Assembly (NCBI GenBank): GCA_963782705.1
Contig: CAWAKX010000014.1
Location: 10,201 to 74,200 of the forward strand
Reading direction: 5' to 3'
Source: an uncultured Actinomycetes bacterium
GTDB taxonomy: Bacteria > Actinomycetota > Acidimicrobiia > IMCC26256 > DASPTH01
Length of the DNA stretch: 64,000 nucleotides
A model generated the notes under the pieces. That model searched no databases, was not told the DNA's origin, and saw nothing but the letters and a program-made list of their open reading frames with translations. Shown in pieces: positions 1 to 64,000 of this stretch (its first letter is position 1; each line of letters begins with the position of its first letter). A program made the position numbers and the translations under genes.

Positions 1-163
1 CGCCGAGCGGGGTGTTCTGATGGGGGCAGATGCTCTGGAACGCGCACCAGTTGCCGTCGGCGTTGGCGAGCGTGACCGGCGTGCCGTCGACGTCGACGGT
101 CATGGTCTCGCCGGGCTCGAGGTAGTCGGCGGGCAGCGCGTCGACGAAGGTGTCCTCACTCAT
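1..163 (-). CDS. Rieske [2Fe-2S] ferredoxin, N-terminal part; the gene runs off the left edge of the window
   Basis: Reverse-strand translation from the ATG (complement of 161-163) gives MSEDTFVDALPADYLEPGETMTVDVDGTPVTLANADGNWCAFQSICPHQNTPLG. This contains the first Rieske box (C-P-H). It is absent from the ORF track because it is truncated by the window edge. Confidence 0.7.
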   Translation of the reverse strand, partial: MSEDTFVDALPADYLEPGETMTVDVDGTPVTLANADGNWCAFQSICPHQNTPLG

Positions 164-207
164 GCGGTGATGGTACGCGTCGACTGTCGCCGCGAGGTGC
201 TGTCGGG

Positions 208-1034
208 TCACTCGCCGAGACGTTCCCGCACGGCCGGTCGGTCGACCAGCGCCGAGACGCCGGCGCCGCCCGGGTGCCCGAGGCCGATGCCGCCGTCGAC
301 CACGAGCGTGTGGCCGGTGGTGTAGCTCGCGAGGTCCGACAGCAGGAACAGCACCGCGGCCGCGACCTCCTCGGCGTCGCCCCGTCGGCGGAGCGGGATG
401 GCGGCCGCGGCCTCGGCCCGGTCCGCGGCACCCGTCCGCGGCGTGCGTACCGACCCCAGCGACACCACGTTCACGCGGATGCCGTCGGGTCCCCATTCGA
501 GCGCCATGGTGCGGCTGAACGCCTCGAGCCCCGACTTGGCCGCGGCGTAGGCGCCGAGGAGCGGCGTGCCTCGCGAGGCGCCCGACGAGACGTTGACGAT
601 GCTGCCGCTGAGCCCCGCGTCGAGCAGCGGGCGCGCGACCTCGCGACACGCGACGACCGCGTAGCGCAGGTTGCGGGCGACCACTCGATCGAACGCGGCC
701 ATGTCGTACTGCGCGGCGCGGTGGTAGTCGTCGTCGGTGTTGCCGCCGACCACGTTCACGAGGTGACGGATCGGCCCGACCGCGGCGGCGACGCGCGTGG
801 ATCGCGTCAGACGAGCGCGGCTTCGTCGGTGGCATCGGCCACGACGGCGACACATTCGGCGCCCGCGGCCTGCGCCCGGGCCACGGCGTCGTCCGCGTGA
901 TCCCGCAGGTTGGTGACCACCGCGAGGCGGCCACCCGCGGCCACCACGGCATCGGCCACCGCGGTGCCGATCCCTCCTCCGGCGCCGCCCACCACCAGGC
1001 ACGCGCGTCCTTCGAGATCGATCGTCAGGTCCAT
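208..1034 (-). pseudogene. Short-chain dehydrogenase/reductase (SDR), frame-disrupted
   Basis: The N-terminus is in ORF 807-1034 (LVVGGAGGGIGTAVA Rossmann motif). The remainder is in ORF 208-1002 in another frame (NVSSGAS, YAAAKSG, TLVVDGG). The junction is near 790-815 and may involve two shifts. Confidence 0.75.
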
Positions 1035-1109
1035 GGCCCCGTCCTAGCGCAGATCCGACCGGCGCCGCCTACGCTCGTCGCGTCACGAACGCCGAACACA
1101 GGGGGACCC

Positions 1110-2300
1110 GTGGGCGTCACCACTCCGACCGACCTGGTCTACGACCCGTACGACCGCGAGACCGTCCGCCATCCCTATCCGCTGTTCCAGCGCCTGCGCG
1201 ACGAGGCGCCGTTGTACTGGAACGAGGAGCACGAGTTCTTCGCGGTGAGCCGGTTCGACGACGTCGAACGCGCGCACGTCGACCGCGCCACGTACATCTC
1301 CAGCCGCGGCGTCACCTTGGGCATGCTGAAGTCGGGCTTCGAGATCCCGCCCGGCACGGTGATCTTCGAGGACCCGCCCACCCACACGATCCACCGCAAG
1401 CTGCTGTCGCGCATGTTCACCCCCCGGAGCATCGCGGAGCTCGAACCGCAGATCCGTCAACTCTGCGGCGAGTTCATGGACCCGCTGGTCGGCGCGGGCG
1501 GCTTCGACTGGATCGGCGACTTCGGGCGCGACATCCCCAGCATGGTCGTCGGGATGCTCATCGGGATCCCCGAGAGCGACATGGCCGCGATCCGCCAGCA
1601 CTTCGAACGCGGTCGCGAGGCGGAGGGCCAGGAGTACGGCGGCGCCTCCCTCGACGGAGCGATCTTCTCGGACTACATCGACTGGCGCATCGAGCACCCG
1701 TCGGATGACATCATGACCCAGCTCCTCTACGCGGAGTTCGAGGGCGTCGACGGCGAGATGCGCAAGCTCACTCGCGAGGAGCTGCTCGCCTACGTGAACC
1801 TCATCGCCGCCGCGGGCAACGACACCACGCGCCTGCTCGTCGGCTGGACCGGCAGGCTGCTCTCCGACCATCCCGACCAGCGTCGTCTGCTGGTCGAGGA
1901 CCCCACGCGGATCCCGGGCGCGATCGAGGAGATCCTGCGCTACGAGTCCCCGGCGCTGGTGTCGTGTCGGTATGTGGCACGCGACGTCGAGGTGCGCGGC
2001 GAGGTCGTCCCCGAGGGCGCCATCATGATGATGGTGCTCGCGTCGGCGAACCACGACGAACGGGTGTGGGACGATCCCGACCGCTTCGACGTGCTGCGTC
2101 AGCCCGGGCAGCACTTCACGTTCGGGTTCGGCGCCCACTACTGCCTTGGGCAGGCGCTCGCCCGGCTGCAGGGCCGGGTCGTGCTCGAAGAGGTGCTTCG
2201 ACGGTGGCCGGAGTGGGAGCTCGACGAGGACGGTGCCGAGTTCCTCCAGATGGACACCGAGCTGCGCGGGTGGTCGGCGCTGCCCTGCTCGGTCGGTTGA
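1110..2300 (+). CDS. Cytochrome P450 monooxygenase
   Basis: The start is a GTG at 1110 after a GGGGGA ribosome-binding site, inside ORF 897-2300. It has the EEILRYESP (ExxR) motif and the haem loop FGFGAHYCLGQALAR. The reading frame is intact. Confidence 0.9.
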   Translation: MGVTTPTDLVYDPYDRETVRHPYPLFQRLRDEAPLYWNEEHEFFAVSRFDDVERAHVDRATYISSRGVTLGMLKSGFEIPPGTVIFEDPPTHTIHRKLLSRMFTPRSIAELEPQIRQLCGEFMDPLVGAGGFDWIGDFGRDIPSMVVGMLIGIPESDMAAIRQHFERGREAEGQEYGGASLDGAIFSDYIDWRIEHPSDDIMTQLLYAEFEGVDGEMRKLTREELLAYVNLIAAAGNDTTRLLVGWTGRLLSDHPDQRRLLVEDPTRIPGAIEEILRYESPALVSCRYVARDVEVRGEVVPEGAIMMMVLASANHDERVWDDPDRFDVLRQPGQHFTFGFGAHYCLGQALARLQGRVVLEEVLRRWPEWELDEDGAEFLQMDTELRGWSALPCSVG

Positions 2301-2318
2301 CTCGGCGACCGCGCTGAC

Positions 2319-3488
2319 GTGACCGGTCCGCTCCAGGGAATCCGAGTCCTCGAGCTCGGCGGCATCGGGCCCGTGCCCTTCGCGGGGATGATGCTGGCCG
2401 ACATGGGCGCCGAGGTGGTGCGCGTCCACCGGATCGACGCGGTCGAACGCGGCGTCGACCCGTTCGCGTCACCGGTGATGGACCGCGCCCGCCGCTCGGT
2501 CGGCCTCGACCTCAAGGCTCCCGCCGGCGTCGACTGCGCGCGGCGCCTGGCGTCGGCCTCCGACGTGGTGCTCGAGGGCTTCCGCCCCGGCGTGGTCGAG
2601 CGCATGGGATTGGGGCCCGACGAGTGTCTGGCCCGCAACCCGAAGGTCGTCTACGGCCGCATGACCGGGTGGGGCCAGGACGGCCCGCTCGCGCAGACGG
2701 CCGGCCACGACATCGACTACATCGCGGTGGCCGGCGTGCTCGCCCACATCGGACGGCGTGACGCGCCGCCCACGCCGCCGCTGAACCTGATCGGCGACTT
2801 CGGCGGGGGCGGCATGCTGCTCGCGTTCGGCGTGATGTGCGCGCTCTTCGAAGCGCAACGTTCGGGTGAGGGTCAGGTGGTCGACGCGGCGATGGTCGAC
2901 GGCGCCGCGTTGCTGATGGCCATGATCTGGGGGCACAAGGCGCTCGGGCGGTGGACCGACGAACGCGGCGCGAACATCTACGACTCCGGTGCGCCCGACT
3001 ACGACGTGTACGAGACGGCCGACGGCGAGTACGTGGCGTTCGGCGGCGCCGAACCCAAGTTCTTCGCGGAGCTGCTCAGCCGGCTCGGTCTCGACGCCGG
3101 GTCGCTCCCGGAGCAGTCCGACCGCGATGGCTGGCCCGTGCTCCACGACGCGATCGCCGCGGTGATCGCGACGCGCACCCGCGACGAGTGGTGCGAGGAG
3201 CTCGACGGCGCCGAGGTGTGCTTCGCGCCGGTGCTCCGCATGGACGAAGCGGTCCACCATCCGCACATCGCGGCTCGGGGAACGCTGGTCGAGCATCACG
3301 GCCTGGTGCAGCCGGCTCCCGCGCCGCGTCTCTCGCGTACGCCGGGCGCGCTCGGTGCGCCGATGCCCCGGCCCGGCGCCGACACCGACGCCGTGCTCGG
3401 GGAGTGGGGCTTCACGCCCGCGGACATCGCGGGGTTGCACGCGCCGGCGCGGCGGGCGATCGCCGGGCGCGACGACGCCCGGCCGTAG
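2319..3488 (+). CDS. Family III CoA-transferase (CaiB/BaiF), alpha-methylacyl-CoA racemase-like
   Basis: The protein contains LQGIRVLELGGIGPVPFAGMMLADMGAEVVRV, AGHDIDYIAV and NLIGDFGGGGM, which correspond to the racemase-type His and Asp positions. The reading frame is intact. Confidence 0.85.
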   Translation: MTGPLQGIRVLELGGIGPVPFAGMMLADMGAEVVRVHRIDAVERGVDPFASPVMDRARRSVGLDLKAPAGVDCARRLASASDVVLEGFRPGVVERMGLGPDECLARNPKVVYGRMTGWGQDGPLAQTAGHDIDYIAVAGVLAHIGRRDAPPTPPLNLIGDFGGGGMLLAFGVMCALFEAQRSGEGQVVDAAMVDGAALLMAMIWGHKALGRWTDERGANIYDSGAPDYDVYETADGEYVAFGGAEPKFFAELLSRLGLDAGSLPEQSDRDGWPVLHDAIAAVIATRTRDEWCEELDGAEVCFAPVLRMDEAVHHPHIAARGTLVEHHGLVQPAPAPRLSRTPGALGAPMPRPGADTDAVLGEWGFTPADIAGLHAPARRAIAGRDDARP

Positions 3489-3505
3489 GCCCGGCCGGGC
3501 GTCGT
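3472..3505. terminator. GC-rich hairpin between convergent genes
   Basis: The arm ACGACGCCCGGCC (3472-3484) is perfectly complementary to GGCCGGGCGTCGT (3493-3505), with an 8-nt loop. The hairpin spans the TAG stop of the upstream gene. There is no U-tract. Confidence 0.4.
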
Positions 3506-3529
3506 GACGAACCGACGATCGGGTTCGGG

Positions 3530-4773
3530 TTACGCGTCGGCGTACTTGCCGACCTTGAGCGCCCGGGCGATGGTGCCGCCCATGATGAGCTCCTGGTCCT
3601 CCGCCGACAGCCCCGCGAGCACGTCGGCGTAGCCGAGCGGGTCGCCGAGGCCCTCGGGGTGGGGGAAGTCGGAACCGAACATCATCCGGTCGGCCGGGAC
3701 GCCGAGCTCGATCAGGCCCTTGGGGTCGGGCTCGTGGAAGATGTGCACCCACACGTTGCGCCTGAACACCTCCATCGGGTCCTCGTCGAAGAGCATCGGC
3801 GCCGCGCTCGTAGGCCTCCTGCATGCGCTCGACGAAGTTCCAGACCCACGTGGCCCGGTACTCGACCGGCATGAACTTGAGCTTGGGGAACCGGGTGGCG
3901 AGACCGTGCCCGATGATCGACGCCATCGCGTCGTAGATCGGGAGCTTGTCGGAGGCCATCGCCCGGAACGCGCCGTGGTCGCCGGCCGAGAACGGGGTGA
4001 ACTCGCGCGTGGTGCCTTCCCACTCGTTGAGGTAGCGCTGGTAGCCCGGGTCGCCGGAGTGCATGCCGACCACGAGGTCGAGCTCCTGGACCCGCTCCCA
4101 GAACGGGTCCCACTCCTGGCAGCGCGAACGACTTGCGCCCCTGCCACGTGGGCACGGGGGCGACGCGGATCAGGAAGATCTTGGCGCCGCGCTCGGCGAT
4201 GTAGTCGAGCTCCCGGATGGCGACGTCGTTGCCGGCCGCGAGGCTGATGATCGGGGTGGCGTAGATCGCGTCGGAGTAGTTGTAGGTCCAGTGCTCGTGC
4301 ATCCACTCGTTGAGCGCGTGGACGATCGTGACCGCGAGGTCGGGGTCGTCGGCGACCCGCTCCTCGAGCACGCTGGCGAGCGTGGGCCACAGCAGCGTGC
4401 GGTCGATCCCCATGTCCTTCATGAGCACGAGGCGCGGCTCGGGGTCGAAGAAGGCGTCGACGCTCGGCATGGCCTTGGGCTTCACGCCGCTGCCCGCGCC
4501 CGTGGCGCTCTCGCCGCGGTTCTCGACGTTCGCGCCGAAGCTGCCCGGCACCGCGACCCGCTCGAACGTGGGGTTCGGGATGTAGTTGCTGATGTTGTCG
4601 CGCACCGCGAGCTTGGTGCGGCCCTCGACGTCGATGTACTTGATGACGCCCTTGTACTGCTTGGGCAGGAACTTGGTGAGGGCGTCGCGGTTCTCGTACA
4701 GGTGGTTGTCGGCGTCGAACGTCTCGTAGGGAAGTCGGCGCTCACGGACGTAGATGAAGTCCTGGTCGGCCAT
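3530..4773 (-). pseudogene. PF04909-type amidohydrolase (ACMSD/LigW-like metal hydrolase), two frame changes
   Basis: The N-terminal segment is MADQDFIYVRERRLPYETFDADNHLYE...VPTWQGRKSFALP (ORF 3712-5025). The middle segment is EWDPFWERVQELDLVVGMHSGDPGYQRY...VERMQEAYE (ORF 2469-4073). The C-terminal segment is APMLFDEDPMEV...MFGSDFPHPEG...KVGKYADA (ORF 3530-4390). The junctions are near 4115 and 3808. Confidence 0.8.
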
Positions 4774-4973
4774 GTGCGATGCTCCTCGTGCAGGCGTGCT
4801 GAAAGTTCGCTGGCGCAAGATCCGGGGCCAGGGTGCCAGAGCCCCCGCCCGGTGTCCACCCGTGAGCGTAGCGAGTTCGCGCCCGATTCCGGCATGGCGG
4901 AGTGCCTCTGCGCCCGGCCCTGTCCGCCGTCGGACTCGACAGTCCGGCGGGGGTCGCCGGTAGTCTCCGCTCC

Positions 4974-6184
4974 ATGATCGAACCTGGGGGGGATCTCGAG
5001 GATCTCCGGATGGCGGTGCGCGCATGGTGCGCCGAGAACGTGCCGGGCGACTGGCGCCAGACCCTGCGGGGCGCCGACGAGGTCACGGTCAACGGTTGGC
5101 TCCGGGGATGGACCCGCACGCTGCAGGAGGGCGGCCTGATCGCCCCGCACCTGCCTCGGGAGTGGGGCGGTGGGTTCTCGATCCACGAGCAGGTCGTGAT
5201 CTCCGAGGAGATGGCCCGCGGCGACGCGCCCCGCAACGGCCTCTACTACGTGGCGCTCTACAACGTCACGCCCACGCTGCTCCACAACGCCACCCCCGAG
5301 CAGATCGACCGCTGGGTCGGCGGCATCATGCGCGACGGCGACGTCTGGTGCCAGGGATTCTCCGAGCCCGACTCCGGCTCCGACCTCGCCAGCCTGCAGA
5401 CACGCGCCGTGCGCGACGGCGACCACTACGTCATCAACGGCCAGAAGGTCTGGACCAGCCGGGCCAACCACGCCGACCGGTGCATGATCCTCGTGCGCAC
5501 CGACCCGGAGGCGTCCAAGCACAAGGGCATCTCCTGCCTGGTCATGGACATGGACACGCCCGGGATCGACGCGCGCCCCATCCGGCAGGCCACCGGCGTC
5601 GCGGGGTTCTGCGAGCTCTTCCTCGACGACGTCGTCGTCCCCGCCGAGAACCTGGTGGGCGCCGAGAACAACGGCTGGGCCGTCGCGCAGGGCACCCTCG
5701 CGGCCGAGCGGGCGATCGCGATCCTCGACCTCACCGAGCGCATGCGCCGCAACGGCATCGAGGCCGCGCTGCGTGACGCGGCGGGCTGGGTGCTCGACGA
5801 CGGCACGCCGGCGCTCGACGACCCCTCGGTGCGCGACCACTTCGCGGCGAGCGCGGCGGAGGTGGCCGCACTGCGGGCGTTGCTCAACGCGCTCATCGAG
5901 AACGTGATCAAGGGCGTCGACGTCGGTGGGACGTCGTCGATCATCAAGGTCTTCTACACCGAGGTCCTCGAGCGGTTCATGCGCGGCCTCACCGAGATCC
6001 GCGGCCTCGCGGGCCAGGAGGCCGAGCCCCTGCTCGACATCGCCGGCTGGGAGTCGGGCTACTGGATGATCGACTACATCGGCGCCACGGGCTGGCACAC
6101 CGGCGGTGGCACGAGCGAGATCATGCGCAACGTGATCGCCGAGCGCTCGCTCGGACTTCCGCGCGAGGAGAGAGATGGCGCTGA
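4974..6184 (+). pseudogene. Acyl-CoA dehydrogenase, alpha-type partner of a two-gene pair; 3' end unresolved
   Basis: The ATG is at 4974. The protein contains WCQGFSEPDSGSDLASL, VINGQKVWTS and GGGTSEIMRNVIAERSLGLPRE. After LGLPREE the frame has no stop until 7337. A stop is available at 6182-6184 only after a one-nucleotide shift in the GAGGAGAGAGA stretch. Confidence 0.6.
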
Positions 6185-7333
6185 CCGACCAGGAACGCAA
6201 CGACCTGCGCGACACCGCGCGCTCACTGCTCGCACGCGAGTCGTCGTCGGAGCGGGTGCGCTCGGCGATCGCATCCGAGCACGGGTTCGACCGTGCGCTG
6301 TGGGACCAGATGATCGAGCTGGGCTGGACGAGCGTCCACGTGCCCGAGCGCCTCGACGGCGGCGGCGCCGGCTACGGCGACCTCGCCGTGCTGCTGCACG
6401 AGCTCGGCCGCGCGATCACCCCGTCGCCCTTCCTCGCCAGCGCGGTGCTCGCCACGGGCGCGTTCCTGCTCGCCGGGAACGACGCGCTCGCCGACGAGGT
6501 GCTCCGCGCGCTCGTGTGGGGCGAGAAGCTGGGCACGGTCGCGTTCGCGAGTGCCGACGGCTCCTACGACGCCGCCCGCGCCACGATGGGCTGGCGCCCG
6601 GCCGACGGCGGCGTGGAGCTGAGCGGCGCGGCCGGCTTCGTGCTGGCCGCCGACGTCGCCGACGTGCTGGTGGTCGCGGCCCGGGCCGACGACGGCCGCG
6701 CGCTGCTCGCGGCCGTCGACGCCACGGCCGACGGCGTCACCATCCACGACACCCCGCTCGTCGACGCCACCCGGCGCGCCTCGCGGGTCGAGCTGAGCGG
6801 CGTGAAGGTCGCCGACGACCGGCTGCTCACCGAGCCGGGCGACGCGGCCGACGAGATCATCGGTCGTCTCGTCGCCCTCGGCGCGGTCGCCGCCGCCTGC
6901 GACGCCGCCGGCGCGGCCGACGAGATGCTCGACCGTTCCGTCGAGTACGCGAAGCAGCGGATGCAGTTCGGCAAGCCCATCGGGTCGTTCCAGGCGGTGA
7001 AGCACCACTGCGCCAACATGTCGATCGTGGTCGAGACGACCCGCGCCGCCAGCCAGGGCGCGGCCGCGGCCCTCGACACCGAGGACGCCGACGGGTGGAC
7101 GCGCCACGGCGACCTCGTGGCGTCGTTCGTCGGCCCCCAGTGCCGCACCGCGTGCGCGCTCGCCGATGCGCGTGCACGGCGGCATCGGGTTCACCTGGGA
7201 GCACGACGCGCACCTCTACACCAAGCGCGCCACGCTCGACGAGCTGCTGTTCGGCACGGCGAAATGGCATCGCCGGCGCATCACCGATGATCTCGTCCGC
7301 GACCTCGGACTGGAAGAAGCGAGCACACGATGA
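6175..7333 (+). pseudogene. Acyl-CoA dehydrogenase, beta-type partner, frame change near the 3' end
   Basis: ORF 6175-7290 reads MALTDQERNDLRDTARSLLA...QFGKPIGSFQAVKHHCANM. The conserved end VHGGIGFTWEHDAHLYTKRATLDELLFG...EEASTR is in another frame from 7172 to the TGA at 7331-7333. The junction is near 7165. Confidence 0.75.
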
Positions 7334-8565
7334 GTGACGACAAGGCCACCTTCACCGGCAAGAAGCCGCGCGAGCTCAACGAGGAGACGATCGAGCTGGT
7401 GCGCCGGCGCATCGGCATCCCGATCAGCTTCTCGCCGCGTCAGCACAACGAGTACTCGTCGGTCGACTCCTTCCGGCACTTCGCGCTCGGGTGCGGCGAC
7501 GACAACCCGCTCTACACCGACCGCGACTACGCCGAGGCGTCGCCGTGGGGCGCGCCGATCGCGCCGCCCCTCTACGCGTACAGCGCGGGGATCCGTCGCC
7601 CGTTCGAGCTCACCGACGCCGAGAAGGCCGAGCTCAAGGGCGGTGACCCGCTCGCCGGCATCGGCCAGTACATGTGCGGCGAGCGCTGGATCTTCCCGAA
7701 GCCGATCCGCGAAGGCGACGTGCTCTGGCTCACCCAGAGCCTGTTCTCCGCCGAGCTCAAGAAGAGCACCTTCGGCGCGGGTTCGGGCGCGCTGGTGTCG
7801 CACCGGGTCGCGTGGGAGGACGAGGGCGGCAGCCCGTCCGCCTACCGGTTCCTCGACTACTGGCACGCCGACCGCGAGAAGTCGGCGAAGGCCGGCACCA
7901 ACAAGCAGCTCGAGCAGGCCTCCTTCACCGAGGAGGACGTCGAGCGCATCGAGGCCTGTTACGCGGCCGAGACGATCCGGGGCGCCACGCCGCGCTACGT
8001 CGACGAGGTGCAGGTCGGCGAGGAGCTCGGACCGATCGTGAAGGGCCCGCTCCTCGGCACCGAGATCCTGGCCTGGCACGTCGGCACGGGATGGGGCTTC
8101 TTCGGTGGCGGCGCGTCGCGCGTCGCCTACAAGAACCGCCAGCGGGTGCCGAAGTTCTACACGAAGAACGAGTTCGGGTTCCCCGACACCGCGCAGCGCT
8201 GCCACTGGGAAGACGAATGGGCGCAGCGCATGGGTCACCTCGCGGCCTACGACTACGGCATCATGCGCTCCACGTGGATGGGCAACCTCGTCACCAACTG
8301 GATGGGTGACGGCGCCTGGTTGTGGAAGTTCTCCACGTCGATCCGCAAGTTCAACTACCGCGGCGACGTGCACTTCGTCTCCGGCGTCGTGCGCGAGATC
8401 GACCGCGCCACGAACGCGGTCACCATCGACCTCTGGGGCGAGAACCAGCGCGGCACCCGCTCGTGTGAAGCGCGCGCCGTGGTCATCCTCCCGACGCGCG
8501 ATGGCGCCACGGCGGAGATCCCGGCCTTCGACCCCGACGACATCCCCGAAGCCCAGGCCCCGTGA
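7330..8565 (+). CDS. Double hot-dog (MaoC N-terminal plus MaoC-like) enoyl-CoA hydratase/dehydratase
   Basis: The protein contains FRHFALGCGDDNPLYTDRDYAEASPWGAPIAPPLY, a second hot-dog half and YRGDVHFVSGVVREID. Its ATG overlaps the upstream stop (ATGA). The reading frame is intact. Confidence 0.8.
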   Translation: MSDDKATFTGKKPRELNEETIELVRRRIGIPISFSPRQHNEYSSVDSFRHFALGCGDDNPLYTDRDYAEASPWGAPIAPPLYAYSAGIRRPFELTDAEKAELKGGDPLAGIGQYMCGERWIFPKPIREGDVLWLTQSLFSAELKKSTFGAGSGALVSHRVAWEDEGGSPSAYRFLDYWHADREKSAKAGTNKQLEQASFTEEDVERIEACYAAETIRGATPRYVDEVQVGEELGPIVKGPLLGTEILAWHVGTGWGFFGGGASRVAYKNRQRVPKFYTKNEFGFPDTAQRCHWEDEWAQRMGHLAAYDYGIMRSTWMGNLVTNWMGDGAWLWKFSTSIRKFNYRGDVHFVSGVVREIDRATNAVTIDLWGENQRGTRSCEARAVVILPTRDGATAEIPAFDPDDIPEAQAP

Positions 8566-10871
8566 GCGAGGCCGCCGCGACCGGGACCGCTGCCACTGGG
8601 GCGGCCCGGCATCGAGCGGACTTCCTGCGAGGGCCTGCGGGTCCTCGAGCTCGGCGACGGGGTGGCCGGTGCGGCGGCGACCGCCATCCTCTGGGGGCTC
8701 GGCGCCGACGTGACCACCGTGGTCGACGCGCACAGCGTGCACCGGCGCGGGCGGCCTGCGGTCGACACCGACGACGGGCCGGTCAGCCTGCTCGCGGTCG
8801 AGCTCGACCGCGGCAAGCGACGCGTGCCCCTCGCCGACTGCGGCGACCTCGCCGCGCTCGAGGCCGCAGCTCGCCGAGGGGGCCTACGACCTCGTCGTCG
8901 CCGACCGGGTGGGCGGCGCGACCGGCCCCTCGGCCGCACTCGTCACCGCCGACGACCACGGCGCCTGGGTCGCCGGCCAGCGCCGCCCCGTGGGTGACCA
9001 TCAGCGCCTTCGGGCTCACCGGTCCGCGCCGCGACGACGTCGCGACCGAGCTCACGTTGGGCGCCGCTGCCGGTCTGGTGGCGTCGGTGCGCGATCCGCG
9101 CACCGGCGCGCCCATGAAGCTCGGCGGGGTCCAGTCGCTGTTCAACTCCGGCCAGGTGGCCGCGCTGGCGTGCTGTCAGGCCCTCGACCTCGCGGCCGAC
9201 GGTCCCGTGCACCTCGACGTGTCGGCGCAGGAAGCCGCGGTCGCCACCGGCCCGGTGCTCGACCTCGTCGCGCTGTTCTTCCAGACCGGCACGCTCGGCG
9301 GCGCGCAGCGCTACGGCGCGCCCGCGAGCTTCTACGCGTGCACCGACGGACTGGTCCGCATCTCGGCGATGGAGGACCACCAGTGGCGCGGCGTGGTGGC
9401 CGCGATGGGCAACCCCGACTGGGCCGAGCGGTTCACCGCCGTCGAGTCGCGCATCGAGGGCGCGGCGGAGATCAACGACCAGGTCGCCGCCTGGGCCGCG
9501 ACCATGCCCAAGGAAGCGGCCGAGTCCACGCTGCAGGCCCACGGCGTCCCGGCCACCGCGATGTACTCGCCGGCCGAGCTGCTCGCGTCGCCGCAACTGC
9601 TCCACCGGGAGGCGTTCGACCCGTTGCCGCTCGCCGACGGTCGGGAGACCGTCGCGGTCGCGCCGCCGTTCCGCGTCGTGGCGGGCGGCAACCGCGATGC
9701 CGACGCGGGGGAGCGCCGGCGGCACGGGCTCCGGGGGCTGCGCGTCCTCGAAGCCGGCCACGTGCTCGCGGTGCCGCTCGCCGGCGCGCTCCTCGGCGCG
9801 CTGGGCGCGCGCGTCACCAAGCTCGAGGACCTGGGCCGCATCGACATGTACCGCCGCAACGGTCCCTACATCGACCGTGAGCCCGGCCTCGACCGCACCG
9901 CCTACTTCGCGTTCGCCAACCACTCGAAGACCAACGCCGTGCTGCGCGTCGAGGAGGAGCCCGACCGCCTCGTCGCGCTGCTCGACGACGCCGACGTGTT
10001 CCTCGAGAACCTCGGCGCCAAACGGGCGCGCACGCTGGGCGTCGCGGCGTCGGTCGCGCTCGACGCGCACCCGGGCGTGCTGGCGATCAGCTCCACCGGC
10101 TTCGGCCAGGACGGCCCCTACGCGTCGTACCGCGCCTACGCCTACAACATGCACGCCGCCGCGGCCCTCGGGTACCTCACCCGCAACGCCGACGGCGAGC
10201 CCGCCGACATCGACCTCGCGTGGGGCGACCTCGTGTCGGCCTACGCGGTGGCCACGATCGTCGCCGCGTGGGCGGTGGGCCCGGCGGGCAACCGCGGCGC
10301 GGGCCTCGACTACGCGATGGCGGACGCCATCGTGTCGCACTTCCCCGAGTTCCTCGCCGCGGCGAGCCTCGACCCCGCGAGCGACGCGTCGGTCGACCGG
10401 GCCAACGAGGTGTCGCCCTACGCGCCGAGCGGCGTCTACCCGGCGGGTGACGGCTGGGTGGCGCTCACCGTCGACGGCGACGTGCAGTTCGAGGCCCTGG
10501 CCACCGTGCTCGACGCGGCCCTCGACACGCCGTCGTTGCGCGCGCCGGAGTTCGCGACCGGCGAGTCGCGGTTCGGTCACCGGGGCGAGCTCGACGCGTT
10601 GATCGCCGCGGTCACCGCGGCGTGGGAGCCCGACGCGCTCGCCCGGGCGCTGCGCGCCGCCGGGGTCCCCGCGGAGCGGGTCGGCGCCGCGCCCGCGCTG
10701 ATCGCCGACGAGCACCTCGCCGCCCGGGGGTTCTTCCCCGAGGTGGAGCATCCGCTCTGGGGCCGGCGTCGCCTGATCGGTGTGCCGTGGCGGCCGTACG
10801 GCGCCGGCGCCGCCCCGCTCGGCCCGCCGCCCATGCTCTCCGGGATGAGTGAACCGGGCGCAGAGGCATAG
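8562..10871 (+). pseudogene. Fused tandem family III CoA-transferase (two CaiB/BaiF domains), N-terminal region frame-disrupted
   Basis: Domain 1 begins LRVLELGDGVAGAAATAILWGLGADVTTVV (ORF 8662 frame). It continues QLAEGAYDLVVADRVGGATG (ORF 8909 frame), then WVTISAFGLTGPRRDD onward (ORF 8562 frame). Domain 2 begins LRGLRVLEAGHVLAVPLAGALLGALGARVTKLED. The junctions are near 8630 (inferred), 8862 and 8988. Confidence 0.7.
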
Positions 10872-10938
10872 AGTCGCCACCGCGCCGGTCGTCGCTTGGA
10901 CGGCGGCCCGGCGGACCCACACAGGGAGTGTCGAGACG

Positions 10939-11724
10939 TTGAGCGTGGATGACGAGCTGAAGGTCGAGCGACGTGGGCGCGTGCTCGTGGTCACCATCGA
11001 TCGCCAGGACCGCCTGAACGCACTGAGCGACGGTGTGCACGTGGCGCTCACCGAGACCTGGCACGCGGCCAAGGCCGACCCCGAGCTGCGGGCGATCGTC
11101 ATCACCGGCGCCGGCACCCGGGCGTTCTGCACCGGCATGGACCTCAAGGGCATCCAGGAGCGCGGCGGGTTCCGCGAGACCAAGGACGACGTCCACGAGG
11201 AGATGGACACCACGCCGATGGAATGCGACTGCTGGCTGCCCACGGTCGTGGCGGTCAACGGCGTGACCGCCGGCGCGGGCTTCCACTTCATCGCCGATGC
11301 CGACGTGGTGATCGCCTCGTCCACCGCCACCTTCACCGACACGCACGTGAGCGTCGGTCAGGTCACCGCGCTGGAGCCGATCACGCTCATGCCGCGCATC
11401 GGCCTCGGCAACGCCCTGCGGCTCGCGGTGCTCGGCAAGCACCTGCGCATGAACGCCGAGGAGGCCCTGCGCATCTCGCTCGTCGACGAGATCGTGGAGC
11501 CCGACCAGTTGCTCGACCGGGCCATCGAGCTGGCCGAGAAGATCGCCACGGGGTCGCCGGCCGCGATCGAGGCGTCGAAGCGGTCGATCCGCCAGGCGCT
11601 CGAGCTGCCGATGCGCGACGCCATGCAGTACGGCTGGGAGCTGCTCCTGGCCCACCGGGAGCACCCCGACGCCACGGAGGGGCCGCTCGCCTTCGCCGAG
11701 AAGAGGGAAGCGCAATGGCAGTGA
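10939..11724 (+). CDS. Enoyl-CoA hydratase/isomerase (crotonase family)
   Basis: The protein contains VVTIDRQDRLNALS, ITGAGTRAFCTGMDLK and AVNGVTAGAGFHF. The start is TTG 10939 or GTG 10945, after GGGAG at 10924-10928. The reading frame is intact. Confidence 0.8.
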   Translation: MSVDDELKVERRGRVLVVTIDRQDRLNALSDGVHVALTETWHAAKADPELRAIVITGAGTRAFCTGMDLKGIQERGGFRETKDDVHEEMDTTPMECDCWLPTVVAVNGVTAGAGFHFIADADVVIASSTATFTDTHVSVGQVTALEPITLMPRIGLGNALRLAVLGKHLRMNAEEALRISLVDEIVEPDQLLDRAIELAEKIATGSPAAIEASKRSIRQALELPMRDAMQYGWELLLAHREHPDATEGPLAFAEKREAQWQ

Positions 11725-12938
11725 CCGAATCGGACACCGGCGGCGTCGACGTCGACGCGCTCACCGCCGAGGTCGAGGAATGGGTCCGCGGGCGACTGCC
11801 CGCGGAGTGGATCGACGCCATCGACCGCGACGACGCCGACGCGCTGTTCACGGCGCGTGAGCTGGTCGACGAGAAGCAGTGGTGGCTCGACCTGGCCGAC
11901 AAGGGCTACATGACGCCCACCTGGCCGGTGGAGTACGGCGGTCTCGGCGTCTCCAACAAGGTCGGCGCCGCGGTGATGCGCACGCTCGGCACGTACAAGG
12001 TGCCGCGCACGAAGAACCCGATCGGCCTCGACCTCGCCGCGCCCGCGATCCTGCACTTCGGCAGCGACGAGGTGAAGGAGAAGTTCCTCCGGCGCATCGC
12101 CCGCCACGAGGACATCTGGTGCCAGCTCTTCTCCGAGCCCGGCGCCGGCTCCGACCTCGCGAGCATGGCCACGCGCGCGGTGCGCGACGGCGACGAGTGG
12201 ATCGTCAACGGGCAGAAGGTCTGGACGAGCATGGGCGACATCTCGTCGTACGGCATCCTGCTCGCCCGCACCGATCCCGACGTGCCGAAGCGCCAGGGCA
12301 TCTCGTTCTTCCTCATCGACATGCACCAGCCCGGCATCACCGTGCGCCCGCTCGTGCAGATCACCGGCGACGCCGAGTTCTGCGAGACCTTCCTCGACGA
12401 CGCGCGGGTGCCCGACGCGTGGCGCCTCGGTGAGCTCAACGACGGCTGGAACGTGTCGAAGTTCGTGCTCGCCAACGAACGCAACGCGCTCGCGGGCAGC
12501 AGCCACGCGGTCGGCCGCACCGTCTCCGCGCTGGTGAAGCACCACGGAGCGATCACCGACCCCGCGATGCGCCAGCGCGTCGCGCAGGCGTGGATGAACG
12601 AGAAGGTGGCGTCGCTCACCGGGCAGCGTTCCGCCGCCCGCCGCAAGGCCGGCCAGGCCGGGCCCGAGGGCTCGGTGATGAAGCTCATGGTGAGCCAGAA
12701 CGCGCAGGAGCTGCAGAACCTGGCGCTCGACCTCGAGGGTCCGCACGGCCAGGCCTACGACCCCGACGACCGCTGGTTGCGGAACACCGCATGGTCGTTC
12801 CTGCGCATCCGGTCGCGCAGCATCGCCGGTGGCACGTCGGAGGTGCAGCGCAACATCCTCGGCGAGCGGGTCCTCGGCCTGCCCCAGGAGCCCGATCCCT
12901 ACCGCGGGATGCCCTGGTCCGAGGTGCCGCGGTCCTGA
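11715..12938 (+). CDS. Acyl-CoA dehydrogenase
   Basis: The ATG is at 11715. The protein contains WCQLFSEPGAGSDLASM, VNGQKVWTSMG and GGTSEVQRNILGERVLGLP. The reading frame is intact. Confidence 0.85.
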   Translation: MAVTESDTGGVDVDALTAEVEEWVRGRLPAEWIDAIDRDDADALFTARELVDEKQWWLDLADKGYMTPTWPVEYGGLGVSNKVGAAVMRTLGTYKVPRTKNPIGLDLAAPAILHFGSDEVKEKFLRRIARHEDIWCQLFSEPGAGSDLASMATRAVRDGDEWIVNGQKVWTSMGDISSYGILLARTDPDVPKRQGISFFLIDMHQPGITVRPLVQITGDAEFCETFLDDARVPDAWRLGELNDGWNVSKFVLANERNALAGSSHAVGRTVSALVKHHGAITDPAMRQRVAQAWMNEKVASLTGQRSAARRKAGQAGPEGSVMKLMVSQNAQELQNLALDLEGPHGQAYDPDDRWLRNTAWSFLRIRSRSIAGGTSEVQRNILGERVLGLPQEPDPYRGMPWSEVPRS

Positions 12939-14515
12939 TGAGCGACGACACGAACCCGCGGACCCTGGCCGAGATCGCGCTGCTGCGCACCCGGCAGGAC
13001 CCGAGCACCCCGTACCTGCTCACCATCGCCGACGACGAGCCCTACGAGGTCTGCACGCGCTCCTACGGGCTGGTGGCGTCGCAGGCCGCCGCGCTGGCCC
13101 GGGCGCTGCGCGAGGCCGGGGTGGCCCCCGGCGACAACGTCGGGTGCTACCTCACCAACTCCCCGAGCTGGGTGGTGGCGTCGCTCGCGGTCTGGTGGAG
13201 CGGCGCGGTGGTCGCCGCGGTGGGCACGCTGCTCCCCGCGGTCGAGGCCGAGCGGCTCTTCGAGCTCGCCGACGTCTCCGTGGTCATCGCGCTGGAGGAC
13301 GCGCCGGAGCTCCCCGACGCCTACACGGTGCTGCGCGTCGACCCCGACGGTCGGCTGCTCGGCGCCCCCGAGGTCGGCGACGACGAATGGCGCGCCGCCG
13401 CAGATGCCGGCGAGCTGCGGCTCCCCGCGGCCGACGACTTCGCGGTCGCGATCTTCACGTCGGGCACCACGGGGAAGCCCAAGGGCATCGTGCACAGCCA
13501 CTTCGACATCGTCGAGGGCGCGCACCGCGTCGCCGCGGCCTACGCCCGCAACAGCGACTACCGGCCGCAGCCCGCGCCGCCGCACCTGGCGCCCGGTGTC
13601 ATCTTCAACCCGTTCGGGCACATGGCCGGGATCTCCCGCCTGGCGTTCCGGATGTGGATCGGCCGCTCGTCGCTGCTCGTGCCCAAGTTCACCGTGGCCG
13701 CGGCCACGGCGCTGTTCTCGCGCTACGAGATGGACTCGCTGCAGCTCACGCCGGCGATGATCCACATGCTGGCCACCACCGAGGAGCCGCTCGAGCTGCG
13801 CGGCGTGAAGTACGTGACCTCGGGAACCGCGCCGTTGCCCACCGCGACGCGCGAGCGGTTCGAGACGCGCTACTCCGTCCCGATCATGCAGGCCTACGGC
13901 ATGACCGAGACCGGGGCCGTGGCCCAGGAGCGCTACGACGACGTGATGGCCGGTCGGCGGGGCCCCGGTTCGGTCGGGCGCATCGCCGAGGGCATCGAGG
14001 TGAAGATCCTCCCGCTCGACGACGACCGTCCCGCGGGTGAGGGCGAGATCCTGGTGAAGACCGACGAGCTCACCGAGGAGTTCATCGGCGGCGACAAGGT
14101 GCCGCTCGACGACGAGGGCTGGTTCCACACCGGCGACGTCGGCCGCATCGACGACGGCATCCTGTACATCACCGGTCGCGTGCAGGAGAAGATCATCGTC
14201 GGCGGGTTCAACGTGTACCCGGCCGAGGTCGAGGAGCACCTGCGCCGGTCGCCGCTCGTCCACGAGGCGGTGGTGGTGTCGATCCCCGACGAGCGCCTCG
14301 GCGAGCTGCCCGTGGCCGGCATCGTGTGGGAAGGCGAGGCCGACGACGCCGCGGTGATCGCCGAGCTGCGCGGCGAGCTCGCGCACTACAAGGTGCCGCG
14401 CCACCTGTTCCCGCTCGACGACGTGCCCCGCACGCCCCGCGACAAGGTCGACCGCAAGCGCGCCGCCGAGCTGGCCCGCGAGGCGCTCGGCATCACCGAC
14501 CCCGCCGACGACTGA
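12938..14515 (+). CDS. AMP-dependent acyl-CoA synthetase/ligase
   Basis: The ATG overlaps the upstream stop (TGATG). The protein contains IFTSGTTGKPKGIVHSH, YGMTETG, GWFHTGDVG and the terminal YKVPR. The reading frame is intact. Confidence 0.9.
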   Translation: MSDDTNPRTLAEIALLRTRQDPSTPYLLTIADDEPYEVCTRSYGLVASQAAALARALREAGVAPGDNVGCYLTNSPSWVVASLAVWWSGAVVAAVGTLLPAVEAERLFELADVSVVIALEDAPELPDAYTVLRVDPDGRLLGAPEVGDDEWRAAADAGELRLPAADDFAVAIFTSGTTGKPKGIVHSHFDIVEGAHRVAAAYARNSDYRPQPAPPHLAPGVIFNPFGHMAGISRLAFRMWIGRSSLLVPKFTVAAATALFSRYEMDSLQLTPAMIHMLATTEEPLELRGVKYVTSGTAPLPTATRERFETRYSVPIMQAYGMTETGAVAQERYDDVMAGRRGPGSVGRIAEGIEVKILPLDDDRPAGEGEILVKTDELTEEFIGGDKVPLDDEGWFHTGDVGRIDDGILYITGRVQEKIIVGGFNVYPAEVEEHLRRSPLVHEAVVVSIPDERLGELPVAGIVWEGEADDAAVIAELRGELAHYKVPRHLFPLDDVPRTPRDKVDRKRAAELAREALGITDPADD

Positions 14516-14530
14516 GCCCCCCCCGTTTTG

Positions 14531-14562
14531 GCGCTCTCGCGCGATAGACGCGCGAGAAGCGC
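14531..14562. terminator. Hairpin between convergent genes
   Basis: TCTCGCGCG (14535-14543) and CGCGCGAGA (14549-14557) form a perfect 9-bp stem with the loop ATAGA. The stem can be extended by GCGC/GCGC with one bulged base. There is no clear U-tract. Confidence 0.4.
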
Positions 14563-14581
14563 AAGAACGGGAAGGGGTGGG

Positions 14582-16927
14582 TCAGGCGGCGCCGACGGCG
14601 CGGAGGAGCTCGAACACGTCGTTGGGCCCGAGGGGCTGCGACCGGATCTCCGCGCCGAGGGGCGCGAGCGCGTCGGCCACCGCGTTGGCGAGCGCGGGCG
14701 GGCTGGCGATCGCACCACCCTCGCCCATGCCCTTGTGCCCACCGGCGTTGGTGGGGGCGTGGGTCTCGATGTGGCCGTACTCGATCGTGGGCACCTCGGA
14801 CGGCGGTGGGCAGCAGGTAGTCCATGAAGGTGGTGGCGAGCGGGTTGCCGGCCTCGTCGTAGGGCAGGTGCTCGTAGAACACGCCACCGATGCCCTGCAC
14901 GACGCCGCCGGCGATCTGACCCTCCACCACGTTGGGGTTGATCATCACGCCGCAGTCCTCGCTCACGACGTAGCGCAGGATCTCGACCTTGCCGGTGGCG
15001 CGGTCGACCTCGACCACGCAGATGTGGCACGCGTTCGACCACGTCACGAAGCCGTCGGGCTGGTAGCGCACCAGGTCCTCGAGGCCCAGGCCCTGGCCCG
15101 CCGGGATCGCGTGCGGCGAGAAGTGCGCGGTCTGCGCGATCTCCTGGAAGGTGAGGTGGCGGTCGGGCGAGCCGACCACCCGCACCTGGCTGTCGACGAT
15201 CTCGAGGTCCTCGGGGGCGCACTCGAGGGACTGGGCCGCGATGGCCACGATGCGTCCGCGCACGAGCTTGGCCGCGTCGCGCGCCGAGCTGCCGGCGATG
15301 ACCGCGGCGCGGCTGCCACCGGAGCCGCCCGACGGCGGGTTGACGTCGGTGTCGCCCTGGAGCACGCGCGACGCGTCGAGAAGTCGACCCCGAGCTCGTC
15401 GGCCACGATCTGCGCGAGCGTCGTCTCCACGCTCTGGCCGTTGCTGATCGAACTGGTGATGACGTCGACGGTGCCGCCCACGTTGACCCGCACCGTGGTC
15501 GCCTCGCTCGACATCGCGCCGAACGCCATCGCGGAGGGCTCGGCGAGCAGGGAGATGCCGATGCCGACCAGGCGACCCTCGGCGCGCCACTGCGCCTGCT
15601 GCGCGCGGAGCTCGTCGTACCCGATCATCTCGGCGGCCTGTTCGAGCGTGGCCGCCGCGGTCATCTGGTCGTAGGCCATCCCCGACGCCATGGTGTAGGG
15701 CATGTCGTCGTCGTGGAGCACGTTGCGACGACGCAGCTCCAGGGGGTCGATCCCGAGGTGCGCGGCGACGCGGTCGACCATCTGCTCGCGCACGACGGTC
15801 TCGATCATCCACGGTCCGCGGTACGCGCCGCGGCCGGTGGTGTTCGTGTGCACGGTGCGGCCGGTGCCCGCGTACTTCGCGACCTTGTAGGGCCCGGGGA
15901 AGAGCATGTTGGAGAAGATGAGGGTCTGACCGCCCGGCGCGGGGTACGAACCCGCGCTCTCGACGAAGTCGACGCGCATGGCGAGGAACCGGCCGTCGTC
16001 GTCGGTGGCGACGGTGACGGTGGCTTCGTCCTCGCGCGAGTGCGGCGAGCACAGGAGGTGCTCGCGGCGGTCCTCGATCCACTTCACCGGGCGGCCGAGG
16101 AGGAACGTGGCGATCACCGCGGCCAGCTCCTCGGTGGCCGGCCACATCTTGGAGCCGAAGGCGCCGCCCACGTCGGGCATGATCACGTGCACCTGGCTGG
16201 CGTCGAGCCCGAGCATCCGCGCGTACTGGCCCCGGACCCCGAACGGTCCCTGGGTCGACGCGTACACCGTGAGCTGTCGCACGAACGGGTCCCAGCTGGC
16301 GACGGTGCCGCGGGTCTCCATCGGCACGCACGCGTAGCGGTGCTGGCGGAAGGTCTCGGTGAGGGTGACGGGCGCGGCGGCGAGGTCGGCGTCGAGCACG
16401 CTCGGGTCACCGGCGGGGAGCTCCTCCACGTTCGACGTCGCGCCCGCGTGCACGATCGGGCGCGTCGGGCTCGAGGGCGCGGCGGTAGTCGACGACCGCG
16501 CTCCTCGACCTCGATGTCGATCACCACGAGCTCGAGCGCGTCCTCGGCGACGTAGCGGGACCGGGCGACGACCATGACGACCGGTTCGCCGACGAAGCGG
16601 ACCGTCGCCGTCGGCGAGGAGGCTGAACGGCCGGTGCCCGGCGTGGTCGAGCTCCTGCTCCACGCGGTGGTCGAGCACCCGCGGGTTGAGGTCGGCGGCG
16701 GTGTACACCGCGACCACGCCCGGCAGCTCGCGGGCCGCGCTCACGTCGATCGCCACGATGCGGCCGCGGGCGACGTCGCTGCGGGCGAAGGCGGCGTGGA
16801 GCATCCCCGGGAGGGTGATGTCGTCGACGTAGCGGCCGTGACCGGTGAGGAACCGGGCGTCCTCCGAGCGGGCGACCCGCTGGCCCACGAAGCGGTGGCC
16901 GGCGCTGGTCTCGGGTGTCTCGGTCAT
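14582..16927 (-). pseudogene. Xanthine dehydrogenase/CoxL-family molybdopterin-binding large subunit, copy 1, about 4 frame changes
   Basis: The segments are MTETPETSAGHRFVGQRVARSEDARFLTGHGRY and VARSRYVAEDALELVVIDIEVEE (other frame), followed by PMETRGTVASWDP...TTGRGAYRGPWMIET. The C-terminal segments are VLQGDTDVNPPSGGSGGSR...VSEDCGVMINPNVVEGQIAGGVVQG and a final segment, PSEVPTIEYGHIETHAPTNAGGHKGMGEGG. The junctions are near 16600, 16490, 15375 and 14810. Confidence 0.8.
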
Positions 16928-17023
16928 GGTGGTCTCCCTCGGTGCCGAAGCGGGCCGCAGCCTAGGCTCCCGGCAGTCGTCGTGGCCCTCCCACCGGTGT
17001 GGAGGGCACATGAGGAGGCAGAC

Positions 17024-17772
17024 GTGAAGCTCGAGGGACGGGTCGGAGTGGTCTTCGGGGCCGCGTCGGGGATCGGCGCGGCGTGCGCGCAGGCCCTGAC
17101 CGCCGAGGGCGAGTCGGTGGTGGTCGCCGACGTGAACGAGGAGCGCGCCGCGCAGGTCATCGCCGGCATCGAGGCGGCCGGCGGCACCGCGTCGTTCGTG
17201 TTCACCGACATCACGGTCGAGGACCAGGTGCGCGACGCGATCAAGGCGGCCGTCGATCGCTACGGGCGGCTCGACACCGTGGTCACCAGCGCCGGCGCCC
17301 CCATCTCCGGCGGAATTGGCACCGCGCCATCGACATGTTCCTCAAGGGTCCCTACTACGCGTCGCTCCACTCGGTCGACGACCTGGAGCGCGCCGGCGGC
17401 GGCACGCTGATCCACGTCGGGTCGATCGCGTCGATCCGCGGGTCGCTCATGGCGCCCGACGTCGAGCGCACCGGGTACCCGTCGGCCAAGCACGGCGTGC
17501 TCGGCCTGAGCCGCACGCTCGCGCTCGCCTACGGCCCGAAGAACATCCGCGTCAACGTGGTGTGCCCCGGGTACATCAAGTCGGAGCTCACGCGCAGCCT
17601 GTACGAGGCGCCCGACGGCGACGCGTTCGTGACCGAGCGCCTGCACGTGCCGCTCGGCCGGTGGGGCGAGCCCGAGGACATCGGCAAGGTGGTGGCGTTC
17701 CTCGCCAGCGACGACGCCTCGTTCATCAGCGGACAGGCGATCGTCGTCGACGGCGGTCTCACCGCCCGTTGA
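17024..17772 (+). pseudogene. SDR, one frame change
   Basis: The GTG at 17024 follows a GAGGAGG ribosome-binding site. The first segment is GRVGVVFGAASGIGAACA. After a junction near 17315 comes WHRAIDMFLKGPYY...YPSAKHGVLGL...IVVDGGLTAR. Confidence 0.75.
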
Positions 17773-17795
17773 CCCGAGCGACACGAGGAGTGGCC

Positions 17796-19076
17796 ATGAG
17801 CAGCCAGGGGACCGGGCGACAGATCGTCATCTCCACCGACGGGCACTGCGGCGCCGACCTGCCCGACTACAAGCCGTACCTGGAGCAGCGGTACCAGGAC
17901 GAGTTCGACGCCTGGGCCGCGACGTTCCACGACGCGTGGGCCGACGAGCTCGACCAGGACCGGCCGGTCGACAACCGCGCGGGCGTGGCGTCGGCGGCGT
18001 CGCACCTCAACTGGGACGGCGCCGCGCGCAACGCGTACCTCGACGGTCAGGGGATCGCGGCCGAGGTGCTGTTCCCCAACACGCCGCCGCCGTTCTACCC
18101 GTCGGGCGTGCTCACGTCGCCCGGCCCGCGCTCGCGGGAGGAGTACGAGCTGCGCTTCGCCGGCCTGCGCGCCCACAACCGTTGGCTCGCGGAGTTCTGC
18201 GCCGAGGAGCCCGACCGCCGCGCCGGCTTCGCCCAGATCTTCCTCGAGGACATCGACGAGTCGATCGCCGAGGTGCGACGCGCGAAGGAGGCCGGGCTCA
18301 AGGGCGTGCTGCTGCCGGGCGACCACGTGCTGAAGATGGCCAACCTCTACTACCCGGAGCTCGACCCGCTCTGGGCGGTGTGCGCGGAGCTCGGCCTGCC
18401 GATCCACCGCCACGCCGCGGCGCCCACGGAGTCGGTGTACGAGGGCGGCAAGGCCTCGCAGCTCGTGCACTTCGTGGAGATCCAGTTCTACTCCGGGCGG
18501 GCGATCAGCCACCTGATCTTCGCGGGCGTGTTCGAGCGCTACCCGGACCTCCGGTTCGTCACCACCGAGATCGCGAGCGCGACCGAGGTCAAGGAGGTGC
18601 TCGACCGCATGGACATGATGGCGCGCCTGCGCGACATGGGGACGGGCACGCCCTTCTACGCGCACGTGAAGGACGCGCTCGACGAGCTGCGCCGGCTGCC
18701 GAGCGAGTACTTCGCGAGCAACTGCTACATCGCCGGTCCGCACGACCTCCGGCGCGGCTACGAGCACGGGGTGCCGAACCTGATGTGGGGCGCCGACCTG
18801 CCCCACTCCGAGGGCACGGCGCCCTTCACCGTCGAGTCGCTGCGAGCCGAGCTGTGGGACCTGCCGACCGAGGTGCGCTCGACGCTCCTCGCCGATCGCG
18901 CCGCCGAGGTCTACGGGTTCGATCGCGCGCGCCTGCAGCCGATCGCGGACCGCATCGGCCCGACGCAGGACGAGCTCGACACGCCGCTCGCCGACGACGA
19001 GTGGCCGGCCTACCCCGTGGACACCTGCTGTTCGGTGTTCCGCGGGCGACCCGCGGCCGCGGCCGCGAGCAGCTGA
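17796..19076 (+). CDS. PF04909-type amidohydrolase
   Basis: The protein contains MSSQGTGRQIVISTDGHCGADL and NLMWGADLPHSEGTAPF. The reading frame is intact. Confidence 0.8.
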   Translation: MSSQGTGRQIVISTDGHCGADLPDYKPYLEQRYQDEFDAWAATFHDAWADELDQDRPVDNRAGVASAASHLNWDGAARNAYLDGQGIAAEVLFPNTPPPFYPSGVLTSPGPRSREEYELRFAGLRAHNRWLAEFCAEEPDRRAGFAQIFLEDIDESIAEVRRAKEAGLKGVLLPGDHVLKMANLYYPELDPLWAVCAELGLPIHRHAAAPTESVYEGGKASQLVHFVEIQFYSGRAISHLIFAGVFERYPDLRFVTTEIASATEVKEVLDRMDMMARLRDMGTGTPFYAHVKDALDELRRLPSEYFASNCYIAGPHDLRRGYEHGVPNLMWGADLPHSEGTAPFTVESLRAELWDLPTEVRSTLLADRAAEVYGFDRARLQPIADRIGPTQDELDTPLADDEWPAYPVDTCCSVFRGRPAAAAASS

Positions 19077-19108
19077 ACCAGGTCCACTGCGACAGGGAAG
19101 GGCAACCG

Positions 19109-20041
19109 ATGGGTGAGTTGAGGTTCGACGGGAAGGTCGCGATCGTCACCGGTGGTGCGCGCGGCGTGGGCCGGGCCCACGCGCTGAACCTGGCGACGCG
19201 CGGCGCCCAGGTCGTGGTCGCCGATCTCGGTGGTCCGGTCGACGGCGCGGCGGTGGCGTCGAGCGGTCCGGCCGACGAGCTCGTCGCGGAGATCGCCGCG
19301 CTCGGCGGCGAGGCCGTCGCCTGCGTCGCGTCGGTCGCCGAGGAGGAGGGCGCGGCGAAGATCGTCCAGACCGCGATCGACGCGTTCGGTCACCTCGACA
19401 TCGTGATCAACAACGCGGGGATCGCCGACCCCGAGCTCTTCGTCGACCACACCCTCGACCAGTTCCGCACGATGCTCGCGGTGCAGTACCTCGGCACGGT
19501 GTACGTGTGCAAGGCGGCATGGCCGCACCTGGTCGCGCAGGGGTCCGGACGGATCGTGAACACGTGCTCCGAGGGCCCGCTCGGGATCCACCGCAAGCTC
19601 ACCACCTACGGCGGCGCGAAGGGCGGCGTGATCGGCTTCACCCTCACCCTGGCGGCGGAGGGTCCCGCGCACGGGATCGCGGTGAACGGATTCTCGCCGC
19701 GGGCGTTCACGCGTCTCTCGTCGCCCGAGATCATGGCGAAGACCTACGACGCGCCGCCCGAGGTGTTCGAGACGAGCATGCTGCCCTACACGCCGGAGCT
19801 CGCGTCGCCGGCGGCGATCTACCTCGCCCACGAGTCGTGCGACCTCAACGGCGTGATGCTCGTGTGCGGCGGCGGCCAGGTGCTGCGCATGGCGTTCGCC
19901 CAGAACGACGGTCTGCAGCACGACGCGATGACGCCGGAGTTCATCGCCGAGCACGTCGACGAGATCGTCGACATGAGCAACGCGCACATCGTGGCGCTCG
20001 GCGAAGCCGACCGCCACCACGACGCCGACCGGGAGCACTGA
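19109..20041 (+). CDS. SDR (hydroxyacyl-CoA/hydroxysteroid dehydrogenase-like)
   Basis: The protein contains GKVAIVTGGARGVGRAHA, NNAGI and YGGAKGG. The reading frame is intact. Confidence 0.85.
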   Translation: MGELRFDGKVAIVTGGARGVGRAHALNLATRGAQVVVADLGGPVDGAAVASSGPADELVAEIAALGGEAVACVASVAEEEGAAKIVQTAIDAFGHLDIVINNAGIADPELFVDHTLDQFRTMLAVQYLGTVYVCKAAWPHLVAQGSGRIVNTCSEGPLGIHRKLTTYGGAKGGVIGFTLTLAAEGPAHGIAVNGFSPRAFTRLSSPEIMAKTYDAPPEVFETSMLPYTPELASPAAIYLAHESCDLNGVMLVCGGGQVLRMAFAQNDGLQHDAMTPEFIAEHVDEIVDMSNAHIVALGEADRHHDADREH

Positions 20042-20042
20042 C

Positions 20043-20846
20043 GTGGAGAGCACCCCCGAAGGGTCCCTGCCGCTCGCCGGCCAGGTCGCCATCGTCACCG
20101 GCGGGGCGTCGGGGATCGGCCTCGCCGCCTCGCTGCTGCTCGGGCGCAACGGCGCGACCGTCGTGGTGTTCGGCCGCGACGAGGTGGCGGGCGTGGCCGC
20201 GGTGGCGCAACTGCACGACCTCGGTGCACGCGGCGCGTTCTTCGCCGTCGACCTCGCCGACGCCGACGCGATCGCGCCGGCCGTCGACCGGGTGGTGGAG
20301 GAGTTCGGGGCGGTCGACATCCTGGTGAACAACGCCGCGGTCCGGGGGATCGGCGCGCCGCGTGGCAGCACCGGGCTGTTCGACATCAGCGCCGACGACT
20401 GGGACTTCGTGCAGGCGGTGAACCTCCGGGCGCCGTTCCTGCTCGTCCGCGAAGCGGCCCGGCACATGATCGATCAGGGCCACGGCGGGCACATCGTGAA
20501 CGTCACGTCGAGCGCGGCGTTCCAGGCCAAGCGGACGTCGCCGCACTACGCGGCGTCGAAGGCCGCGCTCACGTCGCTCACCCGCACCGCGGCCGCGGAG
20601 TTGGGGGTGCACGGCATCAACGTGAACGCCGTCGCGCCCGGGCTCACCCGCACGCCGTACCGCGAGGAGCGCATGAGCAGCCCCGACGGGTTCGAACGTC
20701 TCGTGTCGGAGGGCCCGTTCGAGAACCTGCTGCACAGCGTGGCCGAGTCGGAGGACGTCGCCGAGGTGATCCTGTTCCTGTGCCTGCCGGCGAGCCGACA
20801 GCTCACGGCGCAGACGCTGCACACCAGCGCGGGGTTCATCCTCTGA
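20043..20846 (+). CDS. SDR
   Basis: The protein contains GQVAIVTGGASGIGLA, NNAAV and YAASKAAL. The reading frame is intact. Confidence 0.85.
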   Translation: MESTPEGSLPLAGQVAIVTGGASGIGLAASLLLGRNGATVVVFGRDEVAGVAAVAQLHDLGARGAFFAVDLADADAIAPAVDRVVEEFGAVDILVNNAAVRGIGAPRGSTGLFDISADDWDFVQAVNLRAPFLLVREAARHMIDQGHGGHIVNVTSSAAFQAKRTSPHYAASKAALTSLTRTAAAELGVHGINVNAVAPGLTRTPYREERMSSPDGFERLVSEGPFENLLHSVAESEDVAEVILFLCLPASRQLTAQTLHTSAGFIL

Positions 20847-20868
20847 GCCGCCGCATACGCTCGGCGCC

Positions 20869-21907
20869 ATGAAGTACCGCACGTTGGGCACCACGGGAGT
20901 CAGGGTCAGCGAGCTGTGCCTCGGCGCGATGATGCTCGGCGGGTGGGGCAACACCGACCACGACGACTGCATCCGCATCGTGCACGCGGCGCTCGACGCC
21001 GGCGTCAACTTCGTCGACACCGCCGACGTGTACGGCGGTGGTGAGTCGGAGCAGATCCTGGCCAAGGCGCTGCGCGGCCGGCGCGACGACGTCGTGCTCG
21101 CGACGAAGTGCCACCTCCCGATGGGCGACGAGCCCAACCACCGGGGATCGTCGCGGCGCTGGATCATCAGGGCGTGCGAGGACAGCCTGCGCCGCCTCGA
21201 CACCGACCACGTCGACCTGTACCAGATCCATCGTCTCGACGCCCGCGCCGATCACGACGAGACGCTCGGCGCGCTGAGCGATCTCGTGCACGCGGGCAAG
21301 GTGCGCTACCTCGGCAGCTCCACCTACCCGACCTCCGCGATCGTGGAGGCCCAGTGGGTGGCCGAGCGCCGCGGCCGCGAGCGCTTCGTCTGCGAGCAGC
21401 CGCCCTACTCGCTGCTCTACCGGGCGATCGAGGCCGACATGCTGCCCACGTGCCAACGCCACGGGATGGGCGTGATCTCGTGGGGTCCGCTGGGTGGCGG
21501 TTGGCTGTCGGGCCGGTGGCGCAAGGGGGCGACGGAGATGTCGAGCAACCGCGTGCAGCTCGTCGCCGCGCCGGTACGACCTCTCCCTCGCCGAGAACCA
21601 GCACAAGCTCGACGTGGTGGAGGAGCTGGCGCTGCTCGCCGAGGAGGTGGGCATCTCGCTGATCCACCTCGGGATCGCGTTCGTGCTCGAGCACCCGGCG
21701 ATCACCGCGGCCATCATCGGCCCGCGCACGATGGAGCACCTCGAGAGCCAGATCGGCGCGGCCGACGTGCGCCTCGACGCCGCGGTGCTCGACCGCATCG
21801 ACGCGATCGTCCGCCCGGGGACCAACGTGCTGAGCGCCGATTCCGGCTACGTGCCGCCGGCACTCGCCCGTGCCGCGGCTCCGCCGGCAGGCGCCGGCCG
21901 CGACTAG
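20869..21907 (+). pseudogene. Aldo-keto reductase, one frame change
   Basis: The first segment is MKYRTLGTTGVRVSELCLGAMMLGGWG...DTADVYGGGESE...DLYQIHR. After a junction near 21565 comes RYDLSLAENQHKLDVVEELALLAEEVGISL...IIGPRTMEHLE. Confidence 0.8.
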
Positions 21908-22650
21908 CTCCAGTAGGGCGCCGAGGTCTCCAGGGCGGTGCGGGCGAACTCGGCGAGTGGCAGCTGACGCAGCTCGGCGCTCAGGATCTGGAGGCTCACC
22001 ACCCCGTCGAACCCGCGCTCGCGCAGCGTCGTGGCGAAGCGCTCGAGCTCGAACGTGCCCTGGCCGGGGTAGGTGCGGCGCTCCATCGCCTCGGTCTCGA
22101 GGTCCCCGACCCGGGCGAGGCCGTCGTCGAACTGCACGTAGGCGATGCGCTCCGGGTCGAGCTGCTCGAGGTCGGTCCACGTGGTGGGTCCGTAGGTCAC
22201 GTTCCAGCTGTCGACCACCACCCACGTGCGCGTCGCCCGCGGCGTCGGCCAGGTCGAGGGCGTCCTGGAGCGACGCCACCGGCCCGAGCGGGCTGAACTC
22301 GATGGCCATGCCCGCCCCGGCCTCCTCGAACATGGTCGAGCAGCGCCGCGCGGTGCGGGAGTGTCGGCGTCGATCACCTTGAACGTGGTGTTCACCCAGG
22401 TGGGGTGCACCCGGCCGATCTGGCCGACGATCTGGTCGGCCCAGCCCCGGGTCGTGTCCTCGTCGGTGACGACGAGGCCGAGCAGCTCGTGGCAGCGCAG
22501 CCCGGCCTCGGCGAGGAGCGCGGGCACGGCGTCGTCGCGCAGGTGGAGCGAGCTCAGACCCAGAGCCGCGTAGCCGGCATCGCTCGCGGCGGCGACCCAG
22601 GTCGCGCCGTCGTCGCCGCGACGATTGTCGGGAGTCAGTCCGAATTCCAT
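21904..22650 (-). pseudogene. Xylose-isomerase-like TIM-barrel (sugar phosphate isomerase/epimerase family), two frame changes
   Basis: The N-terminal segment is MEFGLTPDNRRGDDGATWVAAASDAGYAALGLSSLH. The middle segment, MFEEAGAGMAIEFSPLGPVASLQDALDLADAAGDA, is in another frame. The end is TWVVVDSWNVTYG...YPGQGTFELERF. The junctions are near 22365 and 22240. Confidence 0.7.
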
Positions 22651-22725
22651 GTGCGGCAGGGTACGACACCGGCCGCGCGTGTCATGGTGGTGGTCGCGGA
22701 ACCGCGGGCGGAGTGACGAGGAGCG

Positions 22726-23536
22726 GTGATGGTGAACGTGGTGATCGGGGCCGCCTCGGGGATGGGGATCGAGGTCGCGAACTGCCCGCGCCACGTGGCC
22801 CGCTGCTGCTCGTCGACCGCGACCTCGACGGCGTCGAGCGCCTCGCGGCGGAGCTCGGCACCGACGCGGCCGCGGCGGAGTGTGACGTCGCCGATCCGGC
22901 GCAGATCGACGCGGGGGGTCGGGGCGGGTCCACGACCGGGCGGCCTCGACGCTCTCATCGTCACCACGAGCTGGCCGCACCATGGCGCCAGAGCCGGTGA
23001 TCTACGAGGTCGCCTACGAGATCGAACACATGCTCGCGCCGTTCGAACCGCTGGTCGGGCCCGGGTCGGTGGCGGTGTGCTTTGCGTCCCTCTCGGGCCA
23101 TCGCATCCCCGAGGCGCCGGCGCTGATGACCGTCCTCGAAGATCCGCTGTCCGAGGGCTTCTTCGAGCGTCTCCGCGACGTCGGCGTGGATCCCGACAAT
23201 GCGCCACTCGGGTACTCGGTGTCGAAGCGCGGTGTCATGCGACTCGTCAGGCGCCGAGCCAAGCCCTGGGGCACCCTCGGTGCTCGGATCCTGTCCCTCT
23301 CACCAAGCAGCACCGACACCGCGATGAGCCGGATGCAGGAACAGCAGACGCCGATCCAGGCCGAGATCATCAAGAACAGCCCGCTCGGGCGGCACGCGCG
23401 GCCGGAAGAGGTGGCGAACGTCGTGAGCTTCCTCACCTCCGAACGGGCGTCCTTCATGACCGGCTGCGACGTGCTCGTCGACGGGGGCATGGCCACCACG
23501 ATGCCGTCCACATCGGGGGAGGCGCGCGTGTCGTAG
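22726..23536 (+). pseudogene. SDR, paralogue of 34225-35030, about 3-4 frame changes
   Basis: The segments in order are VNVVIGAASGMGIEVA, ELPAPRGPLLLVDRDLDGVERLAAELG and LDALIVTT. The last segment is VAVCFASLSGHRIPE...YSVSKRGVMRL...FMTGCDVLVDGG. These lie in alternating frames. Confidence 0.65.
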
Positions 23537-23645
23537 CGTTCGCCGGCGACGGACGTCATGTCCCTCGTGCGAGGAGGAGTTGTGAACGTGGGTCCTGGAC
23601 CGGCGGGCGCGGGCGTGAGAGCAACCAGTTGTCGGGCGTGATCGC

Positions 23646-25987
23646 ATGACGGCCCTGTCGACCCGGTTCGTCGGCAAGCGGATCGCGCGGCAGGAGGACG
23701 CGCGGTTCCTCACCGGTCATGGGTGCTACGTCGACGACGTCCAGCTGCCGAACACGCTGCACGTCGCGTTCGCGCGGAGCGACATCGCCGCGCGGCGCGC
23801 ATCGTGTCGGTCGACACCACGGCGGCGGCGGCGATGCCCGGTGTCGCGGCCGTGCTACGTCGCGTCCGACCTCAACCACCTCGTGCACCGACTGGCTGGT
23901 CGACGACGAGCTGCGCTCGGCACGACCGGCCGCTTCCGCGTGCTCGCCGACGGTGACGTCCGCTTCGTCGGCGATCCGATCGCCATGGTCGTCGCCGAGT
24001 CGCGCTACCTCGCCGAGGACGCGGTCGACGCGATCGAGATCGACATCGACGCGCTGCCAGCGGTGCTCGACTGCGAGCACGCGCTCGACGCCGACGCCCC
24101 GGTCGTGCACCCGGAGACGGGATCGAACCTGCACGGCGAGCATCCCGGCCGCCGAGAACCCCGAGCTCGACGCGCTGCTCGACGTCGGCTCCGGTGGTGC
24201 TGACCGAGACCTTCTCGCCAGCACCGGTACGCCGACGGTGCCGATGGAGACCCGGGGCACCCTGGCGAGCTGGGATCCGTCCGCGCAGGAGCTCACGGTC
24301 TGGATCTCGACGCAGGGACCGCACGGTGTGCGCAGCTTCTTGGCGCGGGTGCTCGGCATCGACGACAGCCAGGTGCGGGTCATCATGCCCGACGTCGGCG
24401 GGTCCGTTCGGGCTCAAGATGTACCCCGTCGCAGGAGGAGGTCGCGGTCGTGCTCGCGACGCACGCTGCTCGGCGCGCCCGGTGAAGTGGATCCAGGATC
24501 GCCGCGAGAACCTGATGTGCGACCAGCACGCCCGCGAGGACCAGGCGACCGTGACCTTCGCCGCCGACGAGGACGGCACGCTGCTCGGCGCCAAGGTCGA
24601 GTTCCTCGAGAGCGCCGGCGCGTTCCCGGCGGCGATGGCGAGCGCGGCGATGCTCTCGCGCCATGGTGTTCCCCGGTCCGTACCGGCTCCCGCGTTCGCG
24701 GCGTCCGCGCAGACCGTCCACACGAACACGCAGGGCCGGGGCGGCTACCGCGGTCCGTGGATGTATCGAGACGGTCGCGCGCGAGCAGATGATCGACTGC
24801 CTCGCGGCGCACCTCGGGATCGACCCGCTGGAGCTGCGGCGTCGCAACGTGATCCACGAGGAGGACATCCCGTACACGATGCCGAGCGGGATGGTGTTCG
24901 ACCAGATGACCGCGGCCGCCAACCTCGAGCAGGCCGCGGAGATGATCGGGTACGACGCAGCTCCGCGAGCAGCAGCGAGCGTGGCGGGCCGAGGGGCGCC
25001 TGGTCGGGATCGGCGTGAGCCTGTTCCCGGAGCCGTCGGCGATGGCGTTCGGCTGGATGACCACCGACGGCGCGACCGTGCGCATCAGCCAGAACGGCCA
25101 GGCCGACGTGTTCACGAGCGCCGCCAGCCACGGCCAGAGCCTCGAGACGACCATCGCGCAGGTCGTCGCCGACGAGCTCGGGCTCGAGATCGCGCAGGTG
25201 CGGGTGCTGCCAGGGCGACACCGACTCGGCACCGATCGGCCCCGGCACCGGCGGGAGCCGCAGCGCGGTGATCGCCGGTACCGCGGCGGTCCAGGCCGCC
25301 GCAGGAGGTCCGGAGTCGGATGGTCGCGATCGTCGCGCACGTGCTCGAGGCATCGCCGGACGACCTCGAGATCGTCGACGGCCGCGTCCAGGTCGTCGGC
25401 ACGCCGACGCAAGGGGATGACCTTCGCCGAGATCGCGACGAAGGCGTACACGCGAGCCGGCGAGTCTGCCGCCGGGGCTACCGCTCGGTCTCGAAGCCCA
25501 GTCCCGCTACACGCCGAGCCGCGGTTCTGCACGTGGTCGAACGCGTGCCACATCTGCGTGTGCGAGGTCGACCGCGACACCGGCCGGGTCGAGATCCTGC
25601 GCTACGTGGTGAGCGAGGACTGCGGCGTGATGATCAACCCCACCGTCGTCGAGGGCCAGATCGCGGGCGGCGTCGTGCAGGGCATCGGCGGCGTGCTCTA
25701 CGAGTACCTGCCGTACGACGACGCCGGCAACCCGCTCGCGACGACGTTCGTCGACTACCTGCTCCCGACCGCGTCCGAGGTGCCGCTGATCGAGTACGGC
25801 CACATCGAGACGCCCGCTCCCACCAACCCCGGTGGGCACAAGGGCATGGGCGAGGGCGGCGCGATCGGAGCGCCGCCGGCGGTGATCAACGCGGTCGCCG
25901 ACGCGCTGGCGCCGCTCGGCGTGCAGGTCCGGTCGCAGCCGCTCGGGCCCGACGACGTCCTCGCGTCTGATCCGCGCCGCGAGCTGA
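23646..25987 (+). pseudogene. XDH/CoxL-family molybdopterin large subunit, copy 2, about 20 frame changes
   Basis: The gene starts MTALSTRFVGKRIARQEDARFLTGHGCYVDD. I could follow every conserved block of copy 1 only by repeated frame switching. Examples are ARIVSVDTTAAAAMPGVAAV, VLADGDVRFVGDPIAMVVAESRY and VPMETRGTLASWDP. Further blocks are RPVKWIQDRREN, HTNTQGRGGYRGPWM, QGDTDSAPIGPGTGGSRS, VSEDCGVMINPTVVEGQIAGGVVQG and YGHIETPAPTNPGGHKGMGEGG. The end LIRAAS-TGA (25985-25987) needs a final shift near 25965. Confidence 0.75.
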
Positions 25988-25995
25988 AGCCCGCG

Positions 25996-26445
25996 TCAGC
26001 TCGGCGGTCGGGATGCCGATCGCCACGGAGATCGACGCGGCGATCCGTCGGGTCCCGCCTTCAACGCGTGGTCGACGCCGGTCATCACGACGCAGTCGCC
26101 CGCGACGAGGTCGCGCACGTCGTCGTCGAGGATCATCTGGGTCGATCCCTCGATGACGACGATCGAGGTCGATCGTGTTCGTGTGGTGCATCGCGCTCGA
26201 GCCGTCTCGCGTCGGCCTCGTGGGCGGCGGGTGCTCGACCACCGCCACCGCACCCAACCGGGGAGCCGGATGTCGATGAAGTGACCGGTCTGCTCGGGCC
26301 GGGCCGGGGGTGGGCTCTGGTCGGTGTTCCAGAGGCTCGCGAGGGTCAGCTTGTCGATGCCGGGGACCGGCCCCGGGGTGACGTCGCTCTCCTCGACGAT
26401 GCAGGAGCGACCGTCGGGATTCGTGCCGGTGATGAACTTTCGCAT
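25996..26445 (-). pseudogene. Cupin-domain protein, several frame changes; 3' end uncertain
   Basis: The N-terminal segment is MRKFITGTNPDGRSCIVEESDVTPGPVPGIDKLTLASLWNTDQSPPP. The segments MHHTNTIDL, VVIEGSTQMILDDDVRDLVAGDCVVMTGVDHA and SVAIGIPTAEL follow in other frames. Confidence 0.55.
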
Positions 26446-26572
26446 GGGCGGGGACTCTACCCCGGGGTGATGGCCCGTCCCGAGAACGGGACGGTGGTAG
26501 CGTTCTCGCCGAGTCACCACCGCGGTCGGACCGGGACACGGCCGACACGCTGGGTGATCGGATCAGTGGAGG

Positions 26573-27794
26573 ATGACCATGGAGTACCGACGCGATCTCG
26601 GCTGACGGTCACGTCAACGAGCCGCCGACGCTGTTCACCGATCGGCTGCCGGACGAAGTTCAAGGACCGCGGTCCCCGCGTGATCGAGACGCCCAACACC
26701 AAGGGCCACGCCTGGATCATGGAGGGCCAGTCCCGGCCGTCGGTGATGGGCTTCTCCTCGATGTACTTCAAGTCGGCGAAGCGCTACGACCACGCGTCGC
26801 TGGTCGAGGGCTTCAAGCAGATCAAGGACCGCGGCGTCCGCTACGAGGACATGTTCCCCGGCTCGTACGACCCGGCGGAGCGGGTCAAGGAGATCGCCGA
26901 AGGCCAGATCGACGCCGAGGTGATCTTCAACGGTGTGGGCACGGTGTGGAACGGGATCAAGCTGATGCCCGACAAGGAGCTCTCGCTCGCGTGCTACCAG
27001 GTCGTACAACGACTGGATCGCCGAGTTCCAGGCGTACGACGCCGGAGCGGTTCATCTGCAACGGCACGCTGCCCACGACCGGCATCAACGACGCGATGGC
27101 CGAGCTCGAGCGGTGCGTCGACATGGGGTTGCGCACGGTGCAGCTCGAGGCGTACCCGAGCGGGTTCGTTCACCGACCCGTCGCCCGAGGACGACCGGTT
27201 CTGGGCCAAGGCCGTCGAGCTCGACATGCCGATCAACGTGCACACCATGTTCTTCTTCCCGTATGGCGACCTCGGCTCGAAGATCAACGCCGAGGGCGTG
27301 CCCGAGGCACAGGCCCGAGCGAAGAAGATCGGCGTCGACATCGAGGCCGGCAACTTCCCGGCGATCCTCTACCGGATGATCTCGACCGGTGTGTTCGAGC
27401 GCTTCCCCGACCTGAAGTTCGTGGGCACCGAGGTGCACACCGGCTGGATCCCCTACTACCTCGAGCGCTTCGACGAGTCGGTGAAGCGCAACCCGCCGAG
27501 TGGACCCTGCCGCTGCTGCCGAGCGAGTACTTCCACCGCAACGTCACCGTCGTGTACATCGTCGACGAGACCGGCGTCGCCGACCGCTACGACATCGGCA
27601 TCAAGAACATGCTCTGGGGTCCGGACTTCCCGCACTCCTCGAGCAGCTGGCCGGTCGACTACGAGCTCGGTCGCGAGATCCTCGAGCGTGAGGGTGCGAG
27701 CGAGGGCGAGATCGAGCGGATCATGTGGCGCAACGCCGCCGACCTCTACAAGCTGCCCTACGACGAGCCCGGTTCGTCGGCCAAGGCTGCGTAG
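26573..27794 (+). pseudogene. PF04909-type amidohydrolase, about 6 frame changes
   Basis: The segments in order are MTMEYR, AISADGHVNEPPTLFTDRLPDE and KDRGPRVIETPNTKGHAWIMEG...LSLACYQV. Next come YNDWIAEFQAYD and PERFICNGTLPTTGINDAMAELERCVDMGLRTVQLEAYPSG. The last two are SFTDPSPEDDRFWAKAVELDMPINVH...VKRNP and AEWTLPLLPSEYF...LWGPDFPHSSS...SSAKAA. Confidence 0.75.
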
Positions 27795-27870
27795 CTCCGC
27801 GCTCGGGGAGCGTCAGGAGATCGCGGGTAGCTCCTCGATCACGTCGGGGAGCGGTTCGGGAGGCGGACGG

Positions 27871-28716
27871 TCACGCGCAGGCGACGCGGACGTCGGCGAG
27901 CGGGTCCTGACGGTCGCCATCAGGCACGATCTCGTCCACTCCGAGCGCCCAGGGCGAACTCCGCGCACGGTCGACGAACTCGTCGACGTCGGCGAACGGG
28001 TCGGCGACGTAGGTGACCGTCCTGGTGATCGACGATCCGTCGCGTCCCTCGCGCTCGCAGTGCTCCGCCAGGACCCCGAGCTTGTGTGCCACGTCGGCGG
28101 GCGTCGCCACCATCAGGTTGCACGCGTCGCCGTACCGGGCGACCAGCCGGAGCGTCTTCTGCTCGCCGTTCCCGCCGATCATGATCGGCGGGTGCGGCGT
28201 GAGTGATCGGCTGCGGCGAGCAGATCGTCTCCGCGAGCTGGTAGTGCTTGCCGGAGTACGGACCGTCGTCGTCGCTCCACATCTGCTGACAGATCTGCAG
28301 TGCCTCCTCGAGGCGCTCGAAGCGCTCGGCCAGCGGTGGGAACGGACGCCGAGGCCGACGTGCTCCCGCTCGTACCAGGCCGCGCCGAGCCCGAGCTGCG
28401 CGCGACCACCCGACAGCACGTCGAGGGTGGTGACGGTCTTGGCCAGCAGGCCCGGGCTGGCGGTAGGTCACGCCGGGTGACCAACGCTCGGAGTTGGAGC
28501 GTGCGTGGTGCGTCCGGCCAGGAACGCGAGCGTGCTGTAGCTCTCCAGCATCGGGCTCGCCATCGGTGCGATGGAGTCGATTTGGAACCAGTGGTCCATC
28601 ACCGAGACCGTCGACACTCCGCCGGCGTCGCAGATCTCGCCGACGGCGGTGAGGGTCGACGGGATGTCGGCCCACGCGTCCGCGTCGAAACGCACGATGT
28701 GGAGGGAGACCTGCAT
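27871..28716 (-). pseudogene. Luciferase-like (LLM class, F420/flavin-dependent) oxidoreductase, about 4-5 frame changes
   Basis: The segments in order are MQVSLHIVRFDADAWADIPSTLTAVGEICDAGGVSTVSVMDHWFQ, GVTYRQPG and LSGGRAQLGLGAAWYEREH. These are followed by FPPLAERFERLEEALQICQQMWSDDDGPYSGKHYQL and PPIMIGGNGEQKTLRLVARYGDACNL. Confidence 0.7.
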
Positions 28717-28760
28717 GGTGGTCCTTCGTGACGAGGGGACGGGGCGGGGGTCGACGCTGC

Positions 28761-29238
28761 CTACACGGGTTCCGGCAGTCCGGTGACGTCGACGCGGTGA
28801 CGCTCCATCCGGCACGACTTCAGGCGCCAGCCGTCGGGCGTGCGCACGTACTCGTCGTGGTACCAGCCGTCGCCGCGCAGCACCACGCCCGAGCCGTCGC
28901 TGGGCATGTTCACGTAGTCGTTCATCGCCCAGATGCCGGTGGCGGTGTCCGGCCCGGTGAGCTCGATGAGGGGCGTCGTGGCCGTGGTGCACGGTCTGGG
29001 CGCCGACCAGCGCGGCACCGACTTCGCGCACGACGAGATCGCGGCCGTCCTGCACGCCGGCGTCGTCTTCAAGGTGGAAGTCCTCGGTGAGGACCTCCTT
29101 GCCCCAGCGCTCCCACTCCTGGTGGTCGACGCACACGAAGTAGCGCGCCCGGAGCTGACGGATCTCGTCGATGTCGCGGAGCCGCTGCACCTCGGCCTGC
29201 AGGGTTTCGAGCTGCGCTCGCAGTGCGTCGTCGGTCAT
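28761..29238 (-). pseudogene. NTF2/SnoaL-like family protein, one frame change
   Basis: The first segment is MTDDALRAQLETLQAEVQRLRDIDEIRQLRARYFVCVDHQEWERW. After a junction near 28975 comes TPLIELTGPDTATGIWAMNDYVNMP...DGWYHDEYVRTPDGWRLKS. Confidence 0.7.
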
Positions 29239-29302
29239 CGGGATGTTTCCTCCGGGTCGGTGGGTCAGGCCCGGGCGTGGACGCGGCCGAGGTCCTCGTC
29301 GA

Positions 29303-30633
29303 TCATGGGCACGAGTTGCGGGATGCGCGGGGGCCTTCGGCCGGCCTGAGGTAGCCGCCGCGGGCGTTGAAGTTGGCGACCAGTCCGGGGTCTACCGCGT
29401 GCCGGGTCCGACGATGTCGGTCACCTTCGGTCCGATCCGCTCGGCGATGGCGACGAGCGGCGGTGGTGCTCGAACTGAGGAAACGGATCGCGTTCTCGCC
29501 AGCATGAGGCGGGCCTGGGCTTCGGGGACCCCGGCGAAGGCGTCGTGGATCCAGTCGGGGGTGTTGGGCCAGGTGCCCTCGGGGTGGGGGTAGTCGCTGC
29601 CGAAGAGGATGGTCTCCACGCCGATCTCGTCGCGGATCTCCACTTCGGACTTGTGCACGAACGACGTGCGGCTGCGGCAGTTGGTGCGCCAGTACTCGCT
29701 CGGGCGGCGCGTCGCGGGCAGCGTGTCGCGGCTGCTTGTCGTAGAGCGCGTCGAGGTGGCCGAGCAGCGACGGGATCCAGTCGAGCCGGATCTCGCTGAG
29801 CAGCAGCTTGAGGTCGGGGTGCCGGTCGAAGACACCGCCGAACATCATCTGCCACATCGGGCGGCGGGACTTGATGTCGGAGAAGAAGTCGACGAAGACC
29901 TCGCTGCCCATGCGCCGGAGGAAGTCGGCTTCGGTGCCGTTGCTCGCGGCCACCTCACGGTCGACGCGCTCCATCGCGTCGTCGACCTCGCCCTGCTCGA
30001 ACCCGAAGCCGGCGTGGACCACGAGGGCGATCCCCAAGCCCGCGCACTCGGCCCACAGCGGTTCCCAGTAGGGGTCGAACAGCGGGGGCATGTCGCGGTG
30101 CCGGAGGAAGCCGGGCATGAACGTGCCGACGAAGCCGCGGTCGGCGATGGTGCGGATCTCGGCGATGGTCGCGTCGAGGTCGGTGCACGAGTCGATGGCG
30201 CCCACCAGCATGAGGCGGTCGGGCTCGGACCCGAACTCGTCGTGCACCCAGCGGTTGTACGCGTGCGCACCCGCGTCCCAGACCTCGAAGGGCCACGTGC
30301 CGTTGCTGACGTTGTGCGCGAGGTCGTTGACCCGCAGGTCGCCGTGGTACACGAGTTCGGCCGCGACGCCTTCGCGGTCCATCTGGGCGATGCGCACGTC
30401 GCGGTCGTCCACGCCGCGCCACCCGCCGTCGCCGCTGTGGTCGGCGAGGTTCTCGGGGGTCATGATCGACGTGCTGAGCCCCCACGTGGCCCGCGCGTAG
30501 AGGTCGGTCTCCTCCTGCAGGCGCGGCAGGTGCTCGTGGTGGCGTTGGTCGAGGTAGTCGGCCCACGCGCGGGCGGCACGGTGGCGTGGGAGTCCACGGA
30601 GACGAGGACGAGGTGGTCGGTGCCTGTGGTCAT
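29303..30633 (-). pseudogene. PF04909-type amidohydrolase, paralogue of 49083-50474, about 5-6 frame changes
   Basis: The gene starts MTTGTDHLVLVSVDSHATVPPA from the ATG (complement of 30631-30633). The next segments are WADYLDQRHHEHL and the long ORF 29303-30463. After that come RDTLPATRRPSEYWRTNC...ILFGSDYPHPEGTWPNT, GENAIRF, LVAIAERIGPKVTDIVGPG and VANFNARGGY. Confidence 0.7.
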
Positions 30634-30758
30634 GAGATCCCCCGGATGCCGGATCTGCCTCCGCGACCCTGCGGGTCGCCGTGGGGCTCGGCGCGTTCGA
30701 CGCTACCGGCGCCGCGTCGCGACCGTCAACGAGCCTGCGAACGTCGGCCTGCGGTGGC

Positions 30759-31527
30759 TCAGCGCATCACCATGCCGCCGTCGACGTTGATGACCTGCCC
30801 GTTGACCCACTCGCCGTCGTCGGACACGAGGAAGGCGATCATGCCCGCGACGTCCTCCGGGCGGCCGATGCGCGGGCTGCGCACCGCGGACTTGATGCCC
30901 TCGATCATCGCGTCGTCGAGGTAGGCGAGCACGGCCTCCGACGGGACCGGCCCCGGCGCGACGGCGTTGGCCCGGATGCCTTCCCGACCCCAGCGCGAGG
31001 CCACGTGGCGGACCAGCGCGTGCAGGCCGCTCTTCGTCATGGCGTAGGCGGGCCGCTCCGCCTCGCCCACGAACGCGGCGGCGGAGCTGGTGTAGACGAT
31101 CGCGCCGCCCCCTGCGTCGAGCAGCGCGGGCACCGCATGGCGCGTGCACAGCAACGGTCCGCGCAGGTTCACCGCGACGGTCTGGTCGAACACACCCAGG
31201 TCGATGCCGACGGCGTCGGAGTCGTTGGCGATCACCTCGGCGGTCATGTTGGCCGCGTTCACGTGCAATGCGTCGAGCCGACCGAACTCCGCGACCGTGG
31301 CCCGGATGGCCGCGCCGACCGAGGCCTCGTCGGCCGGGTCGAGCTCGACCGCGAACGCCCGGCCTCCGGCGGCGGTCACGAGGTCGGCGACCTGCGCGAG
31401 CGCGGGCCTCGTCGCGCGAGCCGACCGCGACCCGCGCGCCTTCGGCGCCGAGACGGAGCGCGGTGGCGCTTCCGATCCCGCCGGTCCCCCCGGCGATCAG
31501 CACCGACTTGTCCTGCAGCCCGTTCAT
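30759..31527 (-). pseudogene. SDR, one frame change
   Basis: The first segment is MNGLQDKSVLIAGGTGGIGSATALRLGAEGARVAVGSRDEA. After a junction near 31400 comes AQVADLVTAAGGRAFAVELD...YAMTKSGLHAL...VINVDGGMVMR. Confidence 0.8.
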
Positions 31528-31674
31528 ACCCGTCCCCGTCTCCCTGTTGCCATGGTCGGCACCCTGCCGACCCGTCCGGCTGCGAAGGATGCCACGCGAC
31601 GCGTCGCCCCCGCGCCCAGCGCGGATGGCCGCCCACGTTGCCCGGCGCGCGTCCCCGCTATAGGGTCGCCCGCC

Positions 31675-32463
31675 ATGGATGCATTCTCACTCGAAGGCAA
31701 GGTCGCGCTCGTCACGGGTGGCGGCAAGGGAATCGGCAAGGGCTGCGCCCGCGCGTTCGCCAAGGCGGGCGCCGACGTCGCACTCGTGTCCCGGACGGAG
31801 TCCGACCTCGAGGCGGTGGCCGAGGAGATCCGCGCCGGCGGGCGGCGGGCCGTCGTCTGTCCGGCCGACGTCAGCGATCTCTCGGCGATCCCGGGGGTGG
31901 TCGAGAAGGCTGTGGCCGAGCTCGGTGGGCTCGACATCGTCATGAACTGCGCCGGGGGCGGCTACCACTGGCACTCGTTCGACGACACCACCGTCGAGAT
32001 GCTCGAGGACCTCTTCCGCTTCACCACGGCGTCGGTGTTCGCGATGGCCAAGGCCGCGGTGCCGCACCTGTTGCAGCGGCCGGGTTCGTCGATCATCAAC
32101 ATCGGCTCGGTCACCATCGGCAAGGCGGCCCGCGGGCACCTCACCTACGAGACGGCCAAGGCCGGCCTGGTGCAGCTCACCAAGTCGCTCGCCGCCGACC
32201 TCGGCCCCAAGATCCGGGTGAACATCATCCACCCCGGCGTCACCGAGACCGAGGCGCTCAAGGGCATCATGGAGCAGATGACCCCGGAGATGCTCGAGAA
32301 CATGAACAACCAGGCCCGCATGCGCCGCAACGGCACGCCCGAGGACATCGGCAACGCCGCGGTGTTCCTGGCGTCGTCGGCGGCGTCGTACATCACCGGC
32401 CTCGAGCTCCTCGTGGCCGGCGGCCCGGTCGACGAGGGTCGCACGCAGTTCCCCGACCTTTGA
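31675..32463 (+). CDS. SDR
   Basis: The protein contains MDAFSLEGKVALVTGGGKGIGKGCA and YETAKAGL. The reading frame is intact. Confidence 0.85.
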   Translation: MDAFSLEGKVALVTGGGKGIGKGCARAFAKAGADVALVSRTESDLEAVAEEIRAGGRRAVVCPADVSDLSAIPGVVEKAVAELGGLDIVMNCAGGGYHWHSFDDTTVEMLEDLFRFTTASVFAMAKAAVPHLLQRPGSSIINIGSVTIGKAARGHLTYETAKAGLVQLTKSLAADLGPKIRVNIIHPGVTETEALKGIMEQMTPEMLENMNNQARMRRNGTPEDIGNAAVFLASSAASYITGLELLVAGGPVDEGRTQFPDL

Positions 32464-32544
32464 TTTCCTGAGACAACGCGCTTAACGTCCGCCGTTGACG
32501 GTCGGGGGCCCCGACCGAGGGGACGCGACCGAGGGGGACGTGAG

Positions 32545-34202
32545 ATGGCGGGTGTGATCGACGGGACCACGACCGATCTCGTGGTCGTGGGCAGTGGCGC
32601 CGCCGGGCTGTCCGGCGCGCTGGTGGCCGCCATCGGCGGCGCCCGGGTCACCGTGCTCGAGAAGACCGACCTGGTCGGTGGCACCACCGCGATCTCCGGC
32701 GGCGGGGCCTGGGTGCCCTGCAACCCGGTGATGGCCGAGGTCGGGCTCGAGGACACCCGCGACGCCGCGCTCACGTACCTACGCGAGTGCACCGGCGAGG
32801 CGGGCGAGCAGGACATGCTCGAGGCCATGGTCGACGCCGGCCCGGAGATGGTGGGGCTGCTGATGGAGGCCGGCATCCCCTTCCAGGCCTGGCCGGCCGA
32901 GGGCGGCGCGATCGACTACCGGGGCTGGCTGCCCGGCGGGATGCGCGGGGGCCGCACGATCGAGGCGATGGGCATCTCGGTGTCCGAGCTCGGCGAGTGG
33001 TCCGACAAGCTGCGCAAGGGGCCCGACCTCCGCAGCTCCGGGAACATGCTCGAGTACTACCGCCAGAGCATGCACCTGACCCGTCCCGATTCCGAGCTCG
33101 CGGCGACGATGGCGACCCCCGACCCGCCGGAGGTCGACGTCTACTGGCGCGGCACCGCGCTGATCGCCCGTCTGTTGAAGGCGTGCCTCGAACGGGGCGT
33201 CGTGGTGCACGTGGAGTCGCCCGCGGTCGAGCTGATCATGGACGGCGGCGCGGTCGCCGGCGTGCGCGCGCAGCACGGTGGCGAAGTCGTCGAGTTCCGG
33301 GCCCCGCACGTGCTGATGGCCACCGGCGGCTACGCGCACAGCGAGGAGCTCAAGCGCATCTGGCTCCAGCGGCCGCTCCTGTACACGTGCGAGAACGAAG
33401 CCAACGAAGGCGACGGCCACCGCATGGGCGCCGCGGTCGGCGCGCAGATGGCCGGCATGGGCGACGCGTGGTGGATGCCGCACACGCCGATGCTCGGCCC
33501 CGACGGTGTGGCCAACGCGGCCGGCACCCGCGAGGACCGCTCGCTCCCGCACACGATGATGGTGAACCCCGCGGGCAAGCGGTTCATGAACGAGTCGGTG
33601 AACTACTACGACGCCGGCGAGTCCTTCGGCGACGTGACCGGCGCGGCGCCGCGCAACTGGCCCGCCTGGTTGATCTTCGACACCCAGGGCAAGGACCGCT
33701 ACGCGATCCTCAACTGGAAGGTGCCGCCGCCCGAGTACCGGCCCGAGTGGGTGCACGAGGCCGACACCGTCGACGGGCTCGCGGCGTCGATCGGCGTCGA
33801 CCCCGCCACGTTGGTGGCCACCGTCGAGCGCTTCAACGGGTTCGCCCGCAGCGGTGTCGACGAGGACTTCCACCGGGGCGAGAACGCGTGGGACCACGCC
33901 TGGGGCGACCCCGAGCACGGCCCCAACGTCGCGCTCGGCACCCTCGAGGTGGGCCCGTTCTACGCGGTGCCGATGTACCCGGGTGCGATCTCCACGCGTG
34001 GCGGGTTGCGCATCGACGCCACCGGCAAGGTGCTCTCGGTGCTCACCGGAGATCCCATCCCCGGTTCTACGCCTCGGGCAACTGCTCGAACGGCGCCGCG
34101 CCCGGCTGCTACGCGGGGCCCGGCGCGACCATCGGTCCGGCGATGACCTTCGGGTACCTCATCGGTCGGCAGGTCGCCGACGCGGTGCGGGCCGGCGACT
34201 GA
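32545..34202 (+). pseudogene. FAD-dependent oxidoreductase, 3-ketosteroid-1-dehydrogenase (KstD)/fumarate-reductase-flavoprotein-like, one frame change
   Basis: The first segment is DLVVVGSGAAGLSGALVAAIGGARVTVLEKTDLVGGTTAISGGGAW. After a junction near 34065 comes the conserved C-terminus FYASGNCSNGAAPGCYAGPGATIGPAMTFGYLIGRQ. Confidence 0.8.
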
Positions 34203-34224
34203 GCTTGAGCGTCACGGAGGACAG

Positions 34225-35030
34225 GTGATGGTGGAGACCGTGGTGATCGGTGCCGGGTCGGGCATGGGGGCGGCGGTGGCCCGCCGGCTCGCGGCCCGGG
34301 GCTCGTTGCTGGTCGTGGACCGCGACCTCGCGAGTGTGCAGTCGCTCGCGACCGAGCTCGGTGGCGACGTCGAGGCGCGGGAGTGCGACGTGACGCGCCC
34401 CGAGGAGCTCACGGCGCTCGTTGCGGGCCTCGACCAGCGTGCGATCGCTGGTGATCACCGCGGGTATCTCCGCCGCGTCGCTGGCCCCCGGACAGCGAGA
34501 TCCTCGAGGTCAACCTGGTCGGCACGGCCCGGACCCTCGTCGCGTTCGACCGGTGCGTCGGCCCGGGGACGGCGGCGGTGTGCTTCGCGTCTGCCGCCGC
34601 GTACATGGTGGCCGACACGCCGCCGGTGGCACCCGCGCTCGACGACCCGCTCGCCGACGGCTTCTTCGAGCGCCTCGCCGCGGCCGGTGCCGACCTCGAC
34701 GACGGGCTCACCTGCTACTCGTACTCCAAGCTCGGGGTCATCCGCCTGGTCCGTCGCACCGCGCTGTCGTGGGGGCCACGCGGCGGACGGATCCTGTCGC
34801 TCTCCCCGGGTGTGGTCGAGACGCCGATGTCGCGCCAGGAAGCCGAACGCAACGAGATGATGTACGACGTGGTGAAGGCCACGCCGAGCGGCCGGTGGGG
34901 TCGGCCCGAGGAGGTCACGGCGGCGGTCGACTTCCTCACGTCCGATGCCGCGTCGTTCATGACCGGGAGCGACGTGGTCGTCGACGGCGGGATGGTCGCC
35001 ATGGCCCGCCAGGCACCGCCGCCCTCGTAG
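34225..35030 (+). pseudogene. SDR, paralogue of 22726-23536, two frame changes
   Basis: The segments in order are MMVETVVIGAGSGMGAAVARRL, RSLVITAGISAASLAPGQR and ILEVNLVGTARTLVAF...CFASAAAYMV...YSYSKLGVIRL...VVVDGGMV. The junctions are near 34430 and 34495. Confidence 0.7.
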
Positions 35031-35135
35031 CGCCGGCCTCGGCGCGCCGGCCTCGTACCGCCCGGGCGGCGGGCGCACCCTCCGCCGGGTTCTGTAGTGT
35101 CGCCCTACCGGAACGGCACCGAACTGGGGGAACCC

Positions 35136-36036
35136 ATGCCTGCGCTCGACATCGACCCGGAGATCCTTCGCGTCACCGCCGCCGCGTCAGCCCACGCGTA
35201 CGCGCAGACGGTGTGGCACATCCAGGAGGAGATCAACGCCGTCGAGGGCGACATGGTGCCGCTGTACGCGACCCTCACCGAGGAGGGGCCGTACGCCTAC
35301 ATGGTGATGCCCGAGCTCTGCGCCCGACGGCACGGTGAAGCTGCCGAGGATCACGACCCGCGACGAGATCGTCGAGTGCTACGAGATGATCCGCGGCATG
35401 AGCGATCTGCTCGAGGTCATCGGGCTCACCGAGATCCGGGGTGCGTGGTACACGTTCCAGGACAACATCTCCAAGGCGTGCATGAAGGGCGACACCGCCA
35501 ACGTGCACATGATGCAGACGCTCGGCATGTTCCCGTCGGGCGGTGGCTCGGGCATCACCGGCGAGCTGGTGTGGATCAAGTACCCGGTCGAGTCGCTCGG
35601 GGGACCCGACGAGCCGAACACGATCCCGGAAGACCCGCTGCTCGCTCGCGCGCGCGTGTACGACAACTTCGTTGCGTACCAGGAAGGAATGCGCGCCAAC
35701 GACGTCGACGCGGTCATGGCCGTCCTCCACGACGGCATCTCGTCGACGGTCCGCGACTACGTCGTTGACGACGGCACCATCACGGATCACGAAGGTGCCG
35801 CGGTGCACCGTGCGTACTACGAGGCGTTCTTCGCCAAGTACGAGGTCGAGTCGGTCGACCTGCTCCACCAGGTGATCGAAGACTGGTACGTGTTCGCCGA
35901 GCTTCGGATCACGGCGCCGTCGGGCGGCGCCGACGACGGGACGCTCGCGTTCCACACCGCCGAGTTCTGGATGCCGGCCAAGACGGGCAAGTTCATCGCT
36001 CGGGTCGGTCACGGCACCGAGCCCGCCGCTCAGTAG
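35136..36036 (+). pseudogene. NTF2/SnoaL-like domain protein of unknown function, one frame change
   Basis: The first segment is MPALDIDPEILRVTAAASAHAYAQTVWHIQEEINAVEGDMVPLYATL. After a junction near 35320 comes VKLPRITTRDEIVECYEMIRG...VMAVLHDGISSTVRDYV...EDWYVFAELRI. Confidence 0.6.
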
Positions 36037-36057
36037 CGCCGCTCTTCCACGCCGGGG

Positions 36058-36854
36058 TCAGGCGAGGTCGTGCGCGGGGGCGAACTCGGGCGCGCACACC
36101 AGCGCGCCGTTCATCGCCGTCGCCTCGGGTGCGGTGGCCAGCCACACGATGGTGCGGGCCGCGGCACTCGGGCGGGGTGAAGTCGTCGGCGTCGAGGTTG
36201 CCGTCGCCGATCGCCACCGCGAGCTGCTCGGTGAGCACGGTGCCCGGCTGCACGCTGAACGAGCGGATGCCGCGGTCGCCGTACTGCGACGCGAGCATCG
36301 CCGCGATCTCGATCATCCCGGTCTTGCTGGTGCCGTAGCCGAAGCCCCAGCTCGCGCGGTCCGGGCGCGACGTCGAGCTCGTGCACGCCGGCACCCGACA
36401 CCATGTTGAGCACGCTCCCGCCGCCGTGTTCGAGCATGCCGGGGAGCACGAGCTTGGCGAGGAACATCGGCGCGACCAGGTTCACGCGGATCTGCTTGTC
36501 GAGGTGCTCGATGCTCATGTCGACGAGCGAGTCCTGGCTCTCGCGGGTCTGGTAGAACGCGTTGTTCACCAGCACGTCGATGCGGCCCCACTGGTCGTCC
36601 ACCGCGTCGACGGCCTCGGTGACCGACGCGCGGTCGTCGAGGTCCATGCGGATCGGCAGCGCCTCGCCGCCGACCGCGGCGATCGCGTCGGCCGTCACCT
36701 GGAGGTTGCCCGGCAGCTTGCGCTCGTCGTCGGCGTCGAAGGTGCGGGCGGTGACCGCGACCCGGAACCCCGCGCGCGCGAACTCGACCGCGCAGGCCTT
36801 GCCGAGCCCGCGGCTCGCGCCGGTGACGAAGGCGACCTTCTGCTGCTCGCTCAT
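36058..36854 (-). pseudogene. SDR, two frame changes
   Basis: The segments in order are MSEQQKVAFVTGASRGLGKACA...VLVNNAF, YGTSKTGMIEIAAMLASQYGDRGIRSFSVQPG and AAARTIVWLATAPEATAMNGALV...HDLA. The stop is at 36058-36060. The junctions are near 36385 and 36165. Confidence 0.75.
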
Positions 36855-36864
36855 CGCGGGGAAT

Positions 36865-38301
36865 CTATTGGTCCGCCGCACCGGCGCGCCGCTCCTGGGC
36901 GACGGCCACGAGGCGGGCCCGCGCCACCTGCCCGGTGGCGCCGGTGCGCGGGATCTCCGCCACCAGCTCGAGCCGGCGGGGGAGCTTCTGGCGGGCCAGC
37001 GTCGTCGCCAGCTGCGTCCTGCAGCCCGGCGAGGGTGACGGTGGCGCCCGGCGCGTCCACCACGAACGCGGTGACCACCTCGCCCCAGTCGTCGTCGGGC
37101 ACGCCGGCGACGGCGGCGTCGAGCACGCCCGCACAGCCGAGCAGCGCGGCCTCGACCTCCACCGGGGCGATCGACTCGCCCCCGCTGCGGATCAGCTCCT
37201 GGGTGCGGCCCACCACGAAGTGGAAGCCGTCGTCGTCGCGCTCGACCAGGTCGCCGGTGCGGTACCAGCCGTCGACCAGCGCGGCCGCGGTGGCCTCGGG
37301 GTCGTCGAGGTAGCCGCTGAACAGCAGCGGGCTGCGTACCCACAGCTCGCCGGTGTCGTCGCGGCGCAGGAACGACCCCACGACCGGGCGGCCCACCGAG
37401 AACGGGCGGGCGAAGAGCTCCTGGTCGTCGAGCACGCAGCACCCGGTGCGCCTCGGTGGAGCCGTAGACCACCGAGGTCGTGGTCGCCGGGAAGGCGTCC
37501 TTGATGCCGGCCAGCAGCTCGGGGCTGGTGGCCGAGGTGCCGGTGTCGGCACCGCGCAGCGACGACAGGTCGAAGCCGGCTGCGGTCGGCGTCGAGCATC
37601 CGGCGCCACACCGCGGGGATGCGGTAGGTGGAGTGGGCCCGGTGGCGGTCGATCGGCGTCGAGGAGCTGGTCCGGCTCGGGGCGGTCGACCCACACGACG
37701 CGATCGCCCCGGTTCCAGCCTCGAGATGGCTCACCCACCCGGCCATGTGGAACTGGGGGAACATCGACACGTGCGGCCCCGTGCGGCACGTGCGTCGAAG
37801 CCGCCGCGCAGCCGCTCGGCGCGGTGCGACAGCACCGCCCCCTTCGGTCGACCGGTGGTGCCGCTGGTGAAGAAGATCGACGAATGGAGTCGTCCTCGTG
37901 CACGGTCGGGAGCTCGTCGTCGCGGCAGGGTCGCGGACGGGCAGCGCGTCGTAGCGCACGCGTGCCGTCGCGGCCGTCGAGGCTCAGCACGATCGCGGGA
38001 CGGCGCGATCTCGACGAGCACCGCGAGCTCGGCCGCGGTCGACGCGGGGTTGAACGGGCTGAAGATCGCGCCGATGAACGCGCACGCCGCGTGCAGCACC
38101 ACCGCTTCGAGCGAGTTGCGGGCGCACCAAGCCGACCCGGTCGCCGCGCCGCGACCCCGCGGCGAGCAGCCGGGCCGCGCACTGCTCGGGCTTCGGACTC
38201 CAGCTCGGCGAAGGTCAGCGAGTCGTCGCCGAGCGACGCCGCCACCCGGTGGGGTGACGCGCGGCCGCGCTGCGGAGGACGTCGCCGACCAGGAGCTGCA
38301 C
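36865..38301 (-). pseudogene. AMP-dependent acyl-CoA ligase, at least about 10 frame changes
   Basis: The gene starts with a GTG (complement of 38299-38301), reading VQLLVGDVLRSAA. Following segments are SLGDDSLTFAELESEARAV, ARLLAAG.RRGDRVGLV and NSLEAVVLHAACAFIGAIFSPFNP. Then come IFFTSGTTGRPKGAVLSH, MFPQFHMAGW and a long stretch, FSVGRPVVG...GWYRTGDLVERDDDGFHFVVGRTQELIRSGGESIAPVEVE. The end is LARQKLPRRLELVAEIPRTGATGQV. Confidence 0.7.
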
Positions 38302-38314
38302 GGTGCGCCGCGGC

Positions 38315-39139
38315 TCAGGCCGGGGCGCCGAGGTCCTTGAGCACGCCGACCTCGTGGACCTGGGCGAGGTTGTCGGCCAGGTACTCGCGGCGCGTCCTCG
38401 GTGTCGACGAACCACCCGGTCGGGCACATGGTGAGGATCTCGACGAAGGAGAACCCGATGCCCTGCGCCTGGACCTCGAACGCGCGGTGCAGGATGCGCC
38501 GCAGGCGGGCCACCTCGCCCGCCGGTTGGTGACCGCGCCGCGGGCCACGTAGGCGGTGCCGTCGATGCCGGCGAGGATCTGGCGCGAGCTTGATCGGGTT
38601 GCCGTGGTCGGCGACGTTGCGGCCGTCGAGCGTGGTCTTCGTGCGTTGACCGATGACGGTGGTGGCGGTCATCTGGCCGCCGGTCTCGCCGAACACGCCG
38701 TTGTTGAGCATGATGCACGTGATCCGACTCGCCCCGCGCCGCGGTGTGGATGACCTCCTGCAGGCCCTCGTTCACCATGTCGCCGTCGCCCTGCACGGTG
38801 AACACGATGCTGTCGGGGAGCATGCGCTTGACGCCGGTGGCCAACGACGGCGCGCGGCCGTGCAGCGCCTGGAGCGTCTCGACGTCGAGCGACGGCGAGA
38901 ACGTGGTGTAGCAGCCGATGCCGAACACCGCGATCGCGCCGCGACGTGAGGCCGAGCTCGTCGATCATCTCGACCGCCGATCGGATCGCGGCGGGCTCGC
39001 CGCAACCCGGGCAGAGCTCGTGCTCGCCCGAGAGGATCAGCGGCGGCGTGAAGTCGTCGAGCATGCGGCCCGGCCGCTCGGGCGGCGCGGCCGACGCCAC
39101 GACGGGGATGGTGATGCGAGGGTCCGGGGACTCGCTCAT
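38315..39139 (-). pseudogene. 2-oxoacid:ferredoxin oxidoreductase beta (TPP-binding) subunit, about 5 frame changes
   Basis: The segments in order are MSESPDPRITIP...EHELCPGCGEP, FGIGCYTTFSPSLDVETLQALHGRAPSLATGVKRMLPDSIVFTVQGDGDM and MLNNGVFGETGGQMTATT. These are followed by GFSFVEILTMCPTGW and the end, EYLADNLAQVHEVGVLKDLGAPA. Confidence 0.75.
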
Positions 39140-40240
39140 CGGATGCCTTCCTTTCGGCCGGGTTCGGGTCCATCGCGCCACGGATCCGTTCCTCGACCTT
39201 GCGGACCCGCAGCTCGGGGGCGATGCCGAAGCCGGCGGGGTCGAAGCTGATGCCGCCGATGAACTCGACGGGCACGCCGGGCGCCGCGAGGCGCACGTCG
39301 TCGATCATCTGGCCCGCGTTGAGCTCGTACACCGACGCCGACCCGCGGCCGCCTCCGGCGCTCGGGCGACGACCTCGCTCGGGAACGGCCAGAGCGTGAT
39401 GGGCCGCACGAAACCGACGGGCAGGCCCTCGTCGCGGAGTTGGCCGACCGCGTAGCGCACGAAGCGGGCGGGCGTGCCGTAGGCCACGACGACGTGCTCG
39501 GCGCCGTCGAGGAACGCGGTCTCGACCCGCGGCTCGACCCCCGCGGCGAGCGCCTCGATGCGCCCCTCGATGGCCTCGAGCCACTCGCCCGTAGGGCATC
39601 GGAGGTCCGTGTCGCCGCGCTTGGTGGGGAACACGTTCGACACGATGCGGGCGTGCCCGGTGCCGGTGGTCGCGCCGCTGATCGCCCACTCCTTCTCGCG
39701 GGAGCGGCACCGAAGTCGAGCGGCGTGATCTCGACCGCCTCGCGGACGTGCGCGAGGTAGTAGTCGCCGAGCAGCACCACCGGGATGCGCCACTCGTCGG
39801 CGAGGTGGAACGCGAGCTGCACCAGCTCGACCGCCTCGGGCACGCTGCTCGGCGCGAGCACGATGTGGTGGTAGTCGCCGTGCCCGCCGCCGCGGGTCGA
39901 CTGGTAGTAGTCGCCCTGACCGCGCGCCATGTTGAGCACCACGAGCGGCACGCGGGCGAAGCAGAGCTCGGCGAGCGATTCCTGCATCAACGACAGGCCC
40001 TGCCCCACCGATCCGGTGGCGGCGCGCGCGCCGGTGGATGCGGCCCCCCATGTCATGCCGATGGCCTCGAGCTCGCTCTCGGCGTTGATGCACACGCCGC
40101 CCGCCTCGGGCAGCAATGCGGCCATGTGCTCGAGCACCTCGGTGAACGGCGTCATCGGGTAGCCCGCGAAGAAGCGGCACCCGGCGGCGACCATCGCCGC
40201 GGGCGATGGCCTCCGATCCCTCCATCAGCTCACGGGGCAT
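39136..40240 (-). pseudogene. 2-oxoacid:ferredoxin oxidoreductase alpha subunit, about 4 frame changes
   Basis: The segments in order are MPRELMEGSEAIAR, MVAAGCRFFAGYPMTPFTEVLEHMA...DYYLAHVREAVEI and EKEWAISGATTGTGHARIV...VVAYGTPARFVRYAVGQLRDEGLPVGFVRPITLWPFP. The final segment is SVYELNAGQMIDDV. The stop overlaps the beta-subunit ATG (ATGA). Confidence 0.75.
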
Positions 40241-40532
40241 CACGCCACCTCCGGGGTCGCGACCGTGGTGTCGCCGTCGGACCAGGTGACCTCGACCGGT
40301 TCGTCGTACTTCCACACCTGGAACACGAAGTCGGGGCAGATCTGCGCACACGCGCGGCACGCGGTGCAGCCCGGCAGCAGCTCCGGGTAGCGGAAACCGC
40401 GCGGTGTTGAACGTGGTGGTCGTCATGCGCAGCACCCCGGGTCGGCACGCGTCGATGCAGAGGTCGCAGCCCTTGCAGGCCTCGACGTCGATCACCACGG
40501 TGCCGCGCACGAGGGCGGTGTGTTCGGTCATC
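40240..40532 (-). pseudogene. 2x[4Fe-4S] ferredoxin (delta-type subunit/domain), one frame change
   Basis: The first segment is MTEHTALVRGTVVIDVEACKGCDLCIDACRPG. After a junction near 40385 comes RYPELLPGCTACRACAQICPDFVFQVWKYDE...TPEVA. Both Cys clusters (CxxCxxCxxxC) are present. Confidence 0.7.
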
Positions 40533-41111
40533 GGGCGCTCGCTCGTCTCGGTCCAGGCCGGCACCAGAGGCTCGGCGACCAGCTCCCAGCCCACGGTGAG
40601 GGCGCGGGCGTTCTTCTCCGCGTGTTGCGCGCGGTAGCTCGGCAGCACCTGGTGCGCGGCGCCGACGAGGGATTCCAGGGTGACGATGCGGGTGGCCGCG
40701 GCGAACGCGCCGAGCGCGACCATCGCGCCCGACTGGGCGAAACCGGCATCGGCCGCGAGCTCGGTGGCCGGAACGGGAGCACCGTGCAGTCGGGCGCGCC
40801 GACGTCGCCCCGGAACACCGAGCTGTCCACCACCACGATGCCGCCGGGACGGCAGACGGTCCCGTTCGTCGGGCCAGAAGTCGTGGTGCATGGCGAGCGC
40901 GGCCCAGGCGTCGTCGACCTCGGGTGGGGTCTGGAGCGGTTCGTCACCGACGACCACCGTCGCCGCGGTGTAGCCGCCGCGCATCGTGCCGCCGTAGCTG
41001 CCGAACACCATGACCTCGAGCGAGATCGCGGTGGCGGCCACGCCCAGTGTGGTGGCCGCCAACTGCACGCCCTGGCCCTCCGATGCCGGTCAGGAGCACT
41101 TCTCGTTCCAT
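40533..41111 (-). pseudogene. 2-oxoacid:ferredoxin oxidoreductase gamma subunit/domain, about 3 frame changes; no stop before the ferredoxin Met in its final frame
   Basis: The segments in order are MEREVLLTGIGG, QGVQLAATTLGVAATAISLEVMVFGSYGGTMRGG, PGGIVVVDSSVF and ELAADAGFAQSGAMVALGAFAAAT...TVGWELVAEP. Confidence 0.65.
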
Positions 41112-41162
41112 GACTGCCGTCCCCCGGGGGTCAGGCGCCGGCGCCGGGGCGCCAGTGCTCGG

Positions 41163-41960
41163 TCAGTGGCTGGTGGACGTCTTGCCTCCGTCGACGGGGA
41201 TGAGCACGCCGGTGATGTAGTGCCCCTCGGGGCCCACGAGGAAGCGCACCATGCGGGCGATGTCCCACGTGTCACCCTCTCGGCGCAGCGGCACCCGCGC
41301 GCCCAGGTCGATGGTGGCCGGGTCGATCCCACCCTCGACCATCACGCCCGTCCGCATGGGGGTGTCGATGATGCCGGGTGCGACGCAGTTGACGCGGATG
41401 CCCTGGGGTCCGTAGGCGTCGACCACGTCGGTCATGATCCCGACCAGGGCCGACTTCGACGCCGCGTAGGCCGTGCAGCCCTTGCCGCCCTGACCGCGCA
41501 TTGCGGCGATCGACGTGATGTTCACAATTGCGCCGCCGCCCACCTTGACCATCTCCGGGATGGCGGCCTGCATGAGGAAGAACGGCGCGGTCTGGTTGAT
41601 CGCCACGACCGTCGCGTACTGCTCCGGCGTGGTGTCGAGCAGGCTGAACCCCGAGGTGATCGCGGCGTTGTTCACGAGCACGTCGACCTGCGCGAAGGCG
41701 GCCACTGCCTGCTCGACCACTGCGGCGCAGGCGGGGATCTCGGCGAGGTCGGCGGTGACCACCACGGCGGTGCCGCCCTCGGCCTCGATCAGCGCGAGGG
41801 TCTCCTCGGCGCGCTCCGCGAACTTGTCGACGAGCACCACGTGGGCGCCTTCGCGGGCGAGCGTGAGGGAGATCGCCTTGCCGGTGCCGACGCCGGGTCC
41901 GCTCGACCCCGCGCCGGTGACGATGGCGACCTTGCCTTCGAGGCTGTCGGTGGGTTGCAT
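41163..41960 (-). CDS. SDR (tandem copy A)
   Basis: The protein contains LEGKVAIVTGAGSSGPGVGTGKAISL, NNAAI and YAASKSAL, and ends ...VDGGKTSTSH. The reading frame is intact. Confidence 0.85.
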   Translation of the reverse strand: MQPTDSLEGKVAIVTGAGSSGPGVGTGKAISLTLAREGAHVVLVDKFAERAEETLALIEAEGGTAVVVTADLAEIPACAAVVEQAVAAFAQVDVLVNNAAITSGFSLLDTTPEQYATVVAINQTAPFFLMQAAIPEMVKVGGGAIVNITSIAAMRGQGGKGCTAYAASKSALVGIMTDVVDAYGPQGIRVNCVAPGIIDTPMRTGVMVEGGIDPATIDLGARVPLRREGDTWDIARMVRFLVGPEGHYITGVLIPVDGGKTSTSH

Positions 41961-42014
41961 GCTTCTCGTTCCTCGCTTCTCTTCGTTCGGGGGTCAGTCG
42001 GGATCAGGGGGGGG

Positions 42015-42813
42015 TCAGTGGCTGGTGGTGGTCTTGCCGCCGTCGACGGGGATGAGCAGGCCGCTCAGGTAGTTGCCCGCCGGGCCCACGAGGAACCGCA
42101 CGGTCTCCGCGACGTCCCACGCGGTGCCTTCCCGCCCGAGGGGGACCATGGCGCCGAAGTCGACCTGGCCGGGCTTCAGACCGCCCATGGCCAGGGCCTG
42201 GGCCCGCATGGGCGTGTCGACGATGCCCGGCGCGACGCAGTTCACCCGGATGTTCTGCTTGCCGAAGGCGTCGACCAGATCGGTCATCAAGCCCACCAGC
42301 GCGGCCTTGGAGGTGGCGTACGCGGCCTGACCGCTTCCGCCGGTGCCGCGCATCGCGGCGATCGACGTGATGTTGACGATCGCGCCGCCGCCCACCTTGA
42401 CCATCTCGGGAATCGCGGCCCGGCAGAGCATGAACGGTGCGGTCTGGTTGATCGCCACGATCCGCTCGTACAGCTCGTCGGACGTGTCGAGCAGGTTGGT
42501 GGTGGACGCGATCGCCGCGTTGTTCACCAGCACGTCGACCCGTCCCCAGTGCCGCGACCGTCCGGTCGACGACCGCCTGGCAGGCCGGGATCTCGACCAG
42601 GTCGGCCTCGATGACCACCGCATCGCCGCCCTCGCCCTCGATCAGCGCCAGCGTCTCCGCCGCGCGCTCGGGGAACTTGTCGACCAGGGCGACCTTCGCG
42701 CCGGACCGGGCGAGCAGGACCGAGATGGCCTTGCCCGTGCCCACCCCGGGGCCGCTCGACCCCGCTCCGGTGACGATGGCGACCTTGCCTTCGAGACTCT
42801 CGAACGGTTCCAC
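42015..42813 (-). pseudogene. SDR (tandem copy B), one frame change
   Basis: The GTG (complement of 42811-42813) follows a GAGGAG ribosome-binding site. The first segment is LEGKVAIVTGAGSSGPGVGTGKAISV...ACQAVVDRTVAA. After a junction near 42555 comes GRVDVLVNNAAI...YATSKAAL...VDGGKTTTSH. Confidence 0.8.
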
Positions 42814-43056
42814 CCGCAGACTCCTCTCGTCACGGCGCCCCCGGGTGCGCGGCCGGCGTGCATCCTGGCACCTTTGCGGCCCCGACGCCGCCTCGCCGCG
42901 GTCCGATCCGCCTCCCCCGTGCCGGGTCGCGGTTGGACGGCGCCGCCCACACCGGGCCGGTTCCGTCCGCCTGTGGAAGGTGCGTCGTTCAGTCAACCGT
43001 CTTAGGGTGCGCACGGGAACGCCGGGAGGGCATCGTCCATCGAACGAGGGGGAAGC

Positions 43057-44365
43057 ATGGAGCGGGGACACAGGAGGGGCCGACGCGTGATCGTCACGCT
43101 GGTCGTGCTCGCGGTGGCGGGTGCGTTGACGATCGGGACGGTCGCCGCAGCCGGCGCCGGCACCCGTACCGCGGTGCGGGGCTTCGACGGCACGACCATC
43201 ACCGTCGGCGGCTTCGGCATCAAGGCCCAGCTGCCCACGTCGGAAGACGGTGCGGCGGCGCGCTTCAAGCGGTTCAACGACACCAACGAGATCAAGGGCG
43301 TCAAGATCAAGTTCGACCGAGTTCGCCGACGACATCGCAGGACACCGCGACCGCGCTGAACGATCGCACGTCGCCTGGTGACCGAGGTCAGGTGTTCGCG
43401 GTCGTGCCGAACGTTTCGGCGAACACGCCCGGCGCCTACCTGACGCAGCAGAAGGTGCCGTGGTTCGGCGGTGGCTTCGACGTGAGCTACTGCAGCGCCG
43501 AAGGCCGTCGACGAACGTGTGGGGCTTCGGGCCGCAGCGGCTGCATCGTGCCCCAGAACCCGTCGTTCGTGACCGACAACTTCCACACCATGTACACGTA
43601 CGTGAGCGAAGAGACGGACAAGAAGCACCCGACGTTCCTGTCGTTCGGGAACGACAACTCCTCGGGGACGAACTCCGCTCGACATCTTCGCAGATGGCCG
43701 CCCAGGGCACCGGGTTCAACGTCGTCGCGAAGCAGAACGACCTTCCGATCACGCAACGTGAGCGACTACTCGCCCTACGTGAAGCAACATCATGACGGCC
43801 GACAACGGCAAGCCGCCGGACGCGATCTTCTGCGCCGCGAACGTGCAGTGCCCGGGCATCTGGCCACTGCTCCAGCAGCAGGGCTACAAGGGCTACTTCT
43901 TCCACGGCCTCTACAGCGACGCCTTGGTGAAGATCTTCAACGGCAGCTACGTGAACCACCCGTACCCGAACTTCCAGGCCGCGGCGGACGTCGACGGGCT
44001 TCACCAGATGCAGACCGACATCGACGCGATCTACCCCGAACGCGAAGCTCGACCTCGGTGACGTGTTCGGGTACACGCTCGGCTGACATGTTCGTCACCG
44101 CGCTCGAAGAAGGTGGCCGCGAAGGGCAAGAGCGAACATCACGCCCGTGAACGTCCAGAAGGTGGCGTCGACGATCACGTGGGAGCTGCCGGGCTTCATG
44201 AAGACGCAGTACCCGAAGACGACGGTGATGAGCTTCCCGTCGTGCTTCGCCAACTCGGAGAGCAACGGCACGGCGTGGGACCGGTCGAGACGTGGATCGT
44301 GCTCGACCAAGACCTACAGCCCGAAGCCGAAGGTCGGGCGGCTGAGCCACCTGGGCGTCATCTGA
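43057..44365 (+). pseudogene. LivJ-type (branched-chain amino acid/amide family) periplasmic substrate-binding protein, about 10 or more frame changes
   Basis: The signal-like N-terminus is MERGHRRGRRVIVTLVVLAVAGALTIGTVAAAGAG. Following segments are GFDGTTITVGGFGIKAQLP, QVFAVVPNVSANTPGAYLTQQKVPWFGGGF and IVPQNPSFVTDNFHTMYTYVSEETDKKHPTFLSFGNDNSSG. Then come QMAAQGTGFNVVAKQNDLPIT, MTADNGKPPDAIFCAANVQCPGIW and NVQKVASTITWELPGFMKT, all in alternating frames. Confidence 0.6.
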
Positions 44366-44422
44366 GTGCACGACGGGCCCGGCGGAGCACCCGCCGGGCC
44401 CGCTGCGTCTGCGTGGTCCCGG

Positions 44423-46062
44423 TCAGGCGCGGCCGTCGAGCTCGCCGGCCGCGAGGCGCCGGGCCAGTTCCCGGCGGTCGACCTTGGCCGTGGGCAGCCA
44501 GGGGATGTCGTCGGGACCGACGACGGCGATGCGCTTCGGGATCTTGTAGGTGGCGATCTGCTCGTGCAACGTGGCGACGATCGCGTCGGGGTCGAGCACC
44601 TCGCCCGGCTGGGGCACGAGCACCGCGGCCACCAGCTCGTCGCGCTGCTCGTCGGCGATGCCGAAGACCTGCGCGAGCGCGACACCGGGCAGCGCCTCCA
44701 ATGCGACCTCGACCTCCCGCGGTGACACGTTGGCGCCCGACGTCTTGATCATCTCGCCGAGCCGACCGGTGAACATGAAGTAGCCGTCGCGGAACTCGCC
44801 ACCGTCGTTGGTGTGGTACCAGCCGTCGTCGTCGAACACCTCGTGACGCTCGCGCTTGTAGATGCCGGCCATGAGGTTGTACCCGCGTACGAGCAGCTCC
44901 CCGTGCTCGCCGTCGCCGAGCACCGCGCCGGTGTCGGGATCGATCACCCGGTGCTGCACGTACGGCAGCGGCCGCCCGAACGAACCCCGCAGCTCGGCGG
45001 GCAGCACCCGGCCGCGCTCGCTGGGCGGACACGTGGTGTGCGGGCCCGCCGGTCTCGGTCATGCCCAGCGAGTTGTGGAACTGCGGCACGCCGACGAGCG
45101 GGTACACGCCGGTGAAGTCGCGGACGCGGGAGAGGTCGTGTGCCGCGGACTCGGGGTGGGTCTTCACCGCCTCGTGCATCGGCGCCCAGCCGACGAAGCG
45201 GTTGGCCCGCTCGCGTTCCATGAGCTCGATCGCGCCCAGTGGCTCGAAGCGGTCCATGACGAGCATCGCGGACCCGGCGTGCATCGCGCGGCAGGAGGCC
45301 GAAGCTCAAGCCCCCGACCCAGAAGAAGGGGAGCCCGGTGAAGCACCGCTCGTCGGGGTCGGGTCCCGGACTCGCATTGCGCAGCAGGTTGGCCCCGTGG
45401 CGGACCAGGCCGCCATGGGTGTGCACGACCCCCTTGGGCTCGGCGGTCGACCCCGAGGTGTGCACGATGACCATCGGGTCGCTGGGCCGCACCTCGGCTT
45501 CCACCTGCTCGAGGAAGGCGTCGTCGACCGGACCGGTCGGCCGACGCGCCGGTGGGCAGCGCGAGGTGGGTCGCCCACGGCGGCCCGCCGGGCGCGGTGG
45601 AGGCGACCTCGCGCAGGTAGGGCATCTCCGGGAGGTAGAGCGGGCCGGACCCGGCGTCGGCGAGACCGGGGACCGCGGTTGTCGTGAACTCGGAGAGGTC
45701 GGTGCCGAGCACCGTCGGCGGGATCACGAGCAGCGCCACGTCGGCGTGGCGCATCGTCCAGCGAGCCTCGGGCGGCTTCATCGTGGACGCGAGGGGCACG
45801 AACACCGCCCCGATCCGGGTGGCCGCCAGCCAGCACACCACCCATTCGGTGGAGAAGGTGTCGAGCATCGCGACCTTGGTGCCCTTGCCCACTCCGCGGG
45901 CGAGCATCTCCTTCGCCACCTCGCGGGATGCCGCTTCGGCGCTCGCGAACGTGAGGCGCCGATCGGGCATCACCACGAAGTCGCGCGTCGCCGAAGCGCT
46001 CGGCCGCGGCGCGGAGCACCGCGGGGATGGTGGCGGGATGGTCGAGCGGGCGGGAGCTCCAT
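44423..46062 (-). pseudogene. AMP-dependent acyl-CoA ligase, about 4-5 frame changes
   Basis: The segments in order are PLDHPATIPAVLRAAAERFGDA, RDFVVMPDRRLTFASAEAASREVAKEML... and VIVHTSGSTAEPKGVVHTHGG...FFWVGGLSFGLL. These are followed by MHAGSAMLVMDRFEP...SLGMTETGGP and HTTCPPSERGRVLPAELRG...GWYHTNDGG...YKIPKRI. The start assignment (ATG at complement of 46060-46062) needs an early frame shift. Confidence 0.7.
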
Positions 46063-46156
46063 GGGGCGTTTCTACCAGCCGGGTGTTGGTGCGTGCGCCG
46101 GTTCGTCCTAGCGTGCGGGAGTCCGCCGGTGCCGTGGTCCAGGGAGAAGGTCGGCA

Positions 46157-47306
46157 ATGCAGCGCACACTGTTCGACGAGGAACACGACCTCTTCCGGGC
46201 GAGCTTCCGGCAGTTCGTCGCCCAGGAGGTCCTGCCCCACAACGAGGCGTGGGAGAAGGCGGGGATCGTCGACCGTGAGCTCTTCGCCAAGGCGGGCGAG
46301 CTCGGCTTCCTCGGCTTCGCGGCGCCCGAGGAGCACGGCGGCGGCGGCGTGCGCGACTTCCGCTACAACCTGATCCTCGGCGAGGAGCTGCAGCGCGCGG
46401 GCACCGGCGCCGCGGGTCTCGGCATCACGCTGCACACCGACATCTGCATGCCGTACTTCCTCGACCTCACCAACGACGAGCAGAAGGCGCGCTGGCTGCC
46501 CGGCATCTGCTCGGGCGAGCTCATCACCGCGGTCGCCATGACCGAGCCCGGCGCGGGGTCCGACCTCGCGGGCATCGCCACCACCGCCAAGCGCGACGGC
46601 GACCACTACGTGGTGAACGGGTCGAAGACCTTCATCACCAACGGCATCAACGCCGACCTCGTGATCACCGCGGTGAAGACCGACCCGTCGCAGCGCCACC
46701 GCGGCATCTCGCTCGTGGTGCTCGAGCGGGGCATGCCCGGCTTCGAGCGCGGCCGCAACCTCGAGAAGGTGGGCCTGCACTCGCAGGACACCGCGGAGCT
46801 GTTCTTCAACGACGTCGAGGTGCCGGTCGCCAACCTCCTCGGCGAGGAGGGCAAGGGCTTCGGGTCCCTGATGGACAACCTGGCCCAGGAGCGCCTGTCG
46901 ATCGCGGCCAACGGCGTGGCCGCGGCGCGGGCCGCGTTCGAGTGGACGCTCGAGTACTGCAAGGAACGCCAGGCGTTCGGTCAGCCGATCGGCGCGTTCC
47001 AGAACACGCCGGTTCCGCCTCGCCGAGATGGCCACCGAGGTGATGGTGGGGGAGTCGTTCGTCGACCGCTGCGTGGTCGCGCTCAACGAGGGCACGCTCA
47101 CCGCGGCGGAGGCGTCGGCGGCGAAGATGTGGTGCACCGAGCTGCAGGGGCGCATCGTCGACCTCGGCGTGCAGCTCCACGGCGGGTACGGCTACATGCT
47201 CGAGTACCCGATCGGCCGCGCCTACGTCGACGCCCGCATCACCCGCATCTACGGCGGCACCAACGAGGTGATGCGCGAGATCGTCGGCCGCTCGCTCGGG
47301 GTCTGA
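46157..47306 (+). pseudogene. Acyl-CoA dehydrogenase, one frame change
   Basis: The first segment is MQRTLFDEEHDLFRASFRQF...MTEPGAGSDLAGI...VNGSKTFITNG...GQPIGAFQNT. After a junction near 47005 comes RFRLAEMATEVMVGE...LHGGYGYMLEYPIGRAYVDARITRIYGGTNEVMREI. Confidence 0.8.
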
Positions 47307-47352
47307 GCCGACTCCGACATTCGCATCCGCATCCGCGAACGAGGGGGACGCA

Positions 47353-48288
47353 GTGCAGGAGCTCGCAGGCAAGGTCGCGCTGATCACGGGCGCCGGATCG
47401 GGCGGGACCGGCACCGCCATGTCCGTCCGGTTCGCGGCCGAGGGGGCGAAGATCGCGCTGGTGGCGCGGAACGTTGCCGGGCTCGAGCGGACCGCGGCGC
47501 GGATCCGCGACCTCGGCGGGGAGGCCGTCGTCCTGCCCTGCGACCTGGGCGATCCCGACGGCGGCCGCGACTCGCTGATCGCGCGCGCCGAGGACGCGCT
47601 GGGCCCGATCGACATCCTCGTCAACAACGCGGTGGTCAGCGACCTCAAGCGCTTCGGGGAGTTCTCCCACGCCGACATGCAGTCGGAAGGCGAGGTGAAC
47701 CTCTGGGCGCCCTGGCTGCTGACCCAGCAGGCCACCGACAGCATGGCCGAGCGCGGTGGTGGATACGTCCTCAACCTGTCGAGCATGGGCGCGGAGCTTC
47801 CGCCGGGACCGCCCTACACCGCCAAGACGAAGTGGCACAGCAGCCTGTACGCGGCGATGAAGTCCGCCCTGAACACCATGACCGTCTACGCCGCGGTCGA
47901 GTTCCAGGACCAGGGCATCGTCATGAACACGCTCGCGCCGCAGCGGTCGATCTTCACGGAGCGGATCAGCAGCGGCACGAGCATGGTGAAGGACACCTCG
48001 ATCTGCGAGCCGCTGGAGACGATGGCCGAGGCCGCGCTCGCGCTGTGCACCGGCGACACGACGATGCTCACCGGGCGCATCGCGTTCAGCCTCATGCTGC
48101 TGGTGGAGCTGCAGCGGCCGGTCTACGACCTCACCGGCACCCAGCTCGTCGAGGGGTGGCAGCCCGACGACATCGTCGCGGCGATCCACCACCGCGAGGA
48201 CTGGACCGAGAAGTACCTCCGGTGGCCGCACACCTACGAGTTCAACCGCCCGCAGACGCCGTACCCCGACGTGCTGCGCCGCGGGTGA
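47353..48288 (+). CDS. SDR-like oxidoreductase with a C-terminal extension
   Basis: The protein contains GKVALITGAGSGGTGTAMS, NNAVV and YAAMKSAL. The reading frame is intact. Confidence 0.75.
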   Translation: MQELAGKVALITGAGSGGTGTAMSVRFAAEGAKIALVARNVAGLERTAARIRDLGGEAVVLPCDLGDPDGGRDSLIARAEDALGPIDILVNNAVVSDLKRFGEFSHADMQSEGEVNLWAPWLLTQQATDSMAERGGGYVLNLSSMGAELPPGPPYTAKTKWHSSLYAAMKSALNTMTVYAAVEFQDQGIVMNTLAPQRSIFTERISSGTSMVKDTSICEPLETMAEAALALCTGDTTMLTGRIAFSLMLLVELQRPVYDLTGTQLVEGWQPDDIVAAIHHREDWTEKYLRWPHTYEFNRPQTPYPDVLRRG

Positions 48289-48299
48289 CGGGTCGTCTC

Positions 48300-48969
48300 G
48301 TGAGCCGGGTCTGGATGAGCTGGAGCAGTGGGAAGGACAGCACCTTCGCGCTCGCGGCGGCGCGCGCGGAACCCGACGTGGAGGTCGTGGGTCTCCTGGT
48401 CTCGATGAACGCTGCCGCGGATCGCGTGTCGATGCACGCGGTGCGCCGGGATCTGGTGGTCACCCAGGCGGAACGACTCGGACTCCCGCTGCATCTCGTC
48501 GAGTTGCCGTCGCCCTGTTCCAACGAACGCTACGAGGACGCGATGCGCGACGCGCTCGCGGTGGCACGCGACGCGGGGATCGAGCAGATGGTCTTCGGCG
48601 ATCTCTTCCTCGCCGACATCCGCGCGTGACCGCGAGCAGGCGCTCGCGGCGACGGGCATCACGCCCGCGCTCTTCCCCTGTGGAACCGGCCCACCGACGT
48701 GCTCGCCCGCGACATGCTCGACGCGGGCGTCAAGGCGGTGGTCACGTGCGTCGACCCCGCGCAGGCCCCACCGGAGCTCGCCGGCCGGCCGTGGGACGAG
48801 GACCTGCTCGCCGACCTGCCCTCGGGGGTCGATCCGTGTGGCGAGCACGGCGAGTTCCACACGTTCGTCTGGGACGGCCCCGGGTTCCGGGCGCCGATCC
48901 CCGTCGTCACCGGCCCGCCCGATCGAACGCGACGGCTTCGTCTACAGCGACGTCTGCCCGGCTTCCTGA
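48300..48969 (+). pseudogene. PP-loop ATP pyrophosphatase of the Dph6/MJ0570-related (DUF71) family, two frame changes
   Basis: The first segment is VSRVWMSWSSGKDSTFAL (SGKDS PP-loop)...MVFGDLFLADIRA. After a junction near 48627 comes YREQALAATGITPALFPLWNRPT...DPCGEHGEFHTFVWDGPGF. After a second junction near 48920 comes IERDGFVYSDVCPAS, with the stop at 48967-48969. Confidence 0.65.
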
Positions 48970-49082
48970 CGTCGACCCGGCGAGAGGGAGTGCTCCCGGG
49001 CACGTCGTTGGTCTCGAGTCGTACGATGTATGGGTCGCGCCGCTCGCCAGGGGGTCGGAGCGAACTCTCGAGGGGGAAGACC

Positions 49083-50474
49083 ATGGAAGAGCGCCTCATC
49101 GTCATCTCGTCCGACAGCCATGCCGGGATCCCGAAGGAGCTGTGGCCCGAGTACCTCGATCCGCAGTTCCACGAGTTCATCGCGAACCTGCACGAGGACA
49201 ACGAGATCTACCCGGTGGCGATGGCCATGTTGAGCGCTCGCGTGCAGGGGCAGGCGCCGTTGGAGGAGCACCGTGAAGCCCACAGCACGGGCTGGCACGG
49301 ATTGCACGACGCGGTGCTGCGGATGGCCGACATGGACCGCGAGGGCGTCGCCGCCGAGTTCGTCTTCCACGGCGACTCGCGTCTGGGCGACCTCTTCCAC
49401 AACGTCAACAACCGCACGTACCCGTTCGAGGTGTGGGAGGCCGGCGCCCACGCGTGGAACCGGTGGGCCGCTGACAACTTCGGCTTCGCGCTCGACCGCT
49501 TCCTCCTCTGCGCAGCGGTCGGGCCGTGCGTCGACATGGACGCCGCGGTGGCCGAGATCCACTGGCTCGCCGACCACGGCTTCACCGCCACCTACGGACC
49601 GCACTACATGACGCACCCGGGACTGCCGCCGCTTCACGACGAGTACTGGGACCCGTACTGGGCCGCCTGCGCGGAGCGGAACATCGCGGTCGTCGTGCAC
49701 GCCGGGTTCGGCACCGAGCAGGGCACGGTGTTCAACGTCATCGAGGACATCTACGGTGCCGCGGCCGAAGCCGCCGGCAGCACCGACCGCGACGCGATGC
49801 TCGCCCACGCCGACGCCGTCCGCCAGGAGTCGGCCGACTTCTTCACGTGGTGGGTGAACCGCAACGTCGAGTCCCGTCGCCCGCTGTGGCAGATGACGTT
49901 GGGCGGCGTGTTCGACCGTCACCCGGCGCTGCGACTGATGCTCACCGAGATCCGCCTCGACTGGATCCCGGCCACCCTCGACTTCCTCGACGGTGTGTTC
50001 GAGGAGCACCGCGACGCGGTGCCCGCCCGTCGCAAGCCGAGCGAGTACTGGCACGAGAACTGCATGGCCGGTGCGTCGTTCGTGCACAAGGTGGAGATCG
50101 ACCGTCGCCACGAGATCGGCGTCGACACGATCCTCTTCGGTCGTGACTACCCGCACCCCGAGAGCACGTGGCCGCACACCCGCGAGTGGCTGCAGGAGGC
50201 GTTCGTCGGCGTGCCCGAGGACGAGGTGCGGGCGATGCTGGGCGAGAACGCCATCCGCTTCGCCGGTCTCGATCGCGAGCGCTTGGCCGAGATCGCCCGG
50301 CGGATCGGACCGACGATCGAGGACATCACCGGGCCGCACGCGGAGATCCGTCCGGAGCTGATGGCCAGCTTCAACGCGCGGGGCGGCTTCTCGAAGCCGT
50401 GGGAGGGCGACGAGCAGATCGGGCTGATCGCAGAGTTGGTCGAGAAGGACCTCACGATCACCGCGTCGGCGTAG
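49083..50474 (+). CDS. PF04909-type amidohydrolase
   Basis: The protein contains MEERLIVISSDSHAGIP, LTEIRLDWIP and ILFGRDYPHPESTWPHT. The reading frame is intact. Confidence 0.85.
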   Translation: MEERLIVISSDSHAGIPKELWPEYLDPQFHEFIANLHEDNEIYPVAMAMLSARVQGQAPLEEHREAHSTGWHGLHDAVLRMADMDREGVAAEFVFHGDSRLGDLFHNVNNRTYPFEVWEAGAHAWNRWAADNFGFALDRFLLCAAVGPCVDMDAAVAEIHWLADHGFTATYGPHYMTHPGLPPLHDEYWDPYWAACAERNIAVVVHAGFGTEQGTVFNVIEDIYGAAAEAAGSTDRDAMLAHADAVRQESADFFTWWVNRNVESRRPLWQMTLGGVFDRHPALRLMLTEIRLDWIPATLDFLDGVFEEHRDAVPARRKPSEYWHENCMAGASFVHKVEIDRRHEIGVDTILFGRDYPHPESTWPHTREWLQEAFVGVPEDEVRAMLGENAIRFAGLDRERLAEIARRIGPTIEDITGPHAEIRPELMASFNARGGFSKPWEGDEQIGLIAELVEKDLTITASA

Positions 50475-50518
50475 CTGCGCCGGCGGGTTCCGATCGGGGA
50501 CCGTCGAAGGTCCGCCAC

Positions 50519-50548
50519 TTGGCGGCTTTGTTCTACGATCTGTATACT
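50519..50548 (+). promoter_or_regulatory. Putative sigma-70-like promoter for the toxin-antitoxin pair, probably giving a leaderless or near-leaderless mRNA
   Basis: TTGGCG (50519-50524) is followed by an 18-nt spacer and TATACT (50543-50548). The ATG is 7 nt downstream at 50556. TACGA (50534-50538) and TCGTA (50552-50556) are inverted repeats that flank a GTATAC palindrome. Confidence 0.35.
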
Positions 50549-50555
50549 ACTTCGT

Positions 50556-50807
50556 ATGACAACGCCTGTGCCCACACGGTTCACCGATGACGAGCTCGCC
50601 CTCATCGACGAGCTCGTCGACGAAGGCATCGGAGACAGTCGATCTGCGGTGATCCGCCGCGGGGTTCATCTGCTTGGCGACACGGTGCGCCGCGCACGCG
50701 TGGGCGCATCCATCGCCCGTGCATATCGAGAGCTCCCGCAAACTGCCGCGGACGATGAGCTGGCGATGGCGAGCGCAATCGCGATGACCGAGGCGGAGCC
50801 GTGGTAG
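50556..50807 (+). CDS. Ribbon-helix-helix (CopG/MazE-like) antitoxin
   Basis: The protein begins MTTPVPTRFTDDELALIDELVDEGIGDSRSAVIRRGVHLL, which fits an RHH fold pattern. Its stop overlaps the downstream GTG. Confidence 0.7.
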   Translation: MTTPVPTRFTDDELALIDELVDEGIGDSRSAVIRRGVHLLGDTVRRARVGASIARAYRELPQTAADDELAMASAIAMTEAEPW

Positions 50808-51113
50808 CGCAGGCCGAGATCTGGCTCATGGAAACGCCGAACTCGAAGCGCCGACCCAGTGCTCATCGTCTCCCGCGACGAGGTGATCCCGGTCCTGAAC
50901 AACGTCGTCGTCGCTCCAGTGACGACCACGATTCGCGACATCCCGACCTGCGTCCCGGTGGGTCCGGACCAGGGAATCGACCACGACAGCGTGGCCACGT
51001 TCGACAGCCTTGCCTCGGTACCGAAGTCAGTGCTCACCGTCCGGCTCGGTGAACTTGGTACCGGCGGCCGACAACAGATCTGCAAGGCGCTCGACGCGGT
51101 CGCCAACTGCTGA
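50801..51113 (+). pseudogene. MazF/PemK-family endoribonuclease toxin, one frame change
   Basis: The first segment is VVAQAEIWLMETPNSKRRP (ORF 50801 frame). After a junction near 50860 comes VLIVSRDEVIPVLNNVVVAPVTTTIRDIPTCVPVG...VATFDSLASVPKSVL. Confidence 0.65.
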
Positions 51114-51208
51114 CCGAGAGCCGGCGTTCGGGCATTCCGTGACCTCTGCGGGTCGCCGGCATGGCGAGAAGACGCCGGTCCGGGCAAAGACGTGAACGTG
51201 TGGAGGGA

Positions 51209-52096
51209 TCAGCCTGCTTCGGCGGACGACGGCCACTCGGCCGGGGGCGACTCGAGGCGCTCGACGGTGGTCTCGGCCGCGGCGGCGAAGATGCCGGTGC
51301 CCTTGGCCAGCGCGCGGATCTCGGCGTCCTCGTAGAGCGCGTGGAGGTCCTTCGCCATCGGCGCCAGCGCGGCCCGGCGCATGGGGTCGGAGGCCCGCAC
51401 CCCGACCGCGACCTCGAGCGCGAAGCTCTTGCCCGAGCCGTGACGGATGAACTGCGCCATCGTCGTCGGGTTCGATGCCGAACTTGCGCCCGAGGGTGAG
51501 CGCGTCGTCGGCGAGCGCGAAGTTGGCGGCGAGCAGCGTGTTGTTCACGAGCTTGGCGAGCTGGCCCGATCCGAGCGGGCCCATGTAGATCACCGGGTCG
51601 CCGAACGCGCCGAACACCGGTGACACGCGCGCCGCGGCGTCGGCGTCGCCGCCGACCGCGACCACCAGGGTGCCGGCCTCCGCGCCGGCGCGGCCGCCGC
51701 TCACCGGGCACGTCGAGCACCTCCACGCCCTCGGGCGCGGCCGCCGCGAGCGCGGCGCACGTGGACGGGAGCACGGTGGCGTGGATGGCCACCACGGTGC
51801 CGGGTCGACACCCGGCGAACACGCCGTCGGCGCGCGTGCACACGTCGAGCACGTCCTCGTCGTGCCACACGCACACCCCGACGAGGTCGCTGCGCGCCGC
51901 GAGGTCGGCGGGCGTGGCGGCGAACTCCACGTTGGGCGCGGCGAAGGGTTCGAGCGCCTCGGGCCGGCGGGCCCACAGCACCGTGGGGTGACCGGCGGCG
52001 ATGATGCGGCCGGCCATGGCCGCCGCCCATGTCGCCGAGGCCGATGAACCCCACCGTGCCCACGGCCGAACCCGGGCGCGCGTCGTCGGCGGTCAT
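51209..52096 (-). pseudogene. 3-hydroxyisobutyrate/6-phosphogluconate dehydrogenase-family NAD(P) oxidoreductase, about 3 frame changes
   Basis: The segments in order are MTADDARPGSAVGTVGFIGLGDMGG, AMAGRIIAAGHPTVLWARRPEA... and VSGGRAGAEAGTLVVAVGGD...MGPLGSGQLAKLVNN. The final segment is MAQFIRHGSGKSFALE. Confidence 0.75.
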
Positions 52097-52157
52097 GGTG
52101 CTCCCTTCCGCGGCCCGCGGGGCCACGTGTGCGGCGCAGTGGGTCCGGCGCGGGGCG

Positions 52158-53429
52158 TCAGGCGCTCGGGACGAGGTACGGCGGGTTCGCGTCGTAGCGG
52201 GCCCGCCATTCGGCGCGCGACACCTCGGCGGTGTCGACGTCGGGCGACTGCGCCCGCAGCGCGCCCACCGTGGCCTGCTCCTTCGGGATCACCGCGAACG
52301 GGTCGTAGTCGCAGAAGCGGGCGACGTTGCGCCAGGTGATCTTGTCGATGTCGTCGTCGGAGAGGCCCGCGCCGTCGCACTCGGCGAGCAGGAACTCGGG
52401 CGCGTTGGGCCACACCGAGTCGCTGTGGGGGTAGTCGACCTCGTAGGCGATCATGTCGATCCCGATCTGGTGCGCGAGCCGCAGCGAGGTCGGGTCGGAG
52501 ATGAAGCAGGCCAGGGTCTGCTCCCGCAGGAGCTGGCTCGGCAACTTGCCGCCGAAGTCCTGACGGGTCCAGCGCTGGTTCTCGTAGTGACGGTCGATGC
52601 GGTCCATGAGGAACGGCAGCCAGCCGATGCCGCCCTCGGAGAACGCGAACTTGAGCTGCGGGAACTTCCGCAACGCGGGGCCCCAGATGAGGTCCTGGGT
52701 GCAGAGCACCGACACCTGGGTGGCCAGCACCATGTAGTTGTCGATGTGGAAGTCGGGCCCCATGTCGATCGCGTCGAGGCCCTGGCCGATGTGGAGGCAC
52801 ACGACGACGCCCTCGTCGCTGCACACCTGCCACAACGGGAACCAGTACTCGCTCTGGTACGTGGGCAGACCGATGAGGTGCGGCATCTCGGGCATGCTGA
52901 TCGCCCGGGCGCCCTTGGCCACGATGCGCTTCACCTCGGCGACGGTCTCGTCCATGTTCCACCCCGGCGCGATGCCGAGCGGGATGAAGCGGCCGGGGTG
53001 CGACCCGCACCACTCGTCGATGTGCCAGTCGTTGTAGGCCCGCAGCATCACCAGCGCGAGGTCCTTGTCGGCGGCGTCGTAGAAGCGCCCGCCGGAGAAG
53101 CCGGGCATGCTCGGGAAGCACATCGAGGCGAAGGTGCCGTTGCGGTCCATGTCGCGGACCCGCTCGTCGATGCGGTACGCGGCGGGGCGCATCTCCGCGA
53201 TGGAGCTGGCGTCCATGCCCCAGTCTTCCTTGGGCCACCCGACGGTCGCGTTGAGCCCGACGGTCGCGACGTCCTTGCCCTCGAAGATCCAGTGGTCCTT
53301 GCCGGCCTCGTCGCGCACCAGGCGCGGCGCGCGCTCGAGGTACTCGGCCGAGAGGTGACCCTGGAAGATGTCGGGCGGCTCGACCGTGTGGTCGTCGATG
53401 CTGAGGATGATCATGTCGTCGACGTTCAC
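52158..53429 (-). CDS. PF04909-type amidohydrolase
   Basis: The protein contains MNVDDMIILSIDDHTVEPPD, VCLHIGQG and YEVDYPHSDSVWPN. The reading frame is intact. Confidence 0.85.
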   Translation of the reverse strand: MNVDDMIILSIDDHTVEPPDIFQGHLSAEYLERAPRLVRDEAGKDHWIFEGKDVATVGLNATVGWPKEDWGMDASSIAEMRPAAYRIDERVRDMDRNGTFASMCFPSMPGFSGGRFYDAADKDLALVMLRAYNDWHIDEWCGSHPGRFIPLGIAPGWNMDETVAEVKRIVAKGARAISMPEMPHLIGLPTYQSEYWFPLWQVCSDEGVVVCLHIGQGLDAIDMGPDFHIDNYMVLATQVSVLCTQDLIWGPALRKFPQLKFAFSEGGIGWLPFLMDRIDRHYENQRWTRQDFGGKLPSQLLREQTLACFISDPTSLRLAHQIGIDMIAYEVDYPHSDSVWPNAPEFLLAECDGAGLSDDDIDKITWRNVARFCDYDPFAVIPKEQATVGALRAQSPDVDTAEVSRAEWRARYDANPPYLVPSA

Positions 53430-53511
53430 GTCGCCCTCCTGAGGAGCTCGGTTCGCGTGTTCGGTTGTCCCCGGAGCGGCGCCGGTCGCGCGGCGGGTCT
53501 CACGCGAGCGG

Positions 53512-55173
53512 TCAGCTCGCGCGCACGACCTGTCCGGGCAGGGCCCCGACGAGCTTGCCGTCGTCGATGATCGGCACGCCGTTGACGATCACGAACGGGA
53601 TCCCCTGCGCCTGCTTGGTCATGCGCTGGCCACCGCCGGGGATGTCGTCGAGCGTCTCGAGCGCGAGCGGTCCCACGGTGTCGGGGTCGAAGATCACCAG
53701 GTCGGCGGCCTTGCCCACCTCGACCGTGCCGCGGTCGGAGAGGCCGCAGAAGTCGGCGACCTCGCTGGTCAACGCGGCGACCGCCGCCTCGAGGGTGAAG
53801 GAGCCCTTCTCCCGCACCCAGTGCTGGAGGAAGTAGCTCGGGTAGTCGCCGCCGGCGAACGTCTGCAGGTGGGCGCCACCGTCGGAGATGCCGACGAGGG
53901 TCGCCGGGCTCTTGAGGATCCGCTCGAGGCGGGACTCGTCGACGTTGACCGGGCCCGACAGCAGGAAGTAGGTGCCGAGCTCGTCGCTGATCGCGGTGTC
54001 GAACATGACGTCGGACGGGTGACAGCCCCGCTCGGCGGCGATGTCGTTGAGGAGGCGACCCTCGAGGTGCTTGTTCTCCGGGTTGGTGGTCTTCTCGACG
54101 GTGGCGTTGTCGAGGAACTTGGCCGACTTCCAGAACTCGGCCAGGCGGGCCCGCCACTCGGGGTCGGCGAGCGCCGCGAGCTTGTCCTCGGGGTCGAGCC
54201 GGGAGAGGTCGACCCAGTCCTCGGAGCCGGCGAACGCGGCGGAGAGCTTCTTGAGCGTGAAGCGCGACTCGGCGCGCTGGCAGCGGGCCACCGCGTAGAT
54301 GCGGTGACCCTTGCCGAGCTCCTCCTCCATGAACGCGAGCGCGCTGTCGCCGTTGGGCGTGCCCAGCCCGAAGTCGTTCCACGACACGACCGTCTCCGAC
54401 GTCTCGGCGATCTCGACGAGGAACGCGCGGTCCTCGTCGTTCAGGCCGTCGCGCTTGGTGGCGGGGTTGATCGACACGAGCTGGCGGCCCTTGCGCTTGA
54501 CCGCGTCGGCCAGCGCGAGGATCTCGGCGTGGGTCGAGAAGTACGTGGGGATGTGCTCGCCCTGCTCACCGCGCTGGTGCGGAGCGTGGCTGCTGCTCAC
54601 GCCCGCGGCGCCGGCGTCCATCGCCTCCTCGACGACGCGGACCATCTCCGCGATCTCCTCGGGGGTCGCCTCCCGGTGCAGCGCGTCCTCGCCCATCACG
54701 AAGCGGCGCACCGCGCTGTGGCCCACCTGGATCACGGCGTTGATGCCGAGGGTGCCCTCGATCGTGTCGAGGTACTCGGGGAAGGTTTCCCAGGGCAGCG
54801 GCGCGAAGGCCTCGAGCGCGCCCTTCGGGATCTCCTCGGTGGCCGCGAACAGGCCGATCAGGTACTCCTGGTCCTGCGGGCGCACCGGCGCGAGGGTGTA
54901 GCCGCAGTTCCCCATGAGGACGGTGGTGACGCCGTGCACGGCCGCGGGGTTGGCCCACGGGTCCCAGAGCAGCTGGCCGTCGTAGTGCGTGTGGGCGTCG
55001 ATGAAGCCCGGGGCGAGCACCCGGCCCTCGGCGTCGATGGTGCGCTCGGCCGCGCCGCTCACCGCACCGATCTCGGCGATCTTGCCGTCCTGGACGGCGA
55101 CGTCGCCGACGTAGGCCGCCCGGCCCGTACCGTCGACGATCCGGGCGTTTGTGACCACCAGGTCCCAGGCCAT
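53512..55173 (-). CDS. N-acyl-D-amino-acid deacylase (D-aminoacylase)-family amidohydrolase
   Basis: The protein contains MAWDLVVTNARIVDGTGRAAYVGDVAVQDGKIAEIG, GFIDAHTHYDGQ, ISDGGAH and ADLVIFDP. The reading frame is intact. Confidence 0.85.
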   Translation of the reverse strand: MAWDLVVTNARIVDGTGRAAYVGDVAVQDGKIAEIGAVSGAAERTIDAEGRVLAPGFIDAHTHYDGQLLWDPWANPAAVHGVTTVLMGNCGYTLAPVRPQDQEYLIGLFAATEEIPKGALEAFAPLPWETFPEYLDTIEGTLGINAVIQVGHSAVRRFVMGEDALHREATPEEIAEMVRVVEEAMDAGAAGVSSSHAPHQRGEQGEHIPTYFSTHAEILALADAVKRKGRQLVSINPATKRDGLNDEDRAFLVEIAETSETVVSWNDFGLGTPNGDSALAFMEEELGKGHRIYAVARCQRAESRFTLKKLSAAFAGSEDWVDLSRLDPEDKLAALADPEWRARLAEFWKSAKFLDNATVEKTTNPENKHLEGRLLNDIAAERGCHPSDVMFDTAISDELGTYFLLSGPVNVDESRLERILKSPATLVGISDGGAHLQTFAGGDYPSYFLQHWVREKGSFTLEAAVAALTSEVADFCGLSDRGTVEVGKAADLVIFDPDTVGPLALETLDDIPGGGQRMTKQAQGIPFVIVNGVPIIDDGKLVGALPGQVVRAS

Positions 55174-55266
55174 GCGCGCAACCTCCGCTGCAACGATTCC
55201 GCTTCGGATCTAGAAGGTACCTGAGCGCGGGGCCGGACGGCACCCCGGAGCGGGGGCCGGGCTGCG

Positions 55267-56634
55267 TCAGCCGTTGGACACCGCCAGCGCGCCGGCCAGG
55301 GTCCGCACGTCGGCGAGGTCGGCGAGGCCGGCGCAGAGGTCGATGATGCGCTGGCGCTGCTCCTCGCCGGCGATGGTGCCCGCGGTCTCGTGGAACTTGC
55401 CGAGGATCTCGTCCTGGGTGAGGGGGTCGAGCGGGGTGCCGTGGGTGGTGGTCACCGTGTCCTCGAGCTCCTCGCCGTTGGTGAGCTTCAGGACGACCCG
55501 GCTCTCGAGCCCGCCGCCGGTGGGGATGCGCTTCACCCGCTGCATCAGGGACTGCGCCACCGGGTTCTGGACCTTCTCGTCGGTGTACTCGTGGATCCCG
55601 CCCTTGCCGTAGAGGGCGATGGTCACGACGTCGAACTCGAGGCTGTACTTCGCCTCGAGGCCGGACTGGGGCGACGTGTAGGGCACGTTCGACTCGAGGA
55701 AGGCGGGGAACTCCACCTCGATCGCCTCGATCTCCTCCGGCGCGACGGGCCGGCGGCGCACGATGTTCTGGATCGCGTCCATGCTCCAGTGCGCGGCCGC
55801 GCACGACGCGTGCAGCCGCAGCGTGGCGCCGTGGGTCGCGAGGTTGAAGGTCCCCAGGCCGTCGAGGATCTTCTCGGGATCACCGTTCTCGAGGCCGAGC
55901 ATCCGGGCCACGCCGAACTCGCCGTCGAAGATGTCGGGGTTGGCGGTGAAGCCCATGGCGGCCAGCTCGGCGGCCATCACGCCGTGCATCGCCGCGTTGC
56001 CGGCGGTGAAGCCCTTGGTGTCGCTGCCGCGGTTCTTCATGACCCCGCCCATGGCCGAGGCCGCGTGGCCCAGCGCCATGCGGGTCTGGTCGACGTCGAG
56101 GCCGAGCAGCTTCGCCGAGAGCGCGGCGACGCCGAGGCACTCCTGGAAGCCCTGGTTGAACCAGCCGCGGTTGATCAGGCCGTTGCCGAGCGGCTCCATG
56201 ACCGGCTTCATCGTCTGGGCGGTGATCTCCCAGCCGACCACCCAGGCGAGCACGAGGTCGCGTCCCGAGACGCCGAGCTTCTCGCCGAGCGCGACGCTCG
56301 ACGCGGTGAGCGGGCTGTTCGGGTGGCTGCTGAACGTCGCGATGTCGTCGTTCTCGAGCGCGTGCGACGTCGCGCCGTTGAGCAGCGTGGCGTACGACGC
56401 CGAGGTCCGCAGGTCGCTGCCGGTCACCGTGCACTCCGGCGTCGCGCCCTGGGCGCGCACCCACTCCGACAGCAGCGTGCCGAGGCGCACCGTCAGTCCC
56501 GCGAACTGGTTCCCGATCGAGTCGAGGACCAGGTTGGGCACCCGGTCGATCGCGGCCTGGGGGAGATCGTCGTACCCGACGTTCACCACCCAGTCGGCGA
56601 CCTGCTCGGTGACGGACGCGTTCGAGCTTGCCAT
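55267..56634 (-). CDS. MmgE/PrpD-family protein (2-methylcitrate dehydratase-like), copy 1
   Basis: This is a 455-aa intact ORF. It contains VADWVVNVGYDDLPQAAIDR, GATSHALENDD and HASCAAAHWSMDA. Confidence 0.8.
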   Translation of the reverse strand: MASSNASVTEQVADWVVNVGYDDLPQAAIDRVPNLVLDSIGNQFAGLTVRLGTLLSEWVRAQGATPECTVTGSDLRTSASYATLLNGATSHALENDDIATFSSHPNSPLTASSVALGEKLGVSGRDLVLAWVVGWEITAQTMKPVMEPLGNGLINRGWFNQGFQECLGVAALSAKLLGLDVDQTRMALGHAASAMGGVMKNRGSDTKGFTAGNAAMHGVMAAELAAMGFTANPDIFDGEFGVARMLGLENGDPEKILDGLGTFNLATHGATLRLHASCAAAHWSMDAIQNIVRRRPVAPEEIEAIEVEFPAFLESNVPYTSPQSGLEAKYSLEFDVVTIALYGKGGIHEYTDEKVQNPVAQSLMQRVKRIPTGGGLESRVVLKLTNGEELEDTVTTTHGTPLDPLTQDEILGKFHETAGTIAGEEQRQRIIDLCAGLADLADVRTLAGALAVSNG

Positions 56635-56688
56635 CGGAGTCTCCTCTTCGGTGCGTGCGCCAGCGGCGAGCGACGCCGGGCGTCAGGC

Positions 56689-57192
56689 TCAGAGCTCGGC
56701 GAGGAATCCTTCGGCCCGGAGGACCTTCTCCACGCCGCCGCCGATGATGATCTCGGCGAGGGGCTTGGGGACGGGGTTGCCCTGGATCGTCGTGCCCTTG
56801 GTGACGTTGGTGACGACGCCACTGATCCAGTCGACCTCGATCACGTCGCCCTCGTCGACCGCGTCGCCGATGCCGGGGCAGGGGAGCGAGGGGAGTCCGG
56901 AGTTCACGCAGTTGCGCAGGCCCAGGCCGTTGAACGACTCGGCGACGACCCCGGAGATGCCGAGGCCCTTCCAGACCGCGCCGATGTCGCGGGCGGAGCC
57001 CACGCCGAGGTTGTGCCCGCCGACGAGCACGTCGCCGGGCTGGACCTCGTCGACCCAGCCGGGCCGGTTGGCGCTGAAGCAGTACTGCAGCTGCTCCTCG
57101 ATCGGCATGAGGACCGCGAAGTTGGGGATCACGAGGTCGGTGTTGATGTCGTCACCGAACTTCCAGACCTTCCCGCTGAACGTGTTCGACAT
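56689..57192 (-). CDS. Aconitase-family dehydratase small subunit (LeuD-like swivel domain)
   Basis: The protein contains GKVWKFGDDINTDLVIP and NLGVGSARD. The reading frame is intact. Confidence 0.8.
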   Translation of the reverse strand: MSNTFSGKVWKFGDDINTDLVIPNFAVLMPIEEQLQYCFSANRPGWVDEVQPGDVLVGGHNLGVGSARDIGAVWKGLGISGVVAESFNGLGLRNCVNSGLPSLPCPGIGDAVDEGDVIEVDWISGVVTNVTKGTTIQGNPVPKPLAEIIIGGGVEKVLRAEGFLAEL

Positions 57193-57255
57193 GGGTGGGT
57201 GCTTCCTTCTCGTCTGGGGTCTTCGTCTGCTGGCCGCGTGGTGACCGGGTGGCGG

Positions 57256-58491
57256 TCAGAACTCGCGGGGGTCGGAGATCACGCCGGCGATGGCCGAGGC
57301 GGCCACCGTGGCGGGCGAGCCCATGTAGACGCTCGCGCTGGGGCTGCCCATCCGGCCCTGGAAGTTGCGGGTCGACGCGGTGATGCAGACCTCGCCGTCG
57401 CCGAGGAGGCCGAGGTGACCGCCGAAACAGGCGCCGCACGTGGAGTTGGTGACCACCGCGCCGGCTTCCATGATGGTCGACACGTACCCGAGCTTGATGG
57501 CCTCCTGGAGGATCGCCTGGCTGCCCGGCGTCACGATCATGCGCACGCCGTCGGCGATCTTCTTGCCGTTCAGCACGTCGGCCGCGACCTTGAAGTCGCT
57601 CAGCCGGCCGTTGGCGCAGGAGCCGATGAAGGCCTGGTCGACCTTGATCTTCTCGGCGGCGACGTCGGTGACGGGCTTGACGTTCTTGGCCACCTTGTTC
57701 GGGAGCACGACCTGCGGCACGAGGTTGTCGAGGTCGATGTGGAGCTCCATCTCGTACTCGGCGTCCTCGTCGGGGAACGCCGGCTCGAACTCGCGCTTGG
57801 CGCGCCCTTCGAGGTAGTTGGCGAGCACGTCGTCGTAGGGGAACATCGAGAACTCGGCCGAGAGCTCGGCGGAGATGGTGGCCATGGTGAGGCGACCGTC
57901 CATGTCGATGTTGGCGAGGCCGTCGCCGTGCCACTCGAGGTTCCGGTTGGCGAAGTCGCCGTACTTGCCCGGCAGGTAGTGGATGATGTCGCGCGGGTAC
58001 ACGCGGTCGTTGAGCGTGCCGTCGAGCACGATCTTGGTGGTCTGGCCGACGAGGTACCAGGTGGTCCCCTTGCAGAGGATGTAGGTCATCTCGTTGGAAC
58101 CCATGCCGCGGGCGAGGCAGTTCATCGCGCCCGACGAGCACGTGTGGGAGTCGGGATTGGCGAGGATCGTGCCGGGCAGCGCGATGCCCTCCTGGGCGAC
58201 GAGCACGTGGCTGATGCCGTGCTGGCCGACGGGGAAGTAGTTCTTGATGCCGAACTTCTCCACGAAGTCGCGCATCTTGATGGCGTGGTTGGCCGCCTGC
58301 ACGGTGGGGGCCGGCACCTGGTGGTCGAACAGTGCGACGACCATGTCGGGGTCGTGGATGCGCAGGACGTCGGCGCGCATCGAGTCGAAGTGGACGGTCG
58401 TGTCGACGTCCACGACGACCACGTCGCCGGGCTTGACGACGTCGACTTCGGAGTGGTTGGCGAGGATCTTCTCGATCGTGTTCATTCCCAT
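57256..58491 (-). CDS. Aconitase-family dehydratase large subunit (LeuC-like)
   Basis: The protein contains MNTIEKILANH, NPDSHTCSSGA, FIGSCANGR, NSTCGACFG (three Fe-S Cys ligands) and STRNFQGRMG. The reading frame is intact. Confidence 0.85.
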   Translation of the reverse strand: MGMNTIEKILANHSEVDVVKPGDVVVVDVDTTVHFDSMRADVLRIHDPDMVVALFDHQVPAPTVQAANHAIKMRDFVEKFGIKNYFPVGQHGISHVLVAQEGIALPGTILANPDSHTCSSGAMNCLARGMGSNEMTYILCKGTTWYLVGQTTKIVLDGTLNDRVYPRDIIHYLPGKYGDFANRNLEWHGDGLANIDMDGRLTMATISAELSAEFSMFPYDDVLANYLEGRAKREFEPAFPDEDAEYEMELHIDLDNLVPQVVLPNKVAKNVKPVTDVAAEKIKVDQAFIGSCANGRLSDFKVAADVLNGKKIADGVRMIVTPGSQAILQEAIKLGYVSTIMEAGAVVTNSTCGACFGGHLGLLGDGEVCITASTRNFQGRMGSPSASVYMGSPATVAASAIAGVISDPREF

Positions 58492-58557
58492 AGGAGGAGT
58501 CTGCCTCGTCTCGTGTGAGTTCGGTAGTTGAGGAACGAGCGGGGAGGGCGAGCTCGT

Positions 58558-59973
58558 TCAGCGGGGGCTGAACAGCGGGGTGATCTCGGCGACGTCGTCG
58601 AGGGTCTCCACGCTGCGGGCGCTGCGGTACAGCAGGTCGGCCTGCTCCTGGCCGAGCACCCGCACCGCCATGTCCATGAACTTGGCCTTGAAGTCCTCTT
58701 CGCTGAGCGGGTTCGACGGGTTGCCCCGCGGGTAGAGCACCTCTTCGGTGAACTCGCGGCCGTCCTTCAGCCGCACCGTCACGCGGCCGGGCTTGGAGAA
58801 CTTCACCTTCTGGTACAGCTCGGAGTCCTGGTAGACGACCGTCTTCGGGATGAGGCCCTGCACCCGGGGGTCGGCCACCGTCTCGTCGGTGAACTGGTCG
58901 ACGCCGATCGTGCGGTGCACCGCGGCCACCGAGAGGGCGAAGGGCAGGCTCGCCTGCGCGCTCACCACCGTCGACACCTTGTGCTTGGCGAGGAACGGTT
59001 CGACCCGCTGCCAGGCCGCCTCGATCTCGACGATGTCCTCGTGGTGGATGTCGTTGCCCTGCACGATCTTGAGCAGCGCCTCCACCGGCGCGTGCAGCGT
59101 GAGGTTCATCGGGTAGGGCTTCACCCAGCGGGTGGAGATGGCGTAGGAGTCGCCGAGGCCGCCGAGCAGCTCGTCGAGCTTGCAGCGCCCGCCCCAGAAG
59201 GTGGCGGCGAACCCCTGCACGCCCTCGATGCCCATCGCGGTGGCCTTGAAGTACCGCTCGCCCATGAGCGCGGCGGTGACGGCCCGCTCGCCGGCCATGC
59301 CGCCGTTGAGCGACCGCTGCCAGGAGCCTTCCTCGTGGCCCTGGAAGCTGCCGCCCGCGAAGGCGCAGCCGAGACCGATCGCGTAGGTGGTCTGCAGGGC
59401 GTCGAGGCCGAGCACCCGCGAGCACGCGGCGGCGGAGGCGGGCGTGCCCATCACCGCGGGGACGTAGAAGCCGCTCGAGGTGTGGGTGCCGGCGTTGACC
59501 TCGGCTTCGGTGGGCATCATCGCCCCGGCGAGGCGGTCGATGATCTCGTAGGCGATCACGATGCCGAGGACGAGGTCGCGACCCGGCTTGTGGCGCGTCT
59601 CGCTCATCACCAGCGGGCCGGTGACCGCGAACGGGTAGGGCCGGCCGCCGCGTCCGAAGTCGGCGTACTCGAAGCCGAGGGCCATGGTGCCGTTGGCGAA
59701 CGCGGCGCGCGCCGCGGTGGCCTTGGCGCCGGTGGCGATGATGGTGGCCTCCGGGCGGCACCCGCCGTCGAGCTCGGCGAACGCCGCGATGGCCTGGCCC
59801 CACTCCTTGGTGGCGCCCACGAACAGGCTCTCGCCGAGGTAGTCGGCGAAGGCGCGGGTGGCCTCCTCGACCACGGGCGCGGGGAGGTCCTCGTACCGGA
59901 GCTGCGTGACCCATTCGGCCAGCTCCCTGGTGACCAGCCGTCCGCCGGTCACGGTGTCGTCGCGCGTGTCCAC
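58558..59973 (-). CDS. MmgE/PrpD-family protein, copy 2
   Basis: The GTG (complement of 59971-59973) follows a GGAGGGG ribosome-binding site. The protein contains LAEWVTQLRYEDLPAPVVEEATRAF and the tail of the 1257-aa ORF, ending at 58558. The reading frame is intact. Confidence 0.8.
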   Translation of the reverse strand: MDTRDDTVTGGRLVTRELAEWVTQLRYEDLPAPVVEEATRAFADYLGESLFVGATKEWGQAIAAFAELDGGCRPEATIIATGAKATAARAAFANGTMALGFEYADFGRGGRPYPFAVTGPLVMSETRHKPGRDLVLGIVIAYEIIDRLAGAMMPTEAEVNAGTHTSSGFYVPAVMGTPASAAACSRVLGLDALQTTYAIGLGCAFAGGSFQGHEEGSWQRSLNGGMAGERAVTAALMGERYFKATAMGIEGVQGFAATFWGGRCKLDELLGGLGDSYAISTRWVKPYPMNLTLHAPVEALLKIVQGNDIHHEDIVEIEAAWQRVEPFLAKHKVSTVVSAQASLPFALSVAAVHRTIGVDQFTDETVADPRVQGLIPKTVVYQDSELYQKVKFSKPGRVTVRLKDGREFTEEVLYPRGNPSNPLSEEDFKAKFMDMAVRVLGQEQADLLYRSARSVETLDDVAEITPLFSPR

Positions 59974-59985
59974 CGATTCCCCTCC

Positions 59986-60015
59986 ATCGTGTCCGAGACC
60001 ATCGTGTCCGAGACC
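59986..60015. repeat. Perfect 15-bp tandem duplication (ATCGTGTCCGAGACC x2) in the ligase-prpD2 spacer
   Basis: I read this directly from the sequence: 59986-60000 is identical to 60001-60015. Confidence 0.95.
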
Positions 60016-60041
60016 GTGCGGGCGCGGGCCCAGGCCGGGAG

Positions 60042-61683
60042 TCAGGCGTCGGCCTCCCCCGGCGCGGCCAGCGCCGCGGCGGCACCGTAGTCGACCTTGC
60101 CGTTGGCGGCCCGGGGTACCGCGTCCACGAAGTACACGCGGCGCGGCACCTTGTATCCCGCGAGGGCCGTCGCGCACCGTGCCGGTGATGTCGGAGCTCG
60201 TGGCGGCGCTGCCCGCGCGGCACACCACCAACGCAGTCACGGCCTGACCGAAGCGCTCGTCGGGCACCCCGAGCACCAGGCAGTCCTCGACGTCGGGATG
60301 TTCCTTGATCGCCTCTTCCACCTCGGCGGGGTACACCTTCTCCCCGCCGGTGTTGATGGTGCTCACGCCCCGGCCGATCAGGGTGACGGAGCCGTCGTGC
60401 TCGATCCGGCCGAGGTCGCCGGGCATCGCGTACTGCACGCCGTCGATGAGGAAGTAGGTCTCCGCCGACTTCGCGGGGTCGCGGAAGTAGCCGGTCGCCG
60501 CCGCGGGCCCGGCCAACGTCCCCACCTCGCCCGGTGGGAGCTCGGTACCGTCGGGTCCGAGCACCTTGAGGCCGGGCGCGGGATCGAAGTTCGCGGTCGC
60601 GGCGGCGTCGCCGTAGCGCACCTGCCGGATGCCGTAGCTCACGCCCTCACTCGCGCCGCACGCGTCGAACAGCATCGCGTCGTGCATGAAGTCGAGCAGG
60701 CGTTCCTTGAGGTGCGCGCTCCAGGCCACGCCGGCCGAGCAGATCGAGCGCACCGAAGACACGTCGTAGTTCCCGCCTCCGGGTCGGCCCTCGTCGAGGG
60801 CGCGGACCATCGGGAGTGCGAACGCGTCGCCGACGATCGCGAGCACCTGCGCGCCCGTGGCCTCGACCGTTGCGAAGAGCTCGTGGGCGTCGAACGAGCG
60901 GCTCTCCAGCGTGGTGACGTTGCCGCCCGCGGTGAGCGCCGGCAGCGTCGCGAAGATGAAGGCGGTGCTGTGCATCAGCGGCGATGCCGGGACCGCCGCC
61001 ATCGGTCGCCCCGACTCCCACTGCCGCACCGCGAACTCGACCGGCGTGACGTCGGGCTCGAGTGGCCGGTCGAGGAAGAGGTCGCGGAACCAGATGCAGT
61101 TGCGGATGCTGCCTTCGACGTGCATGAGCACGCCCTTGGGGAGGCCCGTCGTGCCACCCGTGTAGGAGAGGAAGGAATCGTCTCCCGAGCGCTCGATGCG
61201 CGCCGCGGGTTCGGCGGACGCGAGGAGGTCCTCGTAGGCGACCACGCCTCGGCTCGGTTCGTCGCCGGGCGGCGTGCCGACCTCGACGAGGAGGCGCAGC
61301 CCGGTCGCCTGGTGAGCGGCCGACGCGACGCGGTCGCGCAACGCGGCGTCGAAGACGAGCGCCTTCGCCTCCGAATTCTCGAGCAGCATCAGGAGCTCGT
61401 CGCTGCCGTAGCGGTAGTTGACGTTCGAGGGCACCGCCCGGATCTTCAGGCCGCCGAAGAACACCTCGTAGTACTCGGGGCAGTTGTAGAGGTACGCCGC
61501 GATGGTGTCGCCCCGGCCGATGCCGTGGGCCTGCAACGCGCCGGCGAGGCGCGCCGCGCGCTGCTCGAAGTCGTGCCAGGTGATGAGCCGGGAACCGTGC
61601 CCGAGCGCGGGGGCATCAGGGATGCGATCCGCGATCTCCTCCCAGATGGTTGCGTAGTGGCGGCTCGGCCCGGAGTCGCTCAC
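60042..61683 (-). pseudogene. AMP-dependent acyl-CoA ligase, one frame change near the 3' end
   Basis: The GTG (complement of 61681-61683) overlaps the tetR stop (GTGA). The first segment is SRHYATIWEEIADRIPDAPAL...LSYTGGTTGLPKGVLMH...INTGGEKVYPAEVEE. After a junction near 60170 comes LAGYKVPRRVYFVDAVPRAANGKVDY...EADA, with the stop at 60042-60044. Confidence 0.8.
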
Positions 61684-62344
61684 GCCGTCGTCGGTTCGCC
61701 CGGCGCCGGCGCGAGGCCGCGCGCGACCAGGGCCACGTAGAAGTCGGCGAGGTCGGAGTAGCTGCGGCGCCCGCCGGGGCGGAACCATCGGACCGTGCCG
61801 TGGAGCATCTCGAGCAGGCTGTTGGTCACGACACCGGGGTCGAGCGTGACGTCGAAGCATCCTTCGTCGATGCCCTGCTCGACGATCCGTCGCAGGAACC
61901 GGTGGATCTCGGTGCGCATCCCCATGATGTGCTCCCGCCGTTCGCCTCGCAGCAGCCCCACGTCGCGCTCGGCCACCGCCGCGTAGTCGGGGGTGGCGGG
62001 GATCATCGCCATGTACCGCCGCACGAATGCGTCGAGGCGGGTGGCGGCGTCCGCCGAGCGGGTGGCCTCGTCTTCCGCGAGGGTGGCGATCCCCTTCTCG
62101 TGGCTGTCGACGGCCAGCGCGTAGAGGAGGTCCTCCTTGGTCTGGATGTAGTAGTAGAGGCTGCCCTTGAGGATCCCGACCCGCGCCGCGATGTCCTCGA
62201 TGCGCGCGGCCTGGTAGCCCTTCTCGTGGAACACCGCGCCGGCGGCGTCGAGGATCTCGCCCCAGCGCTCCTCGTTGAGGGTGCCCTTCGGGGCCGCGCC
62301 GTCCCGGGCCTGCGCGCCCCCTCGTGTTCACGGGTTGTGGCCAC
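61680..62344 (-). pseudogene. TetR-family transcriptional regulator, one frame change in the N-terminal leader
   Basis: The HTH region is ILDAAGAVFHEKGYQAARIEDIAARVGILKGSLYYYIQTKEDLL. The only in-frame start (GTG 62234) would delete helix 1. The start MATTREHEG (GTG, complement of 62342-62344) is in another frame, with a junction near 62305. Confidence 0.7.
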
Positions 62345-62487
62345 GGATCCTGCGCTTCCTCGTCGTCCTCGTCGGCGGACGGCCCACCATATCGACGTGC
62401 CCGGCGCGCCGCGCCCGGCCCGTGTCCACGGTGGTGACCCGTCCGCGGTCCCGGACTCCTTGACGGGCGGGACCTGGTCTGCTATTC

Positions 62488-62507
62488 AATCAAACGATAG
62501 TTTGATT
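62488..62507. promoter_or_regulatory. Perfect 8-bp inverted repeat (AATCAAAC-GATA-GTTTGATT); candidate repressor operator
   Basis: It lies in the only AT-rich patch of the 211-bp divergent spacer between tetR and the HTH gene. I read it directly from the sequence. Confidence 0.45.
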
Positions 62508-62555
62508 TCTGTGCCACACGGAGCAGCCGTCCAGGCACGGAGGGGGACACCGACC

Positions 62556-63230
62556 ATGACCACAGCCTTCGCCGACCCGGGGGTGCCCACCCTCGCCGAA
62601 CGCCGCGACGCCGCGCGTCACCTGCTCGTCGCCAACCCCGAGCACTCCGACCGGGGGATCGCGGCGCGCTGCGGCCTGTCGCCGAAGACGGTCGCCCGCG
62701 TGCGCGAGGAGCTCGTGGCCCAGGGCCGGGTCGTGCGGACCGACCGGCCCGTCGCGCGCATCGGTCGCGACGGCCGGGTGCGCCCGGTCGACCCGCACGC
62801 GGTCCGCAGTCGCATCGCCGAGGAGCTCGAGCGTCAGCCCTACGCGTCGCTGCGCACGATCGCGCGCGCGGTGGGCGCCTCGCCCGAGACCGTCCGCAGC
62901 GTTCGCAACGCGGTGCGCTCCGGGACCGCGACCTCGTCGTCGATGTACGAGCCCGAGCGACCGCTCGCCGCGGTCATCGACCTCCCGCCCCGCCCGCGTG
63001 AGCAGCCGTTCGCCCTCGGTCGCGACCGCGCCTGCACGGACCGCGACGGTGGTCGCGAGTTCGTCGAATGGTTCGACTGCACCGCGGTGACCGGCGACGA
63101 CGTGGCCGAGCACATGGCGACCGTGCCGCTCAGTCGCGTCTACGAGGTGGCCGACGAGGCGCGTCGTCGCGCCGAGTGCTGGCTGCGCTTCGCGGAATCG
63201 GTCGAGGGCCGCGCCCGCCGTCAGACCTGA
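62556..63230 (+). CDS. DNA-binding protein with two HTH-like repeats, family not recognised
   Basis: The ATG at 62556 follows a GGAGGGGGA ribosome-binding site. The two repeats are RGIAARCGLSPKTVARVREEL and RTIARAVGASPETVRSVRNAV. The reading frame is intact. Confidence 0.6.
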   Translation: MTTAFADPGVPTLAERRDAARHLLVANPEHSDRGIAARCGLSPKTVARVREELVAQGRVVRTDRPVARIGRDGRVRPVDPHAVRSRIAEELERQPYASLRTIARAVGASPETVRSVRNAVRSGTATSSSMYEPERPLAAVIDLPPRPREQPFALGRDRACTDRDGGREFVEWFDCTAVTGDDVAEHMATVPLSRVYEVADEARRRAECWLRFAESVEGRARRQT

Positions 63231-64000
63231 TCGGGCCGCGGCCGGGCCCGCCGCCGCAGCTCGTCCTTGCGCACCTTGCCGGTCGCGTTCACCGGGAGCT
63301 CGGTCACGAGCTCCACGCGCCGCGGCACCTTGAAGTTCGCGAGGTGCTCGCGCTGCGTACGCGACGACCGCGTCCGCGGTGAGCGACGCACCCGACGCCG
63401 CGACCACGAACGCGCAGCCCACTTCGCCGAAGTAGTCGTCGGGGACCCCCACCACCGCGACCTGCGCGACCCCCTCGAGCCCGAGCAGCGCCTGCTCGAC
63501 CTCGGCCGGCGCCACGTTGAAGCCGCCGACGATGTAGAGGTCCTTCTTGCGGTCGGTGATGTGCAGCAGCCCGCGGTCGTCGAACGCGCCGACGTCACCG
63601 GTGCGCAACCACCCGTCGACCACCACGCGCGCCGTCGCCTCGGGGTCCTCGTAGTACCCGCTCATGAGGTACGGGCTGCGGACCAGCAGCTCGCCTTCGT
63701 CGCCGTCGGGCACGTCGCGGAGCTCGTCGTCGACCACCCGGACCTCCACCTCCGCGATGGGGCGGCCCACGGTGGTGGCGACCACGTCGGCCGGCGCGTC
63801 GGCGTCGGTGAGCGACACCAGCGCGTGGTTCTCGGTGAGTCCGTACGCGCTCAGGACGGCGTCGATGCCCAACTCGTCGCGCATGCGGTGCACCAGGACT
63901 TCGGGCACCGACGCCGCGCCCACGATCGCGTGGCGCAGGGTCGACAGGTCGCGCCCCTCGCGACCTGGGTGGTCGAGCAGCGCGCCGAACATGGTCGGTG
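63221..64000 (-). pseudogene. AMP-dependent acyl-CoA ligase, C-terminal part (N-terminus is beyond the window), one frame change
   Basis: The first segment is YGLTENHALVS...GWLRTGDVGAFDDRGLLHITDRKKDLYIVGGFNVAPAEVE. After a junction near 63360 comes REHLANFKVPRRVELVTELPVNATGKVRKDEL. Confidence 0.75.

Follow-up and report, generated by a model that had tools for sequence, protein, structure and literature searches.

A conserved MmgE/PrpD and LeuCD-type gene block with a DitZ-like oxygenase in soil Actinomycetota

The minus strand of the window (the whole 64-kb stretch of DNA analysed here) carries eight co-directional genes between positions 52158 and 62344, with a GC3 of approximately 0.95–1.0 in a single frame. 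From the 5′ end of the unit these encode a TetR-family regulator (61680–62344; Pfam TetR_N, 49.9 bits, and TetR_C_24, 93.1 bits), an AMP-forming acyl-CoA synthetase (60042–61683; 546 residues once corrected; AMP-binding and AMP-binding_C), a divergent MmgE/PrpD paralogue with a GTG start (PrpD-A; 58558–59973; 471 residues), the large (57256–58491; 411 residues; Aconitase, 268 bits) and small (56689–57192; 167 residues; Aconitase_C) subunits of a LeuCD-like hydro-lyase, a second MmgE/PrpD protein (PrpD-B; 55267–56634; 455 residues), an Amidohydro_3 hydrolase (53512–55173; 553 residues) and an Amidohydro_2 protein (52158–53429; 423 residues). Neighbouring genes are separated by spacers of 54–93 nt, and the tetR stop codon overlaps the ligase start codon as GTGA. 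The arrangement is thus as a preliminary description of this DNA had given it, and the domain labels proposed there agree with Pfam for all eight genes.

The unit is not, as had been stated, fully intact. A 1-nt insertion near 60168 places a +1 frameshift in the ligase gene, at a site where its homologues read ‘VR.(A/S)LAGYKVPRR’ without a gap. The tetR frame is broken near 62319: the frame encoding the helix-turn-helix contains no ATG, GTG or TTG before 62234, and the GTG at 62344 lies in another frame, to which it is joined if one G is added to the G5 run at approximately 62317–62321. Both the N-terminal helix-turn-helix and the C-terminal ligand domain of the regulator are present, in a frame that as assembled is not continuous with a start codon. 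Relative to their orthologues, the six genes between 59973 and 52158 keep their full length, as the earlier account of an undisrupted stretch had it. Its ‘sharp contrast’ with the remainder of the window holds as a description but not as statistics: amongst 42 merged candidate frame disruptions in the 64 kb, the longest disruption-free gap (8.4 kb; 51720–60168), which spans the block, arises by chance with P ~0.11 under uniform placement. The intactness of the block is therefore not significant, and selection inferred from it is without statistical support.

The frame damage in the window consists of indels only and looks like assembly error. The alternative, in which the core has been preserved by selection in a decaying genome and the frameshifts mark real pseudogenes, is in our view unlikely. 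It would account for the gathering of frameshifts by gene, with approximately 3–4 in a ligase gene at 44.4–46.1 kb, at least two in a dehydrogenase-like gene next to the block and approximately five or more in a 2-oxoacid:ferredoxin oxidoreductase, and for their location at sites that are not long homopolymers. Within GC3-defined coding runs, however, in-frame nonsense codons occur only at gene ends, and the broken genes keep both a high GC3 and a high similarity to their homologues. Frameshifts are also found in the very same core genes of related long-read MAG loci (L015, L020, L021, L024, L028, L029, L030 and L033), and the chance probability of the clean gap argues in the same direction. 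The block is under purifying selection. Set against an environmental contig of 98% identity, it shows 43 coding differences, 40 of them in third codon positions; PrpD-B differs from its counterpart at 31 nucleotides and at no amino acid.

Gene order was compared across 30 related genome loci from soil actinobacteria, comprising Acidimicrobiia MAGs and Mycobacterium sp. BK086. PrpD-A, LeuC, LeuD and PrpD-B keep their order and strand in 26 of these, so the juxtaposition is not a matter of chance, and in 22 the next gene after PrpD-B is an orthologue of the Amidohydro_3 hydrolase. Half of the loci (15/30) have an orthologue of the Amidohydro_2 protein (64–72% identity) no more than 10 kb from the core. 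Conservation of the block thus extends to a five-gene core, but not to the positions of tetR and the ligase. No TetR orthologue was detected in the related loci at a threshold of 1e-20, and ligase orthologues (60–66% identity) occur in four loci only (L015, L020, L021 and L030), downstream of the core and so on the other side of it than here. Conversely, a gene beyond the previously described boundary (51150–52110, minus strand), the translation of which is continuous over three frames with at least two frameshifts, near 51477 and 51720, probably belongs to the unit as its ninth gene. It resembles β-hydroxyacid dehydrogenases of the NAD_binding_2/NAD_binding_11 type (Pfam typing taken from the L019 orthologue), and eight genome loci have an orthologue of it (51–59% identity) downstream of the core and on the same strand. 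The DUF35-thiolase that usually separates hydrolase and oxygenase in the related loci is absent from the window, an observation that counts against the interpretation favoured below.

The LeuC-like protein retains C292, C352 and C355 as [4Fe-4S] ligands, as had been claimed from its sequence, and all three are invariant in 16 orthologous sequences. Both subunits score above NCBIfam subfamily cut-offs (LeuC-like: NF001614, 431 against 385 bits, and TIGR01343, 403 against 386; LeuD-like: TIGR02087, ‘LeuD/DmdB family’, 115 against 109), which, with the three Cys ligands, places the pair in the aconitase superfamily as an enzyme of the LeuC/HacA/DmdA two-subunit type. The NCBIfam equivalog cut-offs are reached by neither the large (LEU2, 381 against ~610–611; HacA, 329 against 550) nor the small subunit (LeuD, 107 against 246; HacB, 102 against 229). 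These scores do not support identity as a biosynthetic 3-isopropylmalate dehydratase (LeuCD) or homoaconitase (HacAB). Orthologues of the LeuC-like protein in the related loci are 72–77% identical to it; its closest cultured relatives (45–52%) are encoded beside ICL/PEP-mutase lyases. In the uncharacterised pSCATT cluster of S. cattleya, a LeuC-like (52%) and a LeuD-like gene accompany genes for an MmgE/PrpD protein, PrpF and an ICL-like lyase, and the Ancylobacter relative adjoins an ICL-family lyase. The core is still read most economically as the pairing of a PrpD-type dehydratase with an aconitase-family hydratase that was suggested in the preliminary description. The LeuD-like subunit also recalls, through the family cut-off that it passes, DmdAB, which acts with 2,3-dimethylmalate lyase in nicotinate fermentation. 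Unlike the DmdAB and pSCATT systems, the window and the related loci lack an ICL-family lyase, the partners here being a D-acylase-type hydrolase, a diiron oxygenase and a β-hydroxyacid-dehydrogenase-like enzyme.

Both MmgE/PrpD proteins are superfamily members by their N- and C-terminal Pfam scores (MmgE_PrpD_N and _C; PrpD-B, 175 and 77.6 bits; PrpD-A, 130.5 and 106 bits; cut-off 32.1), and they share 25% identity. Neither reaches the cut-off of 950 for the NCBIfam PrpD equivalog NF042438 (PrpD-B, 44.4 bits; PrpD-A, 23 bits), and E. coli-type PrpD structures are not among the PDB matches of either at E < 1e-5. Amongst solved structures, PrpD-B is closest to iminodisuccinate (IDS) epimerase (134 bits), followed by cis-aconitate decarboxylase (CAD; 124 bits). 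The catalytic residues of CAD we take to be D93, T97, H103, H159, K207, K272, H277 and Y318. Four of these positions were mapped onto PrpD-B, where D93, H103 and K207 are kept as E94, H104 and K207 and T97 is replaced by Ile. E94, D96, D97, H104-P105 and K207 of PrpD-B are invariant in 26 sequences, and the canonical E/D..DD..HP..K scaffold is preserved; the similarity to the two solved enzymes amounts to only 124–134 bits, and the block has no adjacent C-N lyase or itaconate-pathway partner. PrpD-A has a remodelled site. Its E102, D105, R111-P112 and R220 are invariant in 16 orthologues, at positions where PrpD-B and CAD carry D-D, H-P and K; the canonical His and Lys are therefore lost, the equivalents of both H103 and K207 of CAD being Arg.

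An MmgE/PrpD gene beside a gene for an aconitase-superfamily Fe-S hydro-lyase is the pattern of the methylcitrate cycle (PrpD with AcnB, or AcnD with PrpF), in which one enzyme dehydrates a tertiary hydroxy-acid and the other rehydrates the product. The block might accordingly be imagined as a variant methylcitrate or alkylcitrate cycle disposing of propionyl-CoA or branched acyl-CoAs, which the surrounding β-oxidation genes would be expected to supply; we regard this as very improbable. The equivalog scores and PDB matches given above stand against it, as do the two-subunit LeuCD/DmdAB type of the hydro-lyase and the presence of two divergent PrpD paralogues. PrpC, PrpB and PrpF are missing from the block: tblastn with two ICL/PEP-mutase lyase query proteins and with PrpF gave no match, either across the window or among 34 related loci, and Pfam scans of the scanned parts of the window and of the related loci revealed no citrate-synthase domain.

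The solved relatives identified for the Amidohydro_3 hydrolase are N-deacylases, with a D-aminoacylase scoring best (155 bits). Its invariant residues include H61-x-H63, the bridging C90 and D431; two further residues, H199 and H207, assigned as the middle His ligands by position only, are conserved in 14 true orthologues. [quoted passage not shown] Such a site, together with the N-deacylase relatives, makes an amide a better fit as substrate than a lactone. It also lends itself to a different reading of the block, namely degradation of N-substituted amino-dicarboxylates, in which PrpD-B, like IDS epimerase, would epimerise a compound of the aspartate or glutamate type bearing an N-acyl or N-alkyl group, the D-specific acylase-type hydrolase would cleave the D-form, and LeuCD and PrpD-A would act on the unsaturated or hydroxy dicarboxylate thereby set free. 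The ranking of IDS epimerase as nearest solved relative of PrpD-B and the adjacency of PrpD-B and the hydrolase in 22 of 30 loci are consistent with this scheme. We nevertheless consider it doubtful, as the IDS epimerase score is barely above that for CAD, no aminotransferase, deaminase, C-N lyase or amino-acid transporter turned up in either the window or the related loci, and the chemistry of the surrounding island is mostly that of CoA esters, SDRs and oxygenases.

The 423-residue Amidohydro_2 protein matches PDB entry 8uyr (‘DitZ’) over almost its full length (residues 1–414 to 1–420; ~52% identity; 452 bits; E 2e-134) and carries the motifs ‘SIDDHTVEP’ and ‘VDYPHSDS’, which in DitZ read ‘SIDDHVVEP’ and ‘CDYPHSDS’. 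Amidohydrolase-related dinuclear oxygenases (AROs) are defined by an N-terminal D-x-H and a C-terminal D-x-P-H-x-D/E, the latter being reportedly absent from characterised PF04909 hydrolases and decarboxylases (PMC13154177). On its motifs and similarity, the terminal gene of the block is a DitZ-like diiron oxygenase (ARO, DitZ subgroup) and not a hydrolase. The earlier count of two amidohydrolase-superfamily enzymes is hence correct by fold, but not as a count of hydrolases, and the proposed chemistry shifts from a second hydrolysis to a hydroxylation. DitZ is described as a diiron diterpenoid hydroxylase that has been studied with dehydroabietic acid (PMC13154177). No plasmid-borne homologue is as close to DitZ (at most 43%) as the protein of the block, although at 52% identity the same substrate cannot be assumed. 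The second-best solved relative (117 bits) is PtmU3 of platensimycin biosynthesis, which, like AibH1H2, shares the fold and metal motifs and belongs to the AROs acting β to an acid group; degenerate Amidohydro_2 paralogues in the related loci, with metal ligands missing, recall the AibH1 partner. The role of PtmU3 is, in contrast, biosynthetic, and the others in this group are not associated with PrpD or LeuCD.

Within the window, the island around the block includes six ARO-like Amidohydro_2 genes, a P450, family III CoA-transferases, four acyl-CoA dehydrogenases, an enoyl-CoA hydratase (ECH), a MaoC-like hydratase, five AMP-ligases, a KstD-like flavoprotein, a SnoaL protein and at least ten SDRs. 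The ligase of the block scores 527 bits against NCBIfam PRK07798, under the cut-off of 543. PrpD-family dehydratases act in alkylcitrate-derived natural products, and the block could conceivably belong to a biosynthetic cluster for, for example, an alkylcitrate- or dialkylmaleic-anhydride-type metabolite. AROs, too, occur in some biosynthetic clusters (PMC13154177). However, no PKS, NRPS or alkylcitrate synthase came to light, nor any tailoring set; the neighbouring acyl-CoA dehydrogenases, ECH, CoA-transferases, SDRs and KstD-like enzyme form a typical catabolic set, and the block occurs widely among soil MAGs, its flanks varying from one to another, all of which makes a biosynthetic role extremely unlikely.

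DitZ belongs to the catabolic dit cluster for abietane diterpenoids (Pseudomonas abietaniphila and Paraburkholderia xenovorans), where the ‘ORF4 amidohydrolase’ is presumably DitZ. That cluster and this island have a TetR regulator, a CoA ligase and a P450 in common. The dit gene list (24 genes) contains no MmgE/PrpD or aconitase-family gene, and no DitA-type ring-hydroxylating dioxygenase (DitA1A2A3) or DitC extradiol dioxygenase was found in Pfam scans and translations of the scanned parts of the window; the diterpenoid link consequently rests on one gene. No characterised pathway orthologous to the combination was found, in line with the preliminary description, and it corresponds neither to the methylcitrate cycle nor to the dit cluster.

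We tentatively favour, with low-to-moderate confidence and as a possibility rather than a probability, a conserved uncharacterised catabolic module of soil Actinomycetota that dehydrates and rehydrates hydroxy-polycarboxylates, set within a large CoA-dependent island for terpenoid or steroid-like acids. As part of this reading, the island would degrade a carboxylic acid, branched or alicyclic, of a terpenoid or steroid-like kind. In its favour are the family assignments, the shared gene order, the purifying selection, the make-up of the island, the analogous pSCATT cluster and what is known of DitZ and of 2-isopropylmalate. Several features of the predicted proteins argue against it: the nearest solved relatives of PrpD-A and PrpD-B are an epimerase and a decarboxylase, with no dehydratase amongst them; both fall short of the PrpD equivalog (44 and 23 against 950); the PrpD-A site lacks the canonical His and Lys; and the Cys-bridged site of the hydrolase suits an amide more than a lactone.

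In the mechanism that we envisage for this catabolic module, each step is drawn from family membership. The DitZ-type diiron oxygenase would hydroxylate an unactivated C-H near a carboxyl group, and hydroxylation or ring cleavage would give a tertiary-alcohol di- or tricarboxylate of the 2-alkylmalate or alkylcitrate type, for which 2-isopropylmalate serves as a model. The tertiary alcohol, which cannot be oxidised directly, would be dehydrated by PrpD-B, possibly together with the remodelled PrpD-A, and the LeuCD-type Fe-S hydro-lyase would rehydrate the alkene to a secondary alcohol. Oxidation of the latter, possibly with decarboxylation, would fall to the adjacent β-hydroxyacid-dehydrogenase-like enzyme or to an SDR. 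The D-acylase-type metallohydrolase would open the substrate in its amide, lactone or anhydride form, whilst the ligase would form a CoA ester for the surrounding β-oxidation-like enzymes and the TetR protein would repress the unit. 2-Isopropylmalate is a reported metabolite of dehydroabietic acid (PMC6891630). The hosts of the module are mostly Acidimicrobiia, together with one Mycobacterium isolate.

The eight minus-strand genes running from 62344 down to 52158 carry Pfam domains that agree with the labels of the preliminary description. They encode a TetR protein (TetR_N and TetR_C_24; about 61680–62344), an acyl-CoA synthetase, hereafter the ligase (60042–61683; 546 residues after frame correction), the MmgE/PrpD paralogue PrpD-A (58558–59973; 471 residues), aconitase-family large (LeuC-like; 57256–58491; 411 residues) and small (LeuD-like; 56689–57192; 167 residues) subunits, the second MmgE/PrpD paralogue PrpD-B (55267–56634; 455 residues), an Amidohydro_3 protein (53512–55173; 553 residues) and an Amidohydro_2 protein (52158–53429; 423 residues). 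The spacers are short, as reported (54–93 nt), the tetR stop and ligase start share GTGA, and the three cluster cysteines of the aconitase-family large subunit are all present and invariant among its orthologues. The GC content of the window is approximately 71%, with third-codon-position GC of 0.95–1.0 in coding frames, so that the true frames are easily traced. A scan for sigma-70 promoters and intrinsic terminators was uninformative in DNA of 71% GC, and a search for inverted repeats upstream of tetR gave no convincing operator.

The block had also been described as fully intact, which it is not. The ligase changes frame near 60168, and with one base removed it reads "...TVRDALAGYKVPRR...", a gapless match to its orthologues in five related loci (L020, L021, L030, L039 and L040). 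Ahead of the TetR helix-turn-helix, the frame that encodes it offers no start codon, and the GTG at 62344, taken to be the tetR start, lies in a different frame; one G added to the G5 run near 62317–62321 unites the two frames. Immediately below 52158, a β-hydroxyacid-dehydrogenase-like gene (51150–52110, minus strand) contains at least two further frameshifts. Frame switches detected by third-codon-position GC and homology-supported ones, once merged, amount to 42 candidate disruptions across the 64 kb, about 0.66 per kb. The longest clean interval, 8.4 kb (51720–60168), is roughly twice the next longest; for 42 uniformly placed events the probability of so long a gap is approximately 0.11, and the supposed contrast between an intact block and a damaged remainder is thus not significant and provides no evidence of selection.

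The damage consists of indels only, with no nonsense codon within coding runs, gene ends excepted, and frameshifts within the same core genes are also found in related MAG loci, many of which bear the isolate label "MFD", which we take to denote long-read assemblies. On these grounds the disruptions are very probably assembly errors, a reading that leaves unexplained their clustering by gene, at 22.7–29 kb, 38.2–40.9 kb, 44.4–46.1 kb and 51.2–52.1 kb, in a 2-oxoacid:ferredoxin oxidoreductase, the second molybdenum hydroxylase, one AMP-ligase and the dehydrogenase-like gene. A homopolymer origin was rejected, as runs of at least five were found close to just 1 of the 23 sites, against a background of 7%. 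Separately, runs of exactly five G or C number 91 in the window, with 4, 1 and 2 runs of six, seven and eight, respectively; this drop looks steeper than expected from composition, and homopolymer compression during basecalling or polishing may be responsible. An exact-pattern scan for a same-strain contig across the ligase frameshift found no match, a protein-guided scan of metagenome contigs returned only relatives of at most 67% identity, and exact look-ups of the window PrpD-A and predicted oxygenase matched no record. Reads are needed before frame disruptions in windows of this type are interpreted biologically.

Selection on the core is evident from a different comparison, independently of intactness. 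An independent environmental contig (L038; JGI 3300061210, Ga0590173_0064004) is 98.1% identical to window positions 54509–57012, over 2.5 kb, indicating that a close relative of the organism occurs in a JGI metagenome. Among 43 coding differences between the two sequences, third codon positions account for 40, with no amino-acid change in PrpD-B and with both indels intergenic; the core is under selection.

PrpD-B relatives of 64–71% identity number in the hundreds in soil metagenomes. Scanning one genome per species gave 30 loci, nearly all from MAGs of the Acidimicrobiia, which are abundant, almost uncultured soil actinobacteria, with Mycobacterium sp. BK086 the one isolate, its locus spanning about 44.7–66.0 kb of NZ_SNWL01000010.1. 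Identities were never above 70%, and the species of the window itself is therefore missing from the representatives. When the eight window proteins were compared with these loci by tblastn, PrpD-A, LeuC, LeuD and PrpD-B retained order and strand in 26 of the 30, and at least LeuC, LeuD and PrpD-B were found in 28. An Amidohydro_3 orthologue (60–72% identity) lies directly downstream in 22 loci, and an oxygenase resembling the diterpenoid hydroxylase DitZ (64–72%) within 10 kb in 15; the single gene that usually intervenes before the latter, a DUF35-thiolase fusion, was not found in the window. The dehydrogenase-like gene (51–59%) is downstream in eight loci, the ligase (60–66%) is present in four, on the opposite side of the core, and tblastn detected a TetR orthologue in none of the 30.

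Clustering of all neighbourhood ORFs, taken together with Pfam annotation of five loci (L001–L004 and L019), showed that the core is also repeatedly accompanied by a second type of AMP-ligase, a CoA-transferase in which two family III units are fused, a dienelactone hydrolase, SDRs, P450s and two additional Amidohydro_2 types, of which one has no metal ligands. Together with the synteny, which rejects a chance juxtaposition, this indicates that the conserved unit is a five-gene core with variable but recurrent partners; the gene order of this core is upheld, whilst the eight-gene block as originally drawn is not. In L019 (5468–6640) and its ORF cluster (11 loci), an Amidohydro_2 paralogue beside the core lacks both metal motifs (SADSR, YFPAEESD) and is paired with one having SADGH and DFPHSS; the pairing recalls AibH1/AibH2, a heterodimer with one non-catalytic subunit. 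The same actinobacterial-type cluster occurs in L009 and L022, loci labelled as Proteobacteria and Bifidobacterium breve MAGs, respectively; these labels look taxonomically implausible and the contigs are probably mis-binned or mislabelled.

PrpD-A and PrpD-B share only 25% identity. PrpD-B keeps the family scaffold of cis-aconitate decarboxylase and iminodisuccinate epimerase (E94, D96, D97, H104-P105 and K207); the PrpD-A orthologues are equally conserved, but Arg replaces the residues equivalent to H104 and K207 of PrpD-B. PrpD-A may act as a partner to PrpD-B, with a different catalytic activity or none. With its orthologues in L005–L031 it makes up a separate and highly conserved subgroup of MmgE/PrpD proteins in which His-Pro and Lys have become Arg-Pro and Arg. 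The LeuCD-like pair passes subfamily models, including "LeuD/DmdB family", and no LeuCD or HacAB equivalog; its nearest solved relative is the M. jannaschii isopropylmalate/citramalate isomerase. The ligase falls slightly under PRK07798 (527 against a cut-off of 543). In the plasmid collection, PrpD-B relatives reached at most 34% identity, and those whose contexts were inspected lay in unrelated surroundings. In the Amidohydro_3 protein, the D-acylase H-x-H, bridging Cys and Asp are all retained; a review of D-acylases describes their Cys-bridged site as found nowhere else in the superfamily (PMC12149444). That a PrpD-B resembling iminodisuccinate epimerase adjoins a D-acylase-type hydrolase suggests the main rival to the function proposed below, catabolism of an N-substituted amino-dicarboxylate, which we consider less likely than that function.

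The 423-residue Amidohydro_2 protein, described as the second of two hydrolases, is by similarity and motifs DitZ-like. Its full-length match to DitZ (PDB 8uyr) is at approximately 52% identity (E 2e-134, 452 bits), with PtmU3 second, and it has the same SIDDH and DYPHSD motifs as DitZ. DitZ, which is described as a diiron hydroxylase of diterpenoids and has been studied using dehydroabietic acid, is grouped with PtmU3 among the amidohydrolase-related dinuclear oxygenases (AROs), the signature of which is an N-terminal D-x-H and a C-terminal D-x-P-H-x-D/E, the latter reportedly not being found in characterised PF04909 hydrolases or decarboxylases (PMC13154177). The terminal gene product is hence predicted to be an oxygenase rather than a hydrolase, and Pfam "Amidohydro_2" labels are able to conceal oxygenases. 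Five more Amidohydro_2 genes lie in the window, at 3548–4737 (minus), 17.8–19.0 kb (plus), 26.6–27.8 kb (plus), 29.4–30.6 kb (minus) and 48990–50471 (plus). Motifs of the oxygenase type occur in several of the six (among them FDADNH...SDFPHPE, STDGH...ADLPHSE and SDSH...RDYPHPE), so that putative dinuclear oxygenases are unusually concentrated here. DitZ-like matches in the plasmid collection reached at most 45% identity, in beta-oxidation-type contexts and none in clusters for abietane-diterpenoid catabolism (dit).

The preliminary description knew of no characterised pathway with this gene combination, and a literature search on the combination likewise returned nothing relevant; resin-acid papers and an Ambrox paper did not mention PrpD or LeuCD. 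The canonical dit cluster comprises 24 genes, including an "ORF4 amidohydrolase" adjoining ditQ that we infer to be DitZ, but has no MmgE/PrpD or aconitase-family gene, whereas the block has both; orthology to dit is accordingly rejected. A recent Rhodococcus genome paper, searching for counterparts of the Pseudomonas dehydroabietic-acid enzymes, recovered none of high identity and termed the genetic basis poorly understood. Orthology to the methylcitrate operon is also rejected, since PrpD-B and PrpD-A score 44 and 23 bits against an equivalog cut-off of 950, and an ICL/PEP-mutase lyase and PrpF are absent from the window and 34 loci, which excludes methylcitrate-type and dimethylmalate-type endings; a methylcitrate variant is unlikely. 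The nearest cultured LeuCD-like analogues are on S. cattleya pSCATT (LeuC-like, 52% identity, with LeuD-like, MmgE/PrpD, PrpF and ICL-like genes) and an Ancylobacter plasmid (an ICL-like gene with a LeuCD-like pair). By analogy these lend support to a dehydratase-plus-hydratase logic, although they finish in a lyase of the kind that the window block lacks. Genes for MarR and AsnC-type regulators and for an Amidohydro_2 protein come before the unannotated pSCATT cluster (L047; 31–36 kb), whose lyase is of the PEP-mutase/ICL family and which resembles an as yet uncharacterised pathway of alkylcitrate or dimethylmalate type. The window cluster is real, conserved and uncharacterised; its enzyme families are known and their arrangement is new, without categorical novelty.

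The surrounding catabolic island contains a P450, CoA-transferases, four acyl-CoA dehydrogenases, an ECH, a MaoC-like hydratase, five AMP-ligases, two molybdenum hydroxylases, a KstD-like flavoprotein, SnoaL, at least ten SDRs and the six ARO-like genes; a biosynthetic role for the block is unlikely. We tentatively propose that the block handles a hydroxy-di- or tricarboxylate derived from a branched or alicyclic acid. The diiron oxygenase would place a hydroxyl near a carboxyl group, the PrpD-type enzyme(s) and LeuCD-type hydratase would move a tertiary hydroxyl to an oxidisable position, and the dehydrogenase-like enzyme or an SDR would oxidise it; the D-acylase-type enzyme would open an amide, lactone or anhydride, and the ligase would supply CoA-dependent enzymes. 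The reported dehydroabietate metabolite 2-isopropylmalate (PMC6891630) is an attractive candidate model substrate. A more specific version, which we regard as distinctly improbable, makes the block the core of a hitherto unrecognised O2-dependent route, in which DitZ-type tertiary hydroxylation of an alkyl-substituted di- or tricarboxylate would be followed by relocation of the hydroxyl, for oxidation and cleavage of the carbon skeleton, by the LeuCD-type hydratase and a heteromeric MmgE/PrpD pair of one catalytic and one remodelled paralogue; if true, it would provide some of the genes still missing from the picture of how Gram-positive soil bacteria degrade resin acids and terpenoids.

Should the module work as proposed, a trick known from propionate metabolism would reach branched acids derived from terpenoid or other alicyclic carbon, in conjunction with diiron oxygenases of a class recognised only recently. 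The module would then also offer a first way into the genetics of how Acidimicrobiia and some mycobacteria deal with quaternary or tertiary branched carbon. The cluster is a good lead, testable in its cultured carrier, Mycobacterium sp. BK086. Elsewhere in the island, a 560-residue FAD_binding_2 protein of KstD or fumarate-reductase type (32464–34143, plus strand) and a SnoaL-like protein (35308–36033, plus strand) lie among SDRs, a combination characteristic of pathways that break down the rings of steroids or polycyclic terpenoids. At 1–200 (minus strand) a Rieske-type [2Fe-2S] N-terminal segment ("...NWCAFQSICP"), cut by the window start, could be a ferredoxin partner of one of the oxygenases.
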